NCBI GenBank assembly: GCA_000002435.2 | Contig: CM018791.1 | Length of the DNA stretch: 64,000 bases | Reading direction: 5' to 3' (one strand) | Source of the DNA: Giardia intestinalis | Lineage: Eukaryota | In this document: positions 1 through 64,000 of the stretch, in pieces | How positions within the stretch are numbered: position 1 is the first letter of the stretch | Layout: each line of letters begins with the position of its first letter | Notes under the pieces: generated by a model | Database searches by the model: none | The model's input: the letters and a program-made list of their open reading frames with translations, nothing else | Told to the model about the DNA's origin: nothing | Position numbers and translations under genes: made by a program

Positions 1-1214
1 ACCCAAATAAAGGAGTGGCTAATTGTGCAACCTGTACTGCAGCACAACAATGCACTAAGTGCCTTCCGGGCTTCTTTAAGACTAGTGCTACAGCTTGTGA
101 TGCTTGTGGTGATAACTGTGCCACATGTTCTGTTGCTGGTGATCCAAATAAGTGTGAAACCTGCAAGACTGGATACTTCTTGGTAACTACTACAGATCCA
201 CAGGGGAAGAAGTGTGTCCCCTGTGACAGTACAACAGATGGTGGCCGCGAAGGCTGCAGTGTCTGCTCTAGCAACGGTGGATTCAAGTGCACTGAATGTA
301 AGCCCAACTATAAGAAGCAGTCCAATGGTGATGCGGGGGATGACTATACATGTGTGAAGACCTGCGAGGACCCCACGGCTTGTGGTGGTACTTCTGGCGC
401 CTGTGATGCCATCGTAATCGACAACACAGGGAAGGAGCTTCACTACTGTTCATACTGTGGAAAGGACAGTGAGTTCCCCATTAATGGACTATGTGTTGGG
501 AATGAAAAGAAAGAGGGGAATAACTGTAACAGTCATACATGTACATCATGTACTACAGGATACTTCTTGTACATGGGAGGCTGCTATAAGTATGATACAG
601 AACCAGGAAGCCTCATGTGCAAGACCGCTGAAGGGGGCAAGTGCACAGTTGCCAATGATGGTAATAAGTACTTCGTAGTACCAGAGGCACAGACCACTGA
701 TCGGTCCGTGTTGGCCTGTGGCAACCCCCTTGGCACACTAGTAGGCACTGATAGTACCTCTAAGGCATACGTGGGGGTACTCAACTGTTCACAGTGTAAA
801 GCACCAGTAGCTCTGACAACAGTTGGTATGGCTGCCGCTGTCTGTACCTCCTGTGACAATAGTAAGAAGCCCAACAGGGATGGCAGTGGGTGCTTCCCAT
901 GTACCGTTAGTGGATGCTCGCACTGCAACAGGGATGACATGTGCGAGGCATGCAGTAGTGGTAAGAAGGTGAGCCCTGGAAGGAAGTCATGCGTGGATAG
1001 CTGCCCCAGCAACTCCACTGACACCGACTCTGTCTGTGTGTGCAACGATGGATACAGCCCTGACAGCAGTGGGACCTCCTGTGCGTCCTCTGGCACCAAC
1101 AGGAGCGGCCTCAGCACAGGGGCCATCGCGGGGATCGCCGTCGCCGTGGTCGTCGTTGTGGGGGGCCTCGTGGGCTTCCTCTGCTGGTGGTTCATATGTA
1201 GAGGGAAGGCGTGA
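1..1214 (+). CDS. VSP (variant-specific surface protein) unit 1, truncated at its 5' end by the window edge. Ends with a TM helix plus the CRGKA tail.
   Basis: Frame 0 is open from nt 3 to a TGA at 1212-1214. Numerous CXXC motifs. GGCYK motif. C-terminal '...GAIAGIAVAVVVVVGGLVGFLCWWFICRGKA*', a hydrophobic TM helix followed by the invariant 5-aa CRGKA tail. The first ~190 nt are identical to an internal segment of unit 3 (3886 onward). Confidence 0.85.
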   Translation, partial: PNKGVANCATCTAAQQCTKCLPGFFKTSATACDACGDNCATCSVAGDPNKCETCKTGYFLVTTTDPQGKKCVPCDSTTDGGREGCSVCSSNGGFKCTECKPNYKKQSNGDAGDDYTCVKTCEDPTACGGTSGACDAIVIDNTGKELHYCSYCGKDSEFPINGLCVGNEKKEGNNCNSHTCTSCTTGYFLYMGGCYKYDTEPGSLMCKTAEGGKCTVANDGNKYFVVPEAQTTDRSVLACGNPLGTLVGTDSTSKAYVGVLNCSQCKAPVALTTVGMAAAVCTSCDNSKKPNRDGSGCFPCTVSGCSHCNRDDMCEACSSGKKVSPGRKSCVDSCPSNSTDTDSVCVCNDGYSPDSSGTSCASSGTNRSGLSTGAIAGIAVAVVVVVGGLVGFLCWWFICRGKA

Positions 1215-1221
1215 CTTAGGT

Positions 1222-1228
1222 AGTGAAT
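1222..1228 (+). promoter_or_regulatory. Putative Giardia polyadenylation signal AGTGAAT (AGTRAAY class), 8 nt after the unit 1 stop.
   Basis: The motif 'cttaggtAGTGAATgct' recurs after every VSP unit. The Giardia poly(A) signal consensus is AGTRAAY, located within about 30 nt of the stop. Confidence 0.6.
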
Positions 1229-1236
1229 GCTGTACA

Positions 1237-1283
1237 GTGATAGTGATAGTGATAGTGCTATGTGGTGTGTGGGGTGATAGTGG
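1237..1283. repeat. Inter-VSP spacer microsatellite (GTGATA)3 followed by a GT-rich 'GTGTGTGGGGTGATAGTGGTGGTGTGGG' segment.
   Basis: Direct reading: gtgata gtgata gtgata gtg at 1237-1257, then gtgatagtgg at 1274-1283. The 6-nt period keeps one frame open ('VIVIVIV') while placing TGA and TAG in the other two. Confidence 0.85.
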
Positions 1284-1302
1284 TGGTGTGGGACTCCTCT
1301 TC

Positions 1303-3168
1303 ATGGGCGGGTGCTACAACAGGACAAGACCTGGCAGTGAGATATGCACAGCAGCCAGTAACGGAGTATGCACTGCTTGTAATACAAAGAACGGCCTGTT
1401 CAAGAACCCAGTTACACCTCAGAAGCCTGGTAGTGAGTGCATCCTCTGCTGGGACACGGTGGGAGATGGCGCGACGAAGGGAGTAGAGAACTGCGCACAG
1501 TGTCAGGCACCACAGAGTGCAGGAGCAGCTACATGCACTGCCTGTCAAGATGGATACTATAAGAACGCTCAGACATGTGAGAAGTGTGATCAGTCCTGTC
1601 TGACCTGTGAGACTACAGAGACCCAGTGTACCTCTTGTAAGGGAAATACGTTCCTGAAGGATAATGCATGCGTGAATAGTGATGGATGCACTGGAAACAC
1701 TTATGCTGACCCTGTGACAATGACCTGCAAGGCGTCTGCAATAACTGATTGCACCACGTGTGAGTACAACCCGGCAACTGGGGGCCCAAAGTGCACGGCA
1801 TGTAATGGAGCTAAGATAGTCAAGGAAGAGGCCGACGGGACGACTACGTGTATAGACGCCGGCACCTGCACTCAAAGCGGAGCAACTGGTGAGAACTTCT
1901 TGAGCGACGGAGATGCCGAATGCATACTATGTAGCAACGATAGCAGCAAGACAGATAATAACAAGGGAAGCCCCGGTTGCGGGACCTGCAGCAAGAACGG
2001 CGCTAAGCCAGAATGCAAGACGTGCCTCGATGGCTACTACGACAGCGGGAACGGTAACCCCGCCGTATGCGTTGCGTGCGCTGGCGATTGCGGAAAGTGC
2101 GGGCCAGGAGGCGCTATAGATACCTGTGAAAAGTGCAAGCCAGGGTTTTTCTTAAAGAATGACGGGGCCAAGAAGTGCGTCCCCTGCGACGATCCGACAG
2201 ATGGAGTGCCCGGCTGTGCAACGTGCACCTTCTCTAACTCGTTTACTTGTGACTCTTGTAAGGTGAACTACCAAAAGAAGGTAGGGGCTGGAGGAGCGGT
2301 CACGTGTGAGAAGACTTGTGAAGACCCTACTGCTTGTGGTGGTACTTCTGGCGCCTGCGATGCAATAGTGATCGACAACACAGGGAAGGAGCTTCACTAC
2401 TGTTCATACTGTGGAAAGGACAGTGAGTTCCCCATTAATGGACTATGTGTTGGGAATGAAAAGAAAGAGGGGAATAACTGTAACAGTCATACATGTACAT
2501 CATGTACTACAGGATACTTCTTGTACATGGGAGGCTGCTATAAGTATGATACAGAACCAGGAAGCCTCATGTGCAAGACCGCTGAAGGGGGCAAGTGCAC
2601 AGTTGCCAATGATGGTAATAAGTACTTCGTAGTACCAGAGGCACAGACCACTGATCGGTCCGTGTTGGCCTGTGGCAACCCCCTTGGCACACTAGTAGGC
2701 ACTGATAGTACCTCTAAGGCATACGTGGGGGTACTCAACTGTTCACAGTGTACAGCCCCAGCAGCTCCATCTGAGGGTGGCATGACTGCCGCCACGTGCA
2801 CAGCGTGTACCAACAACAACAAGCCCAACCTGGCTGGGAGCGGGTGCTTCCCATGTACCGTTAGTGGATGCTCGCACTGCAACAGGGATGACATGTGCGA
2901 GGCATGCAGTAGTGGTAAGAAGGTGAGCCCTGGAAGGAAGTCATGCGTGGATAGCTGCCCCAGCAACTCCACTGACACCGACTCTGTCTGTGTGTGCAAC
3001 GATGGATACAGCCCTGACAGCAGTGGGACCTCCTGTGCGTCCTCTGGCACCAACAGGAGCGGGCTCTCCACGGGGGCCATCGCGGGCATCTCCGTCGCTG
3101 TGGTCGTCGTCGTGGGGGGCCTCGTGGGCTTCTTGTGTTGGTGGTTCGTGTGTAGAGGGAAGGCGTGA
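1303..3168 (+). CDS. VSP unit 2, N-terminally truncated. The first in-frame ATG lies inside the GGCY motif and there is no signal peptide. Possible silent cassette or pseudogene.
   Basis: The VSP-homologous frame runs from about 1285 to a TGA at 3166-3168 and ends in CRGKA. The ORF-track extension back to 1036 merely reads unit 1's 3' end in the +1 frame. The only in-frame ATG after the previous stop is 1303, giving 'MGGCYNRTRPGSEICTAASNGVCTACN', which has no hydrophobic leader. Nearly identical to unit 6. Confidence 0.8.
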   Translation: MGGCYNRTRPGSEICTAASNGVCTACNTKNGLFKNPVTPQKPGSECILCWDTVGDGATKGVENCAQCQAPQSAGAATCTACQDGYYKNAQTCEKCDQSCLTCETTETQCTSCKGNTFLKDNACVNSDGCTGNTYADPVTMTCKASAITDCTTCEYNPATGGPKCTACNGAKIVKEEADGTTTCIDAGTCTQSGATGENFLSDGDAECILCSNDSSKTDNNKGSPGCGTCSKNGAKPECKTCLDGYYDSGNGNPAVCVACAGDCGKCGPGGAIDTCEKCKPGFFLKNDGAKKCVPCDDPTDGVPGCATCTFSNSFTCDSCKVNYQKKVGAGGAVTCEKTCEDPTACGGTSGACDAIVIDNTGKELHYCSYCGKDSEFPINGLCVGNEKKEGNNCNSHTCTSCTTGYFLYMGGCYKYDTEPGSLMCKTAEGGKCTVANDGNKYFVVPEAQTTDRSVLACGNPLGTLVGTDSTSKAYVGVLNCSQCTAPAAPSEGGMTAATCTACTNNNKPNLAGSGCFPCTVSGCSHCNRDDMCEACSSGKKVSPGRKSCVDSCPSNSTDTDSVCVCNDGYSPDSSGTSCASSGTNRSGLSTGAIAGISVAVVVVVGGLVGFLCWWFVCRGKA

Positions 3169-3175
3169 CTTAGGT

Positions 3176-3182
3176 AGTGAAT
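3176..3182 (+). promoter_or_regulatory. Putative polyadenylation signal AGTGAAT after unit 2.
   Basis: Same conserved 3' flank as the other units. Confidence 0.6.
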
Positions 3183-3194
3183 GCTATACAATGT

Positions 3195-3250
3195 GTGATA
3201 GAGGGTGATAATGGGTGATAATGGGTGATAGGGTGATAGTGGAGTGTGAT
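3195..3250. repeat. Inter-VSP spacer ~10-nt repeat GTGATARNGG, five degenerate copies.
   Basis: gtgatagagg / gtgataatgg / gtgataatgg / gtgataggg / tgatagtgg / agtgtgat. Contains TGA/TAG in all three frames. TAG at 3237-3239 closes the body frame nine nt upstream of the GTG 'start'. Confidence 0.85.
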
Positions 3251-5066
3251 ATGCACAGCAGCCAGTAATGGAGTGTGCACTGAGTGTAATACAGATAGTC
3301 AGTACATATTCCAGAACAGGGCTACACCTCAGAAACCTGGTAGTGAGTGCATTCTGTGCTGGGACACGGTGGGAGATGGCGCGACAAAGGGAGTAGAGAA
3401 CTGCGCCACATGTACAGCGCCAGCTAGTAGTCCAGGAGCTGCCACGTGCGCTGAGTGCAAGGCAGGGTACTATAAAGAGAATAACGAATGCAAACCATGC
3501 CAGGAGAACTGTGCCACATGTACCGGGGCCGGTCAGAATCAGTGTTCATCTTGTAAAGCGGGCTTCTATCTGAAGACTGACAAGTCATGCTCAGAAACCT
3601 GCGATAATAACCAGTACTCCAACCCAAGCACCGGCAAGTGCACAGCCTGTAGTGATGCAGAAGCGGGGATAGCTGATTGCGACACATGCACATACGATAC
3701 GACGCTGCAGAAGCCGAAGTGCACAGCCTGTGGTAGCAGTGGGAAAAAGGTGAAGACGGCCATCGACGGCACCACGACATGTGTTACTGTTACATCCGAT
3801 TGCGTAGACGAGAATCACTTCAAGGCAGATGATGACTCAGCTTGTTATCTATGTAGTGATACAACAGGAACAGACCCAAATAAAGGAGTGGCTAATTGTG
3901 CAACCTGTACTGCAGCACAACAATGCACTAAGTGCCTTCCGGGCTTCTTTAAGACTAGTGCTACAGCTTGTGATGCTTGTGGTGATAACTGTGCCACATG
4001 TTCTGTTGCTGGTGATCCAAATAAGTGTGAAACCTGCAAGACTGGATACTTCTTGGTAACTACTACAGATCCACAGGGGAAGAAGTGTGTCCCCTGTGAC
4101 AGTACAACAGATGGTGGCCGCGAAGGCTGCAGTGTCTGCTCTAGCAACGGTGGATTCAAGTGCACTGAATGTAAGCCCAACTATAAGAAGCAGTCCAATG
4201 GTGATGCGGGGGATGACTATACATGTGTGAAGACCTGCGAGGACCCCACGGCTTGTGGTGGTACTTCTGGCGCCTGTGATGCCATCGTAATCGACAACAC
4301 AGGGAAGGAGCTTCACTACTGTTCTTACTGTGGAAAGGACAGTGAGTTCCCTATTGATGGTATATGTAATAGTGATAAAGGAACTAATCAATGTAATCAA
4401 GGTGTATGTACATCATGTACTACGGGGTACTTTATGTACATGAATGGTTGTTACAAGGTGACAGAGGTGCCGGGTAAGTCCATGTGCACAAAGGCAGGTG
4501 ATGGTGTCTGCACAGAGGCGGCAGCTGGGTACTTCATCCCTCCCTCGCCCACCAAGGACAAGCAGTCTGTCCTCTCCTGTGGGAACCCCCTTGGGGTCGA
4601 GCTGGCTGGTCAGAAGGCATACGTAGGAGTAGATGGCTGCTCCCAGTGTAAAGCACCAGTAGCTCTGACAACAGTTGGTATGGCTGCCGCTGTCTGTACC
4701 TCCTGTGACAATAGTAAGAAGCCCAACAGGGATGGCAGTGGGTGCTTCACATGTACCGTTAGTGGATGCTCGCACTGCAACAGGGATGACATGTGCGAGG
4801 CATGCAGTAGTGGTAAGAAGGTGAGCCCTGGAAGGAAGTCATGCGTGGATAGCTGCCCCAGCAACTCCACTGACACCGACTCTGTCTGTGTGTGCAACGA
4901 TGGATACAGCCCTGACAGCAGTGGGACCTCCTGTGCGTCCTCTGGCACCAACAGGAGCGGGCTCTCCACGGGGGCCATCGCGGGCATCTCCGTGGCTGTG
5001 GTCGTTGTCGTGGGGGGCCTCGTGGGCTTCCTCTGCTGGTGGTTCATATGTAGAGGGAAGGCGTAG
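3246..5066 (+). CDS. VSP unit 3. There is no ATG; the ORF-track start is a GTG. No signal peptide; ends in CRGKA. Possible silent cassette or pseudogene.
   Basis: Positions 3246-3248 are GTG. A TAG at 3237-3239, within the GTGATA spacer, closes the frame immediately upstream. None of the five ATGs in the spacer is in the body frame, and each meets a stop within 6-16 codons. The first in-frame ATG is about 1.2 kb downstream ('GYFMYMNGCYKV'). CXXC-rich. Conserved 'CEDPTACGGTSGACDAIVID...HYCSYCG' core. TM helix plus CRGKA, TAG at 5064-5066. Confidence 0.8.
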   Translation: MICTAASNGVCTECNTDSQYIFQNRATPQKPGSECILCWDTVGDGATKGVENCATCTAPASSPGAATCAECKAGYYKENNECKPCQENCATCTGAGQNQCSSCKAGFYLKTDKSCSETCDNNQYSNPSTGKCTACSDAEAGIADCDTCTYDTTLQKPKCTACGSSGKKVKTAIDGTTTCVTVTSDCVDENHFKADDDSACYLCSDTTGTDPNKGVANCATCTAAQQCTKCLPGFFKTSATACDACGDNCATCSVAGDPNKCETCKTGYFLVTTTDPQGKKCVPCDSTTDGGREGCSVCSSNGGFKCTECKPNYKKQSNGDAGDDYTCVKTCEDPTACGGTSGACDAIVIDNTGKELHYCSYCGKDSEFPIDGICNSDKGTNQCNQGVCTSCTTGYFMYMNGCYKVTEVPGKSMCTKAGDGVCTEAAAGYFIPPSPTKDKQSVLSCGNPLGVELAGQKAYVGVDGCSQCKAPVALTTVGMAAAVCTSCDNSKKPNRDGSGCFTCTVSGCSHCNRDDMCEACSSGKKVSPGRKSCVDSCPSNSTDTDSVCVCNDGYSPDSSGTSCASSGTNRSGLSTGAIAGISVAVVVVVGGLVGFLCWWFICRGKA

Positions 5067-5076
5067 GTACTTAGGT

Positions 5077-5083
5077 AGTGAAT
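5077..5083 (+). promoter_or_regulatory. Putative polyadenylation signal AGTGAAT after unit 3.
   Basis: Same conserved 3' flank. Confidence 0.6.
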
Positions 5084-5094
5084 GCTGTACAATG

Positions 5095-5152
5095 TGTGAT
5101 AGAAGGTGATAGTGGGTGATAATGGGTGATAGAGGGTGATAGTGGAGTGTGA
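5095..5152. repeat. Inter-VSP spacer GTGATARNGG-type repeat.
   Basis: gtgatagaaggtgatagtgggtgataatgggtgatagagggtgatagtggagtgtgat. Same architecture as 3195-3250. Confidence 0.85.
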
Positions 5153-6870
5153 TATGCACAAAGGCTGAGGGAGGAGTGTGCACTGCTTGTAAGGCAGATA
5201 ACGGCCTGTTCAAGAACCCGGCTGCAGCACCGAAGCCTGGTAGTGAGTGCATACTGTGCTCTGATATCAAGGGAGCAGATGGATATACGGGGGTGGCTAA
5301 CTGCGCACAGTGTACCAAGTCAGACAGTAGTCCAGGAGCAGCCACGTGTAGTACCTGCAGAGATGGATACTACATGGACTCTCAGGCATGTGTCAAATGT
5401 AATGACGCTTGTCTGACCTGCGATGGAAGTGGTCCGAATCAGTGTACATCGTGCCCAGAGGGGAAGTACCTGAAGACTGACAAGTCATGCGTGAATAATA
5501 ATGGATGCACTGGAAACACTTATGCTGACCCTGTGACAATGACCTGCAAGGATTCTGCAATAACTGATTGCACCACGTGTGAGTACAATGCGACCGTCAG
5601 TAAGCCCCAGTGCACCGCCTGTAATAACAATAAGAAGGTGAAGACGGCCATCGACGGCACCACGACATGTGTTACTGTTACATCCGATTGCGTAGACGAG
5701 AATCACTTCAAGGCAGATGATGACTCAGCTTGTTATCTATGTAGTGATACAACAGGAACAGACCCAAATAAAGGAGTGGCTAATTGTGCAACCTGTACTG
5801 CAGCACAACAATGCACTAAGTGCCTTCCGGGCTTCTTTAAGACTAGTGCTACAGCTTGTGATGCTTGTGGTGATAACTGTGCCACATGTTCTGTTGCTGG
5901 TGATCCAAATAAGTGTGAAACCTGCAAGACTGGATACTTCTTAGTAACTACTACAGATCAACAGGGGAAGAAGTGCGTCCCATGCGATAGCGTAGACGAT
6001 AAGGGTCGCGAAGGCTGCAGTGTCTGCTCTAACAACGGTGCTTTCAAGTGCACTGACTGTAAGCCTAACTATCGCAAGGAGGGCAGTACTGGCTCTGTCA
6101 CATGCACCAAGATCTGTGAAGATGATACTGCCTGTGGAGGAACTTCTGGTGCCTGCGATGCAATAGTGATTGATGATAAGGGTGTAGAGCATCATTATTG
6201 CTCATACTGTGGAGAAGCTAATACGTATCCTATAGATGGGAAGTGTAATAGTGCTAAAGCAAATAATCAATGTGATCAAGGTGTATGTACACAATGCACT
6301 AACAACTACTTCTTGTATATGGGAGGTTGTTACAAGGTTGATACAGTACCTGGACAACATATGTGCAAGACAGCAGCCAACGGTGTCTGTACTGCTGTTA
6401 ATGCCAACAATAGGTACTTCATAGTCCCTGGGGCAACCAATCAGAATCAGTCTGTATTGGCATGTAGCAACTCCCTTGGCACACTAGTAGGCACTGGTGA
6501 TACCTCTAAGGCATATGTGGGGGTAGATGGCTGTTCGGCATGTACGGCCCCAGCAGCTCTGTCTGATGGTGGTATGACTGCCGCTGTGTGTACCTCCTGT
6601 GACAGTGGTAAGGTGCCCAACAAGGACGGCAGTGGGTGTGTGACATGCTCTGTGGGTGATTGTAAGAGCTGTGTGATGGATAATATATGTGAAGAGTGCA
6701 ACAGTGGTTTCAGCATAGACAGCAGTGGGGCCTCCTGTGTGTCTATGAGTACCAACAGGAGCGGGCTCTCCACGGGGGCCATCGCGGGGATCTCCGTCGC
6801 TGTGGTCGTTGTCGTGGGGGGCCTCGTGGGCTTCCTCTGCTGGTGGTTCATATGTAGAGGGAAGGCATGA
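5149..6870 (+). CDS. VSP unit 4, the most divergent copy. There is no ATG; the ORF-track start is a GTG. No signal peptide; ends in CRGKA.
   Basis: Positions 5149-5151 are GTG. The frame is open to a TGA at 6868-6870. Its C-terminal cysteine module is distinct ('CVTCSVGDCKSCVMDNICEECNSGFSIDSSGASCVSMSTNRSGLSTG...') but the TM helix and CRGKA tail are the same. The 5' half is shared with unit 7. Confidence 0.8.
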   Translation: MICTKAEGGVCTACKADNGLFKNPAAAPKPGSECILCSDIKGADGYTGVANCAQCTKSDSSPGAATCSTCRDGYYMDSQACVKCNDACLTCDGSGPNQCTSCPEGKYLKTDKSCVNNNGCTGNTYADPVTMTCKDSAITDCTTCEYNATVSKPQCTACNNNKKVKTAIDGTTTCVTVTSDCVDENHFKADDDSACYLCSDTTGTDPNKGVANCATCTAAQQCTKCLPGFFKTSATACDACGDNCATCSVAGDPNKCETCKTGYFLVTTTDQQGKKCVPCDSVDDKGREGCSVCSNNGAFKCTDCKPNYRKEGSTGSVTCTKICEDDTACGGTSGACDAIVIDDKGVEHHYCSYCGEANTYPIDGKCNSAKANNQCDQGVCTQCTNNYFLYMGGCYKVDTVPGQHMCKTAANGVCTAVNANNRYFIVPGATNQNQSVLACSNSLGTLVGTGDTSKAYVGVDGCSACTAPAALSDGGMTAAVCTSCDSGKVPNKDGSGCVTCSVGDCKSCVMDNICEECNSGFSIDSSGASCVSMSTNRSGLSTGAIAGISVAVVVVVGGLVGFLCWWFICRGKA

Positions 6871-6877
6871 CTCAGGT

Positions 6878-6884
6878 AGTGAAT
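6878..6884 (+). promoter_or_regulatory. Putative polyadenylation signal AGTGAAT after unit 4.
   Basis: Same conserved 3' flank ('ctcaggtagtgaat'). Confidence 0.6.
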
Positions 6885-6890
6885 GCTATA

Positions 6891-6950
6891 CAATGTGTGA
6901 TAATGGGTAATAGAGGGTGATAGTGTGATAGTGATAGTGGAGTGTGATAT
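6891..6950. repeat. Inter-VSP spacer GTGATA-type repeat (degenerate 10-nt and 6-7-nt copies).
   Basis: gtgtgataatgggtaatagagggtgatagtgtgatagtgatagtggagtgtgat. Confidence 0.8.
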
Positions 6951-8791
6951 GCACAAAGGCCAGTAGTGGACTGTGCACTGCTTGTAAGACAGATAACAAG
7001 TACATATTCCAGAACAGGGCAGACAAGGTGACTCCTGGTGGGGAGTGCATCTTGTGCTCTGATATCAAGGGAGCGAATGAGAACAAAGGAGTGGCCAACT
7101 GCCTCAAGTGCACGGCGCCAGCTAGTAGTCCAGGACCTGCCACGTGTACTGAGTGCAAGGCTGGGTACGTTAAGGATAGCGTTTCTAATACGTGTAAGAA
7201 GTGCGGAGAGGGCTGCTCAGAGAGTAATCAAAATCAATGCTCGGCATGCGTTGAGGGGAAGTACCTGAAGGGTGATAACACTTGTGTAGAGGCTAGTGGA
7301 TGCGGTGCTGGTAACTATGCAGACCCGACAACAGGCCAATGTAAGGCATGTGATCCCGACATAGCTGGGTGCACCGCATGTGAATATAATGATGCCACGG
7401 GGAAGCCAAGGTGCACCAACTGCGGGACCAATAAGACCCCCAGGACGACCCTTGATGGGACCTCGACCTGTGTGACAAAAGACTACGCTGGATGTAAAGG
7501 CGCTGACGGGGCCCTATTTATGAAGGAGGACAAAACATGTGTTTTATGCAGTACCGTTTCAGCTGGAGCCGATCCAAATGACCAGGGCATTGCCGGGTGT
7601 AAGAAGTGTACCAAGGACTCGGCGACACCGCCAACCTGCTCGGAGTGCCTCGACGGATATTACAATAGCGCAACTGGTGGTAGTGGTACGGCTACATGTG
7701 AAGCTTGTGGTGATAATTGTGCCACCTGTGCTAAGGATACAAAAGACCAATGCATGACCTGTAAGCCCGGGTTCTTCATGAAAGGTAGTGGTCCTGGCAC
7801 ATGCGTCCCCTGTGATGACCAAACAGATGGAGTGCCTGGCTGTGCAACGTGCACCTTCTCTAGCTCGTTGACCTGCAACTCCTGTAAGCCCAACTACAAG
7901 CAGAGTGGTACCGGTCCTTTTACATGCACCAAGACTTGTGAAGACCCCACTGCCTGCGGGGGCACTTCTGGTGCCTGCGATGCCATGATAATTGATGATC
8001 AGGGCACCACAAAGCACTACTGTTCCTACTGTGGAGAGACCAATAAGATACCAATTGATGGGAAGTGTGTTGATAGTGGTAGTATAAATGGTAATACTTG
8101 TGCTAAAGGTGTATGTACACAGTGTGCTCAAGGATACTTCTTATACATGGGAGGCTGTTATAAGGTAGCAAGTCCACCCGGTAACCTCATGTGCACTGAA
8201 GCAACAACAGCTGGTGTCTGTGATACACCCAATGCCAATAATAAGTACTTCGTAGTCCCAGAAGCAAAGCCTACTCAACAGTCTGTGTTGGCTTGTGGTA
8301 ACCCCCTGGGCACACTAGTAGGCACTGATAGTACCGCTAAGGCATATGTGGGGGTGGATGGCTGCTCCCAGTGTACAGCCCCAACAGCTCCATCTGAGGG
8401 TGGCATGACTGCCGCCACGTGCACAGCGTGTACCAACAACAACAAGCCCAACCTGGCTGGGAGCGGGTGCTTCCCATGTACCGTTAGTGGATGCTCGCAC
8501 TGCAACAGGGATGACATGTGCGAGGCATGCAGTAGTGGTAAGAAGGTGAGCCCTGGAAGGAAGTCATGCGTGGATAGCTGCCCCAGCAACTCCACTGATG
8601 ATAACTCTGTCTGTGTGTGCAACGATGGATACAGCCCTGACAGCAGTGGGACCTCCTGTGTGTCCTCTGGCGCCAACAGGAGCGGCCTCAGCACAGGGGC
8701 CATCGCGGGGATCGCCGTCGCCGTGGTCGTCGTTGTGGGGGGCCTCGTGGGCTTCCTCTGCTGGTGGTTCATATGTAGAGGGAAGGCGTGA
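6944..8791 (+). CDS. VSP unit 5. There is no ATG; the ORF-track start is a GTG. No signal peptide; ends in CRGKA.
   Basis: Positions 6944-6946 are GTG. TGA at 8789-8791. CXXC-rich with a GGCYK motif. The C-terminal 100 aa are nearly identical to the other units. The 3' end plus the following spacer are identical to the unit 1 to unit 2 junction. Confidence 0.8.
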   Translation: MICTKASSGLCTACKTDNKYIFQNRADKVTPGGECILCSDIKGANENKGVANCLKCTAPASSPGPATCTECKAGYVKDSVSNTCKKCGEGCSESNQNQCSACVEGKYLKGDNTCVEASGCGAGNYADPTTGQCKACDPDIAGCTACEYNDATGKPRCTNCGTNKTPRTTLDGTSTCVTKDYAGCKGADGALFMKEDKTCVLCSTVSAGADPNDQGIAGCKKCTKDSATPPTCSECLDGYYNSATGGSGTATCEACGDNCATCAKDTKDQCMTCKPGFFMKGSGPGTCVPCDDQTDGVPGCATCTFSSSLTCNSCKPNYKQSGTGPFTCTKTCEDPTACGGTSGACDAMIIDDQGTTKHYCSYCGETNKIPIDGKCVDSGSINGNTCAKGVCTQCAQGYFLYMGGCYKVASPPGNLMCTEATTAGVCDTPNANNKYFVVPEAKPTQQSVLACGNPLGTLVGTDSTAKAYVGVDGCSQCTAPTAPSEGGMTAATCTACTNNNKPNLAGSGCFPCTVSGCSHCNRDDMCEACSSGKKVSPGRKSCVDSCPSNSTDDNSVCVCNDGYSPDSSGTSCVSSGANRSGLSTGAIAGIAVAVVVVVGGLVGFLCWWFICRGKA

Positions 8792-8798
8792 CTTAGGT

Positions 8799-8805
8799 AG
8801 TGAAT
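8799..8805 (+). promoter_or_regulatory. Putative polyadenylation signal AGTGAAT after unit 5.
   Basis: Same conserved 3' flank. Confidence 0.6.
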
Positions 8806-8813
8806 GCTGTACA

Positions 8814-8860
8814 GTGATAGTGATAGTGATAGTGCTATGTGGTGTGTGGGGTGATAGTGG
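8814..8860. repeat. Inter-VSP spacer (GTGATA)3 plus a GT-rich segment, identical to 1237-1283.
   Basis: The whole 88-nt junction 8792-8879 is identical to 1215-1302. Confidence 0.85.
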
Positions 8861-8879
8861 TGGTGTGGGACTCCTCTTC

Positions 8880-10748
8880 ATGGGCGGGTGCTACAAGGCA
8901 GGACAAGATCCTGGCAGTGAGATATGCACAGCAGCCAGTAACGGAGTATGCACTGCTTGTAATACAAAGAACGGCCTGTTCAAGAACCCAGTTACACCTC
9001 AGAAGCCTGGTAGTGAGTGCATCCTCTGCTGGGACACGGTGGGAGATGGCGCGACGAAGGGAGTAGAGAACTGCGCACAGTGTCAGGCACCACAGAGTGC
9101 AGGAGCAGCTACATGCACTGCCTGTCAAGATGGATACTATAAGAACGCTCAGACATGTGAGAAGTGTGATCAGTCCTGTCTGACCTGTGAGACTACAGAG
9201 ACCCAGTGTACCTCTTGTAAGGGAAATACGTTCCTGAAGGATAATGCATGCGTGAATAGTGATGGATGCACTGGAAACACTTATGCTGACCCTGTGACAA
9301 TGACCTGCAAGGCGTCTGCAATAACTGATTGCACCACGTGTGAGTACAACCCGGCAACTGGGGGCCCAAAGTGCACGGCATGTAATGGAGCTAAGATAGT
9401 CAAGGAAGAGGCCGACGGGACGACTACGTGTATAGACGCCGGCACCTGCACTCAAAGCGGAGCAACTGGTGAGAACTTCTTGAGCGACGGAGATGCCGAA
9501 TGCATACTATGTAGCAACGATAGCAGCAAGACAGATAATAACAAGGGAAGCCCCGGTTGCGGGACCTGCAGCAAGAACGGCGCTAAGCCAGAATGCAAGA
9601 CGTGCCTCGATGGCTACTACGACAGCGGGAACGGTAACCCCGCCGTATGCGTTGCGTGCGCTGGCGATTGCGGAAAGTGCGGGCCAGGAGGCGCTATAGA
9701 TACCTGTGAAAAGTGCAAGCCAGGGTTTTTCTTAAAGAATGACGGGGCCAAGAAGTGCGTCCCCTGCGACGATCCGACAGATGGAGTGCCCGGCTGTGCA
9801 ACGTGCACCTTCTCTAACTCGTTTACTTGTGACTCTTGTAAGGTGAACTACCAAAAGAAGGTAGGGGCTGGAGGAGCGGTCACGTGTGAGAAGACTTGTG
9901 AAGACCCTACTGCTTGTGGTGGTACTTCTGGCGCCTGCGATGCAATAGTGATCGACAACACAGGGAAGGAGCTTCACTACTGTTCATACTGTGGAAAGGA
10001 CAGTGAGTTCCCCATTAATGGACTATGTGTTGGGAATGAAAAGAAAGAGGGGAATAACTGTAACAGTCATACATGTACATCATGTACTACAGGATACTTC
10101 TTGTACATGGGAGGCTGCTATAAGTATGATACAGAACCAGGAAGCCTCATGTGCAAGACCGCTGAAGGGGGCAAGTGCACAGTTGCCAATGATGGTAATA
10201 AGTACTTCGTAGTACCAGAGGCACAGACCACTGATCGGTCCGTGTTGGCCTGTGGCAACCCCCTTGGCACACTAGTAGGCACTGATAGTACCTCTAAGGC
10301 ATACGTGGGGGTACTCAACTGTTCACAGTGTACAGCCCCAGCAGCTCCATCTGAGGGTGGCATGACTGCCGCCACGTGCACAGCGTGTACCAACAACAAC
10401 AAGCCCAACCTGGCTGGGAGCGGGTGCTTCCCATGTACCGTTAGTGGATGCTCGCACTGCAACAGGGATGACATGTGCGAGGCATGCAGTAGTGGTAAGA
10501 AGGTGAGCCCTGGAAGGAAGTCATGCGTGGATAGCTGCCCCAGCAACTCCACTGACACCGACTCTGTCTGTGTGTGCAACGATGGATACAGCCCTGACAG
10601 CAGTGGGACCTCCTGTGCGTCCTCTGGCACCAACAGGAGCGGGCTCTCCACGGGGGCCATCGCGGGGATCTCCGTCGCCGTGGTCGTTGTCGTGGGGGGC
10701 CTCGTGGGCTTCCTCTGCTGGTGGTTCATATGTAGAGGGAAGGCGTGA
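8880..10748 (+). CDS. VSP unit 6, a near-duplicate of unit 2. The first in-frame ATG lies inside the GGCY motif and there is no signal peptide.
   Basis: ATG at 8880-8882 giving 'MGGCYKAGQDPGSEICTAAS...'. The remainder is identical to unit 2 at the protein level apart from one 3-nt indel with adjacent substitutions near the start. It lies 7577-7580 nt downstream of unit 2. TGA at 10746-10748. The ORF-track start at 8598 is an out-of-frame read-through of unit 5's 3' end. Confidence 0.8.
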   Translation: MGGCYKAGQDPGSEICTAASNGVCTACNTKNGLFKNPVTPQKPGSECILCWDTVGDGATKGVENCAQCQAPQSAGAATCTACQDGYYKNAQTCEKCDQSCLTCETTETQCTSCKGNTFLKDNACVNSDGCTGNTYADPVTMTCKASAITDCTTCEYNPATGGPKCTACNGAKIVKEEADGTTTCIDAGTCTQSGATGENFLSDGDAECILCSNDSSKTDNNKGSPGCGTCSKNGAKPECKTCLDGYYDSGNGNPAVCVACAGDCGKCGPGGAIDTCEKCKPGFFLKNDGAKKCVPCDDPTDGVPGCATCTFSNSFTCDSCKVNYQKKVGAGGAVTCEKTCEDPTACGGTSGACDAIVIDNTGKELHYCSYCGKDSEFPINGLCVGNEKKEGNNCNSHTCTSCTTGYFLYMGGCYKYDTEPGSLMCKTAEGGKCTVANDGNKYFVVPEAQTTDRSVLACGNPLGTLVGTDSTSKAYVGVLNCSQCTAPAAPSEGGMTAATCTACTNNNKPNLAGSGCFPCTVSGCSHCNRDDMCEACSSGKKVSPGRKSCVDSCPSNSTDTDSVCVCNDGYSPDSSGTSCASSGTNRSGLSTGAIAGISVAVVVVVGGLVGFLCWWFICRGKA

Positions 10749-10755
10749 CTTAGGT

Positions 10756-10762
10756 AGTGAAT
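10756..10762 (+). promoter_or_regulatory. Putative polyadenylation signal AGTGAAT after unit 6.
   Basis: Same conserved 3' flank. Confidence 0.6.
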
Positions 10763-10774
10763 GCTGTACAATGT

Positions 10775-10830
10775 GTGATAGAAGGTGATAGTGGGTGATA
10801 ATGGGTGATAGAGGGTGATAGTGGAGTGTG
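10775..10830. repeat. Inter-VSP spacer GTGATARNGG-type repeat.
   Basis: gtgatagaaggtgatagtgggtgataatgggtgatagagggtgatagtggagtgtgat, identical to the 5095-5152 spacer. Confidence 0.85.
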
Positions 10831-12633
10831 ATATGCACAAAGGCTGAGGGAGGAGTGTGCACTGCTTGTAAGGCAGATAACGGCCTGTTCAAGAACCCAG
10901 TTACACCTCAGAAGCCTGGTGGGGAGTGCATACTGTGCTCTGATATCAAGGGAGCAGATGGATATACGGGGGTGGCTAACTGCGCACAGTGTACCAAGTC
11001 AGACAGTAGTCCAGGAGCAGCCACGTGTAGTACCTGCAGAGATGGATACTACATGGACTCTCAGGCATGTGTCAAATGTAATGACGCTTGTCTGACCTGC
11101 GATGGAAGTGGTCCGAATCAGTGTACATCGTGCCCAGAGGGGAAGTACCTGAAGACTGACAAGTCATGCGTGAATAATAATGGATGCACTGGAAACACTT
11201 ATGCTGACCCTGTGACAATGACCTGCAAGGATTCTGCAATAACTGATTGCACCACGTGTGAGTACAATGCGACCGTCAGTAAGCCCCAGTGCACCGCCTG
11301 TAATAACAATAAGAAGGTGAAGACGGCCATCGACGGCACCACGACATGTGTTACTGTTACATCCGATTGCGTAGACGAGAATCACTTCAAGGCAGATGAT
11401 GACTCAGCTTGTTATCTATGTAGTGATACAACAGGAACAGACCCAAATAAAGGAGTGGCTAATTGTGCAACCTGTACTGCAGCACAACAATGCACTAAGT
11501 GCCTTCCGGGCTTCTTTAAGACTAGTGCTACAGCTTGTGATGCTTGTGGTGATAACTGTGCCACATGTTCTGTTGCTGGTGATCCAAATAAGTGTGAAAC
11601 CTGCAAGACTGGATACTTCTTGGTAACTACTACAGATCCACAGGGGAAGAAGTGTGTCCCCTGTGACAGTACAACAGATGGTGGCCGCGAAGGCTGCAGT
11701 GTCTGCTCTAGCAACGGTGGATTCAAGTGCACTGAATGTAAGCCCAACTATAAGAAGCAGTCCAATGGTGATGCGGGGGATGACTATACATGTGTGAAGA
11801 CCTGCGAGGACCCCACGGCTTGTGGTGGTACTTCTGGCGCCTGTGATGCCATCGTAATCGACAACACAGGGAAGGAGCTTCACTACTGTTCTTACTGTGG
11901 AAAGGACAGTGAGTTCCCTATTGATGGTATATGTAATAGTGATAAAGGAACTAATCAATGTAATCAAGGTGTATGTACATCATGTACTACGGGGTACTTT
12001 ATGTACATGAATGGTTGTTACAAGGTGACAGAGGTGCCGGGTAAGTCCATGTGCACAAAGGCAGGTGATGGTGTCTGCACAGAGGCGGCAGCTGGGTACT
12101 TCATCCCTCCCTCGCCCACCAAGGACAAGCAGTCTGTCCTCTCCTGTGGGAACCCCCTTGGGGTCGAGCTGGCTGGCCAGAAGGCATACGTAGGAGTAGA
12201 TGGCTGTTCACAGTGTACAGCACCAAAACAGCTAGAGGCTCCTGGCATGACTCCTGCTATATGTACCTCTTGTGACAGTAGTAAGAAGCCCAACAGGGAT
12301 GGCAGTGGGTGCTTCCCATGTACCGTTAGTGGATGCTCGCACTGTGATATGGACAACATGTGCGAGGCATGCAGTAGTGGTAAGAAGGTGAGCCCTGGAA
12401 GGAAGTCATGCGTGGATAGCTGCCCCAGCAACTCCACTGATGATAACTCTGTCTGTGTGTGCAACGATGGATATAGCCCTGACAGCAGTGGGACCTCCTG
12501 TGTGTCCTCTGGCGCCAACAGGAGCGGCCTCAGCACAGGGGCCATCGCGGGGATCTCCGTCGCTGTGGTCGTCGTCGTGGGGGGCCTCGTCGGCTTCCTC
12601 TGCTGGTGGTTCGTGTGCAGGGGGAAGGCGTAG
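10828..12633 (+). CDS. VSP unit 7, the terminal unit. It is a chimera of the unit 4 5' half and the unit 3 3' half. There is no ATG; the ORF-track start is a GTG. Ends in CRGKA.
   Basis: Positions 10828-10830 are GTG. The N-terminal ~270 aa match unit 4 ('MICTKAEGGVCTACKADNGLFKNP...'). From 'DPQGKKCVPCDSTTDGGREGCSVCSSNGGFKCTECKPNYKKQSNGDAGDDY' onward it matches unit 3. TAG at 12631-12633. Its 3' flank differs from the others: a duplicated 'acttag', AGTAAAC instead of AGTGAAT, and no GTGATA repeat. Confidence 0.8.
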   Translation: MICTKAEGGVCTACKADNGLFKNPVTPQKPGGECILCSDIKGADGYTGVANCAQCTKSDSSPGAATCSTCRDGYYMDSQACVKCNDACLTCDGSGPNQCTSCPEGKYLKTDKSCVNNNGCTGNTYADPVTMTCKDSAITDCTTCEYNATVSKPQCTACNNNKKVKTAIDGTTTCVTVTSDCVDENHFKADDDSACYLCSDTTGTDPNKGVANCATCTAAQQCTKCLPGFFKTSATACDACGDNCATCSVAGDPNKCETCKTGYFLVTTTDPQGKKCVPCDSTTDGGREGCSVCSSNGGFKCTECKPNYKKQSNGDAGDDYTCVKTCEDPTACGGTSGACDAIVIDNTGKELHYCSYCGKDSEFPIDGICNSDKGTNQCNQGVCTSCTTGYFMYMNGCYKVTEVPGKSMCTKAGDGVCTEAAAGYFIPPSPTKDKQSVLSCGNPLGVELAGQKAYVGVDGCSQCTAPKQLEAPGMTPAICTSCDSSKKPNRDGSGCFPCTVSGCSHCDMDNMCEACSSGKKVSPGRKSCVDSCPSNSTDDNSVCVCNDGYSPDSSGTSCVSSGANRSGLSTGAIAGISVAVVVVVGGLVGFLCWWFVCRGKA

Positions 12634-12653
12634 ACTTAGCTGTGTACTTAGGT

Positions 12654-12660
12654 AGTAAAC
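12654..12660 (+). promoter_or_regulatory. Putative polyadenylation signal AGTAAAC (the canonical Giardia form) after the terminal unit 7.
   Basis: 'tacttaggtAGTAAACgc'. The flank differs from the internal junctions and marks the array boundary. Confidence 0.6.
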
Positions 12661-15600
12661 GCATCGCCTATTGCACCTGTCCACTCCATGGCCGTTGCGC
12701 CGTCATTCCATAAAACCGTTGGACCACCTGTCTCCGAGCATCCGTCGAATCCTGCGGTAGGACCGCGCCTCCATGTTTTGCCGTGCCCGCTTCTGTATGG
12801 CAATGAGCACCCCCTACTATTGTACAACTATTCCACCCAGAGGCAGGCGACATACATGGATCTTGACTCTAATATGCGCCTCTGTGCACCACCTCTCGCA
12901 CCTTAGCAGCCCGACTACAACATCGTGGGGTCTGGGCACTCCCAAGCGGCGTGTGTCGGGCACCTGATCGACTATGCACAAGGCCCGTGGCAGTCAAGGC
13001 GTGCAGCGCTGGACTATCATCTTAAGTACCCGGCGCATCCAAAGAGACGATAGCTGGAAGAACGGCTAGCCACACTTTTCAACCATTGGTGTCTTGCAGC
13101 ATCTCCAACATAAGCCTCTAGGCAGCGGTTCGCAGTGATACATGAGCTACAGGGGAGCTTGCCGCCAAACATGATCTGTGTGCATAGACCGGTTACCGTT
13201 ACTTGATGAAGTAGACGCTTCTCAGTTCGGGCACGTCTGGTCCGCGTGATCTCCTTGCCCGGGGCTCTTTTCTATAGCTATTACCGTGTGCGGGGTCCAA
13301 GAGGGCAGCCATCGATTTTCAAATGCGCGCTTGGCTCTGCCTTTCCCGGGATGCGCAGTGCTAAGCGTTGACGAACCACGCTCTGGCCACAGGATTTCCT
13401 TCGTGGGAAGGAAGCTCCTCCACAGTCCTGTAATCACATCCTAGAAGTGCCTGACTCCAGCTCCAATGTCATTATGGGTGACTCAGCCATGGAATGAATA
13501 CCACAGGACATCATGGTTAATGACATATGCTGCGGATCTTCCGACGGTTCTGCTGAGCCCTGTGCCGCTATCCGCAAACATCTACCCCAGGGATATAGAA
13601 ATCAGAGTCTGCAGAGGGATCCCTGGGGCTGTGAGCAGGGTGGTCTTCAGGGACGACCGGCGGCATCCACGGACATGGGCGCTCCCAACTGTGGTCGGCT
13701 CGAAGGCAGTGCTTGTTGGCTCATGCAAGGGCGATGCGGCTCTCCGGTAGGTCCCAGTGTCCGGCTGCATAATCTCTGTTAGATTCCTGGACGGGCTGAG
13801 ATTTTAGCCACGGCATCTGCAGGCAAGCCCGCACTGTGGCCTCCTCCAGCAGGAGCCAATCTGTCTCATCTCCGATGCCACCCTTCGCCGGGCCTTCGGT
13901 GGGACACCCATACACGTCAGCCATTGCACAATATACAGTATGAATCTCTAACAGTCTCTGACACATCGCACAGCTCCCTCAGCCGCCAGTTCGGCCATCC
14001 TACGGCGGAAACTCCTTAACTCGTTCCGAATTAAGAAGAGAAGCGCCGTCAGGCCCCGCCAGTACTGCGATCGGAGACGTCGTGGGAACACGGGGTGCCG
14101 AACCTTCTGCCGTTGACTGTCAGCCCCCGCACACGGGGATTCCGGCTGCATCCCACTACGCACTCTCGTGGAGCGACAGCGCAGACACTAAAGGGTGGCT
14201 TGGGGTCGTTCACTGGGCGTCGGCCACCTCATCGAGACCCCCGCAAATTGCTCCCGAGGAGTCTGCCGCCGACATGCGTTATAGGTGGGCACTTAGTGCG
14301 CTCTGCGAGGACAGGCCGGCCAGTATGAAGGACCTCACAGACAAAGAGCCTGAGGGCCTATAGCGGACTTCTACAGGCCAGTTCAACAACAGAGACGTCG
14401 GATGGCAGGCGCTAACAAGGATTGCTCGGCTCGACCCGCTAACGTAGATCCTCCAGATTGCATGCGCAAGACTGTTGCACTTACAACGGAGACCGACCTG
14501 GGTCGAGGCTCACATAAGGACAGCAACGTCGTGGATCATGGAAGCAACACGTGCATGGCGTTTATCCGTGCCTCCTGTCCATCCAGTGCTTGGGCCAGAC
14601 GCTGACCCTGGCAGTCAAGCAGAGAATGCACAGCAGCCGGCCCCAGACTGGGCGACCCAGAACTGCTTGTAAAATGGTCAACATGTCGCTGGGCCAGTTG
14701 TGGAGTGCGAAACTAAGAACGAGGCTCCTCCATGCTGCTGGTCAGCTCGGTCTCCAGGGAGCAGCTCCAAAAGAGACTACACGACGAACGAGGGCCAGCA
14801 AGGGGCCAGAAGGAGCAGTCGTTCGACAAATGAGGAAGAGCCAGAGATGCAACAACATGCAGGCGGCAGAGAAGAAGCAGGCACACCTAGCTCCGGTCAC
14901 TTTTCCACTTATTGGGTGCTGAGGGATGCACTCAGTAAGGACAGCCTGTACCAGCAACGTCGCAGCTTCAGCCTGAGCACTCCCTCCCGGGCTTCTTGTA
15001 CACTGCTGGAGAGAGCGTCCACTTGGGCCTGCTAGGAGCAGACCCGCTCGATGAGGCCCTGGGACCTTCTCGTACTCTTCGCTGCCATCGGTGTATCCAG
15101 GTAGCGTACCGGTACTTCGTGGCACCAGTGGGGAATGCTCTTCCTATCTACGCCTAGTTCCTGGAATCTCCTGCCAGTGAAGGACGCTTTGAACATAGGC
15201 TCACACGGAGCTTAGGGCGTCTGTGTGTCCGCCCAGCAGGTAGCACAGCACCAGGCGGGCAGTCGTCATGCCGCGCTGGATGCCAGCTTCTTTAATCAAG
15301 GAGCCATTCGACGCGAAGCTCTTCCGGATACACGGCTCGCTGGACGAGCTGGCTCAGCAGACCCGCCTGCAGGGGACCTCGTTGGGCATGGCTGGCGGTC
15401 GTCGGCTCCTGAGCAGGGGAGCTCATCCATTTCTCGGCGGTGGGCAGTGCATCTCCTCCGGCGCACCCACTCGTGCCAGGAGGCGTGTACAAGACGATCA
15501 GAGATGTAGTTGTGCCTGATGGCCACATCCAGGATGCAGACATGGAGGTAATAGTATACCTGTCAAGACAGCACACGACTTCCCTACAGCTCCTTGGCGT

Positions 15601-16542
15601 ATCGGCGCACGCAGGCAGAGGGCCAGCCAGGGTGAATGTCGTGGCCGGCCAGCTGCGCATCAGCCCTAGCTCACGGCCCAGAGAGCATTCAGTCGCCTGT
15701 TACCGGACGGGCCTGTCTGGTAGATCGTTGGCCCAGACCGCGGTGTTCGAGTCGTCTGCGCACACGGGAGAGACCTGCCTTCTCCTGCTGTGTGTGGTCT
15801 CTTCAACGATGTGTAAGCTGCGTCTGGTGGGCCCTGCGCTGTGCCGTGGTTGAGCATGCTGCACGCTCTAGGCATGACGGTCTCGCCACTGACCAGGACT
15901 TCAACTATTAGCTGCTCCTACCGACCACTCTTCGATGCCCCTCGACGACCACCAGACAAGCCGAGCTCTCCAGTCTTCAGCCCTTACTGGGGTATGTATC
16001 AGCGCACCCAGGCACGCCCCCGTAGCCCGCAGGGGGGAAGCATGGCACGCATGCGAAGGAAGTGGGCGGCCCGAGAAGATCCTGGCCCGTCTGGAGCGAG
16101 AGGGTGCCGGGCCCAGGAACGACCCCGGGCGGGAGGGCGAGGACGAGGCACCCCGGCGTGCGCGGGGGCAGAAGCGCAGAGACCGCGCCCGGAGCCACAA
16201 AGACCGGCCCCCCAACGGGCGGCACCAGCGGAGGCGCGGCGCAACCAAGAACGCAGGGGGGCGAAGAGTTTGGTCAGAGTGTACAATCGTGTATGTGAGG
16301 AAGCTACAAACGGAGATATCAAAGGTAGAAAGAGTGGCCCAGTTATATACCCTCATTGGGCCCCAATTTATCAGAACACTAGCTCTATAACTGGCATCAG
16401 CTTGTTACTCCATGCATGTACGCAGTACTGCAAGAGTGTTACTAAGAATTGGCAAACCTGTCCATGATACAGTGGAAATTGTACCTTCTAAAACGGCTCA
16501 GAAAGGTGATCATTCCAAGACTTCTTACCATGTGTTGCCTAC
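12661..16542. other. GC-rich (~57-60%) non-repetitive region of about 3.9 kb with no convincing ORF. Candidates are an ORF desert, a degenerate element, or the edge of the array.
   Basis: Only short overlapping ORFs (208 aa or less) on all six strands, with a length distribution like random sequence. No CXXC, ankyrin or RT motifs were noticed. The composition is unlike the flanking Giardia coding DNA. Confidence 0.5.
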
Positions 16543-17421
16543 CTAGCTTTCTGCAGGAGAAGGGGGGCAGATATTAGCTGGCGGCTCTACCAGGATCAGG
16601 GAAATGTACGCCATTTGAGCATTAGTGTTGAAGGGAATCGTCGTCGCTTGCGGATTGAGCAAGACAAACACTGGAGGGTACTGTATGGGGTTTTGGACAA
16701 GAGCATGGATGGGAGTGTCAGAATGGGAAGACGTGGTGTCAGTCCTCGCGTCATCTGGTACGGTGTTGGGTTCAGAAGAAAGGGTCGATGCTTCTAGTGG
16801 GAGCTTGTGTGAACTCAAAGGATAGAGATCTTCTTTGCTGATGGAGGTCGGTTGAAGATCAGGGGTTGAGTTAGACACGTGGCCCGCGGCTAGTGGAGAA
16901 GTAGCTCTGGGAGAGTCAGGTGTGTGCTCTTTGTGTTTTGATCCGCTCATCTTTCGTCGTCTTACTGGACGCTGAACATTGCATTCTGTGAGGACACTCC
17001 GTATGCAACGGCTATTGAGCATGTTGTTGTACGTCATTCGCAATTCTTGACGCGAATACCTTGTCCCAAAGCGCTTATGTATCTCCTTATAGAGTTGCTC
17101 ATCCAGAACCCGCCGGTGCTTGATCCAGTTGATGAGCATGTTGCGGATCTCTTCGCGGTCGTCATCAGTCATCTTAATGGTCAGGATATGCCGTGAGTGC
17201 GTCTCGCGGTACCAGTGATAGATCCTTTTCCTGTCCGCACCGACCTCCTTGGCGATTCTCTGCCAGTCGATGGGTGTCTTAACCACATACGCATAGAGTC
17301 TGCACGGGCTGGCAACAAGGTCGTCGACTGTCTCTTCCAACTGTTTTATGTCTATTACTTCCTTCGCCAGCCGATGCAGCACACCGGACTGGACCTCTAT
17401 CGTCAGACAAGGACTTACCAT
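16543..17421 (-). CDS. Myb/SANT-like DNA-binding domain protein (hypothetical).
   Basis: ATG confirmed (cat at 17419-17421). Two Myb-like helix-turn-helix repeats: 'WQRIAKEVGADRKRIYHWYRETH' (compare Myb R2 'IAKHLKGRIGKQCRERWHNHL') and 'IHKRFGTRYSRQELRMTYNNML' (R3-like). S/T/P-rich low-complexity C-terminus. Confidence 0.5.
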   Translation of the reverse strand: MVSPCLTIEVQSGVLHRLAKEVIDIKQLEETVDDLVASPCRLYAYVVKTPIDWQRIAKEVGADRKRIYHWYRETHSRHILTIKMTDDDREEIRNMLINWIKHRRVLDEQLYKEIHKRFGTRYSRQELRMTYNNMLNSRCIRSVLTECNVQRPVRRRKMSGSKHKEHTPDSPRATSPLAAGHVSNSTPDLQPTSISKEDLYPLSSHKLPLEASTLSSEPNTVPDDARTDTTSSHSDTPIHALVQNPIQYPPVFVLLNPQATTIPFNTNAQMAYISLILVEPPANICPPSPAES

Positions 17422-18166
17422 ATCACTACAAAATCAAAAATTTCAATTAAATGTACTAAATCAGTGATAGAATTCTGCTAAATACGCTAATCTATGTACT
17501 GATCAGCTTGAAGCTAACCATCCACGAGCTTTCTGAAACTCCTATGCTGATGGTGCGTAGACAAACTTAGCCATGATTGGTAGCATTTTCCATTAGCCAG
17601 ATAACCAACAGAGCCCTTCTAGCTTGTTTAATTATATATGAGCATTGCATGTAAAAAGAAACAGTTATGGACCGGAGCTTAAATTTACAAGTCTGTATGT
17701 ATGTTACAGTACTTGACCAGGTATGCATAATATAAAAGAGCCTTAGGAGTAAACATAGACTGCAACTGGTCATCACACCTCTTATAAACAGCGCAGCAAG
17801 CTTTTTCTAGTAGTGGGTTCTACGCAAAGTTAGCGTGTAGTGCTAATAGTGACACACTGAATGAGGAGAGGTAAACTGTAATAGGACCACGTGCCAGTAA
17901 GTATTTCATTCTATAGCTGAAAAAACCAGCTGAGTTACTATGATATAGCAATAGCATTACATTTCATTTTCCTGAGTGTAAGGGTTTAACGTTTAACGAT
18001 TTCAGTACGTTATCATAGACGATGCACAGTGAGTGAAGTATCAAGTAAAAAGAATCGAATAACAATACACGTTCCATCAGTGCAATTGTATCTCAAAAAC
18101 TATCATGAAAGTCATCATTGATGTGCGGTTGTAGTCGGTTTGTAAAAGTACTCCCTGAAACCGAGC

Positions 18167-21100
18167 CTAAGACCTGGAACTGGCTACATATTGATCAATC
18201 AGTGCTCTTAGTGGACCATGGATGGCTCTCCGCATGTAGAGGTATATTTCAGAGCCAAGAATGGAGCATAGTTCCTCCACAAAGCTAGTCATATTTTGAG
18301 AAAGGGCAGAGCATGACGTACCTGCATCAGCTAAGCAAAATACGTTTAGTGCTAACAGAATATCCTCCAGAACCAAAACAGTCGATTGCATACCTTTTTG
18401 GTCTAGGATATCCGGGACAGTTGTAGTCATGATACAGGTGTTTGTGCCAACAGCGGTGATAAACTCTGGATACTCTTTCGCAACCTTCTTCCAGTATATA
18501 GCCGGAGTGGTTGAGGCTTCGGAAGTCTTGTAAAGTGACTCCTGATTAACCAAATCGCTGCACTTAAAGATGTGAGTTGCCACATCCAGCCTGCATCCAT
18601 GCGCCAACGAAATCAGCTGCATGAAAGGTGTCCTCATCTTAGCCCAAAGCCTTACAAGGACGTTACTAAGAATGGCCAGAGCAGGTCCATTTGATGAGAG
18701 CATTTCGCTAACCTCAGAACGGACCAAGTGGACACTCTGCAAAAGATGGAGCTCTTGAAGCAAAGACTTCTCTGGGTCTTTTGCGCAAGCGTTAACTTTC
18801 ATAAACAAAATGATCAAGCAGGTCATTACATCTGTTATATTCGCTGATCGCATTAAATCGATAAGCGCACTATAGCAACAAGATGCAGATTGGATGTGGC
18901 TATCGGCGAATAGAATCATAAACACAAGCATATCTGTGATCGCCGATAAGATACAGGATCTTGGTGCGCATAGGATGGTTCCCCGTGGACCACAAAGTGC
19001 GTGGAGAAACTGCGCATAAATAATGAGCAACCGCAACTTTCTTTCAGGTCTCTCCGAGGATTCTTCACAAAGAAAGAAAAAGTGACAAATGTTGGACGCT
19101 GCGTTAATAAATCTTGGAAGCAGTGTAGCAACATTGATTTGATTTGTGTTAGCTAGATAGACAGCTCGCTTCAAGGCGAGCACGTGGTTCTCGAGTTCTG
19201 CAAGTTGGAGGTGTCCTTGATTCTCAAGCTGATGCAAGGCCTCTTCAGAAAGGACATCATCAAATGGATGAACCTCTGCAAGATTCCGTGGTTGAAACTG
19301 CCGGGTTGTAGTTGGTGTCCTAGTAGAGTCAATACTATAGTGACGGTCAGTATAACTTGTCTCTGGCGAAATGAGGGTGATGCTTCCAAAGTCCACAAGT
19401 GGTGGGAAAGAATCAGTAAGTCTGGAGGTAGGGCTAGCAACCTTGTTTGTAAGAACATGTGTGGGTGAAGTACCGGTGAGCGTAACTGGAGAAGGCATGT
19501 CAGCTACACTGGGATTAGCGGCGGCTGTCTTAAGGTAGCTAGTAACGTAGTTTTTCTGGAGTTGCGGGGGTCCGTGCGGCGGTAAAGGATGACCTAATTG
19601 ATCGGCTGGGACGATCTGGGGGGATAATTGCTGACTAAACGAAGTATTGTTTGATTGCATACTTGTATTTTGACACAGTGAGGGACCCGTGAGAAGAGAT
19701 GGCCCTTGTAAGCTTGCTTGGGTCATACTCTGCATACTCTTCTGGGATTGGAAGACTTGCGCTCCAAGTTGGCCACGCATACTGGTGTTCGCATAGTGTT
19801 CTGCGGGACTAAATCCATCCAGTGGATCGACTGGTGCAGGGGGATTTTCTGGAGCAACTTGAGTCATGTAGCTCTGTTGATCATCAACTTGATTAGCCAT
19901 ACAAGGAAGGATGAGAGCGCGAAAGTCTTGAAGATCTTTGTCGTGTAGTGTCTTCTCAATAAGTGGCATCAACTTTGTCCGCACAAGAGCATCACACGCG
20001 TTAATAATGGAGGCAAGACATGTAATAAAGATCGTTCGTGCGCTTCCTCCACGGAGTTTTGGATAGTTTTCGCTTATGTGCCCTTCAGAAAATGCATACG
20101 TATCTGTATTAACGCTAGTTTTGTAAATGGATAGCAATGACTGAATAGGAGCAAGGCTAAGCTCAAGACAATGGTCATTGTCTCGAGACGCCTCTGCCAT
20201 CACCGAGACAAGTCTTATGATTGCAAACTTAGTAGGCATTTGGCGTATCTGAATTCTAGCATTGCGGCCCAAAAGATGCATGAGCGCTACATTTATGATA
20301 TTCTCAAACGACGTTAAATGTACGTGTCTTTCTGCCAGAGACGTAATCTGCACCTTCAACTGCGTCATATTGAACTGCTCCAATCTTGCCAGAATAGCCG
20401 GGAAAAGATAATCGAGGTCTGAAATGGTTAAAACAACCTCATTGTCTATTAGAATATTGATGAGATCCTCCGTTATTTGGCACGCAGCCTTGACCTGTGT
20501 TGTGTTAGGAGTTGCGGGGGCAGCAAAGCCGTCACAAAAAAGCAGAGATATGTACTTCATTAGAACATCTCTCTGGGCCACAACTCCCTGGTGGTTCCCA
20601 AGCATAGCATTGCGAAGGAGACTAACGGTATCCACGATTGTTTTGCTTGTTCCTGTGAACTTGGCGTCTATCCCTCTAGGAATGCCCTGTTGACCAGATA
20701 ACAGTGCTGGAGCATTAGAAGAGGCCTTCTTAAGGAACATGTCAGCTACGTAGCTTGACGGTATGATTTGACAGAGTTGATTGTAGAGCTCGTCTCTCGC
20801 TGGAAGGGAAACAGGGGCATCGGCATTAAATGGGTCGATAATCCACTTGATAGTAGACATTTTCCGTTGGTCATAGAGATTGGGGTTTGTGCTTATCGTC
20901 AGTTCCTGATCCTTCTGGTCTCGTGGCTCCTTGGGGGCTATGCCTGGCTTGATACCTCTTTGGGCAGACAGCTTATTTTTAGACGAGTTTGCTTGCTCTA
21001 AACCGGTTAATTGAGAATGAACAAAGTTATGTCCTGGGCCCCCAACACCAGCGTTAATTGTATGTGCTCCTTGCGAAGGCTGCTGATGACTTGGTGGCAT

Positions 21101-23179
21101 AAACAGTTTACCATGACTCTGTGGCGCAGTGGCTGGAGCTGCTGAAGCAGAGTCTGAGTGTGGATATGAATGTAGTGTGTCATGATCTGCTGCATCAAGT
21201 GAAGGTTTTTGCTGTCCAACAACTGGAACAACACGTCCTTCCAAAATATCAAGAATATCACTCCTTCCTACGGAAATACAGACCTTCTTGATGAGGTCCA
21301 TAAGCTCTGCTTGTTTCCTAGCGTCTTTAGCTCCAAATCTGGCCTTTAAATTGACGAGTAAGTTAAATGCCGTTTGAGAAATCCCATCAGTAACTCTGGT
21401 AAAGAAGGCAAGGATCTCGGATATGTGGGCAACTATCCCAAATGCGTAAGCCTTCAAAGCTGGCGCCCGGATAACGGCAGAAGAATCGCCCAGCAGCTTG
21501 TCGAGACTATCGAAGACTAGGTTTAGTCCAGAGAAGTCACCGGGATCCTGAGGATTCTGCTGAGAGGGTGTAACATCAATAAGCATGGAATTGAAGCTCA
21601 CACGCTCTCTATGGACTCTAGACTTAAGCTGAATTCCAGGAGAAAGCTCTCCTGATACTGGCGTGCCTTCAGGAAGGGCCTTTTGAGCCCCAGGAAAGCC
21701 ATCGTTTAACAGGTAATTAATGACCACGTCTTCAAGCTCCTTGTACCGGGCGTAGTCTACAGAATTGGACCCTAATGTCTGTCCTGAAGGAGTCTGGCCA
21801 ATGGCTGACTGCAGGATCTGATTGGGAAGCTGGACACTAAGCTTTGTCTTTCCAAGATAATAAACAGTATTATATACTATAGCGCTTGCCCAGATAGTTC
21901 GGAGGAGTCGGCAGCTATCTTCCTTGACCTCAGAGTTTTTGTGTGGGATAGCTACAGCCCACATGTCTGCAGATATATCCGATAGTCGATGGGAGTGAAC
22001 TAAAAGAGAGTGCATGAAGAGATTATACCCGGCTATTACTGGTGCCTTGCGCTCCTTGAGCCGATTGGTGCAGGCCACAACGAGTAGCTTGCTTGTCGAG
22101 GAATATGGACCCATGGGACCAATAAGTACAGCGAGTGATGCAGCAAAGCGCATGGTGGCACTAACCACAGCAACACTTAGGTCAGAGTCTACTATAGTCT
22201 TTAATTGCTTGAAAATCTGGGGCAGGGAGAGCTGGGCACGATCTATCCGTGTAAGAGAAGAAAGAGCCTTGATTTGATCATCTAAAATCTGTTTCCGCTC
22301 CTTCCAATTCTTATCAGTAATCATCTTATCCCAATTCTTAGGCAAATGAAAGGAGGCAGGGACGCAATCATCAAATGGATCGTATGTAAAGCGTTGCACA
22401 ACAATCGGTGGAGAAATTGCACGTTTTCCCTCTGATGCTACCATTACCTTGCCATCCTGCGCCGACGATGAGTCACCGGCACCTTCCTGTTGCTTTTGGA
22501 GATCCTGAATGACCTCTTCCATGACGCCTTCAAAGGCGGTGATGTACTGTTTCGGAGTGTTGGGCCCAAGCATTCCCTTGATGGGTTCGACACCGACCTT
22601 CATGGCCAGGAGAGCAGCAATCTTCATGGCAGAACGGCGAACTTTCAGGTCCTTGTTTTGAAACACCGGGGCCACGAGGCGAACAAAAGGAGGCACATCC
22701 ATGCCAAAGATACCATACTTCTCCACGATAGCCTGAAGACAAAGAGCACTTTCGCTGAGCACCTTGGGGCTCTTTGCTGACAGTCCCGCTAATAGAGACT
22801 GGATAACAACATTGGGTTGCCCAGGAGCACTGTGCAGGCTTGCTCGAGCAGATAAAGCCACGAGAATGCCCTTGGCTTGATCCTTGAGGGCGGGCTTAGT
22901 ATTGGAGAGGCCCTTTTCAATCAAGACAGTGGCTATAGACTGAAACTGGTTCGCATCGAGCATATCTTGCCGCAACAATTCTTCTAACGCAGTGTACAGC
23001 TTCTTGAGCGCAAGAGGGTTTATCTCTCCAAGAAGAGACGGAAGGACGCCGGCAACAAGGCGTAGATGGGATTGGCAAACGGGGGCATCGTCCGGTACAA
23101 GGATCGCAAGGGCATCAAGGCGCTGCTTGGCATCCGCACTTCTTAACTTGGCAAGAAAGTCAGATTCGGCGTCTGCCAT
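18167..23179 (-). CDS. Large TOG-domain protein, XMAP215/Dis1/ch-TOG-like microtubule-associated protein (putative).
   Basis: 1670-aa ORF with ATG confirmed (cat at 23177-23179) and TAG stop. N-terminal 'LAKLRSADAKQRLDALAIL' and 'LPKNWDKMITDKNWKERKQILDDQIKALSSL' match the TOG-domain signature (compare Stu2 'YKLWKARLEAYKEL' and 'SSKWKDRVEALEEF'). HEAT-like helical repeats follow. Confidence 0.5.
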   Translation of the reverse strand: MADAESDFLAKLRSADAKQRLDALAILVPDDAPVCQSHLRLVAGVLPSLLGEINPLALKKLYTALEELLRQDMLDANQFQSIATVLIEKGLSNTKPALKDQAKGILVALSARASLHSAPGQPNVVIQSLLAGLSAKSPKVLSESALCLQAIVEKYGIFGMDVPPFVRLVAPVFQNKDLKVRRSAMKIAALLAMKVGVEPIKGMLGPNTPKQYITAFEGVMEEVIQDLQKQQEGAGDSSSAQDGKVMVASEGKRAISPPIVVQRFTYDPFDDCVPASFHLPKNWDKMITDKNWKERKQILDDQIKALSSLTRIDRAQLSLPQIFKQLKTIVDSDLSVAVVSATMRFAASLAVLIGPMGPYSSTSKLLVVACTNRLKERKAPVIAGYNLFMHSLLVHSHRLSDISADMWAVAIPHKNSEVKEDSCRLLRTIWASAIVYNTVYYLGKTKLSVQLPNQILQSAIGQTPSGQTLGSNSVDYARYKELEDVVINYLLNDGFPGAQKALPEGTPVSGELSPGIQLKSRVHRERVSFNSMLIDVTPSQQNPQDPGDFSGLNLVFDSLDKLLGDSSAVIRAPALKAYAFGIVAHISEILAFFTRVTDGISQTAFNLLVNLKARFGAKDARKQAELMDLIKKVCISVGRSDILDILEGRVVPVVGQQKPSLDAADHDTLHSYPHSDSASAAPATAPQSHGKLFMPPSHQQPSQGAHTINAGVGGPGHNFVHSQLTGLEQANSSKNKLSAQRGIKPGIAPKEPRDQKDQELTISTNPNLYDQRKMSTIKWIIDPFNADAPVSLPARDELYNQLCQIIPSSYVADMFLKKASSNAPALLSGQQGIPRGIDAKFTGTSKTIVDTVSLLRNAMLGNHQGVVAQRDVLMKYISLLFCDGFAAPATPNTTQVKAACQITEDLINILIDNEVVLTISDLDYLFPAILARLEQFNMTQLKVQITSLAERHVHLTSFENIINVALMHLLGRNARIQIRQMPTKFAIIRLVSVMAEASRDNDHCLELSLAPIQSLLSIYKTSVNTDTYAFSEGHISENYPKLRGGSARTIFITCLASIINACDALVRTKLMPLIEKTLHDKDLQDFRALILPCMANQVDDQQSYMTQVAPENPPAPVDPLDGFSPAEHYANTSMRGQLGAQVFQSQKSMQSMTQASLQGPSLLTGPSLCQNTSMQSNNTSFSQQLSPQIVPADQLGHPLPPHGPPQLQKNYVTSYLKTAAANPSVADMPSPVTLTGTSPTHVLTNKVASPTSRLTDSFPPLVDFGSITLISPETSYTDRHYSIDSTRTPTTTRQFQPRNLAEVHPFDDVLSEEALHQLENQGHLQLAELENHVLALKRAVYLANTNQINVATLLPRFINAASNICHFFFLCEESSERPERKLRLLIIYAQFLHALCGPRGTILCAPRSCILSAITDMLVFMILFADSHIQSASCCYSALIDLMRSANITDVMTCLIILFMKVNACAKDPEKSLLQELHLLQSVHLVRSEVSEMLSSNGPALAILSNVLVRLWAKMRTPFMQLISLAHGCRLDVATHIFKCSDLVNQESLYKTSEASTTPAIYWKKVAKEYPEFITAVGTNTCIMTTTVPDILDQKGMQSTVLVLEDILLALNVFCLADAGTSCSALSQNMTSFVEELCSILGSEIYLYMRRAIHGPLRALIDQYVASSRS

Positions 23180-23252
23180 TGCGAGCTCCCGACGATTCTC
23201 TGTAGATTTGATAATTTAAAAAGTAAAATTAAAAAGTTGCTTCGTCCTATTT
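23180..23252. promoter_or_regulatory. AT-rich 73-bp bidirectional promoter region between the divergent genes 18167..23179 (-) and 23253..24350 (+).
   Basis: 'ttgataatttaaaaagtaaaattaaaaagttg' lies immediately upstream of both ATGs. This is typical of Giardia short AT-rich initiator-type promoters. Confidence 0.6.
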
Positions 23253-24350
23253 ATGCCCGGTCTTCCTTGGTTGGTTAATTGTGTGCTCCTATCGGTATTT
23301 ATACCATCTCACTCTGAGATTGTAAAACTAGAACCATTAAGCAATATGTCTTTGAAAACTACACTAACTCTTCCGCCCCCCACCTCCAAGGGCTCGTTGA
23401 ACATTTCTCAAATTAAGCTAACTTTCCCACGCCCCCACGGATCAGTTTTTACAACACTAAAGCCATTCGATGGAACCCTGGAGTCCAGTGGTACTTCTCT
23501 TCAATTGATTTTTTCTTGCCAATCACCCAATTCGGTTAACAATTGCACCGTTCTCGTTGGTGAGCTTTTCAGCCAAGACTCGCCCCTTACAGACATCTCT
23601 CTCGACCTTGTAACGCCAGAATACTCCATTTTGTTTTCCAAATGTACCCTCGACATGGGCTCTAGTGGTGTAGTTGCCTGGAAGTCATCCGTCACAACTT
23701 TTAGCCCGGACTCTTCATTGGTTATTAACATCTCGACGTCGTCTAGCACAAGTGTTTCAGCCTGCACTAGTTTCACTATATCCTATGACGCTAAGTCTTT
23801 CACGTGCACCTCCACATCTAACAGTTTGTCCGCTACTAAAATTGGAGATAAGGAAATATCTATTTCACTGACTACAGCTAACTGTCCAGAGCTATCAGAG
23901 CATGCCAAAGGTATGCAGAAAGCACGGGCGATTCTTTACTCGTGTACATGCACTGTTTCGGGATCTGGTAGTAGTAGCCAGTCATCGACGCCATTTACAG
24001 TTCTCGAGCTTAGGAAGCCTCTGAATGTGGGTATTATCGTGTTGGATGTGTTCTTTATTGCAGGCATTATTGCATGCATTGTGCTGATTGTCATTGGGCT
24101 CCTGAAGTTCAGGGAGCCAAACAGTTGCAAATGCTTATCTAAATCGTGTACGCGAAAACGCACACATTCTGGCGCATTAAAGGATAGACAAGAGCAGACA
24201 CTGGCATCTGTGCCCGGTACTAACGACACCTTTTCCGTTGTGGAACCTTCTGTGCTGGGAGAGATACGGTCAGATAATGACCTTACTCAGATGAGTCATC
24301 ACGCCAATATAAGTGGGCCCAGGTTACTTTCCACCAACAGAGTCTCATAA
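23253..24350 (+). CDS. Hypothetical type I membrane protein, Ser/Thr-rich and not cysteine-rich.
   Basis: ATG confirmed. Hydrophobic N-terminus 'LPWLVNCVLLSVFIPSHS' (signal-peptide-like). S/T-rich ectodomain. One TM helix 'IIVLDVFFIAGIIACIVLIVIGLL' near the C-terminus, then a basic cytoplasmic tail. Confidence 0.7.
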   Translation: MPGLPWLVNCVLLSVFIPSHSEIVKLEPLSNMSLKTTLTLPPPTSKGSLNISQIKLTFPRPHGSVFTTLKPFDGTLESSGTSLQLIFSCQSPNSVNNCTVLVGELFSQDSPLTDISLDLVTPEYSILFSKCTLDMGSSGVVAWKSSVTTFSPDSSLVINISTSSSTSVSACTSFTISYDAKSFTCTSTSNSLSATKIGDKEISISLTTANCPELSEHAKGMQKARAILYSCTCTVSGSGSSSQSSTPFTVLELRKPLNVGIIVLDVFFIAGIIACIVLIVIGLLKFREPNSCKCLSKSCTRKRTHSGALKDRQEQTLASVPGTNDTFSVVEPSVLGEIRSDNDLTQMSHHANISGPRLLSTNRVS

Positions 24351-24759
24351 CAGTTTTCCCAGAGCATGCTTAATTGGTATAGAATACTATTAACAACTAT
24401 CATTAAACAAGTTGACCTAGATGTTGCAATGTTAGAATCTTTTAGAATGTAAATTGTTAGCTGAATGGTCAACTGTCATAAGAGCGTTGTTGTGTGGGTT
24501 TGGTGTCTGATTGTCGATGAAGGCTTCAGACCCACGTGTCACAACCAGAAGCGATGACTAGGTTGTGAGCCCTGAGCAATCAACATATATTGAAGACGCT
24601 TGTCGCTTGCTATATATTGCATTTCAATAGTGGATAGCCTAAACGGAATTAGTATCTAAAGGTTCATCTACTATACGTCAAGATAGGCCGTAAGTTAAAC
24701 ATTTTGATTGATAAAATAAAAGGTCTAGCAAACGTCATCAACCGAATTGCTTCATACTC

Positions 24760-27700
24760 ATGCTTATGCTTTTAATATGCTTGTGCTTATGTTTATCAAC
24801 GTTTCCTTTTCCCTCTCCGCCCGATCCTGTGACTCTCAACTTTAAATATCTCTCGCTTTTCACAGCTATTAAGCCCTTCTACGTACTTGGTGACAGAGCT
24901 CAGTATCCACAAGAACTGATAGAGAAATACCTAAAATCTTTGTCGCAATATGCAAAGGGTTACGCTTCTTTATTTAGTGCAAATAAACAGGGCTGGGATG
25001 ACATGCTCCCGCTGACAAGTGCCCCGACGATGCGAGGGCACATAAGCAGGATGCTGATGATGTCTATTGCATATCAGACAGAGGGGTCTGCTCTTTACAA
25101 AGACGAGTCATGCTTTCACAAGATTTTATCAGCATTTGTTACTCTATCGCAGCATTACACGGCAGGAATACCATGCACACCGGACGAATACTTGTGGAGC
25201 TTGGTTATCCCTGATGAAATCATCAATCTTTTGATTGTTCTAAACAATATTTATATACCCACCAACAATGTCGAATATGAAAAAGGTCTCCGCGCGATCC
25301 TACAAGGCTTGTTCACGATCCCTGCCAAGTCTCAGCTAGTGCAGGAGTGCACAGGAGATCCCACCGAATGGTATGATGATACCAGGTGTCCCGTGAGTGC
25401 CGTTCTCATGGAGCTCTGTGCAGCGAAGATTGTGATTTTCAGCTCCTTAATGGTCGGCGACCTCAGCTCCATGACCAAATACTACAACAGAGTGAGCGCA
25501 CTCCTTGAAGCACGTGACCCTGACTACGACGTCGTCCCTCAACCTGTCCTCTATGACGGGTTCCGCACTGATGGCACCTTTGTTGAATATTATTCCAGCG
25601 TGATTTTTGGGTCCACCGGGCAATCGCTGCTCTACCTGCTTTCCTGCATCCTTGCCCCGGCCAAGCAGATCGAGGAGGCTCTACTTTCAAACAAGAGCCC
25701 GGGCGACGTTGTCAAGATTACATCCCAGGTCTCAACCATTTTGCAGGAGGTTGCCACATACTTCACTGGCACAATCCTGCCCTTTGTGGCGAACTGTGGA
25801 TTTGTCGACTCCTTGTCTGGAGCAGAGGTGGCATCAGGGGTTGACAATCCATACAAGCGCCTAGGTAATATACTCATTGGACTGTTTCAGATTGTCTCCG
25901 TCGCCAACTCCAGTGGATACAGCCTCCATGCATCCTACGAACGCATCTACAAGCACTGCAACTACTTCATACTCAACTGCCCACAACTTAAGGTTCACCT
26001 GATTTCTCACCTAAACTTTCCTACTCTCGGACTGTGGAACAAGGTCACGGGGGTCTTTCTATCTTCTCCCGCGTACCCTGGCGAACTCATGGTTGGGCAC
26101 TATCCGCTCATTCACGGAGACCACTATGCCTACCAGGCAAGGCATTTCTCCCTGATAATCGCCATGAACTCGTATCGTACGCGGAACTTTCAGTGCATTA
26201 ATGATCTCAACAAGCTCGGGTTCTATCAGGCGGCAGGGGCAGTCTTTCCCTTTGTCAGAGACCACCCGAAGCAATATGAGGACTATGTTCTGCTGGCATC
26301 ATCGCATGATTATGCAGGCATTATATATGATTCGGGCTATCTGCCAGATTGCTCATCTCAATCCCATCTCTATGGAACACTTTCACCTGGACGCTTTGTC
26401 TCTAGCATAACAGATGGCACGCATGGGAGCGCAACGATGGATTACTATAATGCCTACTCCAACACCATCCGTTATAAGACCATCTACCTCATGGAGTCTC
26501 TCAGTGAAGGGCTCCATGTGGCTCAGCTGACTTCCACCAAGACGAGATCTATTACCCTAATAGCAAATCTGGCTACTATTCCACTTGGTGAGAAAGATAC
26601 GAAAGAAGTGTACGTTGATGGAATTAAACAAACTTCCGTCGGGAACTATTCGTTCTTGCTGGCAAGAAAGATTCTCTTTAAGATAACCCCACATTCTGGC
26701 AAAGCATATGCTGCAGCTCTTATTTTCCCTGTAAGCTTAAGCGGAATCATTAGTGACATGGCAGTAATACGATCGTACAACTATGTTGGGGGGAAAGCAC
26801 ATATCACAAAATCCTTCCATGTCCTTATTGTCACAACAACCTTACAGAGGGCTTCACCCTCTCCAGGCAGCGGCCAGTGGCAGCCTTTTCAGTCTCTTGT
26901 GTATTCCTACTATCCCTATCTTCCTATAGACACTACAGACGATCAACTTAATGGTTTGATGAATAGCTACACTCTATCCTTTGGTGGTGGCTCTCAAGCT
27001 GAGCACACAGTCGACGACAATACTGGAATGCTTTCCTACACACAGGGAGACAATAGGATCATCGCCCTTAACTTCTATAGTGCCGGCACAGCCACACTCT
27101 ATGGCTCAACTACTATCCAGTCTAGTGTCATCTCGCAAGTGCTCTTTGTGCAGGCTCCAGGAAAGTACACCATCACCGTCAGAAATCCTGTGTCTTCCAC
27201 AGCTACCGAAATCAGACTAGAACTTAACGGCCTTGCAGACATGGTGAGCGTTCAGCACTGGTGCACCACCGGGGGATCGACGGGAGCAAACAATCTGTAC
27301 GTTGTGGCACGCCTTAGCAGAATAGCCACGTGTCAAATAGTTGTCACGCGTGGCGCGTCTCCTGCGCCTCTGCCCTCCAACATTCCTCCTTCCACAGGTC
27401 GCCCGCCGTATGTGCCACCTTCTGAACCGCTAGATGACCTGTTGTATGACACATCTACCGATATAATCAAGATACTCACTCCCAATGGAAATAGAATGCG
27501 CGATGATTGGATAATAGCAACCTCTGTTATAGTTGTCATCGTATTCATGGCAATCTGCGTAGGAATTGGTACCTGGAAGTGTAGGGTGATGCGTAAAGCC
27601 TTGATGCATGTACACAATAAGTCGCACAGGTTTGAGCCCATTAACATTTCTGAGACCATTACTCATCTCAACAATCAGGCATCAGATGTTGATGTGGCAC

Positions 27701-27834
27701 AAAGTCAGGGATCTCCTAGATTCAATATCACTAATAGCCACATGACTCTTGAAGAGGCTATACAAATATCAAAAGCAATTGATGGTTCTAGAAGCTGGAC
27801 ATTTGAAAGCTCTAGGAGGCAAAAGCTCGAATGA
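24760..27834 (+). CDS. Hypothetical large type I membrane protein (1024 aa).
   Basis: ATG confirmed at 24760. Hydrophobic leader 'MLMLLICLCLCLSTFPFPS'. Single C-terminal TM helix 'WIIATSVIVVIVFMAICVGIGTW' followed by a basic tail. No recognisable catalytic motifs. Confidence 0.75.
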   Translation: MLMLLICLCLCLSTFPFPSPPDPVTLNFKYLSLFTAIKPFYVLGDRAQYPQELIEKYLKSLSQYAKGYASLFSANKQGWDDMLPLTSAPTMRGHISRMLMMSIAYQTEGSALYKDESCFHKILSAFVTLSQHYTAGIPCTPDEYLWSLVIPDEIINLLIVLNNIYIPTNNVEYEKGLRAILQGLFTIPAKSQLVQECTGDPTEWYDDTRCPVSAVLMELCAAKIVIFSSLMVGDLSSMTKYYNRVSALLEARDPDYDVVPQPVLYDGFRTDGTFVEYYSSVIFGSTGQSLLYLLSCILAPAKQIEEALLSNKSPGDVVKITSQVSTILQEVATYFTGTILPFVANCGFVDSLSGAEVASGVDNPYKRLGNILIGLFQIVSVANSSGYSLHASYERIYKHCNYFILNCPQLKVHLISHLNFPTLGLWNKVTGVFLSSPAYPGELMVGHYPLIHGDHYAYQARHFSLIIAMNSYRTRNFQCINDLNKLGFYQAAGAVFPFVRDHPKQYEDYVLLASSHDYAGIIYDSGYLPDCSSQSHLYGTLSPGRFVSSITDGTHGSATMDYYNAYSNTIRYKTIYLMESLSEGLHVAQLTSTKTRSITLIANLATIPLGEKDTKEVYVDGIKQTSVGNYSFLLARKILFKITPHSGKAYAAALIFPVSLSGIISDMAVIRSYNYVGGKAHITKSFHVLIVTTTLQRASPSPGSGQWQPFQSLVYSYYPYLPIDTTDDQLNGLMNSYTLSFGGGSQAEHTVDDNTGMLSYTQGDNRIIALNFYSAGTATLYGSTTIQSSVISQVLFVQAPGKYTITVRNPVSSTATEIRLELNGLADMVSVQHWCTTGGSTGANNLYVVARLSRIATCQIVVTRGASPAPLPSNIPPSTGRPPYVPPSEPLDDLLYDTSTDIIKILTPNGNRMRDDWIIATSVIVVIVFMAICVGIGTWKCRVMRKALMHVHNKSHRFEPINISETITHLNNQASDVDVAQSQGSPRFNITNSHMTLEEAIQISKAIDGSRSWTFESSRRQKLE

Positions 27835-28248
27835 CTTGCGAAGACGTGCAAAAAAGTAGACAAAGTGCCTACAGAATAAAACCCCTTTACCAAGATTGGT
27901 CGTGACTTTTATTGTAAATTTATGAAGGCTAAAAGTGCAATCAGCTATGTCTCAATAAGTGTAAAAGGCATAGCGACGAAGCGTGAGAATAGCAACTTTG
28001 AAAAGCCTCATTACCATACAGATAAAGATAGACTTCTTTGGCGATCAGAGAACGGAAGACACTGCGAGTGTGAACATAGCCGTTAACGCCCGGCGAAGTG
28101 AGTGTAGCATACATGCACACTATAGAACGAAAGCCATAGTTAGTTTGCAGCGCACATGACTCCGTACAACTCCCTTAGCACCTGTACTTGACGTTGGACG
28201 GTCTTTGATACTTTTATTAATGCAGTGAAAATAGTAAAAGTTCCTGGG

Positions 28249-31200
28249 ATGGTTATGGGCCGGCGCAGGCCTAAATATTATCTTTATATTGATGGATGTT
28301 ACTCCAAAAAGGGCCACGTGTGCTCCCTAAACAACAAAGCACTCAATCGACTGCTGGACTATGCAAGAACAACCTCCGAAAATATCTCCTTCATCTTTCA
28401 GTACCTCGGCAGTTGCACAAAGAAGTATGCTCACAAGAATAAAATACCCCATTTACAAGTCAGTTGCGAGGTGTACAAGCGCTTATTCTATGAATGCTTT
28501 TCATTTATATCCTCCAGCTGGTATACACTTCTCATAGATGTCTCTCTGTTTCTCTTAGCATCCTCTGGCTTCACTATCAGATGTATCGGGCTAGATCTCT
28601 TTGCCACGTTCTATGCAATCCCTATAAATATTTCCCAGATATCTCGTACAGTCAGTCAAGGTAGAAAGCTCACTACATCATCGCTTCAGTATATTGATTT
28701 ACCACTAGATAGGTCTGATGCAGTGGCTACCTTTCTTCGCAACAACCAGGAACGCTTGCTGCGTGGAATTAACAGCCTAGCGGCAAGCCTTACGCGATTC
28801 AATCCTGCATTTCCTTTTCTCGACATGCTCGCCATTCACTTTGCATCAACCCTTTGCTTCCTGTGGCTGTATTTTACATACTGTACATTGTTGTTGAACG
28901 TAGGTGAGGCCAACATCAACTACCGCAATCTAGCGGGCGCGCTTTTGGTTGCATATACAATTTCAAGGAATATCGGTGTACTTGATAATCTTGCAGGTGC
29001 AATCCAAGTTTCTATCAATAGTGGTCAGATACTACTCCAACGCAACGTAGAAATTCTATTAGACTATTACAATCTTTACCATAGAGTTCTGAGCAACGCT
29101 CTCAGCAACAAAGATGTCATGCTACGTGGCCCCATGGCTACTCCGCGTGGGTTACCCAGCAGCTTCGCGGAAACTGAAAAGGGCACCCCGTGGTCCAGTC
29201 TCCTCGCTGTGTTAGAGTGTTCCGCCGGTTTGTCTACTAATGCTATGGTGGTCAATGACATTAACTTCCTCTTCGACAAAGATCGGACTCGATCGTTTCC
29301 AGAACAAGGTGTCCTCTGCTACTGGCGTCTGATTATTAAATCTCTATCACTGGTATTCCAGGAGCAAGTGGAAGATGCAACTAAGCCTCTCCTTACAGAG
29401 GATAAAAGCTCTACCTCACTCATGTTGATTGAAAAGCCAGCGTCGGTACTGGACTCCAACGCAGCCCGTGTTCTAGCCCTTTTTTCGAAGACGCGTACTG
29501 AGATATTGTTTAGGTTGATTAATGGTGTCTCCGATGGTAGCCACGTTCTTGTACACGCACCGTCCATCTTCCACTGGGCTCAGCACCATATACTAACGTC
29601 TCGGGTTGTCTCGGCAACAATGCTTAGGCTTCTCGTTCTGGAACTAGTTAAGTTCCGCCAGATGTGCCTTTTGGCGGGGACCAACATACAGATCTCTAAT
29701 GTTTATTTGCACGGGATCGCAACAGTGCTCTTGATGGACTGTCCCTACGCGCTCTTTAATCTCATTTTGGCTATGATAATGTCGCAGCAATCCTCTAAAG
29801 ATATTGAGCCAGACGTGGTAAGACAGCTGTTTATTCACTGTGCCGAGCCTGATACTCTAGAGGCAAGCTTTTTGGCTGACTTTCTCCTCCCAGCTGACGC
29901 AGAGAAGGTGGTCAGCGATTCCTTGCTTCTTCAGATGCGTGATGATATCTCTATTATTGCAATCGAGCTTCTAGGAGCTCTCCCGTACCTAAATAACGAG
30001 CTATCACGAATTTTTCTCAAGCGCCTCTACAAGTTACTGTACCACCTGCGCACGTTTTTCTTTACTAAAATCATTGCGCTTGAGCCATCAGTTCAAGCTG
30101 CATACGACACTTTCTTATCTAAAATACATGATATGCTTCTTCAGCATGCAATGGTAATAGTTTCCTCTGGGTTTTCTAATGCGCAAATTCAACTAGACGT
30201 GATACTGAAAGCCCAAGTCAATAACCTATCACTCAGTACAGAAATGGAGAGGCGAGAATTTCCTCAGGGCAGTACTGATAGACTCCATGATGAGCCCTCC
30301 AACCAAAGCAAGTGCACTGCTGTTCGGCAAGCAGATAAGCACAAGAGACTTACTAGTACCTTAACAAATATGACTTTATACGACCACAGAGTATCTTGTA
30401 CCGACGATGCTGACCTATTAAGCTTTACATCTCTTCAGTCGTTGCAGTCAAAGTGTGGTCAATACGACTCACGACCATATATTTTTGAGTGCATAAAGGC
30501 TTCTCGTTTCTGGGAAGTATTAATAACAGTTACTTCCAGCTGTTTTCGTGACAGGCTTTCTAACGTTAAGTATGGGGTAGACCATTTAGTCACTGACTTC
30601 CTCTGCTGCTCGTGCTTCCGAGCGCTTGTCAACATTCTTCACGAATCACCTTCAAGTAACTATGCTTGCCCTCCCACTCTAACGATTAGAAGGCCGTCAT
30701 CTTCAGCACACGTCCATCCTTACAGTCCCTTTGAGTCCAATATTACTAACTCGGCTTTTTTTCACGATGCCTCAGTCAACTTGTTTGAACAAATGCCATT
30801 TCAAGACCATGAGGTGAGTGCTGGGGCGTATTATAACACTGGAGATCCTAACGATACTACTGATAATGCTGGGTCAAGCCTTTCTCTAGGGAAATCAACT
30901 ATAAGTGTAATAGGATCTCAGGCCGTGCGCCTTTCGGCTTACTTGACTGCTATTTCGATGACGCCACTTGAGCCTCAGGCGCCCTCCCAGTCAATAAAAG
31001 ACGAGCCTTATCATACTCTGGCATTTGCTGCAAAGAACCGTGAGCCAGGGATAGATATACCCCAAGCGTTTCTGGCACAGCAGGAAACAGGTTCCTCGGA
31101 GCCTGCACTGCTTCGCTCACCAATAAGCACGTATACCCTTATTGCAACGATTCTTTCGGAGACAACCCTTATGAAGACGCTACTCTCTTGTGTGCGGGGG

Positions 31201-33522
31201 CAGGCCATCTTTTATTTGCTGCTCATTTACAGCAATCTGATGGGAGACGTGTTACGGCTAAATGCAAATCAAGGAGGCTTTTTATCTATCGACTTTTGGA
31301 AGGCCTTCAGCCATCTTGTAGGGAATCTCCTCACAGGAGGAACCTTTACCCACAGGTACCACGAAGGCTCTACTAGCTCGAGAGCTATCCCTGTCTTCCT
31401 TTTATATGAAAACGCGCTCAGAGCAAAGGACTCGAAGCAAATAGCCTCTGACCATGATTCGGATCTTGGATCTGCACCTGCCCCAATGCCCTCTGCAGAT
31501 TCCTCTCTGGGTGAACTAGAGGCTTTTAGGAATGCTTTGTTTATGGACAACAAGACATGCAGTCTACGTCCCTATGCACTGTCTATCTTTGAGCGTGTCT
31601 TAGAGGAATTACCTAAGACGTCTAGCTATGATATTCTACCACACATTATTCATACTGTATACCCCGATGCAGTTATACCCTTGCCACTTGGATACACTCT
31701 GGGCATAATCCTGGCCTCCAGCCCTGCCTTTGACGAGACCCCCACCGCTGCTAAGTGGGGCTCCATCCCACTCCCATCCGTCTCCGTGACTGACCAAATA
31801 TCATCTGGTTTCCCTTTCGTTAAGCATAGTAGCCTAGAGAGGAGTACCGCCTCCAACACTACCTTAGATGATGGCTACTTTTCAGACTATGGTTGTTTGA
31901 ACGCTATCAGGAAGGATATGCGTACACAACCCTATGCATTACTATCTAAGAGCATATATGAATCTGTGACTCAACTACGTCGGTCGATTTCGACTGTTAA
32001 TAACGCATCTTTCGCTGTTACAAAATCTAGTCTCAAGAAGAGCCCAACTAAGGACATTGTATCTGACCCTGTTCTGCAAGTGAGTGGTCGGGTTAACGAT
32101 GATAGCTACATATCTAGAAGCCTTCTAACAGGCATAGATACCAATTATTCTCGCCTACCACATGGAAGCAGTTCTCTCTCTTCCTCTGCAAGAGGGTCTA
32201 CCGATAAATCATTTTCTGTTGAGGCTCTTCAAGAGAACGTTATGTTAATTGCAAAAACCTACGTTTCGCTAGTGACAGTGATTTCCTTCGCTAAGACTAG
32301 TGGCAGAGAGCTTATCAATGACTTGTATGTGAAGGTACCGCTGTCTACCATTGCCCTCTGGATCTTTCACAATAAGGCAGTATCCGGAGACTCTGTTCTT
32401 GCTTGCTTTATCATATTATTCATATACATTTGTGGTAGAGATCCACCTGATGATAATGCGCTTTTCCTTGCTTGCCAGCGCCCCCCACTTCACCTGAAAA
32501 AGGATACACTCACAGGCGACCCCTCCTTCAAGGTGATGCTGCCCGGACCATCGCCCACTGTAGATTCTAAGCCGAGGCATGGCAAGTGGACAGACATGTT
32601 TGAACTGTCCGAGGTTAAAGCGTTTATCACTGAATTATGTAAGCGATACAAGACGCTGAGGTACTTCTTCCGAACGAACGTTTCCAAGCTTTTGTCTGTC
32701 CTTTTCGAGGCGTTGTATAAGCATGCAGAGCTTTCGGGGAAGTTGGACAGCTATGTCATCGACGGCCTTTCCGCTCTCAGCTCTCGTATGACTATATGCT
32801 GCAGCTTTCTAGATTGCACGGACCGTACACATCTCGAAACGCTCATTTTATCCACTCCGCCGCACGTAGGTTGGGAGGAGCTTTTGCGTTTAGCTGAGAA
32901 GCTGTCAAAGCTACGGGTCTCGTCTGCAGAAGCATATTTCAAACAACTAGAGGACTCAGGAGATTACTTCAATTTTAGTGAGGAGGCAAGAGTCATCCGG
33001 AACAAGCTTATGTCCGGATCCATCTACCGGGCAGATAACCCAATTAGTCTTTCTAAGCTCTACTTTGAGTACTACCTCCTCCCTGGTATGGTAGTAAAAA
33101 GGATGCTTATAGATCAGCTCTCCTGTGTAGGCACGATCATTACTCAACCCTCCGTCGAGTTTGTCAACTCCTCTTCTCTCCTGTTAGACAAGAGCTTTCC
33201 AACGTACGTACTACCTAACAAGCGGTCTCTTATCAACGAGATGTTAGGCAGGGTCGCGAAGCTACCGTTTAACAATCCCCTCTACATCCTCTCTATTCTC
33301 ACAGGTCTGGAACTCACGTTCCAGCTCTCAGGCGAGCTTTATGCCTACGCCAATTTACAGATAACTGAGGCGAGACACACACAGACAACCGACAAAGCGT
33401 TCCCGCAAGTACCCCCTCGTGATGCCATACTTTCATCCATTCCTATAGAAGCCAGTGATTACACCTTAGCTCAGGAGACCTACGCATTTATCCTCAGCTT
33501 TGGCTCTCAAACCAGTGACTAG
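28249..33522 (+). CDS. Large hypothetical protein (about 1757 aa).
   Basis: The ORF-track start at 28225 is a GTG. The first ATG is at 28249 ('MVMGRRRPKYY...'), preceded by the AT-rich 'cttttattaatgcagtgaaaatagtaaaag'. The frame stays open to a TAG at 33520-33522. No family recognised. Confidence 0.75.
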   Translation: MVMGRRRPKYYLYIDGCYSKKGHVCSLNNKALNRLLDYARTTSENISFIFQYLGSCTKKYAHKNKIPHLQVSCEVYKRLFYECFSFISSSWYTLLIDVSLFLLASSGFTIRCIGLDLFATFYAIPINISQISRTVSQGRKLTTSSLQYIDLPLDRSDAVATFLRNNQERLLRGINSLAASLTRFNPAFPFLDMLAIHFASTLCFLWLYFTYCTLLLNVGEANINYRNLAGALLVAYTISRNIGVLDNLAGAIQVSINSGQILLQRNVEILLDYYNLYHRVLSNALSNKDVMLRGPMATPRGLPSSFAETEKGTPWSSLLAVLECSAGLSTNAMVVNDINFLFDKDRTRSFPEQGVLCYWRLIIKSLSLVFQEQVEDATKPLLTEDKSSTSLMLIEKPASVLDSNAARVLALFSKTRTEILFRLINGVSDGSHVLVHAPSIFHWAQHHILTSRVVSATMLRLLVLELVKFRQMCLLAGTNIQISNVYLHGIATVLLMDCPYALFNLILAMIMSQQSSKDIEPDVVRQLFIHCAEPDTLEASFLADFLLPADAEKVVSDSLLLQMRDDISIIAIELLGALPYLNNELSRIFLKRLYKLLYHLRTFFFTKIIALEPSVQAAYDTFLSKIHDMLLQHAMVIVSSGFSNAQIQLDVILKAQVNNLSLSTEMERREFPQGSTDRLHDEPSNQSKCTAVRQADKHKRLTSTLTNMTLYDHRVSCTDDADLLSFTSLQSLQSKCGQYDSRPYIFECIKASRFWEVLITVTSSCFRDRLSNVKYGVDHLVTDFLCCSCFRALVNILHESPSSNYACPPTLTIRRPSSSAHVHPYSPFESNITNSAFFHDASVNLFEQMPFQDHEVSAGAYYNTGDPNDTTDNAGSSLSLGKSTISVIGSQAVRLSAYLTAISMTPLEPQAPSQSIKDEPYHTLAFAAKNREPGIDIPQAFLAQQETGSSEPALLRSPISTYTLIATILSETTLMKTLLSCVRGQAIFYLLLIYSNLMGDVLRLNANQGGFLSIDFWKAFSHLVGNLLTGGTFTHRYHEGSTSSRAIPVFLLYENALRAKDSKQIASDHDSDLGSAPAPMPSADSSLGELEAFRNALFMDNKTCSLRPYALSIFERVLEELPKTSSYDILPHIIHTVYPDAVIPLPLGYTLGIILASSPAFDETPTAAKWGSIPLPSVSVTDQISSGFPFVKHSSLERSTASNTTLDDGYFSDYGCLNAIRKDMRTQPYALLSKSIYESVTQLRRSISTVNNASFAVTKSSLKKSPTKDIVSDPVLQVSGRVNDDSYISRSLLTGIDTNYSRLPHGSSSLSSSARGSTDKSFSVEALQENVMLIAKTYVSLVTVISFAKTSGRELINDLYVKVPLSTIALWIFHNKAVSGDSVLACFIILFIYICGRDPPDDNALFLACQRPPLHLKKDTLTGDPSFKVMLPGPSPTVDSKPRHGKWTDMFELSEVKAFITELCKRYKTLRYFFRTNVSKLLSVLFEALYKHAELSGKLDSYVIDGLSALSSRMTICCSFLDCTDRTHLETLILSTPPHVGWEELLRLAEKLSKLRVSSAEAYFKQLEDSGDYFNFSEEARVIRNKLMSGSIYRADNPISLSKLYFEYYLLPGMVVKRMLIDQLSCVGTIITQPSVEFVNSSSLLLDKSFPTYVLPNKRSLINEMLGRVAKLPFNNPLYILSILTGLELTFQLSGELYAYANLQITEARHTQTTDKAFPQVPPRDAILSSIPIEASDYTLAQETYAFILSFGSQTSD

Positions 33523-33742
33523 TAAGGCTAGTCCAATCGGGATTTTAGGATTTAGAACTTTTCATCGAAACCAGATTGCAGTATCACGCAGCCTTAGAAA
33601 ATAAAGTATTAATATAAGTATTAGCAAAATCCTGAAAAGAAGTTCAAAATGGTTCCCGTCTGCCCGAAGTCCTGGAGTGTCACTTGTTGACGATTCCTCC
33701 GTCTCTTTGGCCGAGTCGGACGGTCTCCCCGGACGGGCATGT

Positions 33743-35587
33743 CTACATAAACCCCCGAAAAAGCTGTGATATGTCCATACCTATACCACCTCCACCAGTG
33801 GTACAGTGGACCTTGAACTGGACATTGCCTGACCGGCCGCCCATGCCGCCCATCCTCGAGAACATATTGAAGATCTGGGAGACGTCCATCCCGGCCATGC
33901 TGCCCATATCCATACTCATGCCACCGCCAGCACTTCCAGCAGCAGGGTTCCCACCGGCCTCATAGATCTGCCGCTTCTGGGGGTTCTTGAGCACTTCGTC
34001 AGCCTCTTGGAGCTTTCTGAACTTCAGTTGAGCAAAGCGCTTCTTGACGGGATCTCTGTGTCGATCAGGGTGCCACTTGAGACAAGCCTTTTTGTAAGCA
34101 CTAGCATATTCCTGAGATGACGGGTCAACCGACTTACCCACCCCAAGCATTTTATAGTAATCGGGTCGCGCATACTTTTCTGCGCCACTCTGACAAGACT
34201 TTGCGAGTTCTTGGCAGCCCTTGGTGTCTGCCTCGTTTATTGAAACAGCTATACCACACTCGCGGATGCACTCCAGATACATGCTCTGGTCCTTGTAGAT
34301 ATTCGCTGCACGCACATGTGCCTTGTAATACGTGGGATCGAGAAGGGACGCAGCCCTCAAGTAGGAGAGAGCGCTTCCATTGTCGCCTAGCTTGTTGAGC
34401 GTCATCCCCAAGTTGCTAGTGATGATAGCAGCGTTTGCTCGCAATGCAAGAAAGAGAAGGGCAAGAGGACCCTTGATGGTGTCTGCCTCCAAGAGAGCAG
34501 GCTGAACAATGCCTGCTAGCCCAGCACTGAAGGCGTCAAATGCGGCCTTGTGCTGATTGTTTTTGAAAGAATTAGAACCTTGTTCTTTTTTAGTCAAGAA
34601 CTGTGCGTAGCCCGCTGAGAGCTTCGACAGACCATAGTTAGTTCCAGAGTTCTGATCGATCTGAGCAGCCTGATTCAAAGCGGCGCTCACCTGTTCTGGA
34701 GACGCGTTGGAAAGTAGCAAAAGCGCCACAGTGAATATTGCATACTCAGTCGATTGCTTCGCTTTGATCGCTGTTAGCTCCTTTTTCGCAATTCCCAAGT
34801 AGTCTGGGAGGGGCTTAGCATTACCCTTGTCATCCATCTCCTGACCAGGATACGGGTCCATGCCGACTCGGATGCCGACCAAGCAAAAATCTCGGAGGCA
34901 GATGAGAAGGAGATAGTAATAGACTGTCAATAAGGGATCGCTCCGAAAGCCCAGCATAACTGTAGTGCTAAACTTGTAGTCACTAGACAACTGGTTATAC
35001 ATAGCTGTCACATGCTCGCGTATCACGTAGATGGCCTCTGTGATCTCACAGTTGGCCAGGTCCGCCTCGTCTTCCTTGGCCTCGTCTTTGTGGCGCTCTT
35101 CGGTGCTATACGTCAGCGTCTTCTTCCGCGACACGTTGGCAGCCATCTCAATCCATTCGCGTGCAAGAGAAATGGCCGCAGCGTTGAGATGGTCCTCAAA
35201 CCTGGCGTTATCGCTGCAGGCTAGGGCCTGACACTTCTGGGCATCGTCGAGAAGGTTGTGATGCTTCGTGCTGCTCTCTGCATTGTAGACCTCCTGGGCA
35301 TAGCGAACAGCGTCGTCGCCCTGACCAAGCTTAATAAGTGCCTCTACGTGTCTGGCCTTCCCTTTAATGTATCCAGGATCTAGTTGTACAGAGCGCGTCG
35401 TGTCCTCCAGAGCCTTCTGCCAAAGCTGTAGCTTCATGTAACAAGCAGCCCTGTTGGAGTAGTAGATAGCCGAGGGGACCAGGTTTATCGCGTTGGTGTA
35501 AAGGGATATCGCGTTCTGGTACTGTCCACTTGCATACGCCGTGTTGGCCTTCGCCTTGAACTCTTCTGCCTTCGCTTCCTTCGACAT
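33743..35587 (-). CDS. TPR-repeat plus J-domain co-chaperone (DnaJ subfamily C, DNAJC7/p58IPK-like).
   Basis: ATG confirmed. N-terminal TPR repeats ('AEEFKAKANTAYASGQYQNAISLYTNAINL...'). C-terminal J domain 'DYYKMLGVGKSVDPSSQEYASAYKKACLKWHPDRHRDPVKKRFAQLKFRKLQEADEVLKNPQKRQIY' with an HPD motif, followed by a Gly/Met-rich tail. Confidence 0.8.
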   Translation of the reverse strand: MSKEAKAEEFKAKANTAYASGQYQNAISLYTNAINLVPSAIYYSNRAACYMKLQLWQKALEDTTRSVQLDPGYIKGKARHVEALIKLGQGDDAVRYAQEVYNAESSTKHHNLLDDAQKCQALACSDNARFEDHLNAAAISLAREWIEMAANVSRKKTLTYSTEERHKDEAKEDEADLANCEITEAIYVIREHVTAMYNQLSSDYKFSTTVMLGFRSDPLLTVYYYLLLICLRDFCLVGIRVGMDPYPGQEMDDKGNAKPLPDYLGIAKKELTAIKAKQSTEYAIFTVALLLLSNASPEQVSAALNQAAQIDQNSGTNYGLSKLSAGYAQFLTKKEQGSNSFKNNQHKAAFDAFSAGLAGIVQPALLEADTIKGPLALLFLALRANAAIITSNLGMTLNKLGDNGSALSYLRAASLLDPTYYKAHVRAANIYKDQSMYLECIRECGIAVSINEADTKGCQELAKSCQSGAEKYARPDYYKMLGVGKSVDPSSQEYASAYKKACLKWHPDRHRDPVKKRFAQLKFRKLQEADEVLKNPQKRQIYEAGGNPAAGSAGGGMSMDMGSMAGMDVSQIFNMFSRMGGMGGRSGNVQFKVHCTTGGGGIGMDISQLFRGFM

Positions 35588-35741
35588 TTCACTTTTCTAT
35601 TTCTCATCTATCGCAATAAATTTGAATCAATTATTAAAATCAATTTCCATTGTAATTACTAATTGCAATTCAAATATGGATGACCAACCGACTTCCATTC
35701 CATCTTACACTTTTTTATGATTTCTGGTTTTTCATTTCTGC
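35588..35741. promoter_or_regulatory. AT-rich bidirectional promoter region between the divergent genes 33743..35587 (-) and 35742..37751 (+).
   Basis: 154 bp, strongly AT-rich ('aataaatttgaatcaattattaaaatcaatttccattgtaattactaattgcaattcaaat'). Confidence 0.6.
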
Positions 35742-37751
35742 ATGTCTATGCCGCCTGGCATTGCTGACCTGGATGAAAGCGTAGACGCGCCGCTTAGCCA
35801 CGCTACGGATCAGGATGCTGCATCTGGTATCAAGCTGGACGATAGGGCTGAAGAAGAGCAGCTTAGTCGGTCAGATCCACCCACAATGGAGCCTGCCCCC
35901 CCGGCGGGTTCTGGTAGTAGAACAGGTACACCTGTTGATGCGGCTGTCTATGATAAGATGACTGTACGATCGGCTCAGCCTTCTTTCGAGGAGGTTTCGG
36001 TGAATAAGAACACTTTGGTTAACCTGCTCCGAGCTCTTTCATATTCTTACAAATCTGCTGAGTCGCTCCGCCTAATAACTGGTCTTGTTGTGGAAGGCTT
36101 CCATCTTCAAGGGATACGACAGCTGAAGTCGAGCTCTTCAAAAGCTATTAGCCCCGAGATGCTTAAAGCGGTGTACGCAGATATAGGTGAGATGTCTATA
36201 TTACGACCCCCGCCACTGGTGGCAGAGCTCACTGCCTCTCGGAGGGAGGGGAAGCTATTAGACACACTCTATGAGCATATCCTGACAAGCTACCTTGAGC
36301 TGCTTCAGCAAATAAGTTGCTTCAAGAATGCACGCGAAGATATCCTGTTAACCCTTGGGAAGTCCGCAGATATAAATCTAGAAACTCCAATAGAAGAGAT
36401 TGCAGACGAAATTATAAAATTAAAAGGCCTTCCAGACTACAGCGATGGCAAATTCATTCTCGTGGGACCTTCTGCAGTTAGTGCACTGGATATTGTCAGG
36501 AAAAGCGATAACCTAACTGACGCGCAGCATGAAAATGAGATGCTCCGCGCGACCATTGATTCATTGAGGAAGGAATTGTCGGAGTCTGCTAACGCTGCGA
36601 CCCTAATGCGAAGGGAGACTGCAAATGGCACGATGGAGGCAGAAAAACTTAAGGTAGAGTTAGAGAAGCTTCGGGCGCAGAACCAGCGCCTAAAGCATGT
36701 GGCAGACGACGCAAAGGCAGAGACAGCGGCAACACGCACAAGCAACGCAGCACTGCGCCAGCAGCTCGAGGCTTTGAAGACAACAAGTACTACTGTTGCT
36801 GGGGAACCTTCTAAATCGAATCAAAGCACAGCAAAGCCCCGTAGTAAGTCAGCACGCGATGCTAATGACCTCCTTACGACTGCTGACCTGAGCCACACTG
36901 GAACAGGATATACAGGACCACCATCTCATGCAGCAGCTCGGCAACACAGGCCTTCGCGACCAGCAAGTGCGACACAGCAGCGTATCCTTTCTGGAAAGGT
37001 CGCTCCGGCGCGTGTAGAAATAAATAACTCAAGCTACTACGCCATACACGGGCAGAACGGAGAGGTGAACAACACTGGAATACCCACAACAACGGCACGT
37101 GTCGTGAAGAGAAGTGTGGCTGTCACAGACAATTGCCTAGTGTGCATCGGTCCGCGGCACTCTTCTCCGTCAGCTAGGTCAAAAAGCCCACAGAGATACA
37201 TACAAGACATGAAAGCTACTAGTCCTGAAGTTCGCAAACTTGCTTCGGTCCCTGGTAACACTCGCATCGGCAAAAATAATCAGTTGTGCAGCTCGTACTA
37301 CGAGTCGCAGAGGGCAGTGACACCTAATAAGAAGTCAACCCAGGCTGGTCCCGTGTCCAAAACTACACCAAGGAGACCAACTAGTTCACGGCCACAGGTC
37401 TCATCAGCAAGAACGCCTGTAGCTAAGACACCGTCACGTGATCAGCACTATTCTCAGACGACCCATAGCAAGGGCGCTACGAAAATGTATACATCCGTTA
37501 TGCCCTTGGACGGCACCAGAACTCCCCGCAGCAAAACACCGGTAGATGACCTGTACAACCAAATAGACCGTCTCTCTGTTGAGCTGGCAGCAGAAAAGGA
37601 AAAAAGACATGTTCTTCTGGACGAAAATAGAAACCTGAAAAGCACTCTAACATCAATGGAGCGTCAAACTAGGCAGCAAATGAACAACATTGAATCCAAG
37701 TATCGTGCTATTCTGGAGCACACTATAAAGAAGCTGACAAATCGTGCATAG
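35742..37751 (+). CDS. Hypothetical coiled-coil protein with a basic S/T/P-rich region.
   Basis: ATG confirmed. Heptad-like segment 'LRATIDSLRKELSES...EAEKLKVELEKLRAQNQRLKHVADDAKAETAATR...LRQQLEALK' and a second coiled-coil near the C-terminus. Low-complexity basic region between them. Confidence 0.7.
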   Translation: MSMPPGIADLDESVDAPLSHATDQDAASGIKLDDRAEEEQLSRSDPPTMEPAPPAGSGSRTGTPVDAAVYDKMTVRSAQPSFEEVSVNKNTLVNLLRALSYSYKSAESLRLITGLVVEGFHLQGIRQLKSSSSKAISPEMLKAVYADIGEMSILRPPPLVAELTASRREGKLLDTLYEHILTSYLELLQQISCFKNAREDILLTLGKSADINLETPIEEIADEIIKLKGLPDYSDGKFILVGPSAVSALDIVRKSDNLTDAQHENEMLRATIDSLRKELSESANAATLMRRETANGTMEAEKLKVELEKLRAQNQRLKHVADDAKAETAATRTSNAALRQQLEALKTTSTTVAGEPSKSNQSTAKPRSKSARDANDLLTTADLSHTGTGYTGPPSHAAARQHRPSRPASATQQRILSGKVAPARVEINNSSYYAIHGQNGEVNNTGIPTTTARVVKRSVAVTDNCLVCIGPRHSSPSARSKSPQRYIQDMKATSPEVRKLASVPGNTRIGKNNQLCSSYYESQRAVTPNKKSTQAGPVSKTTPRRPTSSRPQVSSARTPVAKTPSRDQHYSQTTHSKGATKMYTSVMPLDGTRTPRSKTPVDDLYNQIDRLSVELAAEKEKRHVLLDENRNLKSTLTSMERQTRQQMNNIESKYRAILEHTIKKLTNRA

Positions 37752-37778
37752 GGCGTTCAAATTTCCCCTGTCAGCCGA

Positions 37779-37785
37779 AGTAAAT
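37779..37785 (+). promoter_or_regulatory. Putative poly(A) signal AGTAAAT for the gene 35742..37751, inside a 60-bp intergenic region.
   Basis: 'ccgaAGTAAATgg' lies 28 nt after the TAG stop. It is followed by the AT-rich 'ttacaatttaaatagaatttc' immediately upstream of the CCT zeta ATG. Confidence 0.5.
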
Positions 37786-37811
37786 GGTTCTTACAATTTA
37801 AATAGAATTTC

Positions 37812-39491
37812 ATGTCTGCTATCCACGCCCTGAACCAGAAGGCTGAGCATCTCCGCCGCGGGGAGGCGCTTGATATGAACATTGACGCCGCAGAGAAGCT
37901 AACAAAGCTTATTCGCACTAATTTTGGGCCCGCAGGAACGTATAAGATGCTTGTCTCTGGAGCCGGGGACATTAAGATAACCAAGGATGGAGCTGTCCTC
38001 TTGAGCGAGCTTCCAATTAACCACCCCATCGCTGCGTTCATAGCTACGGCGGCAACAGCCCAGGATGACATTGTTGGCGATGGCACGACAACAATGGTTC
38101 TCCTCGTCGGGGAGCTTCTCCGTCAAGCTGCCAGATGGTTAGCAGAAGATGTGCACCCACGTGTGCTGGTGGATGGCTTTGAACTGGCGAAAGCAAGGGT
38201 AATTAGCTTCTTGGACAGTTACAAACAGCCCCTGCCCACTGAGGAACGTGCTCGCTATGACACTCTCCGCTCAATTGCTCATACCTCTCTCGTGACTAAG
38301 GTGCATGCGGACCTGGCAAATCTCCTCTCGGATATTGTCACTGAGGCTGTTCTGATCGTTGAGAAGGCTGCAGAATCCAAGGAGCAGTCCTTTATCGACC
38401 TACACATGGTTGAGCTCATGCTAATGCCTAGCCGCCTAGATGTGGACACCACTTTGATCAAGGGACTTGTCATGGATCACGGTAGCCGCCAATCTGAGCT
38501 CACCTGTGCAACCATGAGGAGCTGCTTTATTCTGACGCTTAACGTGTCTCTTGAGTATGAGAAGGCAGAGGCAAACACGGGATTTTTCTACAAGAACGCC
38601 GAGGAGATGCAAGAGCTAGCCAAGAAGGAAAGAGACTATGTAGACAACAAGTGCCGTAAGATCATCCAGTTGAAGGAGCAAGCGTTTGCTTCATATAGGG
38701 AAACTCATGGGGCCGATGCAGAGTGCAATTTTGTGGTCCTCAACCAAAAAGGCATAGATGGCGTCTCCTTGGACATGCTTGCTGCAAATGGAATATTTGC
38801 CCTTCGCAGAGTGAAGCGTCGCAATATGGAGCGGATTACGCTCTGCTGCGGTGGTTCTGCAGTCTGCGCCCTGGATGAGTTGAAGGTTTCTGACCTTGGT
38901 TGGGCCGATAAAATCCATGAGGAGATGCTTGGTGAGGAAAAGTATACATTTATCGAAGACATTCTTGATCCCAAATCGTGTACAATACTGATTCGAGGAC
39001 CAACAAGGCATACTCTCGAGCAGATCAAGGATGCCGTGCGTGATGGCCTTCGTGCAGTCAAGAACGCTATAACAGATAAGCACTATGTCGCCGGCGCCGC
39101 TGCTTTCGAAGTGGCTGCCGCTGCAGACCTGGAGGCCTATGCAAAGACTGTCACTGGGAAAACCAAGCTTGGGATCCAAGCCTTCGCAGATGCAATCTGT
39201 GCCATTCCTAAGACACTTGCAAAGAGCGCTGGGCTCGATCCCCAAGAGTGCTGCATTGCTGTAAGTGAGGCAGCCACAGGGTCATCAATCAATTATGGGA
39301 TCTGCCTCAAGACTGGAAAACCGTGTGACGCTGTGGCCAGCGGGATTCTGGACAATGTTTGTGTGAAGCATCAGCTCTACCACTCTTCAACAGTCATAAC
39401 GACCCAACTCCTTTTGACCGATGAGATTCTAAAAGCAGGGCGCAGCCTGAAAACAGACAATGCAGTAGATGACGCTGTGCCAGACGAGTAA
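37812..39491 (+). CDS. CCT6: T-complex protein 1 (CCT/TRiC chaperonin) subunit zeta.
   Basis: Strong similarity to CCT zeta over the whole length. '[38 protein letters not shown]...[25 protein letters not shown]' matches human '[38 protein letters not shown]...[25 protein letters not shown]'. '[22 protein letters not shown]', '[17 protein letters not shown]' and '[21 protein letters not shown]' match as well. The stop TAA sits inside AGTAAAT at 39487-39493. Confidence 0.93.
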   Translation: [559 protein letters not shown]

Positions 39492-39570
39492 ATCAGTTCC
39501 CAGATACCACGTTCTGAGCAATGTAACACAGTGTAGCACGGTACAAAAAAGTCTGGTGCCTTTGCAGGGG

Positions 39571-41190
39571 ATGAGTACAGAGACCACGCCTCCTACATCT
39601 TGGGGGGATTCGCCAGTGAGTCTCTTGAGCATAATACCCTCTTATAACGATCAATCTACAGCTGGTGAGCAGAATCCCTCCTCATACACTCAAGTTGAAA
39701 CCTTTTCGTCTACTGACGTGGGCGTGGGAACGCGGCGGTTAAAGTCCCGAGACGTTCAGGTCAAGATAGTCGAACCCACGCTCTCTTTAGGAAAGACCAA
39801 GGAGTCTCCGGAGAATAGGGAAGAGACAGATTTTGATAAAGATGCTGTTCTGCTCCTGCTGAACAAACTGTATAATCTTCTTGTTTCAACTGCGAATGAG
39901 CGAGCTATGATAACGAACTTCCTGGTTAGCAAACGTTATGAACGAGGGATCGAGGTGTGTGGGAACACCTATAGTTTGGAGGCCCTTTCAAAAACGTTGC
40001 TGAATAGGGAAGCTAGCATATACTGTCACTATTGCTATGGAAAGCTATTTCTGTTTGGCGAGAAGCTCAACATCCTCTCCTCTTTCTGGTCCACGGGCCC
40101 TTCAACAGCGGGGGCTCTAGCCACCTTTACAGCCTCTGACATCATTCCCTTTAATTCTACCGACTATGTCACAGCCGTTGTCCCACATCCCTCGCTTTCA
40201 AACAAGCTTGCAGTAGGAACCATCAAGGGCACTGTCTCGATCCTGACACTAAACTTCACAGAGCGCACCATCAGCGTTATATCTGCAATAAATAAGGATA
40301 TCTCCCATACTGGGCGCATCGTCTTCATTCAATGGTTTAATATGAACCAACTACTTGGCATCATAACTGCCGGCACTGATGGTAGAATACTTGTCTGGGA
40401 AGTGGCGCGCAGCGACCCCAATGAGAGCGGCTTCCTGCGCCTCTGCTCAGGGGTGGGCTTCCTGATCCGGCCCAAGAACGTGACAACGGGCAGCAGCCTC
40501 AGCAAATCACAAATTTACAAAAGCATCTCCTCTGTGCAGTTGCTTCAAGGCTTAAGTACGCCTAAGTCCCTTGGTTTCATTGTTGCATTTGATGGTGGGG
40601 TAGTACAGGAGGTCTCGTTCTTTCTGAAGCCAGCGACGGCCCCGAAGTTCTACGAGGATCTGCTAGACACACACAAGACTGGCCTAAAGACCCTTCGGCA
40701 GTATAGTCTCATGCCAGGGACACGCTCTGTGCAGGGCCTTCCGCAGACCCTCCTGAAATCAGTGACCAACAAGGCGCAGCTTATCTACCTCAGCACATGC
40801 CGATTGATACTTCAAGGCAATGGGTCTCTTATTATGTCAGAGCTGCAATCTAATACAGCGATCCAGAAGCTTATCTTTAAATCAGAGCATCCCCTAACAG
40901 ATTTCATTGTGTTTGACAAGACAATCATAGCAATAGATATACATGGTAGCGTGTCTGTGTTTTCCTTTTTAGCCGACGATGTCGTAGTGCTTCCTGTAGC
41001 TCATGCAAAGTACTCAATCTCTGCCCAGGACTGGGCCATCACGCTCTGCAGCTACCAGATGGAGCGTTCTGCGATCATCTTAGCTAAGTGCAGAAAGGAG
41101 GCTCGTGTACTAGAAGTCCCGTTGATCAATTCTATACTCACCGACGAGCGCTACATGGCTCGATTGTACATGCATACCTTCTCTCCATAA
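39571..41190 (+). CDS. Hypothetical protein, possibly a WD-repeat/beta-propeller type.
   Basis: The ORF-track start at 39469 is a CTG that overlaps the 3' end of CCT6. The first in-frame ATG is at 39571 ('MSTETTPP...'), preceded by 'acaaaaaagtc'. 'GTVSILTL', 'GRILVWEV' and 'HGSVSVFSF' resemble WD repeats. TAA at 41188-41190. Confidence 0.55.
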   Translation: MSTETTPPTSWGDSPVSLLSIIPSYNDQSTAGEQNPSSYTQVETFSSTDVGVGTRRLKSRDVQVKIVEPTLSLGKTKESPENREETDFDKDAVLLLLNKLYNLLVSTANERAMITNFLVSKRYERGIEVCGNTYSLEALSKTLLNREASIYCHYCYGKLFLFGEKLNILSSFWSTGPSTAGALATFTASDIIPFNSTDYVTAVVPHPSLSNKLAVGTIKGTVSILTLNFTERTISVISAINKDISHTGRIVFIQWFNMNQLLGIITAGTDGRILVWEVARSDPNESGFLRLCSGVGFLIRPKNVTTGSSLSKSQIYKSISSVQLLQGLSTPKSLGFIVAFDGGVVQEVSFFLKPATAPKFYEDLLDTHKTGLKTLRQYSLMPGTRSVQGLPQTLLKSVTNKAQLIYLSTCRLILQGNGSLIMSELQSNTAIQKLIFKSEHPLTDFIVFDKTIIAIDIHGSVSVFSFLADDVVVLPVAHAKYSISAQDWAITLCSYQMERSAIILAKCRKEARVLEVPLINSILTDERYMARLYMHTFSP

Positions 41191-41261
41191 AAGATAGTAA
41201 GCTGTGCAGCTCGTAAAGCAAGCTGCTCCTCCTGGATTCTGCTCCATATTCATATAGATAT

Positions 41262-44200
41262 CTATTCTTGTGTCAGCTTCACACACATTGCACGTAGCTT
41301 ACTAACTTCCAGCTCCCGTGCCGCAAGCAGCCTGTTACGCTTTTCAAGCTCAAGCTTTAATGTTTCTATCTTGTATTCATAAGACTTGGCTTTGTTCTCC
41401 AAGAATGCGAGCTTGTCCCTGATATCTTTATTTTCTTTTGTCAATAGCAAAAGCTTCTTATTGAGCGTCTCATTCTGGTTGTATGCTCGCCCAAGCTGAG
41501 CATCCTTGGTTGCTGCATCGATGTGGAGCTTCGAAACAGTCTCTTTCATCTCGTTGTTTTCGCTGACCAGCGACGCCGTTTTCCCTAGCGCATCTCCTTT
41601 AATGGCCATCAGATTATCGAGGTCTGTCTTCAGTCGTAGGTTTTCGTTAATCAAATTAACCACGTTATCACCCCTGTAATTGTCCTTCACCTCTTCTATG
41701 AATTTCATCATGCGATCGTTTTGGAATATCAGCTCCTGTATCCGCAACTGCTTATCTTCCACGTCCTGTGTCTGGTTCGTGTACTTGGCAGAAAGGTGAT
41801 CAAATTCCTGCTGAAGCTTTCGCAGAGCGTCTCCGTCAGTTCCCTTGTCCAGCCGGAGATTTTCGTTCTCCTTTCGAAGATAGTCTAGTTCGCCGCTAAG
41901 GACTTCAGATGACTTAATGAGCTTTGCGTTCTCTGCCTCCAGACTGTCCTGCCTAAGTTTGCTTGTCTCGTAGTTCAACTTCAGCTCGGCGATGGTGCTC
42001 TGCGTCTTCAAATAGGTATTATGAAGGTCGATCCTCTGGTTTTCTGTGTCCTCCAACATCTTTTTCTGATCAGTGTACAGAAGCTCATGATAGGATATCT
42101 TTTCCTTGGCAATGGCCACTTGATTTATTAGATGCTCCTTTTCCGTCGTTATAGCAGCGTTTTCCTTACGGACAGAGGAAAGCTCCTCCTTAAGCTCTGC
42201 AATTTGCTGCCTAAGTTCTGATTTGTCGCTCTCAAGTTGCTGCACCCGATCGTTGAGAGCAGCAACCGTTACAATCCTCTGCTGGTTGTCTAAAGAGTTG
42301 ACCGTGACGTCATGGAACATATCTGCTTTTTCTTTCATTTCCTGCCGTAAATTGCTCAGTTCCTGCTTGTACAGCTCCAGCTGCTGCTCCAGATTGTTAA
42401 TTCTGGCTTCTTTATAGTTAAAATCGGCGGATATCGCCTCGAACTCCTCTTTCATCCTGTTATACTCGACCTTAAACTCTTTGAGCTCGCCTTCTCGCGT
42501 CTTCAAGGTGCCTTTTAATGTTTTGCCGATTTCTTGCATTTTCTCCAACTTTGCAGCAGTTTCCTTTAACTCTGTCGTGACTCGCAGCTTGTCTTCTCGA
42601 AGCCTTCGGACCCGTTCTCTCAGACGAATCAGTGCACCAAGCTTGTCCTCTGTGGTCATCAAGCTAACCTCAAGACGGTAGATAAACTTTTCGCGCTCAA
42701 TAACCAGTGCTTGGTTGATAGAGGTAAGTTTCGAAACGCGCTTTTCAAGCTTCTCAACAGCATCTGACCTATCGCGCACCTGCAGCCCTCGTTCAGCCAG
42801 CTGCTCGTTGAGAGTGTTAATCATATCGCGCATTTTTTCTACTTGTCCTTCCCGTGTGTACGTGTCAAGCTGATCCTTAAATTCACGGGCTTTTTCGACA
42901 GACTTGTTTATGCGTTGCTCTTTCTGGGCCAATTCGTCGTGTAGTGTTCTTATTTTTTCTTCAAGAAGCAGCTTCTCCGCTTTGACTGAGCTAAGTTCTT
43001 TGTCTAGCTCCTTGATCTTGTCCTGCAAACCTATGCTTTGTGTTTCCAAGGCTGTCTTTTCAGCAACCACCTTTTGCAAGTCAAAGTCTAGCATGCCGTG
43101 CATACCAAGGATCTTCTCGGCCTCTTCGCTGACCACACGAAGCTTTTCTGTCAATGCTTGATTTTCCTGGTTGAGCGTTTCCGTTGTTTCCTCATACCCC
43201 TGGATGAGAGTTTGAGCTGTCTGCATTTCTTGCAGAGTGGCAGCTCTCTCTTCATATATGTCTCTATAGATTACCTCTTTTAGATGGTTGAATCCTGCGC
43301 GCCACGCATCTGTGGAGTAAAGCAGGTCGAAAGAAAGATTAACGAAGTAGCTATCCTGCTGAAAGATTTTATAGATTTTGCTCAGTTCTGGGTTGCCACG
43401 AAGGTCCTCGAGAACCGGGTTTTTGTGCCCAAGGACCTTAGCCTGAGATGAGGTCATACTGGGCATCTTCATTTCTTCAGGCTTGGCCAGAACTATCGGC
43501 ACAGATGAGTTTGGTGAGTGCTCAGCCAACGCAACAGGCAGCCCGGGGAACTGAAGGCTAAGAGGGTCATCCGTGACCGTTTGGTTGAGCTCCATCATGG
43601 CTGACCTTTGAGGTGAGCCCTGCCGGCTTTCTCGTCTACTGACACTGTTACTTATGGAGGGAACCAGGCTGAAACGCGGAGCCGTCTGCTTGACCTGCGT
43701 TTGATAGCGAAGAAGCTCTGCAAGTGCAAGAACGTGTTCCGGGGTACCTGTGTTTGCTTGAACTCCAAAATCGGCAACCTTACGGCCATCGCCTACTCTA
43801 TACTCTCCGTCTTCACAGCTGGAATAGCTACCAGTGCTGAGTAAATCCTCATCCAACGTATTATCACGCTTACGTATAATGCTTTCCACAGTACTATAGC
43901 CTCCTGCGGGAATAACGCCCTTAGAGCTAGTGAGTTTTTCTTTATATTTAGACTGACACTCTTCCGTGTTTCTTGTGAGCGCTCTTTGGGGGCGCGGACT
44001 AAATTCTTGATCTGTGTACTCACTGTACTCGTAAGTATCACTAGAATCGTACTGGGAAGTAGTGTCATAAGCCCTTCTACGAGACTGCTCTAGGTATTGC
44101 AGATTTTCCTGTGGAGGGGGGCATGAACGTGTGGAGACTGGACGCGAGAGGCTCTGCCTCTTAGTGCGTTTTCTACTGCGTTTTGCCGGAACAGAAGTAA

Positions 44201-44504
44201 AAGACCCTATTTGCAATTTGCTCACGTCCCGGGAGCTTGCGGTTTGTGATCTCTTACGAGACTCGGTGCGATGCGCTTCGTTTGTGGAAGATGGCCGTAT
44301 ATTCTTCACAGCATCCCCTCCTACAGAATGGCTTCTATGGACATCACCCTTACTCGCGTGCTGGCGGGCCTGGAGATTTGCACGCATCCGGGCGAGGACA
44401 TCTAGATTCATGGTATTCATCTCGGTAGTGAAGGCAGCTCTTCTCTGTCCAGCGAAAGAGGAAGGCGGAGCATTGCTGGGCTTGACGTGCCTATTAGCCT
44501 TCAT
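41262..44504 (-). CDS. Long coiled-coil protein (1080 aa), hypothetical. The N-terminal 300 aa are basic and S-rich; the rest is heptad-repeat coiled-coil.
   Basis: ATG confirmed (cat at 44502-44504). Extended E/K/L/Q-rich heptad segments ('LEKMQEIGKTLKGTLKTREGELKEFKVEYNRMKEEFEAI...LEQQLELYKQELSNLRQEMKEK'). No motor or ATPase motifs. Confidence 0.75.
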   Translation of the reverse strand: MKANRHVKPSNAPPSSFAGQRRAAFTTEMNTMNLDVLARMRANLQARQHASKGDVHRSHSVGGDAVKNIRPSSTNEAHRTESRKRSQTASSRDVSKLQIGSFTSVPAKRSRKRTKRQSLSRPVSTRSCPPPQENLQYLEQSRRRAYDTTSQYDSSDTYEYSEYTDQEFSPRPQRALTRNTEECQSKYKEKLTSSKGVIPAGGYSTVESIIRKRDNTLDEDLLSTGSYSSCEDGEYRVGDGRKVADFGVQANTGTPEHVLALAELLRYQTQVKQTAPRFSLVPSISNSVSRRESRQGSPQRSAMMELNQTVTDDPLSLQFPGLPVALAEHSPNSSVPIVLAKPEEMKMPSMTSSQAKVLGHKNPVLEDLRGNPELSKIYKIFQQDSYFVNLSFDLLYSTDAWRAGFNHLKEVIYRDIYEERAATLQEMQTAQTLIQGYEETTETLNQENQALTEKLRVVSEEAEKILGMHGMLDFDLQKVVAEKTALETQSIGLQDKIKELDKELSSVKAEKLLLEEKIRTLHDELAQKEQRINKSVEKAREFKDQLDTYTREGQVEKMRDMINTLNEQLAERGLQVRDRSDAVEKLEKRVSKLTSINQALVIEREKFIYRLEVSLMTTEDKLGALIRLRERVRRLREDKLRVTTELKETAAKLEKMQEIGKTLKGTLKTREGELKEFKVEYNRMKEEFEAISADFNYKEARINNLEQQLELYKQELSNLRQEMKEKADMFHDVTVNSLDNQQRIVTVAALNDRVQQLESDKSELRQQIAELKEELSSVRKENAAITTEKEHLINQVAIAKEKISYHELLYTDQKKMLEDTENQRIDLHNTYLKTQSTIAELKLNYETSKLRQDSLEAENAKLIKSSEVLSGELDYLRKENENLRLDKGTDGDALRKLQQEFDHLSAKYTNQTQDVEDKQLRIQELIFQNDRMMKFIEEVKDNYRGDNVVNLINENLRLKTDLDNLMAIKGDALGKTASLVSENNEMKETVSKLHIDAATKDAQLGRAYNQNETLNKKLLLLTKENKDIRDKLAFLENKAKSYEYKIETLKLELEKRNRLLAARELEVSKLRAMCVKLTQE

Positions 44505-44542
44505 GCCTAAGACTTAAAAAATCTGGATTTCTATCAAGCATA
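44505..44542. promoter_or_regulatory. 38-bp bidirectional promoter between the divergent genes 41262..44504 (-) and 44543..46564 (+).
   Basis: 'gcctaagacttaaaaaatctggatttctatcaagcata' is the complete spacer between the two ATGs. Confidence 0.55.
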
Positions 44543-46564
44543 ATGTTTGCTATTATCGACAAACTCAACCAGCAGCAGCCGGAGACGATACTCTACTCGA
44601 AGCTTTACCTTGAGTCGCCGTACTCTTGCCTGTATGTTTACCAGAATTTATCCTCGTTGGCACAGGACTTTGTGCGAAACGTTCTTTGCTACACTATTTC
44701 GGCAGACGGCCCCATCACTGCGGCTGCGCGATATCCTGCATTTCCTTTTAACCCGCTCTCCATTGTTACCGAAGAAAGCCGCCCACGCCTAGCCATCGCT
44801 GTCAGACAGCTTGCAGATCTTCAAATTATCTCTGTGGAGAAAGATAAGACGCATTATGATCTTGTCTTCTTTCATAATCTCTTTTCTGCGCTGAATAATC
44901 TGCCTTTCGTGTCAATGGGTGGATACACTTCAGAATGCATAAAGCAGCATACTATAAACCCCTTTACCTCACGGAAAAGTACCAAGATGAATGCGAAACT
45001 AATGAAAGAATTTGTTAATTACTGCGAAGAGTATCCTGCATCGCGATTTAGAAAGCTCTTAGACTCTTTGATGGAGATATCGTCTCGGAAAGGCGACAAA
45101 AGAATAGATGAGAAGGAGGAGAAGAAGCTATTGCGGTTTAAAACGATATTCTCCCTTCTTTCCTTGATAGATCAACGGTCAAGCACAAAGGTAGAGTCCC
45201 AATCATCTCTCACGGAAAATGGGTGCCAATTCATGCTCGGAAGCGATCACGATCAGCTTTCTATTATTATCTACCAGCTCCTACTGTGCTTCGCTCATGC
45301 AGGCGTGTCAACCTCTTCCAGGTTTAAGGACTTTTATTTGGCGACAGAAAGATACACCAAGCAGAAGGATCAAGAGAGCAAGTGGATCTGTTCAGACTTT
45401 AACGACATTAACAAGCCAAGCTATGTAACGCACGTGGTGGGCTTGATCATGAATCTCTGCTGCCTCGATATGCTACATCTCCACGACATTGAGACGTCTC
45501 TATTTAGGTACTACTGTCCCTTCTTCTATTGGATGCACTCGTTTGGATTGATTCTCTTGAACCACATAAAGCCAGGGGCCTACTCTCTGGCCATTTCTCC
45601 CATTCTACTTAACCTTAACGAAAAGTACGTAAGTCACAAAGACCTTAGCGGGGCATTCTACAATGCACCAGCAGAGTACTATCGTAAAACAATTCTAGGC
45701 CAGTCCACAACTCGTAAGAACGACAGCCACGAAGACGGTGACGCAGACCAGATAGACTATTCTACAGAGGACCTTTCACTGCTGCAGAACTACACCATCA
45801 CTGAGTCCACCGGTCGCATATTTGTCTATAAAACTGCAGACGAAAACAGGAATGAGAAGAACAAGAACATAATGTGCCTCTTGTGCAACAAACCCAAGTA
45901 CACCTTCCCTCATGTCGACGTGTATGAACTCGATCCACAAAACGCCAAAGCAAACCTAGCATCTGCCACCGCATCGTTTCTACAGAAGACTGCGCGCTTG
46001 ATTATTGCGCGAGACAAGCTCCCACGTGGAGAACTTGTCGTCCCTCCGACACTTGTTAATCAACTAGAGTTCCTCCAGCAGAACGTGAATAATGCAGAGG
46101 TTCTCAAGGCATCTCCTCACGTTAAGGTGTATCAATTCCAGTACATGTCAAATGGAACCATTAAGAAGAAGTTCAGTGTGTCTGGTGAAGCAATCGCAGA
46201 GTTCTCGTATGCAATAGAGAAGTGCTCCTCTGTTGCTTACTATAAAGCAGTCACTATTGCAGAGGAGCTTGGCTGTCTGATTTGGAAGCATGATTTGGCA
46301 TTTTCAGCCATGCGTTCTCGATGCAACACACTTATGACAAGCAGCTACTATCGTTCCCCCACAGTTAAGTTTCTCTCGCTTCAAGGAGACGTCCAGCGCA
46401 CCATCCTGACTTTGTGGCACAAGATAGCGTCGTTTTATCCCACAGATGATAATGACAACATTCAGGGGCTTTGGCTCCTCATTCACGCTGGTTTCCAGGA
46501 GACGTTCGAACAGGAGTTCGATGCCGAAATGATGAAGATATCTAACGAGTGGGTGCCCACATAG
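44543..46564 (+). CDS. Hypothetical protein (673 aa). Weak resemblance to TFIIH subunit p52/Tfb2.
   Basis: ATG confirmed. The N-terminal 'LYLESPYSCLYVYQNLSSLAQDFVRNVL' resembles p52 '[30 protein letters not shown]'. The remaining similarity is weak, so the assignment is tentative. Confidence 0.6.
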   Translation: MFAIIDKLNQQQPETILYSKLYLESPYSCLYVYQNLSSLAQDFVRNVLCYTISADGPITAAARYPAFPFNPLSIVTEESRPRLAIAVRQLADLQIISVEKDKTHYDLVFFHNLFSALNNLPFVSMGGYTSECIKQHTINPFTSRKSTKMNAKLMKEFVNYCEEYPASRFRKLLDSLMEISSRKGDKRIDEKEEKKLLRFKTIFSLLSLIDQRSSTKVESQSSLTENGCQFMLGSDHDQLSIIIYQLLLCFAHAGVSTSSRFKDFYLATERYTKQKDQESKWICSDFNDINKPSYVTHVVGLIMNLCCLDMLHLHDIETSLFRYYCPFFYWMHSFGLILLNHIKPGAYSLAISPILLNLNEKYVSHKDLSGAFYNAPAEYYRKTILGQSTTRKNDSHEDGDADQIDYSTEDLSLLQNYTITESTGRIFVYKTADENRNEKNKNIMCLLCNKPKYTFPHVDVYELDPQNAKANLASATASFLQKTARLIIARDKLPRGELVVPPTLVNQLEFLQQNVNNAEVLKASPHVKVYQFQYMSNGTIKKKFSVSGEAIAEFSYAIEKCSSVAYYKAVTIAEELGCLIWKHDLAFSAMRSRCNTLMTSSYYRSPTVKFLSLQGDVQRTILTLWHKIASFYPTDDNDNIQGLWLLIHAGFQETFEQEFDAEMMKISNEWVPT

Positions 46565-47090
46565 TGTCTGTCTGCTTCTCTTGTCTTCCTAAAGGCTTTC
46601 TGCGAAGACGCAAGTTGTACTCAAGAAGTAGGATCATGCTAGCTGCAGCGAGCCCCAATGTTATGACAGGAGACGTGTAATCAGCTGAATAGTCAAAGGA
46701 GAGGTACCGCACCATTCTAGCTGAGCCTTTGCTACTCTCATTCCGTGCCGGTGTTATGTGTACTAGTGGAACATTCATCCTGTTTGGAAGAGACCGGCGC
46801 AGAATGACGTGATATATAGATGTGGGAGCATTCAGATCCAGCTCTTGATACCTTGATACAGACAGATTTAACAGCCGAGGACCAGAGAGGTGTTGATCTT
46901 CACAATAGATTGCTACGCTCCTGTCAGTTGAATGCATGCGCAATGCACCTATGATGATAAAGAATAAGATACCCCCCAATACTAGTCCTACAGGCACGCT
47001 CAGCTGCACAGGCTTGCACTTCTGCAGTCTACTTTCCCTCCATGTACCTTCGCAGTGTTCACCTTCATTTGAGAGGGGAGACACACCCAT
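46542..47090 (-). CDS. Small hypothetical single-pass membrane protein (182 aa).
   Basis: ATG confirmed (cat at 47088-47090). TM helix 'LVLGGILFFIIIGAL'. It exactly fills the gap between the gene 44543..46564 (overlapping its 3' end by 23 nt) and the kinesin stop (6 nt away). Confidence 0.45.
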   Translation of the reverse strand: MGVSPLSNEGEHCEGTWRESRLQKCKPVQLSVPVGLVLGGILFFIIIGALRMHSTDRSVAIYCEDQHLSGPRLLNLSVSRYQELDLNAPTSIYHVILRRSLPNRMNVPLVHITPARNESSKGSARMVRYLSFDYSADYTSPVITLGLAAASMILLLEYNLRLRRKPLGRQEKQTDTMWAPTR

Positions 47091-47096
47091 ATAGAT

Positions 47097-50036
47097 TTAC
47101 TTTGAGGAGTAGCGACCCTTCCGACATATTAGCGAAGGGTTAGCGAACCTAGAGGAGCCCACTGTTAGTACTGGCTTCATCTCACCTGGTAATAAAACAG
47201 ATAGGCCGTGTATTTCTGGTAAGGACAGCTCAGGTCCGTCATTGCTGTATGGCATTGTCTTAAAGTACTGAAAACCTTGTGCAATAGTGTACTGGCCGTT
47301 ACAGTCTATGAAGCCGAGGCCCGAGTCACACTCTTCGTGCTTTTGCTTAGTGAAGAGTTCTCCATTGGCTAAAATCGTTCCCTTTCTGGTGACAGAATAT
47401 AACGATACCCTATTCCCAGCAACAGACGGATTCTCACCCAGGCCATCCAATATGTTGTTTTGTGCCTCTATCTTTCCTCGGAGTATGTTAATCATGTCAT
47501 CCTTATACTTAATAATCCTATTAACGCTTGTACGGGTATTCGTCAACTGGTCCAGTAGATAAGTGTTGTTGGTCTTTAGTTCAGCTATCTCAGCGGATGC
47601 TAACTTGTTACTCAGTTCTAGTTCCGTGACCTTCTCGGCCATGTGCAAAAGGTCTGCTGCTTGTAGCTTGACAGTCTTGTCAAGATATTTGTACTGCTTC
47701 AGGATTTTTGCATTATTGCAAAGAGCAGAGATCCTCTCCTCCATGGTTGCTGCCTGGAGCTCTGCCTCTACTATGGTGAAGGCATTAGATGCCAGAGCCT
47801 TCACTAGCTTCTGCACCTGAGTCTGCTTGTTAATGAGCTCGTTTCTAAGAAGCTGATAGTAGCGAATTTTATCTTCATTGGAAACGTTATCTTTTGAAAG
47901 AATGTTTTTGAGGTTGTGCGAAGTGACTTGGACCGAGCCTGACTCCCCCAGACTGATGCTGTCCTCATCTTGAGAGAAGATTGTTTCGTCAAACATTACT
48001 GAGTTATGCTGCCCTAGCTTAGTTTTTGCCGACTTCATCGCTGATTTTATATTGCCAGAGTCCACCTCCACCCCACCTACATCTCCAACTTGATAGGGGA
48101 GAGACAAGCGAGGGCTAGAGACCACTATGGAAGGTGTAGGCTGGACCATGCTCAAGGCTGCCTCTGCGATGCTAGCATTTGCCGTCTCTACTGCCTCCCC
48201 CAGCGCCTTGCACTTCTCTTCCGAAACTTGGAGCTTGCGCAAGATGTCTGCCTTCTCTATATTTAGGCTCTCCAAAGAAATGGCGAGCGAATCATACTGT
48301 GCCCTGAGCTCGTTATACTTTTGCTCTCCAAAGTCTAGCTCTGCTTTTGTGTCGGAAATCACCCCCTTAAGGTGATCTATTTCCGCAGCTTGCTCTTTCA
48401 GCTCAGAGCGAAGGGAGTTTCTTTCCTCTCGCACAACATACATCTGATTGATGGCTTGAAGGCTTTCACCGAGGGTTTTGACATACTTTTGATTTGTTTC
48501 TATAACTATGTTACGTAACTCATCCAAGCTCGTCATAGTAAGTATTATTCTGTTGAGCTCATTAGCATGTGTAATCTCTACGGCTGCCTTAGCTTCATAA
48601 GATGAAAACCCTCCCCTATCTCCAGCACTATCCTCTTTTGCGGGTGTCTCATCATTTGTCAAGGGTAAGGTAGTCGTCCTAGACACGAGCATGCCTGCAA
48701 CAGATGGGGCTCCATCTCCAACTACACTCTTCTCTAATATGCTGCGCTCCATAATGCTTTCCGTGACCATATGGGAGGCCTCAACCATGTTGGCGATTAC
48801 ACTGTTGAGTCTTGCAATCTCTGCGTTGGCTTTTTCAAGCATGGCCTTGAGCTGCTTCAGTCCGAACTCCTGATTCATTGCTATTTTGTTCTTAACGTTC
48901 TTGGCCCGTTCTCCGAAGCGTAGAGTGGACAGAGTTTCTATTTCGTTGTACTTTGAGGGGCTGCAGCATATTATAAGCGATGTCGATGAGGTGCCGCCAA
49001 GAGAGTCCTGCAGTATCCTAGTTAGCTTAGAATCTCTATAAGGAACGTGTTTAGACCTACCCTCTGAAAGAGCACTGATCACATTCCCCAGAGTAGACAG
49101 ACTCAGATTAATTAGACGTGCCTCATCCAAGCGTATCCCTTCAGCACCAGTCTTCGACGCCTTTTCGCTTCCTGCAAGATCAATAAGATACAGCTGTGAC
49201 CTTCGCTTAGCCCCAGAGAGCCTGTCCTCGGTTTCCAAGAAAATATTTAGCACCGAGTGAGAGCGTGATGACGTGTCGTTCATGTTTGTTGCGGCTGTGA
49301 CGCGATTAGCATTGCCCTTCTTCAGATATTGCAACAACTCTGTCGCAGAATCGACCCGATACGCGGTGAGATTTTCCACATACACGCCTTTTTCCTTGCT
49401 TTCCCTAATTTGGAGATTGGATGGGCCTACTGGGAGATTCGCATTAACGTTTCCACCATAGCTTATGGAAGATGGAAGCACAAAGCTTGGCTGGGTAAAC
49501 GGTGTTGCCGGAGATTGCGGGCCTGGCTCCTCGGCGAGCAGATCGCGAATCCGTTCCATATATATCTCGAAAAAGCTACACTTGACAACGTGTGTGAAGA
49601 TCTCTTGCTGCGATTCAGCAGACAACTGGTCAAATAGGTAGTTGAAAACCCGAGGCATCAGCCCCTTATCAGTAAACGAATCTATACTTGGACCTGTCAT
49701 TGTGTAAGATTTACCTGCGCCTGTCTGACCATAGCAAAAAATAGTTCCATTACACCCGGCAAGAAATTGAGTCAACACGTGACGGGCAGAGACGTCGAAG
49801 ACCGTCTCTTGTGTTGTGTCGCACTGGAAAACCCTATTGAACATAAAGGTCTTGGTGGAGTCCAGTCCCGTGAAGTTCACTTGCTGGTCTCCTTGGAATT
49901 CTACACAGGGGTTTGAAATAGGCTCGAATTTCTCATTGAAGGGACGGAATCTGCAAAAAACCTTGACACTTTCTATGTTACCGGGTTTGTTCGGGGTCTT
50001 GGTGTCTTTGGTCAAGTGACCAGGGGTCGCAGCCAT
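47097..50036 (-). CDS. Kinesin-like protein with an N-terminal motor domain and a coiled-coil stalk.
   Basis: The ORF-track start at 50066 is a TTG. The first ATG is at 50036 ('MAATPGHL...'), preceded by the AT-rich 'ttaattggatttcaaaattaaaactcaaaattct'. Motor motifs: P-loop 'GQTGAGKSYTM', switch I 'NDTSSRSHSV', switch II 'LIDLAGSEK', plus 'HVPYRDSKLTRILQDSLGG'. The stop TAA is at 47097-47099. Confidence 0.92.
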   Translation of the reverse strand: MAATPGHLTKDTKTPNKPGNIESVKVFCRFRPFNEKFEPISNPCVEFQGDQQVNFTGLDSTKTFMFNRVFQCDTTQETVFDVSARHVLTQFLAGCNGTIFCYGQTGAGKSYTMTGPSIDSFTDKGLMPRVFNYLFDQLSAESQQEIFTHVVKCSFFEIYMERIRDLLAEEPGPQSPATPFTQPSFVLPSSISYGGNVNANLPVGPSNLQIRESKEKGVYVENLTAYRVDSATELLQYLKKGNANRVTAATNMNDTSSRSHSVLNIFLETEDRLSGAKRRSQLYLIDLAGSEKASKTGAEGIRLDEARLINLSLSTLGNVISALSEGRSKHVPYRDSKLTRILQDSLGGTSSTSLIICCSPSKYNEIETLSTLRFGERAKNVKNKIAMNQEFGLKQLKAMLEKANAEIARLNSVIANMVEASHMVTESIMERSILEKSVVGDGAPSVAGMLVSRTTTLPLTNDETPAKEDSAGDRGGFSSYEAKAAVEITHANELNRIILTMTSLDELRNIVIETNQKYVKTLGESLQAINQMYVVREERNSLRSELKEQAAEIDHLKGVISDTKAELDFGEQKYNELRAQYDSLAISLESLNIEKADILRKLQVSEEKCKALGEAVETANASIAEAALSMVQPTPSIVVSSPRLSLPYQVGDVGGVEVDSGNIKSAMKSAKTKLGQHNSVMFDETIFSQDEDSISLGESGSVQVTSHNLKNILSKDNVSNEDKIRYYQLLRNELINKQTQVQKLVKALASNAFTIVEAELQAATMEERISALCNNAKILKQYKYLDKTVKLQAADLLHMAEKVTELELSNKLASAEIAELKTNNTYLLDQLTNTRTSVNRIIKYKDDMINILRGKIEAQNNILDGLGENPSVAGNRVSLYSVTRKGTILANGELFTKQKHEECDSGLGFIDCNGQYTIAQGFQYFKTMPYSNDGPELSLPEIHGLSVLLPGEMKPVLTVGSSRFANPSLICRKGRYSSK

Positions 50037-50174
50037 AGAATTTTGAGTTTTAATTTTGAAATCCAATTAAGATTGCTGTTCAACGGTTAGAAAGAAGGCT
50101 CAAAAGCGCCGTAGACCGCCCGGAGAAAACTGTAGGAAAAATTGTAGGACACTCACAGCTATGCTACGACACAA

Positions 50175-53100
50175 CTATGACATAGAATCCCTTATCTCTA
50201 TCAACGCTTTGAGGCTCCCACTTGGCTCCACAAGACTCTGCGCGACTGCATGGGCAATGTCGTCCACAATGGCTGGGCTTCCACGGGGCTCTTTCCCAAT
50301 CTCCTCTTTCTCTCCTTTCACTGTATAATTAAAATAGTACGTAAATAATTTAACAATGCAATCTGCCAGGCATGCGAACAAATCATAAACAAATGTATGA
50401 AGAAGAGTCTCCCCGCCAGTGCTGTCAAGAAGTAAGATCCTTTGATACTGATGGACAGTATAGTTGGAGAAGTGTCGGATAACTGTGCCTACAGCCGAAG
50501 AGCTTTTGTGCTTGCAAAGAGGGAGCTTGATGAGTATGTAGACCAGAAAGAAAAGCCTTAATAGAGTGTCGTGCCAATCACCCTCATCGTGCTCAATAGG
50601 CAACTCCAGGCAACTGAGGGCGGTGGAGATAAATAGAGCATCAGCATCTCTCTGCTTAGGCACCCCGATTGCATCAATTTCAAGAAACAGAAGATTATAT
50701 AAATCTGTAACTACTGCCATGGGAACCTGGATGGATTGAAGAATGGCTTCCACCTGATCCTTGCCTGCAATACTTTGCACAAGGGCCTTCCACTCGTCAG
50801 TTGTAAAGAGTAGTTGCAACGCCTTCTCAACAGCAACAACACACATGACCTGCTTAAAAACCGTTAGAGATAGAGTAAGAGTATCTAAGACATCTTCGTA
50901 GACGATGATCATCGCTGAGGGCTTATTGTGTGCATAGCATGCTGTGAGCTGAAATGCCAAAAGGTTTGGTACTATGCCTTCAGGAAGCATGAGCTTGCTC
51001 GCAATAATCTGACGCACACAGTAAAGGACGTGCACGATGGTCTTTGTAGTTATACTGCTGTCGTCTGATGAGGAGGGGAAGAGGCCTCTAAAGTAATACC
51101 TACCGAGGATTATGTGGCAGTATGGTAGTATTGTATGCACAAAGCGTTTATGGATGTGCAGACGTCTCTCCTCCACCTTGGCAGAAATGTACACACCCAC
51201 TAGCGGTCGTTCATGGTCTGTCGTGGAAGACGGTGACTTCAATGTAGAGACTGACAATGATGCCAGAGAGATTTTGGAGTCTGAATCTGTATCCTCTGAT
51301 ACAATGGAGGAGCAAACGCTAGAAGCAATATCGTCTGTGCTGAAGGTACCAAAGAACTTCCCTGTGGCATAGAAAAGTGCATCTGCGATCAATGGATGCA
51401 GTGAGGGCTGAGAGCAATCTGCTTTTAGGGTAGCGAGCATTGCAGTAGCGTCGTCAGTAGATTGGATGACCATAAGGGGAAGCGCACCCAAAAGGGTATA
51501 TTGACACACAGCTAGGAAGTGAGTCAGGTCTGGTGCCGCCATTCTAACTGTTACTAAAAGGCGAAGAACATAGGATGTTGGGGTGGAGTAAGCGATAGGC
51601 ACCCCGTCTTCTGTCGCCTTGTTGTGAAGGTGAGGAAGCAAGATCCTTATAAGTACAGCTCGAATATTCTCTTTACCTTTTTCACTGAACTGGGTGAAGC
51701 CCCGCGCCACAAGTGCCAAGAGGTATAAGTGCTTGGCAATAGACCGGGTAGTTGTGGAGGCCATGCTCATGTCATCATTCAGGTGGGCACAAATATAGGC
51801 TAACTCACTCGTCTCTTTTAAATATCCCGCTTGCACCAGCAACCTACTTGAGCTAACACAGGTTCTAGCGTATGCTTTACATAGTATGTGAAGGCTCTGT
51901 GCACCACTATGCGCAGACCCCCTATAGAATAGATCCCATCTAGCATACTGCGTAAGACACGAAACCACATGCTCAATAACGTGTACATCTGCTGCGTCGA
52001 TCATAAAGCAGAGTAGTGACATGATGCTGCTGTACTGATCAAGCAGATTTCCCGCTGTCATATGTACACCGGAACCACTCAGCTCTTTACCCTTCTCTGC
52101 ACCAAAGAGACAATGGATATGTATCCTTGCTCCCAGAGCGATGACACGGAAAGCGTATGTTTGGAAAAGTTTTCTATGCTCATCGCTTGCAATGTATGCT
52201 TCAATCCATGCTGCAGCAGACTCTGTCAGTACTGTACACTGGAGAATGTTTGGAAGAATGTCTGTAAGCATGCGTGTAATAGATAGGAGCATATTTGCAG
52301 CAGAATCTGCAGAGCAAGTAGTGGTATCAAGGCCGCGTCTAGTTTGCCGCACAAACCTTGCCTTGGGTCGCAAAACCTCAGAGCGGTTAGGCTTGCCATA
52401 AAGCGGTACGGCTTTGCATTTGACCTTCGGCTCTAGCTCAATAGGAACGTCTGTGTTGTTCCTGTTTATTAAATTGCAGGGGCACTGATCTTTCTGAGAA
52501 ACACAGAGAGGCACTACATCATCTCGGTTATCACCTAGCTCATCTGCCAGGATGATAGACAATCCGCAGAAATTAAAAAAGATAAGTGCCAGTGTAGTAT
52601 CTGAAAAGTGAGAAAATAGAATAGCATCGGCTGAAGCGCTTGCTTGATCGTGACAATTGGCAGTGCACTTGGGAAAGTTGAAGAGAAACCCGTGCAGGCG
52701 TCTCAGCACTTCTCGTTGGAGGTCTCGTAAAATTACTCTGTGCTGATCTCCTAGACTGAGCACAGCGCGGAAGAAGGAACTAAGTCTATTCTCATTTTGA
52801 CTTGTAATGCAAATCAGAAGGCCTGCAGACCTGTTAATACTATTATTACCGTGTTTCCACACTGTCCCGATGGGTGGGAGGGTCGCGCGCATGGCTGGCA
52901 GAAGTATGGAGGTTATCCCCACGGCCACTGTGCTATCTCTAGTGAAGATCACTATGCTCATTATCACGGTCATGATGGTGTTAAGCTGCACGGCCAGAGA
53001 TGCTACGGATACTTGTGACTCTACGTAGTAGCGGTCAACCAAGAGCACAAACAATTGAACGACAGACTTTATCAAGGCAAGCGATCCTGTTGTTCTGAGC

Positions 53101-55205
53101 AGATCCTTCAGCTTTGGCAGGAGGCCTAGCTTAACGATATAGTCCGGAAGAAACCGGCCGTTCTGAATGGGTTCTGCAAGAGATGTTAAGGATGCATCGA
53201 GAAGAGAAACAGACGGGCTTACGCTGCTAATCGTCCCGATGTAGATGTCCAGCAAGCAAGAGTCAATGTCCTGTAAGAGGCCTGTTGAAGTATCTAATGA
53301 TACGGAAGCGTCCGCGTGATTATTCTTAGCCAATTGTAATGCACCGGAGAGACGACTAAGCAAAGATATAATGTGAATTTGCAACTGAACATTCTTGGAG
53401 ATAATGGAGAAGAAAGACAAGAAGAAACTAAGCAGCTGGGAGCTGCACTGTTTGGCCTGCGTAGAAGAGTCATCACGCAAGGCAAGAAGAAATATAAATC
53501 CTAGCATGTCGAGCATCAGACGAATAAACGTTGTAATTGCTTGATTAGATAATTGAGCGCTACATTGTCTGTCACAGAAAGAAACAATTATTGGAGGCAG
53601 GTCTCTCCATAACACAGAGGCACCACTAGATAACAGTGCCAATTCGAACATATACTGATATGAAAGAGCGGTAAGGCCAGCCAGAGAATCCTTCATGGAA
53701 GTCTTCTGATTGGTAATGATTGCCAGCTGTTGCAGGAGTGTCTGGAGGACCACTTTTGGATGGACCGTGTGAGAGTTTTGAAAACTATTAGATGATATTA
53801 GTGTGAGAAGCTTTGTTAGCACAAGTAAAACAGGTGGGGGTTTGAAAGTAGCTTTTGGCAAAACGACAGTTCGATAAAGGAGTAGGGGCTTATATAACTC
53901 ATCTTTAACACTCACTGTTACGTCCACTGCGTGCTCTAAGATGCTCTGGATCAGCTGCTCTGCGGAAGACCTGCTTATGGTGGAATTCTTGGTACCAGCG
54001 GTGAATGGATTGAAAAGAACCTCCAGCAGAAGCATAGCCGCCTGATCATCTTCCAAGAGTAAGGAGAATATTGACGTGGCATCCGTGCACACAATTGAAG
54101 GAGTGTTTTTGTTGCCAAGAATATCTAGCAAAAGGTGAAGCTGACGATTCAGTAAGTCACAGCTGATATCTGCGATGAAGTAACGCTCATATAAAACGTC
54201 CAAAGAACGGGTTCCCAGGATTACCTGACAGGCACTGGAATAAAACATTTGAAGAGACTTAACGGCAATCTCCAATAGGGCTGACTGTTCGTCAGGGGGG
54301 CAGACAGCATTCTCAGTGTCACCAAAGATGAGCACAAGGGAATCGGTGTACTGAAGTAGCAGAGACTCGGCCTCCCTTGTCGTAAAGGTTGGTAAGAGTG
54401 GCTGATTCGCCGCAGCCTCCTGTTGCCTGAGCTGTACGTATAGCTCCATAGAAACAGAAAGATGTAAAAGATCTATAGATACAATTTTGGCTTGCAACGA
54501 TATGTTAAGTCCATCAAACACATCCTTTTCGTCCTGCTGGTGAGGATCAAGAAGGGGTTTCCACTGTGTTTGTGATAATGTTGAAGGACGATGCTGGACT
54601 ATCTCTTTCCGCAAAGATATAAGGTCTTGGAAAATCACCGTGAGTTGACTAGCAATCAAGGTCTGACTCCATTGTGAAGACACGAGCATGTCACGTACAG
54701 AGTCGATAGCATCTTCTAAGCGTTGAGCGAGAGCCTTTGGACCGCAGACCTTATTCTCTTCGGAAGTGAACCTGAAGGTAGGGGTGTCGTATTCTGTCTC
54801 GCTAAGGACAGCAATTGATACGTCGGAAGTCTGAAACCAGGCTGGTCGATAGCTTATATGTAAAGACGAGTCTTGAAGGGATACCTCAACGCGAGGTGGA
54901 GGTTGCTGTAACGCTTGAGTGCACGGTTGAAGAATTTGTGCATTCAATAGAAGGGTGCTGATGGGATCATTATCTACGTTAGCAGGTGCATGAAGTATAT
55001 ATGGCAGTGTCTGTGCAAATCTTTTCAAGCTTCCAAGGGACTGTGCAACTTGCTTGCAGCCAGCCGATACGGCTCCAGTTGGAGAGCGAGCAACGCACTC
55101 TGGAATAGGCACACTGCAGAGGGCGGGCAGGCGCAACATAGAGATTCGAGCAGGAGCCCGCAGAATAGTATCCCTACCATACACTACATTTTTAAGTATT
55201 AGCAT
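50175..55205 (-). CDS. Large hypothetical protein (about 1676 aa). The start is uncertain.
   Basis: The ORF-track start at 55211 is a GTG. In-frame ATGs are at 55205 (M3) and 55139 (M25). No family recognised. Helical, Leu-rich. Confidence 0.7.
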   Translation of the reverse strand: MLILKNVVYGRDTILRAPARISMLRLPALCSVPIPECVARSPTGAVSAGCKQVAQSLGSLKRFAQTLPYILHAPANVDNDPISTLLLNAQILQPCTQALQQPPPRVEVSLQDSSLHISYRPAWFQTSDVSIAVLSETEYDTPTFRFTSEENKVCGPKALAQRLEDAIDSVRDMLVSSQWSQTLIASQLTVIFQDLISLRKEIVQHRPSTLSQTQWKPLLDPHQQDEKDVFDGLNISLQAKIVSIDLLHLSVSMELYVQLRQQEAAANQPLLPTFTTREAESLLLQYTDSLVLIFGDTENAVCPPDEQSALLEIAVKSLQMFYSSACQVILGTRSLDVLYERYFIADISCDLLNRQLHLLLDILGNKNTPSIVCTDATSIFSLLLEDDQAAMLLLEVLFNPFTAGTKNSTISRSSAEQLIQSILEHAVDVTVSVKDELYKPLLLYRTVVLPKATFKPPPVLLVLTKLLTLISSNSFQNSHTVHPKVVLQTLLQQLAIITNQKTSMKDSLAGLTALSYQYMFELALLSSGASVLWRDLPPIIVSFCDRQCSAQLSNQAITTFIRLMLDMLGFIFLLALRDDSSTQAKQCSSQLLSFFLSFFSIISKNVQLQIHIISLLSRLSGALQLAKNNHADASVSLDTSTGLLQDIDSCLLDIYIGTISSVSPSVSLLDASLTSLAEPIQNGRFLPDYIVKLGLLPKLKDLLRTTGSLALIKSVVQLFVLLVDRYYVESQVSVASLAVQLNTIMTVIMSIVIFTRDSTVAVGITSILLPAMRATLPPIGTVWKHGNNSINRSAGLLICITSQNENRLSSFFRAVLSLGDQHRVILRDLQREVLRRLHGFLFNFPKCTANCHDQASASADAILFSHFSDTTLALIFFNFCGLSIILADELGDNRDDVVPLCVSQKDQCPCNLINRNNTDVPIELEPKVKCKAVPLYGKPNRSEVLRPKARFVRQTRRGLDTTTCSADSAANMLLSITRMLTDILPNILQCTVLTESAAAWIEAYIASDEHRKLFQTYAFRVIALGARIHIHCLFGAEKGKELSGSGVHMTAGNLLDQYSSIMSLLCFMIDAADVHVIEHVVSCLTQYARWDLFYRGSAHSGAQSLHILCKAYARTCVSSSRLLVQAGYLKETSELAYICAHLNDDMSMASTTTRSIAKHLYLLALVARGFTQFSEKGKENIRAVLIRILLPHLHNKATEDGVPIAYSTPTSYVLRLLVTVRMAAPDLTHFLAVCQYTLLGALPLMVIQSTDDATAMLATLKADCSQPSLHPLIADALFYATGKFFGTFSTDDIASSVCSSIVSEDTDSDSKISLASLSVSTLKSPSSTTDHERPLVGVYISAKVEERRLHIHKRFVHTILPYCHIILGRYYFRGLFPSSSDDSSITTKTIVHVLYCVRQIIASKLMLPEGIVPNLLAFQLTACYAHNKPSAMIIVYEDVLDTLTLSLTVFKQVMCVVAVEKALQLLFTTDEWKALVQSIAGKDQVEAILQSIQVPMAVVTDLYNLLFLEIDAIGVPKQRDADALFISTALSCLELPIEHDEGDWHDTLLRLFFLVYILIKLPLCKHKSSSAVGTVIRHFSNYTVHQYQRILLLDSTGGETLLHTFVYDLFACLADCIVKLFTYYFNYTVKGEKEEIGKEPRGSPAIVDDIAHAVAQSLVEPSGSLKALIEIRDSMS

Positions 55206-55216
55206 TTTCACATTGG

Positions 55217-56905
55217 ATGGTCCTCTGGCTACTCCTCCTCGCGCTTACTACATCTGCATACCTCCCCAGCAGGATGCTCGTCCTGTACGACGGCCCGGAG
55301 ATCGCGTCTAAAGACCTCCAGCTCATCCTGACGGGTGCTCGGATTGCTTCTCGTTCGATGCGAATGGATGACCCTAAATTTAAACTTCCGAAGCTTGTAC
55401 TTGATGGAGTCCCCCAGTACTCTCATATAGCCATCATTGGTCGGGGGAACCATCTGACTGCAGAAAATTATAATGAGCTGCTTAAATATGTGGAGGGAAC
55501 ACTCGATCCATACAGCTCCAAGTTGACGGAGGACGAGAGAATGATTCTTCCGACGTCTAGCAGCGATAGATGGACCACAGCGATGAAGTATCCTACAGAG
55601 TATGTCTATAAAGGCATCTTTGAGCCGCTGCCAGGAGCATCTATTGCAATATTCACCGACGCACATGCTTGCCAGAGGCTTCTCAACCTACTTAAAAACC
55701 TGGGTATGAAGGCCATTAGGAGCACCTCTTCTGAAATGGGGGCCCTCAAGCTCAGCACGGCTTTGAAGGAGAAGCTGTCTCGTGGGGAACAATCTGGGTG
55801 TGACATTATAGGTGACGTCAGCTATAAGCCTCTAAAACAGCCTTTGTCAGATATACTCTCATTTACCCCCAACTTCCTTTCAGATGTACAGAAGGCACAT
55901 GAAATATTCACATTTGAGAGCTCCTCCCGTGAGCTGACCGCAGGACTGGTCTGGCAAGGCCTTGAGAACAATGCCCGGGTGATTGCGATAGGCTTTCTCG
56001 GTGCCTTGGCTGACACGACCATGATGATGAGCAATGCTTCTTCAGAGCAATACTTTAAGGAGTGGAATGCTAAAGAGGGAACAAACCGCAGCATATATGA
56101 ATACAGCACCCTTCCCGAAGGCTCTATCCAGGCATTCTATCAGCTAAGTCGCTGGTTTGGGTTTGCAAAGTGCATGTTACGCGTTTCTGTTCTAGATGCG
56201 CGGCCAGTTCAAGACCCATCAGGATGTGACAACACTGTTCCGGCTCAGCACGGGGAAGCTCATGGAAACACAGCTGTGGTTGAAGGAAACCTTGTCCACT
56301 ACATTGTCAAGATAGAGGAGCTAGTTAATAATACGCTTTGGAGACCTTATGTCCCCAAAAAGACTGCGGTACGTCTGGACGAACTAGTGACAAACAACGC
56401 CCGTCGCCATCCAGAAGACTATGGCCTGTTTCCGTCTGAAACACGGCAAATCAAAAAGCAAATATCAGCGCTGTCTAGCGGCCTGTATAGCAGGTGTCTT
56501 CAATCCGCCCGCAAGGACTTGATCAATCAGACACAGGACATTACCGTGACGGACGCTCTTTCCTCCATATACACAGACATACAACTGCATGAGTCCATCA
56601 TGGGTACTTTAATATCTATGAATTTAGCCCTGCTGGACGAGAAGAAAGGTCTCTTTGATTTGGTGATCGTTCCAGATCTGGTTAGGTCCTACCACATGAG
56701 ATTAGATTACAATGTTCCTGGATATAATAGAATCAAGCTCATCCACCACCTGCACGTGAACATGGACCGCACAGATGCTTTCTATAAACACTATGCCGAT
56801 TGGCCTCTGTTTGTGGGGCTGGGGTGTGTACTTCTATTGGCCGTGTACGCAGGAATACTGCTTCTCACACACAAGGAAACGCGTACGGAAGAAAAGGAAG
56901 AGTAA
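55217..56905 (+). CDS. Type I membrane protein with similarity to the oligosaccharyltransferase 48-kDa subunit (OST48/DDOST/Wbp1).
   Basis: ATG confirmed. Signal peptide 'MVLWLLLLALTTSAYLPS'. C-terminal TM helix 'WPLFVGLGCVLLLAVYAGILLL' plus a K/E tail. Motif-level matches to human DDOST: 'RMLVLYDG' versus 'RTLVLLDN'; 'NARVIAIGFLGALAD' versus 'NARVIFSGSLDFFSD'; 'YQLSRWFGFAKCMLRV' versus 'ALSRWVFKEEGVLRV'; 'MRLDYNVPGYNRI' versus 'FKVDYNRLGYTHL'. Confidence 0.5.
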   Translation: MVLWLLLLALTTSAYLPSRMLVLYDGPEIASKDLQLILTGARIASRSMRMDDPKFKLPKLVLDGVPQYSHIAIIGRGNHLTAENYNELLKYVEGTLDPYSSKLTEDERMILPTSSSDRWTTAMKYPTEYVYKGIFEPLPGASIAIFTDAHACQRLLNLLKNLGMKAIRSTSSEMGALKLSTALKEKLSRGEQSGCDIIGDVSYKPLKQPLSDILSFTPNFLSDVQKAHEIFTFESSSRELTAGLVWQGLENNARVIAIGFLGALADTTMMMSNASSEQYFKEWNAKEGTNRSIYEYSTLPEGSIQAFYQLSRWFGFAKCMLRVSVLDARPVQDPSGCDNTVPAQHGEAHGNTAVVEGNLVHYIVKIEELVNNTLWRPYVPKKTAVRLDELVTNNARRHPEDYGLFPSETRQIKKQISALSSGLYSRCLQSARKDLINQTQDITVTDALSSIYTDIQLHESIMGTLISMNLALLDEKKGLFDLVIVPDLVRSYHMRLDYNVPGYNRIKLIHHLHVNMDRTDAFYKHYADWPLFVGLGCVLLLAVYAGILLLTHKETRTEEKEE

Positions 56906-56908
56906 AAT

Positions 56909-59287
56909 CTATCGTTTGACATTTCTCCGGAAGCTCAGTTTGGTAGTCTGCGACTCCGCCTTGGGGATCTCTTTAGAGACCTGGGAGACGACCTCAAGTG
57001 GTGTACCAATTGCTAGCCATCTGTTGAGTTTGATCATGCGCTCACTAACTTCTGTACAGCAAATGGCAGTGGCTTTGTTGGCTATTATAATGCTGTGGTT
57101 GTACACTAAGAAATTACTCGTGGTGCCTGTACATGAGGACTTGCCAGAAGGATTCACAATAGCTCCAGAGAAGAGTGTGCGAAAGCCGCTGCTGGTACGT
57201 TGAGCAACTGTCATGTGACTCGTCAGTGCAAGGCATAGTTTGATAATGTCCCCGGTCTCCGCAGCCAGGGACGTGTCGGACATAAGGTCTGGAAGCTGCA
57301 CGTATGAGCGTAGAAACTCAAATAGGGTATCTTTATGGAGCTTGAGGATCTTGTCCAAGACATCCTCCAGTTGACGAGCAACCTGATTAGCCTGGTGGTA
57401 GCTCTGGGAAGCCATACCTGTCTTTGGCAGTGGACCCACTAGAGCATATAGGAGAGAAAGGTGATCTGACCCCTGACAAAGAAGTGGCGCGCTGCTGGCA
57501 CCTAGCAAATCATCCCAGCCAACCTCAAGGCCTGCAGCAATCAGACAGGCCTCTCTCTGAACACCGTAATAGTATGCAACCATTAAGAAGAGCGCAGTCC
57601 TGGGAGAAACAGGTAACAGCGTGGCAGCAAGACCAGCTACCGAAATGCACAGTGTTGGTTTATGTGTAACTGAAGATGACCTGGCCGTCGTCAAGAGGTA
57701 AGTATAGTACAGTATCTGCTTAGTTAATGAGAGCTTAGCAGAGTCTACTAGATCAAGTAGATCGGTAGTCTCGAGACAGAATGAAAACGATGGAAAAGAC
57801 TCCTTGAATCGCTGCGAAAACGACTGCAGCATCAGATATATGTGATCTATGGGCTCGAACTGGAGCGATGAATGTGGATTGATAAGCATCTCGTTCTCAG
57901 CGACATACTTTGGATAGAGGAAGATGCATGTGCCGTGCTGAGTGCGCCCAACACGCCCTCTCCGCTGCATGTGCGATGACATGGTGATGGGTACAACCAC
58001 CAATACGCTTGTGCTGTGCTCAGGAAGATACACCATCCGCTTTTGAAGGCCCGAGTCAATCACATACCTGATTCCAGGGATTGTCACGGAGGTTTCTGCT
58101 ACATTGGTGGCCAAGATGATCCTTCGCCTGCCAGTAATTGGGCTGAAAGGATACATAGCTTGCTGAGCAGGGATTTTGGAGTGGAATGGGATGACTACCC
58201 ATGGCCTCCCACCCTGCTTTCCAGCCCCTAACACTGACAGTCGCTCCCATAGAAGGGCAAGGCAAACTGCTATGTCATCTGCACCGGAAAGAAACACCAA
58301 GATTCCATCATCCAGGGAGGTATTAGTGGTATGCAAGGTGACAATCTCGTCAACAATCTGCAAAATGTAGTCCTCTCTGCATGGTTGGAAGGATACGTCT
58401 GTTGAATACTGTGGATTGTCTAGTGAGATGGATGTAGAGGCAGTGTATCGACGAACATATTGCAGCAGCTGGACCTCATCCAAGGTTGCAGACATCAAGA
58501 TCACATGTACCCTAGGGTTGTACCTGATCACACGAAGCACTATAGCTAGAAGTAGAATCTGGTTACTGGAGCGCTCGTGGATTTCGTCCAGAATAAGATA
58601 TGATACGTTTAGCAAACATGGGTCATCCAAGAGGTATTGCAGGGTGACACCATCCGTCTGGTAGATCAGCTTGGTCTCAGGCGTAACCGTTGATTGAAAT
58701 CGGACCGCGTATGCAACAGCCTGACGAAGATTGCCCGGTAAAGCTTGCTGCTGGTATCCTGCAAGACTGATAGCAGCCACTCTGCGTGGCTCAGAGACGA
58801 TGATCCTTCCTTGTGGCTCGGTACTAAGCAAGGCAGCTGGAATACAGGTTGACTTACCAGAGCCAGTCGCCCCCTTAACAAGAACCACTTGGTTGGAAGC
58901 CAGCGCTTTTTGCAATGACGCGAAGTAGGTCCAATCCTTACCCAGCTGTGGGCCGCAGGAAAGACTTTTAACGGCCCGCACAGAGGAGGAGAGCGTACTA
59001 TTCTTACAAAGGTCTGCCAAGAGTTGCATGTTCTTGCTATAATATCGCTGTACTTTCTCTCCAAGTGCTGAAGCGTGTTGGTCAACTACGGAGCGCGAGT
59101 GTATTGACCTTTTGAGGAGCACTGATCCTGGGTCACGTATCACTTGAAGGTCGAGGTTGTGCAGTGAAAGAGACGTGTGCTCTTCCTCAAAAAGCTCATG
59201 GTCACGAATGAACTGAACGCACGGCCTCATGAGTCTGTTAAATAAAACAGGATTTGGTGAGACATGGCTCGTCCACATACCGCTCAT
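56909..59287 (-). CDS. DEAH-box (DExH) ATP-dependent RNA helicase.
   Basis: Helicase motifs: I 'GATGSGKST', II 'LDEIHERS', III 'SAT', V 'TNVAETSVTIPGIRYVIDSG', VI 'QRRGRVGR'. ATG at 59287 confirmed. The alternative M20 at 59230 is discussed in the findings. The stop is 3 nt from the stop of the convergent gene 55217..56905. Confidence 0.9.
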   Translation of the reverse strand: MSGMWTSHVSPNPVLFNRLMRPCVQFIRDHELFEEEHTSLSLHNLDLQVIRDPGSVLLKRSIHSRSVVDQHASALGEKVQRYYSKNMQLLADLCKNSTLSSSVRAVKSLSCGPQLGKDWTYFASLQKALASNQVVLVKGATGSGKSTCIPAALLSTEPQGRIIVSEPRRVAAISLAGYQQQALPGNLRQAVAYAVRFQSTVTPETKLIYQTDGVTLQYLLDDPCLLNVSYLILDEIHERSSNQILLLAIVLRVIRYNPRVHVILMSATLDEVQLLQYVRRYTASTSISLDNPQYSTDVSFQPCREDYILQIVDEIVTLHTTNTSLDDGILVFLSGADDIAVCLALLWERLSVLGAGKQGGRPWVVIPFHSKIPAQQAMYPFSPITGRRRIILATNVAETSVTIPGIRYVIDSGLQKRMVYLPEHSTSVLVVVPITMSSHMQRRGRVGRTQHGTCIFLYPKYVAENEMLINPHSSLQFEPIDHIYLMLQSFSQRFKESFPSFSFCLETTDLLDLVDSAKLSLTKQILYYTYLLTTARSSSVTHKPTLCISVAGLAATLLPVSPRTALFLMVAYYYGVQREACLIAAGLEVGWDDLLGASSAPLLCQGSDHLSLLYALVGPLPKTGMASQSYHQANQVARQLEDVLDKILKLHKDTLFEFLRSYVQLPDLMSDTSLAAETGDIIKLCLALTSHMTVAQRTSSGFRTLFSGAIVNPSGKSSCTGTTSNFLVYNHSIIIANKATAICCTEVSERMIKLNRWLAIGTPLEVVSQVSKEIPKAESQTTKLSFRRNVKR

Positions 59288-61009
59288 CCATATGTCACAG
59301 AGCTGTGCAATGGGTCGTATATGTTGCTAGAGTCGCCCCAGCTCATAATAGGTAGAAATAGTGACAAAAGTAAGCCCTGGGAATTGGCCGACAATAGGCT
59401 TCTCTTGCCCTACCAGGAGCTGAGCCGGGCACATATCGGATTATCATATGATGGTCACAATCTCGAAATAACCAACCTTGGGCGCAACAGAATTGTCATT
59501 TTACTCCAAACTTGCGACAGCAATGGTGGCAACGGTGATAGTGAGGAAGCATGTCCCAGAAAACAGCTGATAATGGAGCCCAAAAACTCTCTGGAAAGGG
59601 TGTGCTCTCCCTGCATTCTTTCTATTCATCCACACTCGTTCAAAGATCACTATGGAACATACTATTATGGATGCCCTCTTTTTCCTCCTCTATGCATCGT
59701 TCCAATAGGTGGTATGGTCGCTCGTGCATTTCAGATGTTAGAAGAGATTGATACTTTGCTGTCCTCTTCGACTTTGCAATCCAATCAATCTACTTATCTA
59801 AATATTATTTTCAATCGGTACAGCCACTCAAAGTTGGTGCTAGCGGAATTTGTCGATTGCACGAATCCGCAGATTCTTGGGCCGTTGCTGGACGGAGCCA
59901 AGAAGTTGGTTGACTTAGAGCCATATTATACTACCCTCATCGATATAACTACTTGTCTCCACGAAGCAAGAAGTGTACACGGCCTTGAGCTCCCAATAGA
60001 CCTAGATATCTATAAGTTCGAGAAGCCACCATGCTTTCCAGAGCACCAGCATGCATATGAAAAGGTGTGCCCGCAAGAGTGTCACACACCCATAGAGTCT
60101 ATAGATCATGAGCAGCTCACCGAATTTACAGACTTCTTTTTAACAGATGTAACAATTCTTTCCATAAATGCCAATCTGCAAAGTCTATTTGAGACTACCC
60201 TACAATACACTACCCTACAAGCTCCCCCCAGTATTGATGTTCTTGAGTGGGCGATCACTGGCTTGACACCTGTCCTAGAAGATGGCCGGCTTTGCTGTCA
60301 CCCGGACATAGGTCGGTTAAAGTCCTATTACAGCAGACACAAGTACCTTCTAATAGTGTACGAAGGAACCGAATCTTCAACTTGGGTAGACGCCATTCTA
60401 GAACCTGAAGCAGAAAAGAATGTATTGTTTGCTCTGATAAGGAGCTCACTAGGCACGGAAAAGCCGGTCTATATTATGTCTAAGAAGCAGTTCTCTGGGT
60501 TTCTCTACTATCAGAATTCTGGGGATATATCATATTTCCCCTTTCCACCCTCACGGGCCTACAGATCCTCCTCTAGCACACCTCCCACTTTGGTAGCAGC
60601 AGCGACAGAATCTACAACTAAGGCGATTAGCTCCGATGCTGAAGCAAGTAAGGAGCCGTGTCTCCGGCAATCAACCTCTCCGAGCATTCCACAATGTGCA
60701 AAGGAAAATGAAGAAGTAATTGATATTTCTGACAGCGAAAGCTCACAGCCCAGCTCTGAGGCTAGGGAAGCAACACGTCCATCTGCATCACAACAACCAC
60801 CCCAGCTTCTGGACTTGCCGAATTTTAGTGAGCGCAGGGTAATAAAGGTGGATCTCCCCGTAATGAGGATTATCAACGGGTACGGCGTTGTGGATTGCGA
60901 CGACATTTCGATGTCTGTCTGGCGTGCGCTTGTAGATGCCCTTAATAGCGACGGTCCAGGACCGTGCCTTGCTCTCCGGTTGCATGAGGATGACGCTGGG
61001 CAGGCGTAG
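59264..61009 (+). CDS. FHA-domain-containing protein (putative).
   Basis: ATG at 59264 confirmed, preceded by 'gttaaataaaacagg'. The N-terminal 'IIGRNSDKSKPWELADNRLLLPYQELSRAHIGLSYDGHNLEITNLGRNRIVIL' fits the FHA consensus (GR...SR.HA...N.G). Acidic S-rich C-terminus. Confidence 0.6.
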   Translation: MARPHTAHPYVTELCNGSYMLLESPQLIIGRNSDKSKPWELADNRLLLPYQELSRAHIGLSYDGHNLEITNLGRNRIVILLQTCDSNGGNGDSEEACPRKQLIMEPKNSLERVCSPCILSIHPHSFKDHYGTYYYGCPLFPPLCIVPIGGMVARAFQMLEEIDTLLSSSTLQSNQSTYLNIIFNRYSHSKLVLAEFVDCTNPQILGPLLDGAKKLVDLEPYYTTLIDITTCLHEARSVHGLELPIDLDIYKFEKPPCFPEHQHAYEKVCPQECHTPIESIDHEQLTEFTDFFLTDVTILSINANLQSLFETTLQYTTLQAPPSIDVLEWAITGLTPVLEDGRLCCHPDIGRLKSYYSRHKYLLIVYEGTESSTWVDAILEPEAEKNVLFALIRSSLGTEKPVYIMSKKQFSGFLYYQNSGDISYFPFPPSRAYRSSSSTPPTLVAAATESTTKAISSDAEASKEPCLRQSTSPSIPQCAKENEEVIDISDSESSQPSSEAREATRPSASQQPPQLLDLPNFSERRVIKVDLPVMRIINGYGVVDCDDISMSVWRALVDALNSDGPGPCLALRLHEDDAGQA

Positions 61010-61109
61010 TAGATCGGATAAACAAAAGTGTATTATTAGTTAGAGATGTCCAGGAGCGCAGATTTAGGCATAATTTCAGTTTAAATTGTCTGCGCAGATA
61101 AAGAAAGCC

Positions 61110-61484
61110 ATGAGCACCAAGCCCGTCAAGGACAACAGCAAGATGAAGAGCAGGTCCGCGCGCGCGGGGATCTCGTTCCCGATCGGGCGCATCCACCGTC
61201 ACCTGCGCGAGGGTCGCTACGCAGAGCGCATCTCGTCCGACGCGCCCGTCTACCTCGCGGCCGTCCTCGAGAACGTCGTCGCAGAGGTCTTCCGGGAGGC
61301 GTGCAACCACCGCGACAAGAAGAGCCAGAAGCGCATCGTCCCCAACCACATCCTGACTGCCCTCCGCAAGGACAAGGAGCTCGCGACCATCTTCGCCAAC
61401 GTCACAATCCGCGAGGGAGGCGTCGCCCGCTCCGCGAAGGAGGGAAGAGAGGGCAAGGGCTCCCATCGGTCGCAGGATCTTTGA
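61110..61484 (+). CDS. H2A: Histone H2A.
   Basis: The ORF-track start at 61086 is a TTG. The ATG is at 61110 ('[105 protein letters not shown]'). This matches the H2A fold (human '[89 protein letters not shown]'). Codon usage is strongly GC3-biased. Confidence 0.93.
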   Translation: [124 protein letters not shown]

Positions 61485-61747
61485 GTGTCTGTCTGTGAGT
61501 GTCTGTGAACTTATGATGTCTTTTTGTTGGTTGTGGCGCCGTAAGAGTGAGTTCTCGTTCTGACTGACTGGTATCTCGCTTGTAACAGCCGGCCCTCGGC
61601 TCAGCTCATTCCCCGTTCTATTTCAACACTCTCCATAGCATTTTGGATTGTAGCATTTCTAGGACAAAGTTCTAGGATAGCCGACATTCTATGTAAACGC
61701 CGACGTTGAGATTACAAGGGAAAGTATAAAGCCCATTTACTTTTGCC

Positions 61748-63958
61748 TCATGCGGGGTCAATATTTAGTAGAGTCTTGATTGTTTTTACGCACACCCAAT
61801 CCTCTTTTGTAAGGTCGTCGCGGTAATACTTCTTTAAGATATCAATACTTTTTCTATTCATAGCAGTGTACAGAGTCGGTGTGTCCTCCTTGCTGAATGT
61901 CCGCCCATAGGCGGTGGAGGAGTCAGCGGTCTCGATTCTGATGGCAACTTCGGTGCCTGCCTTTGCCATAGGATGGCTCTTATTATCTTTCTGAATGCTT
62001 TCCACCTTTCCTAGAAGCTTTCCTGTTGGGAAGCAGATTGGCTGCTGTGGATGAAGAGACCCTTTATCGATTCGCACCCCAATAATGAGAGGATCTTTGT
62101 GATGAAAGCAGTCTAGGATGGTCATTATGCATGGAAAGACGGTCTCCGATTTGAGCGCCTCCCGTCTCTCAAGCTTGTACTGCTTCAAGTGTTCGACAAA
62201 CATGTCATAGAGATGATAAATGATGTCCGCCCTGAAAATCTTCACCTTGTTAATCTTTGCATAGTCCTCTGTCGCTTTGTCTACTTCAATATCAAAGGCC
62301 AAGATGCAAGCATACTCTGGATTTGTACGCTCAAGCTGGAGGGCCGCCTCTTGAATAGTGTTCTTGGAGATCGGGCCTATAGCACACCCTGCGAGCGGCA
62401 CCTTTGTCTTTTCCGAACTTAGGTACGTGATGAGTGCTTCCATAGACCCCAAGGATGATGCGTTAAGATAGATGCCCACGTTAGAAAACTTGAATTGCTT
62501 TGCCATGTCATGTATATCTGCCATAACGCACTCCTTAAGGTCCTCAAGGTTATCTCCAGGATCCTCTCGCAGTACAGTGCTCCCAGGAATGGCAGTTTCA
62601 AGATCTGTCGCATAAATCTTGAATCCAATCGAAGCGCGCAGCTTATCATTACGCTTGTAATTGGCGGTTCCCTTTTCGCGGATCTCACGAGCTTCTTGGG
62701 GAGTAAGAAGCTCTCTAATCTTGGTAACAATGGGTCCATTTAGCCCAGCCAAAACGATCGTGTCGCCTCTGTGCAACTCTCCGTTGACAAGGATGCAATC
62801 GATTGTGTACCCAAAGCCATCCTCTTTTCTGAGCTCCAGGACTGTGCACTGCATCTTCTCTTCTCCGCTATCACTGTAATGTACAGCAATCTTATCTTCC
62901 ATTAATAGCTGAGTGAATCCAACAAGGACGGCGAGTAGGTCAGGGACCCCTTCCTCGGTGAATGCGCTCGTGGGGACAACGGGTATAACCCTCTTGAGGT
63001 CAGCGATATTCCACCAGAGATCCACGTCAAGTTCGAGCTCAGCAAACTGGTTTCTAACGTCCAGATACTTCTTTTCAAAGTCGTCCAACGTTGCTTTGTC
63101 CTGCTTGCACGGGTTGTCCTTTACCACCCCCGCACTTGTCATCTCAGGACCACTGCCCATGGTTCCCTCTAGCGCACGCTTGGAAGAGCGTCCCTGGACA
63201 GACTTCCAATTGTATAACCTGTCAATCTTGTTCAGCGCAACGATGAACGGGCAATTCCGCGCTCTAAGCAGATTAATGCTCTCTATTGTTTGTCGCTCTA
63301 GCCCATGCATGAGGTCGACCACGAGGATGGCGATATCTGCAAGGCTGCTGCCACGGCTCCTCAGATTGGCAAACGACTCGTGCCCAGGCGTGTCGACAAT
63401 CAAAAGGCCTGGTATTTTGTACTTCACTTTCATGGGGAACTCCTTTGTCCGCTCACTGAGATACTCGTAAGAGAAGAATGTGCTGCCGATCTGCTGTGTT
63501 ATACCACCGACTTCTTTTCCTTGTATGTTCGTAGATCTGATTTTATCGAGCAGAGATGTCTTTCCTGTGTCGACGTGTCCCAGAATCGCGCAGATCGGGC
63601 TTCTGAGATTCTCCTGGATCTTATCGGCACGCATCTTAGCATGGTAATCTAGCTCCTGCTGCCGGCTAAGCTCCGCCAACTTCTGCGTATGCGTCACTTT
63701 GGCCTTTGCTTTTGAAGAAGCTGTATGCTTACTATTGTCTATTTCAAAACTGGAGTCACTGTCCGCATCATCCTCCCACGAGCGTTTGGCAGCCTTGGAG
63801 ACTTCCTCTGCAGCCTGCTGCACACTTTCCTGCTCCTTTGCTCTTTGTTCCGCTCGAATCTGCTCCTGCTTTAACTTCCGCTCCTCTTCTTCCTGGCGAG
63901 ACTCTGCTATTCGGGCACGCAGCATGTCCATCGCCTCTCTGCGCTCCTCCTCGCTCAT
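61748..63958 (-). CDS. EIF5B: Eukaryotic translation initiation factor 5B (eIF5B/IF2-type GTPase).
   Basis: G domain: 'ICAILGHVDTGKTSLLDKIR' (G1), 'DTPGHESF' (G3), 'NKIDR' (G4). K/E-rich N-terminal region. The ORF-track start at 63982 is a TTG. The first ATG is at 63958 ('MSEEERREAMDM'). The frame may continue beyond the window end, so the feature may be 5'-partial. Confidence 0.88.
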   Translation of the reverse strand: MSEEERREAMDMLRARIAESRQEEEERKLKQEQIRAEQRAKEQESVQQAAEEVSKAAKRSWEDDADSDSSFEIDNSKHTASSKAKAKVTHTQKLAELSRQQELDYHAKMRADKIQENLRSPICAILGHVDTGKTSLLDKIRSTNIQGKEVGGITQQIGSTFFSYEYLSERTKEFPMKVKYKIPGLLIVDTPGHESFANLRSRGSSLADIAILVVDLMHGLERQTIESINLLRARNCPFIVALNKIDRLYNWKSVQGRSSKRALEGTMGSGPEMTSAGVVKDNPCKQDKATLDDFEKKYLDVRNQFAELELDVDLWWNIADLKRVIPVVPTSAFTEEGVPDLLAVLVGFTQLLMEDKIAVHYSDSGEEKMQCTVLELRKEDGFGYTIDCILVNGELHRGDTIVLAGLNGPIVTKIRELLTPQEAREIREKGTANYKRNDKLRASIGFKIYATDLETAIPGSTVLREDPGDNLEDLKECVMADIHDMAKQFKFSNVGIYLNASSLGSMEALITYLSSEKTKVPLAGCAIGPISKNTIQEAALQLERTNPEYACILAFDIEVDKATEDYAKINKVKIFRADIIYHLYDMFVEHLKQYKLERREALKSETVFPCIMTILDCFHHKDPLIIGVRIDKGSLHPQQPICFPTGKLLGKVESIQKDNKSHPMAKAGTEVAIRIETADSSTAYGRTFSKEDTPTLYTAMNRKSIDILKKYYRDDLTKEDWVCVKTIKTLLNIDPA

Positions 63959-64000
63959 GGAGTTAAAGTCTATTCCCAACAAACCTGGCCCACCGGCGGC

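What the first reader, a model, noticed from the sequence alone, without database searches (positions are those of the whole stretch)
12661..16542. 3.9-kb GC-rich ORF desert directly abutting the VSP array
In a genome where genes elsewhere in this window are separated by 0-400 bp, this 3.9-kb stretch has no ORF longer than 208 codons on any strand. Its ORF-length spectrum looks random. GC is visibly higher than in the flanking DNA. No tandem or inverted repeats, VSP motifs, ankyrin repeats or RT motifs were found. Candidate explanations are a decayed retroelement or gene remnant (GilD-like), a recombination or breakpoint region bounding the array, a long non-coding transcript locus, foreign or mis-assembled DNA, or sequence not of native origin.
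Basis: seen in the sequence. Interest (0 to 1): 0.55.

Follow-up and report, generated by a model that had tools for sequence, protein, structure and literature searches.

The report
Giardia 5S rRNA locus beside VSPs
The "ORF desert" is real, native Giardia DNA, but it is not empty: it holds an already annotated 5S ribosomal RNA gene, a 2.2-kb spacer also found at a second 5S locus, and a leftover gene fragment, so it is an ordinary example of the gene-poor, GC-rich DNA known to flank VSP genes.

Summary
Window 12634-16542 has no coding signal. Its longest stop-free run is 216 codons, against 174±35 in shuffles. It shows no 3-base periodicity, no Pfam hit in any frame and no repeats. Its GC is 58%, against 28-47% for other intergenic DNA in the window.

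- **5S rRNA gene.** A full-length copy lies at 13987-14106 (+) (Rfam, 85 bits). The published WB-specific upstream AT-rich box sits at 13930-13945.
- **Duplicated segment.** 14054-16263 recurs at 86-96% identity next to the paralogous gene GL50803_61066, on independent scaffold L026.
- **Gene relic.** 16273-15980 (-) is a truncated copy of the last ~94 codons of GL50803_61066 (82/92 aa identical, same stop).

The window is G. intestinalis WB. Desert ORFs match 2007 WB protein records exactly, so foreign or mis-assembled DNA is excluded. A VSP-5S-(10241-family gene) arrangement also occurs in assemblage B.

Against isolate DH, identity falls from about 99% in the flanking genes to unalignable left of about 15250, which marks a synteny break.

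The left 1.3 kb (12689-13929) remains unassigned. Long, GC-rich, gene-poor VSP flanks and dispersed internal 5S genes are already published. Interest is low.

The parts
10828..12633 (+). Last VSP gene of a seven-member head-to-tail array (left boundary of the region)
   Evidence: 601-aa ORF ending CRGKA*. VSP repeat families have a period of about 1.9 kb.
12634..12688 (+). 3' flank of the VSP repeat unit
   Evidence: Repeat family D5 has its last copy at 12459-12688, so it extends 55 nt past the VSP stop.
12689..13929 (.). Unassigned GC-rich non-coding DNA (55-57% GC). It contains the deprecated ORF GL50803_107665 at 13721-13966 (-).
   Evidence: No periodicity and no Pfam hit. No similarity to any fetched locus or to the rest of the window, even with word size 7. 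The 81-aa ORF is an exact match to XP_001703921.1 of WB, so the DNA is native.
13930..13945 (+). AT-rich 'TATA-like' box upstream of the 5S gene (AATATACAGTATGAAT)
   Evidence: Matches all 16 positions of the consensus published for WB 5S genes at -58..-43 (PMC3369914). It is the only match in 64 kb, where 0.01 is expected.
13987..14106 (+). 5S ribosomal RNA gene, full length
   Evidence: Rfam RF00001: 85.3 bits (gathering score 38), E 9e-17, model positions 1-120 of 120. It differs at one aligned position from the 5S gene in assemblage B contig L023.
14054..16263 (.). Segment duplicated at the paralogous 5S / GL50803_61066 locus. The left end is a lower bound because scaffold L026 starts inside the 5S gene.
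   Evidence: L026 aligns at 95.9% (14054-14319), 93.8% (14306-15529) and 85.6% (15583-16263). The gene that follows in L026 is 98% identical to GL50803_0061066. Shared 31-mers end at 16263. ORF 14402-14605 equals GL50803_120652 and is identical in both loci.
15977..16273 (-). Truncated relic of the C-terminal ~94 codons (plus stop) of a GL50803_61066-type gene. This is the most GC-rich block.
   Evidence: tblastn of P0018 residues 176-269 hits window 16261-15980 at 89%, E 1e-38. BLASTP gives 82/92 identical with no gaps, ending at the last residue. 25 of 285 nt differ from the L026 gene end, split 10/5/10 by codon position.
16264..16542 (-). Unique 3' flank of GL50803_10241
   Evidence: Identical in WB-type Logan contigs. 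88-96% identical to DH.
16543..17421 (-). GL50803_0010241, hypothetical protein (right boundary)
   Evidence: Exact match to XP_001704738.1 / KAE8303326.1.

Best explanation
The region is a long intergenic spacer of Giardia intestinalis WB between a VSP array and gene GL50803_10241. Its one functional element is one of the 8-10 dispersed 5S rRNA genes, presumably transcribed by RNA polymerase III from the upstream AT-rich box.

The 2.2 kb downstream of the 5S gene is one copy of a segment that also follows the 5S gene next to the paralog GL50803_61066. That segment carried the last ~94 codons of the paralog with it.

The two protein genes are only about 45% identical, yet the non-coding DNA is 86-96% identical. 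The segment was therefore copied between the loci, by ectopic gene conversion or segmental duplication, long after the genes diverged.

The rest is unconstrained spacer of the kind that typically surrounds VSP genes. It encodes no protein.

Shown: the 5S gene, the box, the duplication, the relic, native origin, absence of coding signal, and the synteny break against DH.

Inferred: Pol III use of the box, the direction and timing of the copying, and lack of function of the spacer.
For: - 5S gene. Upstream box unique in the window.
- Native origin: three desert ORFs match WB records exactly (GL50803_107665, GL50803_120652 and the 62-aa ORF found on ENA scaffold L026). Dinucleotide odds ratios resemble the native genes. 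No plasmid, phage or E. coli match.
- Duplication: L026 aligns to 14054-16263 at 86-96% and then carries a gene 98% identical to GL50803_61066. GL50803_61066 is only about 45% identical to GL50803_10241.
- Relic.
- A further diverged copy in WB: GL50803_116271 is 79-86% identical to the frame 15844-16197.
- Short-read contigs: all WB-type Logan contigs approaching from the right stop at 16234, 16215, 16064 or 15998. The first two coincide with the rightmost stretch of 31-mers shared with the paralogous locus, 16215-16263. The other two lie close to the inner shared stretches.
- A similar arrangement in assemblage B: VSP-VSP-5S-(289-aa family member on the opposite strand) in contig L023.
- No coding or structural signal.
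- Literature: VSP-flanking intergenic regions have median 1280 and mean 2131 nt against a genome median of 79 nt, and VSP regions are richer in GC (bioRxiv 10.1101/2022.03.07.483299). Regions around VSPs are gene-poor with more allelic variation, and 5S genes are internal with 10 copies (PMC7000408).
Against: - The left 1.24 kb (12689-13929) matches nothing that could be fetched, so its origin is open.
- L026 comes from a metagenome assembly of a WB-like isolate, not from WB itself. The second copy in WB is inferred from the 98% gene match and from the WB protein records.
- L026 begins inside the 5S gene. Whether the duplication continues upstream of the 5S gene is unknown.
- The A2-type copy of the 61066 locus (L027) shows no 5S gene within 3.3 kb. 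5S linkage at that locus may therefore be specific to the A1 lineage.
- The assemblage-B family member in L023 is only 49% identical to GL50803_10241, so it may be a paralog rather than the ortholog.
- No expression data were available.
Confidence: 0.8

Rival explanations
1. The spacer is a functional recombination or boundary element. On this reading, 5S-associated GC-rich units act as ectopic-exchange hot spots that delimit VSP arrays and help reshuffle them.
For: The synteny break against DH lies inside the region, with an identity gradient from about 99% to unalignable. 2.2 kb is shared with another locus although the neighbouring genes are old paralogs. VSP-5S adjacency is also seen in assemblage B. 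High GC is compatible with GC-biased gene conversion (inference).
Against: Only two loci were seen. Two other family loci (L024, L025) have no 5S gene. No sequence motif, repeat or structure was found. The same data fit passive, neutral exchange between repeats.
Confidence: 0.1
2. The unassigned parts, above all 12689-13929 and 14107-15250, are remains of a decayed mobile element (GilD- or Genie-like) or of an old pseudogene that is too eroded to recognise.
For: GC of 55-60% resembles the Gil-type element in DH locus L016. Retrotransposon relics are reported between some VSP pairs.
Against: No reverse-transcriptase, endonuclease or other Pfam domain in six frames at E<=1. No tblastn hit with the DH reverse-transcriptase or ORF1-like ORFs. 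No nucleotide similarity to the DH element. No residual periodicity.
Confidence: 0.06
3. The region encodes a long non-coding or otherwise structured RNA beyond the 5S gene.
For: One 120-nt window (15721-15840, +) has folding z = -3.2. Giardia has many unannotated ncRNAs.
Against: The z-score distribution equals that of shuffles (mean +0.16, sd 1.04, 1 of 194 windows below -3). No Rfam hit other than 5S at E<=1. The Giardia ncRNA 3'-end motif CCTTYNHTHAA does not occur in the window. Nothing is conserved with assemblage B apart from 5S plus or minus 30 nt.
Confidence: 0.03
4. The region is foreign, contaminant, mis-assembled or artificially inserted DNA.
For: GC differs from the flanks. Short-read contigs break at its right edge.
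Against: Exact WB protein records from the independent 2007 assembly lie inside it. An independent ENA scaffold carries the paralogous copy of this segment, so the sequence family is genuine Giardia DNA. The Giardia-specific 5S gene and the WB-specific box are present. The contig breaks are explained by shared 31-mers. No plasmid, phage or E. coli match.
Confidence: 0.01

Closest known systems
Dispersed 5S rRNA genes of Giardia lamblia WB (GiardiaDB r0002...r0026; Feng et al. 2012, PMC3369914; Xu et al. 2020, PMC7000408)
   Same: Full-length 5S gene without the 15-bp insert of the one aberrant copy. It is not tandem, not linked to the 18S-5.8S-28S unit, and lies at an internal chromosome position. 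It carries the 16-nt AT-rich box at the published distance.
   Different: Nothing differs for the gene itself. The shared 2.2-kb downstream unit and the attached gene relic are not mentioned in the passages of those papers I read.
Gene-poor, GC-richer, allelically variable regions around VSP genes (Xu et al. 2020; bioRxiv 10.1101/2022.03.07.483299)
   Same: The region directly abuts a VSP array. The spacer is 3.9 kb (published mean for VSP flanks is 2.1 kb). GC is elevated. It contains deprecated small ORFs, and there is variation among isolates.
   Different: This spacer is longer than average. It can be partly decomposed into a 5S gene, a duplicated unit and a gene relic.
Segmental duplication and ectopic gene conversion between dispersed repeats, such as the nearly identical flanks of duplicated VSP pairs (Adam et al. 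2010, PMC2996952)
   Same: Near-identical non-coding DNA with an abrupt point of divergence (here at 16263). It is shared between loci whose neighbouring genes differ.
   Different: The unit here is attached to a 5S gene and a GL50803_10241/61066-family gene, not to a VSP pair. Identity is graded: 96% near the 5S gene and 86% at the far end.
GilM, GilT and GilD non-LTR retrotransposons of Giardia
   Same: GC-rich. A Gil-type element lies beyond the same gene in isolate DH (L016).
   Different: No reverse transcriptase and no protein or nucleotide similarity in the window region.

Membership tests
5S rRNA (Rfam RF00001) | Covariance-model score above the curated gathering threshold over the full model | tested here: met
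   85.3 bits against 38, model 1-120 of 120, E 9e-17
5S rRNA (Rfam RF00001) | Sequence conserved in a diverged relative while the flanks are not | tested here: met
   One mismatch to the 5S gene of assemblage B contig L023. Flanks beyond about 30 nt cannot be aligned.
Giardia WB 5S gene set (Feng et al. 2012) | 16-nt AT-rich box AA(T/C)A(C/T/A)(A/G)C(A/T)(G/A)(T/A)AT(G/T)(T/A)A(T/C) at about -58..-43 | tested here: met
   13930-13945, 16 of 16 positions, 42-57 nt upstream of the Rfam start. It is the single match in the window, where 0.01 is expected.
Giardia WB 5S gene set (Feng et al. 2012) | Transcription of this copy | not testable with these tools
   No expression data were available.
Dispersed repeat / segmental duplication | A second copy longer than 1 kb at high identity in a different genomic context | tested here: met
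   L026 shows 86-96% identity over 14054-16263 and is flanked by a gene 98% identical to GL50803_61066 instead of GL50803_10241. The second copy was seen in a WB-like metagenome scaffold, not in WB itself.
GL50803_10241/61066 gene family (relic) | Alignable coding sequence of a family member | tested here: met
   Only the C-terminal 94 codons, 82/92 aa identical and ending at the same stop. The N-terminal 175 codons are absent, so it is a fragment and not a gene.
Non-LTR retrotransposon relic (GilD/GilM/GilT) | Reverse-transcriptase or endonuclease remnants, or similarity to a Gil element | tested here: not met
   Six-frame Pfam search gave 0 hits at E<=1. tblastn with DH RVT_1-containing ORFs gave no hit. 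blastn gave no hit.
VSP pseudogene | VSP domain (PF03302), CXXC repeats or a CRGKA tail in any frame | tested here: not met
   No Pfam hit. tblastn with the window's VSP ORFs gave only E>0.02 noise.
Giardia snoRNA/snRNA-type ncRNA genes (Hudson et al. 2012) | 3'-end processing motif CCTTYNHTHAA | tested here: not met
   0 matches in the whole window
VSP-flanking gene-poor region (Xu et al. 2020) | Adjacent to VSP genes, long gene-free spacer, raised GC | tested here: met
   Literature.
VSP-flanking gene-poor region (Xu et al. 2020) | Raised allelic sequence heterozygosity | tested here: inconclusive
   About 6% difference between the window and WB-type contigs L001, L002 and L005 within 16000-16270, against 0% in the adjacent 1.2 kb. 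These differences could instead reflect mixing of paralogous copies in short-read assemblies.

The most novel reading that the evidence does not exclude
All or most of the 8-10 dispersed 5S rRNA genes of assemblage A Giardia may sit in a common GC-rich unit of 2 kb or more. On this reading the unit is kept similar by ectopic gene conversion between chromosomal sites. It drags pieces of neighbouring genes along, such as the 61066-type relic. These exchange-prone units would preferentially mark the edges of VSP arrays and synteny breaks. Concerted evolution of a dispersed rRNA family would then be mechanistically linked to the plasticity of the antigen-gene repertoire.
Probability: 0.15. Interest if true: 0.45.

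Novelty: already known. Interest (0 to 1): 0.15.

Why it matters
It matters little beyond housekeeping. The region illustrates two published features of the Giardia WB genome: dispersed internal 5S genes, and long GC-rich gene-poor VSP flanks.

The one small addition is this. The DNA downstream of this 5S gene is shared at 86-96% with the 5S locus next to a paralogous gene, and it includes a 3' fragment of that paralog. This points to recent ectopic exchange between dispersed 5S loci and explains why short-read assemblies break here.

If the pattern were general to all 5S copies, it would be a modest case of concerted evolution of non-tandem rRNA genes at VSP array borders.

Tried and rejected
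1. A homology search with all desert ORFs of at least 70 aa joined by runs of X returned nothing. It is not a valid negative, because it missed P0030, which a plain query found.
2. Exact look-ups of 29 desert ORFs: only three are on record.
3. Look-ups of GL50803_61066 (P0018) and GL50803_116271 (P0031) found no contig on record. The WB reference itself could not be fetched.
4. Contigs for the right-flank genes were all under 10 kb and end at the repeat.
5. The P15 ortholog contig ends 490 nt past the gene. The P15 contig for the 61066 ortholog ends inside the gene.
6. Paralog loci L024 and L025 carry no 5S gene. L027 carries none either.
7. A JGI metagenome scan with a 41-nt 5S pattern gave 0 hits.
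8. The telomere repeat (TAGGG)3 is absent from the region.
9. The bacterial-type promoter and terminator scan gave no more than the shuffles.
10. The RNA folding z-score scan showed nothing beyond chance.
11. phmmer of the longest ORF against 1.84 billion representatives found only GL50803_116271, another spurious ORF on a diverged copy.
12. The left 1.3 kb matched nothing, even with word size 7.
Full report
**Identity of the window.** The 292-aa ORF at 16543-17421 (-) is an exact match to hypothetical protein GL50803_0010241 of Giardia intestinalis WB C6. That record lists a longest contig of 1,973,847 bp. To the left lie seven head-to-tail VSP genes with a period of about 1.9 kb. The last one (10828-12633) ends in CRGKA*. 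The finding therefore concerns the spacer between a VSP linear array and GL50803_10241.

**Check of the observation.** Between 12634 and 16542 the longest stop-free stretch is 216 codons (208 from a start codon).
- Mononucleotide shuffles of the same DNA give 174±35 codons, up to 326. This 3.9-kb stretch is the most ORF-poor in the window.
- Three-base periodicity is 1.3-2.9, against 8-16 in the VSP genes and 4-9 in the genes to the right.
- GC is 58.2%. Genes in the window have 45-54% GC, GC3 is 45-61%, and all other intergenic pieces but one have 28-47%.
- TRF and the repeat finder report nothing of note.
- Six-frame translations with stops masked give no Pfam hit at E<=1.
- tblastn with every ORF of at least 100 aa from the rest of the window, and from the DH locus including its ankyrin and RVT_1 ORFs, gives only noise left of 15945.

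The description is accurate. The conclusion that nothing is there is not.

- Rfam finds a complete 5S rRNA at 13987-14106 (+): 85.3 bits against a gathering score of 38, E 9e-17, model 1-120 of 120.
- Feng et al. (PMC3369914) report eight dispersed, non-tandem 5S genes in WB. They share a 16-nt AT-rich box at -58..-43 with consensus AA(T/C)A(C/T/A)(A/G)C(A/T)(G/A)(T/A)AT(G/T)(T/A)A(T/C).
- The window has AATATACAGTATGAAT at 13930-13945, which fits all 16 positions. It is the only match in 64 kb, where 0.01 is expected.
- Xu et al. (PMC7000408) annotate 10 5S genes in the current WB assembly and state that they lie internally on the chromosomes.
- This gene is therefore known and annotated.

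**Native origin.**
- ORF 13721-13966 (-) equals XP_001703921.1 (GL50803_107665). ORF 14402-14605 (+) equals XP_001703920.1 (GL50803_120652). Both come from the 2007 Sanger-based annotation.
- ORF 14847-15035 (+) is carried by an independent ENA scaffold.
- Dinucleotide odds ratios of the region (CG 0.76, TA 0.79, GC 1.09) resemble those of the native genes to the right (0.73, 0.80, 1.15).
- There is no match in plasmids, phages or E. coli genomes.
- Foreign or mis-assembled DNA is excluded.

The ENA scaffold L026 (3759 nt) aligns to the window as follows:

| Window coordinates | Identity to L026 |
|---|---|
| 14054-14319 | 95.9% |
| 14306-15529 | 93.8% |
| 15583-16263 | 85.6% |

- Beyond 16263, L026 does not continue into GL50803_10241. 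It carries a gene 98% identical to GL50803_0061066 (P0018).
- GL50803_0061066 is a paralog that shares only about 45% amino-acid identity with GL50803_10241.
- L026 begins inside the 5S gene and is exact over 14054-14103.
- Two loci therefore have the layout 5S gene, about 2.2 kb of GC-rich spacer, then a family gene on the opposite strand.
- The spacer is far more similar than the genes. It must have been copied between the loci long after the genes diverged.
- The 67-aa ORF GL50803_120652 is identical in both loci and appears twice in the WB 2007 proteome listing.
- A third, more diverged copy exists in WB. GL50803_116271 (P0031) is 79-86% identical to the frame 15844-16197.

- On the minus strand, 16273-15980 translates to PNSSPPCVLGCAAPPLVPPVGGPVFVAPGAVSALLPP...GYGGVPGCADTYPSKG*.
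- This aligns without gaps to residues 178-269 of GL50803_61066, the end of the protein, with 82/92 identical residues and the same stop.
- The first 175 codons are missing.
- Against the L026 gene end, 25 of 285 nt differ. By codon position the split is 10/5/10, with 7 synonymous and 12 non-synonymous codon changes. That pattern shows no clear third-position excess.
- This Pro/Gly/Ala-rich tail is the most GC-rich block of the region. It accounts for the 208-codon ORF on the opposite strand.

**Why short-read contigs stop here.**
- All WB-type Logan contigs that carry GL50803_10241 or its neighbour end at window 16234, 16215, 16064 or 15998.
- 31-mers shared between the window and L026 form four stretches at 16215-16263, 16162-16192, 16106-16158 and 16020-16057.
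- The ends at 16234 and 16215 fall on the first shared stretch. The ends at 16064 and 15998 lie close to the inner ones.
- The breaks are the signature of the repeat, not of a mis-join.
- Within 16000-16270 these contigs differ from the window at about 6% of sites, often carrying the DH allele. They are identical over the adjacent 1.2 kb. This fits either allelic variation or mixing of copies.

**Comparison with other isolates.** Against DH (assemblage A2, L016), identity changes along the window as follows:

| Window coordinates | Identity to DH |
|---|---|
| Genes right of 16600 | mostly 98-99.5% (three 200-nt bins at 93-95%) |
| 16201-16400 | 88% |
| 16001-16200 | 74% |
| 15201-16000 | 61-69% |
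| Left of about 15250 | None detectable |

- In DH the gene is followed by about 3 kb of other GC-rich gene-free DNA, an ankyrin gene and a reverse-transcriptase element. There is no 5S gene.
- The WB spacer 15253-16263 is closer to the A2 copy of the 61066 locus (L027, 81%) than to its positional counterpart in DH.
- Within A2 the two loci are only 64-77% alike. This suggests that the exchange is recent in the A1 lineage.
- In assemblage B (GS_B contig AHHH01000245, L023) the order is VSP, VSP, 5S (88 bits, one mismatch), then a 289-aa family member on the opposite strand. The total spacer there is only 1.6 kb, and nothing is alignable except the 5S gene plus or minus 30 nt.
- That family member is only 49% identical to GL50803_10241, so orthology is uncertain.
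- Two other family loci (L024 in P15, L025 in GS_B) lack a 5S gene.

**Other tests for function.**
- No other Rfam family reaches E<=1. No tRNA is present.
- The Giardia ncRNA 3'-end motif CCTTYNHTHAA (PMC3510501) does not occur in the window.
- No telomere repeats were found.
- Folding z-scores of 194 windows have mean +0.16 and sd 1.04, with one window below -3.

**Literature context.**
- Regions around VSPs are gene-poor and show more allelic variation (Xu et al. 2020).
- VSP-flanking intergenic regions have median 1280 nt and mean 2131 nt against a genome median of 79 nt. VSP regions are richer in GC, and many adjacent small 'hypothetical genes' are not real (bioRxiv 10.1101/2022.03.07.483299).
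- Synteny between isolates breaks at multigene-family regions.
- The region is a textbook instance of these patterns.

**What remains open.**
- The 1.24 kb between the VSP flank and the 5S box (12689-13929) matches nothing available to me. It may belong to the same repeat family, because L026 is cut inside the 5S gene. It may also be old decayed sequence.
- The cause of the high GC is only partly explained by the relic. GC-biased gene conversion is a reasonable but untested inference.

**Verdict.** This is a real feature and it is correctly located. However, it is an ordinary VSP-flanking spacer holding an annotated 5S rRNA gene, a unit duplicated between two 5S loci, and a short gene relic. 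It is already known in kind, and interest is low.

Noticed in passing
L023 4637-5029 (GS_B contig AHHH01000245.1): Directly after the intact 5S gene (4469-4588) come about 4.5 tandem copies, period 110 nt, of the 3' half of 5S plus a 47-nt spacer. The annotated 'hypothetical protein GSB_155013' (4267-5118) is an ORF read through the 5S gene and these repeats, so it is almost certainly spurious.
   Followed up: partly
window 1-12633: Seven head-to-tail VSP genes with a period of about 1.9 kb and spacers of 73-82 bp. Long stretches are 96-100% identical between non-adjacent members, as in a linear VSP array with internal recombination.
   Followed up: no
window 61010-61747: A second unusually GC-rich (54%) and long (738 bp) intergenic stretch, whereas other spacers have 28-47% GC.
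   Followed up: no
window 15721-15840 (+): This window has the lowest folding z-score in the region (-3.17). It is 1 of 194 windows, is probably chance, and lies in the part shared with the 61066 locus.
   Followed up: partly
L016 13960-20879 (DH contig AHGT01000031.1): In isolate DH the gene orthologous to GL50803_10241 is followed by 3 kb of gene-free GC-rich DNA, an ankyrin-repeat gene and a GC-rich RVT_1 (Gil-type) retroelement. WB has a 5S gene and a VSP array there instead, so this is a clear A1/A2 structural difference.
   Followed up: partly
window 16000-16270 versus L001, L002 and L005: WB-type short-read contigs are identical to the window over 16270-17500 but differ at about 6% of sites in this block. 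At those sites they often share the DH allele. This suggests allelic heterozygosity or copy mixing at the relic.
   Followed up: partly
L026 263-347: The paralogous copy has about 83 extra nucleotides relative to the window near 14306-14319, where the alignment pieces overlap. This looks like a small local duplication or insertion.
   Followed up: no
L024 9229-9301 (P15 contig ACVC01000055.1): A tRNA gene lies about 700 nt upstream of another member of the GL50803_10241 family (GLP15_4271). That locus also has 2-3 kb gene-free gaps.
   Followed up: no

Follow-up and report, generated by a model that had tools for sequence, protein, structure and literature searches.

The GL50803_6617 gene and its product

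The window analysed is a 64,000-nucleotide stretch of Giardia intestinalis DNA, in which the gene GL50803_6617 occupies positions 55217..56905 of the plus strand. The ORF list contains exactly this frame, from ATG to TAA, bearing out the 562-aa coding sequence originally predicted there. The encoded protein is an exact match to XP_001704720.1 / A8BUM7 (Giardia intestinalis WB), still named "hypothetical" in NCBI and UniProt. The features considered here are listed below, with the basis of each assignment.

55217..56905, plus strand: complete coding sequence of GL50803_6617, divergent OST48/Wbp1 homologue (ORF list, exact identity to XP_001704720.1, dN/dS, mass spectrometry)
55217..55258, plus strand: signal-peptide-like N-terminus MVLWLLLLALTTSA, aa 1-14 (sequence; helix 2-12 in the model; SignalP-positive, Jedelsky 2011)
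55268..56002, plus strand: alpha/beta domain at the N-terminus on the lumenal side, aa 18-262, probable counterpart of OST48_N, with a class-I glutamine-amidotransferase-like fold
55502..55636, plus strand: insertion 1, aa ~96-140, gap in human OST48 (hhalign), conserved in the fornicate alignment (dN/dS 0.06)
55967..55981, plus strand: NNARV motif, aa 251-255 (comparison with 12 canonical OST48/Wbp1 sequences)
56117..56776, plus strand: connecting helix and beta-sandwich middle domain, aa ~301-520, equivalent to Pfam PF23358 OST48_MD (hhalign without the transmembrane segment, 94.5-98.5%)
56351..56566, plus strand: insertion 2, aa ~379-450, helical, within the middle domain, gap opposite human 350-352 (hhalign)
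56672..56725, plus strand: PD-x10-DYN-x2-GY block PDLVRSYHMRLDYNVPGY, aa 486-503, canonical counterpart LPDVYGVFQFKVDYNRLGY with the same spacing
56801..56866, plus strand: single C-terminal transmembrane helix, aa ~529-550 (Kyte-Doolittle; model helix 529-559; aligned to the OST48 transmembrane helix)
56867..56902, plus strand: short cytosolic tail THKETRTEEKEE, aa 551-562, K at -3 only, no canonical KKXX/KXKXX

The neighbouring genes encode a DEAH helicase, eIF5B, a kinesin, Tfb2 and a domain-less 1678-aa protein. Because these are unrelated housekeeping genes, the gene context is uninformative on function, as expected in a eukaryote. No further gene related to the oligosaccharyltransferase (OST), the enzyme complex by which proteins are glycosylated, was found among the 25 large ORFs of the window, and a divergent relative (P0005) is not syntenic with GL50803_6617.

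The annotation as hypothetical and the overlapping antisense ORFs in the mechanical ORF list could indicate that the frame is spurious or belongs to a pseudogene in decay, a reading whose probability we consider negligible. Intact orthologues of 524-579 aa occur across Giardia lineages. Compared with an 85%-identical orthologue, the gene is under strong purifying selection, with dN/dS ~0.05 in every segment with estimable dS (overall dS is near saturation) and the lowest value, 0.019, at aa 451-520. Five unique peptides with a Mascot score of 350 were recovered by mass spectrometry from an organellar fraction also containing BiP and Sec61 (Jedelsky 2011). Proteomic detection and purifying selection therefore refute this reading. 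This co-fractionation with mitosome-enriched membranes is the sole experimental record of the protein (Jedelsky 2011). Literature searches turned up no paper that names GL50803_6617 or its orthologues OST48, the only mention being that of a hypothetical protein in the 2011 proteome.

The protein has a type I membrane topology with a signal peptide, a lumenal bulk, one C-terminal transmembrane (TM) helix and a short K/E tail, as had been predicted; hydropathy agrees with the published calls (SignalP positive, TargetP secretory, TMHMM one TM; Jedelsky 2011). The N-terminal segment aligns with the signal region of human OST48 in hhalign. Windows of 19 residues with a Kyte-Doolittle value ≥1.6 start only at 526-535, delimiting a single TM-grade segment (core ~529-550) in which L541, A542 and A545 are conserved in fornicates. 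The 12-residue tail has three K/R and five D/E and ends in EEKEE. The di-lysine (KKXX/KXKXX) ER-retrieval signal is absent from it, whereas 12 of 12 canonical OST48/Wbp1 sequences pair a K at -3 with one at -4 or -5; P0006 (KKND) is the only fornicate protein to carry the signal. The absent di-lysine tail was counted against a function as an OST subunit.

Homology to OST48 in the middle domain, the transmembrane helix and probably the N-domain

Searches made directly with GL50803_6617 were empty. In Pfam, hmmscan at E≤10 returned no family, including OST48_N (PF03345) and OST48_MD (PF23358), and the direct scan against PF03345, suggested as a check in the original prediction, was thus outright negative. 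No match was found by phmmer against all PDB chains, nothing by an NCBIfam scan, and a canonical OST48 HMM scores the protein at only 13 bits. These empty results reflect divergence rather than a lack of homology, and they are the reason why the OST48 relative was missed. The homology is visible only via intermediate fornicate sequences or via structure.

A first, word-indexed homologue search gave Giardia-lineage sequences only. A profile built from Giardia sequences alone matched proteins of G. muris (E=1e-124), Spironucleus (1e-30) and Dysnectes (1.6e-25) among 1.84 billion representatives, and one family member was found per fornicate lineage recovered. With PF23358, the Dysnectes orthologue passes the cutoff of 27.9 bits (47.5 bits), the G. 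muris orthologue is borderline (27.5 bits), and two other relatives give E=0.002 (P0005) and E=0.029 (P0006); with PF03345, P0005 and P0010 give E=0.28 and E=0.1. The widened fornicate profile, searched against 5.8 billion sequences, reaches canonical OST48 proteins at E=9.2e-11 (P0019) and E=6.5e-9 (P0020), the match at 6.5e-9 being to a metazoan OST48. P0019 and P0020 carry both PF03345 (159-277 bits) and PF23358 (179-180 bits).

Against human DDOST (reference verified as 456/456 identical to PDB 8b6l_N), BLASTP gave two collinear HSPs, 244-405 versus 242-388 (E=2e-4) and 472-506 versus 367-402 (E=0.033). Together with identically spaced motifs, these HSPs bear out the collinear motif blocks that had been noticed from the sequence. 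The two proteins share only 26% identity across 180 residues, gaps making up 28%. This value and the empty family searches could favour the view that there is no kinship with OST48, the resemblance being due to chance short motifs and a generic topology, or to a GATase1-like/IFT52-like N-domain fold only. We consider such an explanation highly improbable, and apart from the matches of the widened profile, several other lines of evidence go against it.

Comparison by hhalign with the canonical OST48/Wbp1 alignment gave 97.2% for the Giardia sequences only and 99.3-99.4% for the fornicate family, the latter profile aligning end to end over 385 columns (8-557 versus 36-454). The PD-x10-DYN-x2-GY block is the core of the Giardia-only match, the high-confidence region begins at the NNARV block, and the N-domain alone in local hhalign reaches only 29-64%, a value counted against the OST48 assignment. 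The hydrophobic TM segment was discarded as the source of the score, as 96.5-98.7% persists after removal of this segment and the tail. The controls collapsed: reversed sequences gave 0.3-0.5%, the profile-profile score of 160.7 (99.3%) compares with 21.5 (0.5%) for the reversed control, and block-shuffled controls, with motifs kept and collinearity destroyed, scored 34-41. The similarity to OST48 exceeds chance.

The structure was predicted with AF2 from a 19-sequence fornicate-only alignment and no templates; canonical OST48 sequences were left out to avoid circularity. This alignment superseded an earlier one of 6 sequences, with which AlphaFold was unusable (pLDDT 39). The resulting model (pLDDT 78.6, pTM 0.77) has the two-domain lumenal fold and C-terminal TM helix of solved OST complexes, with middle-domain strands at 321-330, 360-377 and 452-512. 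OST48/Wbp1 chains occupy the first six places in Foldseek (E 1.8e-16 to 1.1e-13); the match that follows them, at 6e-6, is about ten orders of magnitude away from the best. No family other than OST48/Wbp1 covers more than the N-domain. A GATase1/IFT52-type protein (class-I GATase-like, GIFT, ThuA-like) was also considered and rejected, as such families match the N-domain only.

The view that there is no kinship with OST48 is effectively refuted by these results. The original prediction of an OST48/Wbp1-like protein was to be abandoned if the DDOST-family probability fell below ~50% or if an unrelated family matched better; the hhalign range of 97.2-99.4%, kept high without the TM segment, and the structural matches in the PDB, where OST48/Wbp1 is best by a wide margin, support it. 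The homology takes in the beta-sandwich middle domain and the TM helix at the C-terminus, and probably extends to the N-terminal alpha/beta domain. GL50803_6617 is a new divergent member of the known OST48/Wbp1 family, and we hold it to be almost certainly a homologue of OST48. It is strongly supported as a highly diverged but genuine OST48/Wbp1 relative, which contradicts published "STT3-only" inventories.

Conserved blocks, insertions and the role of the protein

NNARV is the invariant block that closes the N-domain in the OST48 family, with N251, N252, A253 and R254 invariant in the canonical alignment. The internal spacing of NNARV(I/V)xxG and PD-x10-DYN-x2-GY is identical to that of canonical OST48. 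The columns invariant in the canonical alignment, NNARV..G and PD-x10-DY-x-(K/R)-x-G, are both kept in the Giardia protein.

Two insertions, together ~115 residues, change the lumenal domains, an observation counted against a function as an OST subunit. The first is kept in diplomonads (LDPxSSxLxEDERxxLP ... FEPLPGAS) and absent from canonical OST48; model confidence is low at 113-132. The second is fornicate-specific, present in all Giardia lineages and shorter in Spironucleus and Dysnectes, with model helices at 387-394, 406-421 and 423-438; its dN is low (0.12) and its dS saturated.

The R-x6-Y-x-R motif, which contains the Glc3-binding tyrosine (Wbp1 Y383 / human Y418), is invariant in 12/12 canonical sequences. 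In diplomonads the register of the motif is lost: Giardia R518 is kept and positions +7 to +9 read H-Y-A, with an alignment uncertainty of +/-1 residue. The Dysnectes orthologue retains R-x6-W-x-R. The out-of-register motif was likewise counted against a function in the OST. Its absence is consistent with the Giardia donor, which is GlcNAc2-PP-dolichol only.

We propose that GL50803_6617 is the Giardia orthologue of OST48/Wbp1, the 'beta' subunit of the oligosaccharyltransferase in the ER and a type I membrane protein without catalytic activity, and that it probably acts as an OST subunit. It would enter the ER membrane by way of its signal peptide and its TM helix, and there assemble with STT3. 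Other very divergent subunits would probably join them, for instance a protein with a Ribophorin I domain, whose gene (CH991769:937870-939393) has been reported from Giardia as new and expressed, and which is a second accessory-subunit homologue. OST48/Wbp1 belongs to OST subcomplex III in yeast and human, and by analogy the Giardia protein may be a structural scaffold on the lumenal side of STT3. Given the GlcNAc2-only donor and the R-x6-Y-x-R motif not being kept, recognition of the distal glycan is an unlikely role; the protein would more plausibly contribute to assembly or stability, or to the placement of STT3 and the nascent chain. Both constrained lineage-specific insertions may substitute for contacts of missing subunits.

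Wherever the structure of an OST is known, Ost2/DAD1 and Swp1 keep OST48 in place. Neither was found in Giardia in published surveys, which counts against a function as an OST subunit and is compatible with an alternative, that an OST48-derived protein was repurposed. Such a protein would not associate with STT3 and would have another lumenal role in the ER or endomembranes (scaffold, receptor, chaperone-like), the Giardia OST being functionally single-subunit. We regard this as rather unlikely, even though it would accommodate the extreme divergence of the protein from the Pfam and canonical models, the loss of both the glycan-pocket motif and the di-lysine tail, and the two constrained insertions, one of them a ~70-residue helical insert. 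In addition, GlcNAc2 is recognised by STT3 residues only, so that a distal-glycan pocket would have nothing to bind in Giardia, and kinetoplastid STT3 functions alone. However, the blocks best conserved with canonical OST48 are precisely the family-invariant NNARV and PD..DYN..GY blocks and the TM helix, the pattern expected if ancestral contacts were kept. A single copy has been retained from free-living Dysnectes to the parasites. The Ribophorin I-domain gene persists in Giardia too, suggesting that surveys missed divergent subunits rather than recording a true absence, and WBP1 is predicted to persist within an OST of four subunits in Trichomonas and Entamoeba, whose donors are not glucosylated either.

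Returning to GL50803_6617 as an OST subunit, we lean slightly towards a multi-subunit OST in Giardia and in diplomonads generally, in which STT3 and the OST48 orthologue would be joined by a ribophorin-I-like protein and perhaps by an Ost2 that has escaped detection, all diverged beyond ordinary searches. With a donor of GlcNAc2 only, OST48 would then serve chiefly as a structural element (assembly, stabilisation of STT3, substrate positioning) rather than to recognise the distal glycan.

Significance and comparison with known oligosaccharyltransferases

The premise of the original prediction, that Giardia is described as having STT3 alone, holds for Kelleher et al. 2007 and Lombard 2016, which list it as STT3-only and without Wbp1; Spironucleus is listed likewise (Lombard 2016). 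With kinetoplastids, Giardia is a standard example of a eukaryotic OST made of STT3 alone (Kelleher 2007; Lombard 2016). This inventory underlies arguments on the growth of the OST complex in eukaryote evolution. It is also a basis of the proposed co-evolution of WBP1 and OST2 with the donor's glucosylated A-branch (Ramirez 2022). That a GlcNAc2-only organism has an OST48 orthologue under purifying selection suggests that the "absence" is a detection failure and that OST48 serves a purpose which does not depend on recognising the distal glycan. If true, a multi-subunit diplomonad OST would break the proposed correlation between WBP1 presence and A-branch length.

The G. intestinalis gene can be re-annotated, and it offers a concrete, expressed and taggable entry to OST composition in a genetically tractable parasite. 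The finding also argues for a renewed search of divergent protists for other subunits via lineage-bridged profiles. Its novelty is tempered because UniRef automatic names already label the G. muris and Spironucleus salmonicida orthologues as the OST 48 kDa subunit.

The nearest relatives are the fornicate orthologues (G. muris GMRT_11437, S. salmonicida SS50377_20677 and Dysnectes brevis EP00768_P009063), alignable over their full length at 26-40% identity and sharing both insertions in shorter or longer form. The Dysnectes and G. muris proteins are nearer to canonical OST48, the G. intestinalis protein being among the most divergent members.

Human OST48/DDOST (PDB 8b6l_N, 6s7o_G, 6s7t_G) and yeast Wbp1 (PDB 6c26_B, 6ezn, 7oci) have the same type I topology, with a GATase1-like N-domain, a beta-sandwich middle domain, one TM helix and a short charged tail, and have the invariant NNARV and PD-x10-DYN-x2-GY blocks in common with the Giardia protein. 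By contrast, the latter is ~110-130 residues longer owing to its two insertions, has only 11-20% identity in structural alignments, falls below every direct HMM threshold, and lacks the Glc3-stacking tyrosine motif and the di-lysine tail. The donor glycan also differs, being GlcNAc2 in Giardia and Glc3Man9GlcNAc2 in the human and yeast systems.

Trichomonas vaginalis and Entamoeba histolytica, with a predicted STT3-OST1-OST2-WBP1 complex (Kelleher et al. 2007), are also anaerobic protists with truncated, non-glucosylated donors and yet keep a WBP1 homologue. Giardia may share with them an OST1-like gene (Ribophorin I domain). Their WBP1 is easily recognised by sequence, unlike that of Giardia, whose donor is even shorter and for which no OST2/DAD1 has been reported. 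Published inventories put Giardia in one class with the kinetoplastids (T. brucei, L. major), whose OST is STT3 as a single subunit; the OST48 orthologue under purifying selection suggests that Giardia lies outside this class, or at least that unsuccessful sequence searches were the basis for placing it there.

Identity and anatomy of GL50803_6617

The 562-residue reading frame predicted at window 55217-56905 was found at exactly these positions on the plus strand, and an exact-sequence look-up identified its product as GL50803_6617 (XP_001704720.1, UniProt A8BUM7) of Giardia intestinalis WB, recorded as "hypothetical protein" by NCBI and as "Uncharacterized protein" by UniRef. The topology proposed with it was recovered as well: a hydrophobic, signal-like N-terminus, a single segment of TM-grade hydropathy (core ~529-550) and, after this one TM helix, a 12-residue C-terminal tail, THKETRTEEKEE. 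Published SignalP, TargetP and TMHMM calls are consistent with this hydropathy-based topology (PMC3044749). Relative to human OST48 (DDOST), the protein has two main insertions.

Features of GL50803_6617
window 55217..56905, + strand: CDS, ATG-to-TAA ORF of 562 codons
aa ~18-262: N-terminal alpha/beta domain, ending in the NNARV(I/V)xxG block
aa ~96-140: insertion 1, conserved among diplomonads; model confidence low at 113-132
aa 251-255: NNARV(I/V)xxG block, family-invariant
aa ~301-520: helix and beta-sandwich middle domain, following the N-terminal domain
aa ~379-450: insertion 2, a helical insert within the middle domain
aa 486-503: most conserved block, PDLVRSYHMRLDYNVPGY; canonical counterpart LPDVYGVFQFKVDYNRLGY, with identical spacing

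Five unique peptides (Mascot 350) were reported from an organellar gradient fraction that also held the ER proteins BiP and Sec61 (Jedelsky et al. 2011, PMC3044749). In a comparison with a Giardia orthologue of 85% identity, dN/dS was ~0.05 overall and likewise low in each estimable segment, insertion 1 included, these ratios being only approximate because dS is near saturation throughout. In insertion 2 and in the TM/tail segment dS was saturated and no ratio was computable; dN was low in both (0.12 and 0.07, respectively).

Gene packing around GL50803_6617 is extreme (window 55200-55220 and 56900-56912). The first ATG of a divergent upstream ORF on the minus strand (55205) lies 11 nt from the GL50803_6617 ATG (55217), with an AT-rich stretch between them, and 3 nt separate the TAA (56903-56905) from the stop codon (56909-56911) of a convergent helicase gene. 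The stop codon is overlapped by AGTAAAA, which resembles the Giardia polyadenylation signal.

Relationship to the OST48/Wbp1 family

A Pfam search with GL50803_6617 gave no match up to E<=10, and no match was obtained among PDB chains by phmmer or among NCBIfam models. The protein reaches only 13 bits against an HMM of canonical OST48/Wbp1 sequences, and the only matches in a word-indexed search of 5.8 billion proteins were from the Giardia lineage (four with 83-93% identity, one with 36%). Pairwise BLASTP against human OST48 gave two weak yet collinear HSPs (Giardia 244-405 versus human 242-388, E=2e-4; 472-506 versus 367-402, E=0.033). The reference proteins were human DDOST, 456/456 identical to PDB 8b6l_N, and yeast Wbp1, 430/430 identical to 6c26_B. 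This failure of direct searches explains why the relationship was missed.

Full-length relatives were found with a Giardia-only profile in an exhaustive HMMER search of 1.84 billion representatives, and an exact look-up identified three of them: G. muris GMRT_11437 (E=1e-124), Spironucleus salmonicida SS50377_20677 (447 aa, E=1e-30) and a protein of the free-living fornicate Dysnectes brevis (462 aa, E=1.6e-25). The Dysnectes protein exceeds the Pfam gathering score for PF23358, the OST48 middle domain (47.5 versus 27.9 bits), the G. muris orthologue lies at this threshold (27.5 bits; gathering score 27.9), and two more Giardia-like sequences score weakly against PF23358. When widened by fornicate relatives, the profile matched two proteins in which both canonical Pfam domains score highly (E=9.2e-11 and 6.5e-9; database of 5.8 billion), one of them a metazoan OST48 that is 63-64% identical to primate DDOST. 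The fornicate intermediates bridge GL50803_6617 to the canonical OST48 family.

Two full-length orthologues came from public Logan read-set assemblies, P0005 (L001 6001-7698, SRR14944320) and P0006. They are 36-42% identical to GL50803_6617, about as distant from it as G. muris, and represent two Giardia-like lineages, which suggests undescribed diplomonad diversity. The P0005 locus, adjoined by a tubulin-tyrosine-ligase gene, is not syntenic with the window.

Profiles were then compared with an alignment of 12 canonical sequences (human, yeast, metazoan). The probability was 97.2% (E=3.7e-11) for the Giardia-only profile, 99.4% (E=3.7e-21, ~200 columns) for a 10-sequence family profile and 99.3% (E=1.2e-20, 385 columns) for a 19-sequence fornicate profile, the last aligning end to end (Giardia residues 8 to 557, human OST48 36 to 454). 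The original prediction had set its floor at ~50%, and this range (97.2-99.4%) lies clearly above it. With the TM segment and tail cut off, probabilities were 96.5% (Giardia only) and 98.5-98.7% (otherwise), so the signal is independent of the hydrophobic TM segment. Reversing the canonical columns reduced the probability to 0.3-0.5%, and shuffling in 10-column blocks left isolated motif blocks only (score 34-41 versus 161); collinearity therefore supplies most of the score. The weak point is the N-terminal domain alone (29-64% in local mode, 92.9% in global mode), with a collinear alignment every time.

AlphaFold2, given the 19 aligned fornicate sequences but neither canonical OST48 sequences nor templates, produced a confident model (mean pLDDT 78.6, pTM 0.77). 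The best six Foldseek matches in the PDB were all OST48/Wbp1 chains from human and yeast OST cryo-EM structures (E=1.8e-16 to 1.1e-13; target-normalised TM 0.57-0.61), and the seventh was ten orders of magnitude weaker. The predicted fold is independent structural evidence for OST48 homology.

Other genes in the window

15-12633, +: seven variant-specific surface protein (VSP) genes, head-to-tail tandem array, each matching Pfam PF03302 (107-148 bits)
13987-14106, +: full-length 5S rRNA gene, Rfam RF00001 (85 bits, E=8e-18)
24760-27834, +: 1024-aa ORF, polysaccharide lyase family 8 (PL8), all three domains matched
28225-33522, +: 1765-aa ORF, no Pfam match at E<=0.001
41262-44504, -: 1080-aa ORF, no Pfam match at E<=0.001
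50175-55211, -: 1678-aa ORF, no Pfam match at E<=0.001
59264-61009, +: 581-aa ORF, no Pfam match at E<=0.001

The VSP array at the window start coincides with strongly positive GC skew and confirms that the DNA is from Giardia. Between it and the next genes lies a GC-rich (0.56-0.60) stretch of ~3 kb (12700-15800), which holds the 5S rRNA gene and no ORF of at least 140 aa. The PL8 ORF matched the N-terminal helical (E 2e-15), super-sandwich (4.5e-6) and C-terminal beta-sandwich (3.6e-4) domains; because these glycosaminoglycan/xanthan lyases are of bacterial type, the gene may have entered this gut parasite by lateral transfer. The four large Pfam-less ORFs may likewise encode Giardia proteins that have diverged beyond the reach of direct family searches.

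Proposed role and published OST inventories

In yeast and human OST, subcomplex III consists of WBP1/OST48, OST2 and SWP1. WBP1/OST48 and OST2 jointly make the pocket for the donor's terminal Glc3, whose terminal glucose is stacked by Wbp1 Tyr383, while the GlcNAc2 core is recognized by STT3 alone (Ramirez 2022, PMC9701220; review PMC10859629). The human counterpart, Y418, lies inside an R-x6-Y-x-R motif invariant across the canonical set. All members of the Giardia family keep the first arginine (R518), but their tyrosine and second arginine are not in register; the Dysnectes orthologue still has R-x6-W-x-R. Loss of a Glc3 pocket would be expected, because the sole Giardia donor is GlcNAc2-PP-dolichol (PMC2064103). 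GL50803_6617 keeps the invariant blocks of the ancestral family, its membrane-proximal middle domain and a TM helix in which small residues are conserved. From these features we infer an ER-membrane scaffold that would assemble with STT3 and serve in assembly, stability or positioning, not in distal-glycan selection.

Several observations run against a scaffold: no Ost2 or Swp1 is reported for Giardia (PMC4973528), the tail lacks the di-lysine signal present in 12/12 canonical sequences, and the divergence of the protein is extreme. The main rival reading, in which a descendant of OST48 has taken on a role apart from STT3, strikes us as rather unlikely. In favour of the scaffold, Tolba et al. 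2013 reported a previously unannotated, RNA-seq-supported and expressed Giardia gene that encodes a conserved Ribophorin I (OST1) domain (WB scaffold CH991769:937870-939393; PMC3792122). This gene is a possible OST1 subunit, also missing from published OST inventories, and suggests that other Giardia subunits were missed, not truly absent.

Giardia is indeed described as STT3-only, as the original prediction assumed. According to Kelleher et al. 2007, genes for non-catalytic OST subunits are missing from the G. lamblia genome (PMC2064103), and Lombard 2016 (Table 1, PMC4973528) credits Giardia and Spironucleus with Stt3 but not with Wbp1, Ost1, Ost2 or Swp1. The searchable literature yielded no paper naming an OST48 in Giardia or citing these gene IDs as such. 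In UniRef the orthologues from G. muris and S. salmonicida already carry the automatic name "OST 48 kDa subunit", while the G. intestinalis gene is still hypothetical. GL50803_6617 corrects the widely repeated statement that OST48 is absent from Giardia and weakens the proposed tie of WBP1 presence to the length of the glycan A-branch. The protein is a divergent member of the known OST48/Wbp1 family and does not represent a novel type of system. The surprise is moderate, not major, and the finding is directly testable.
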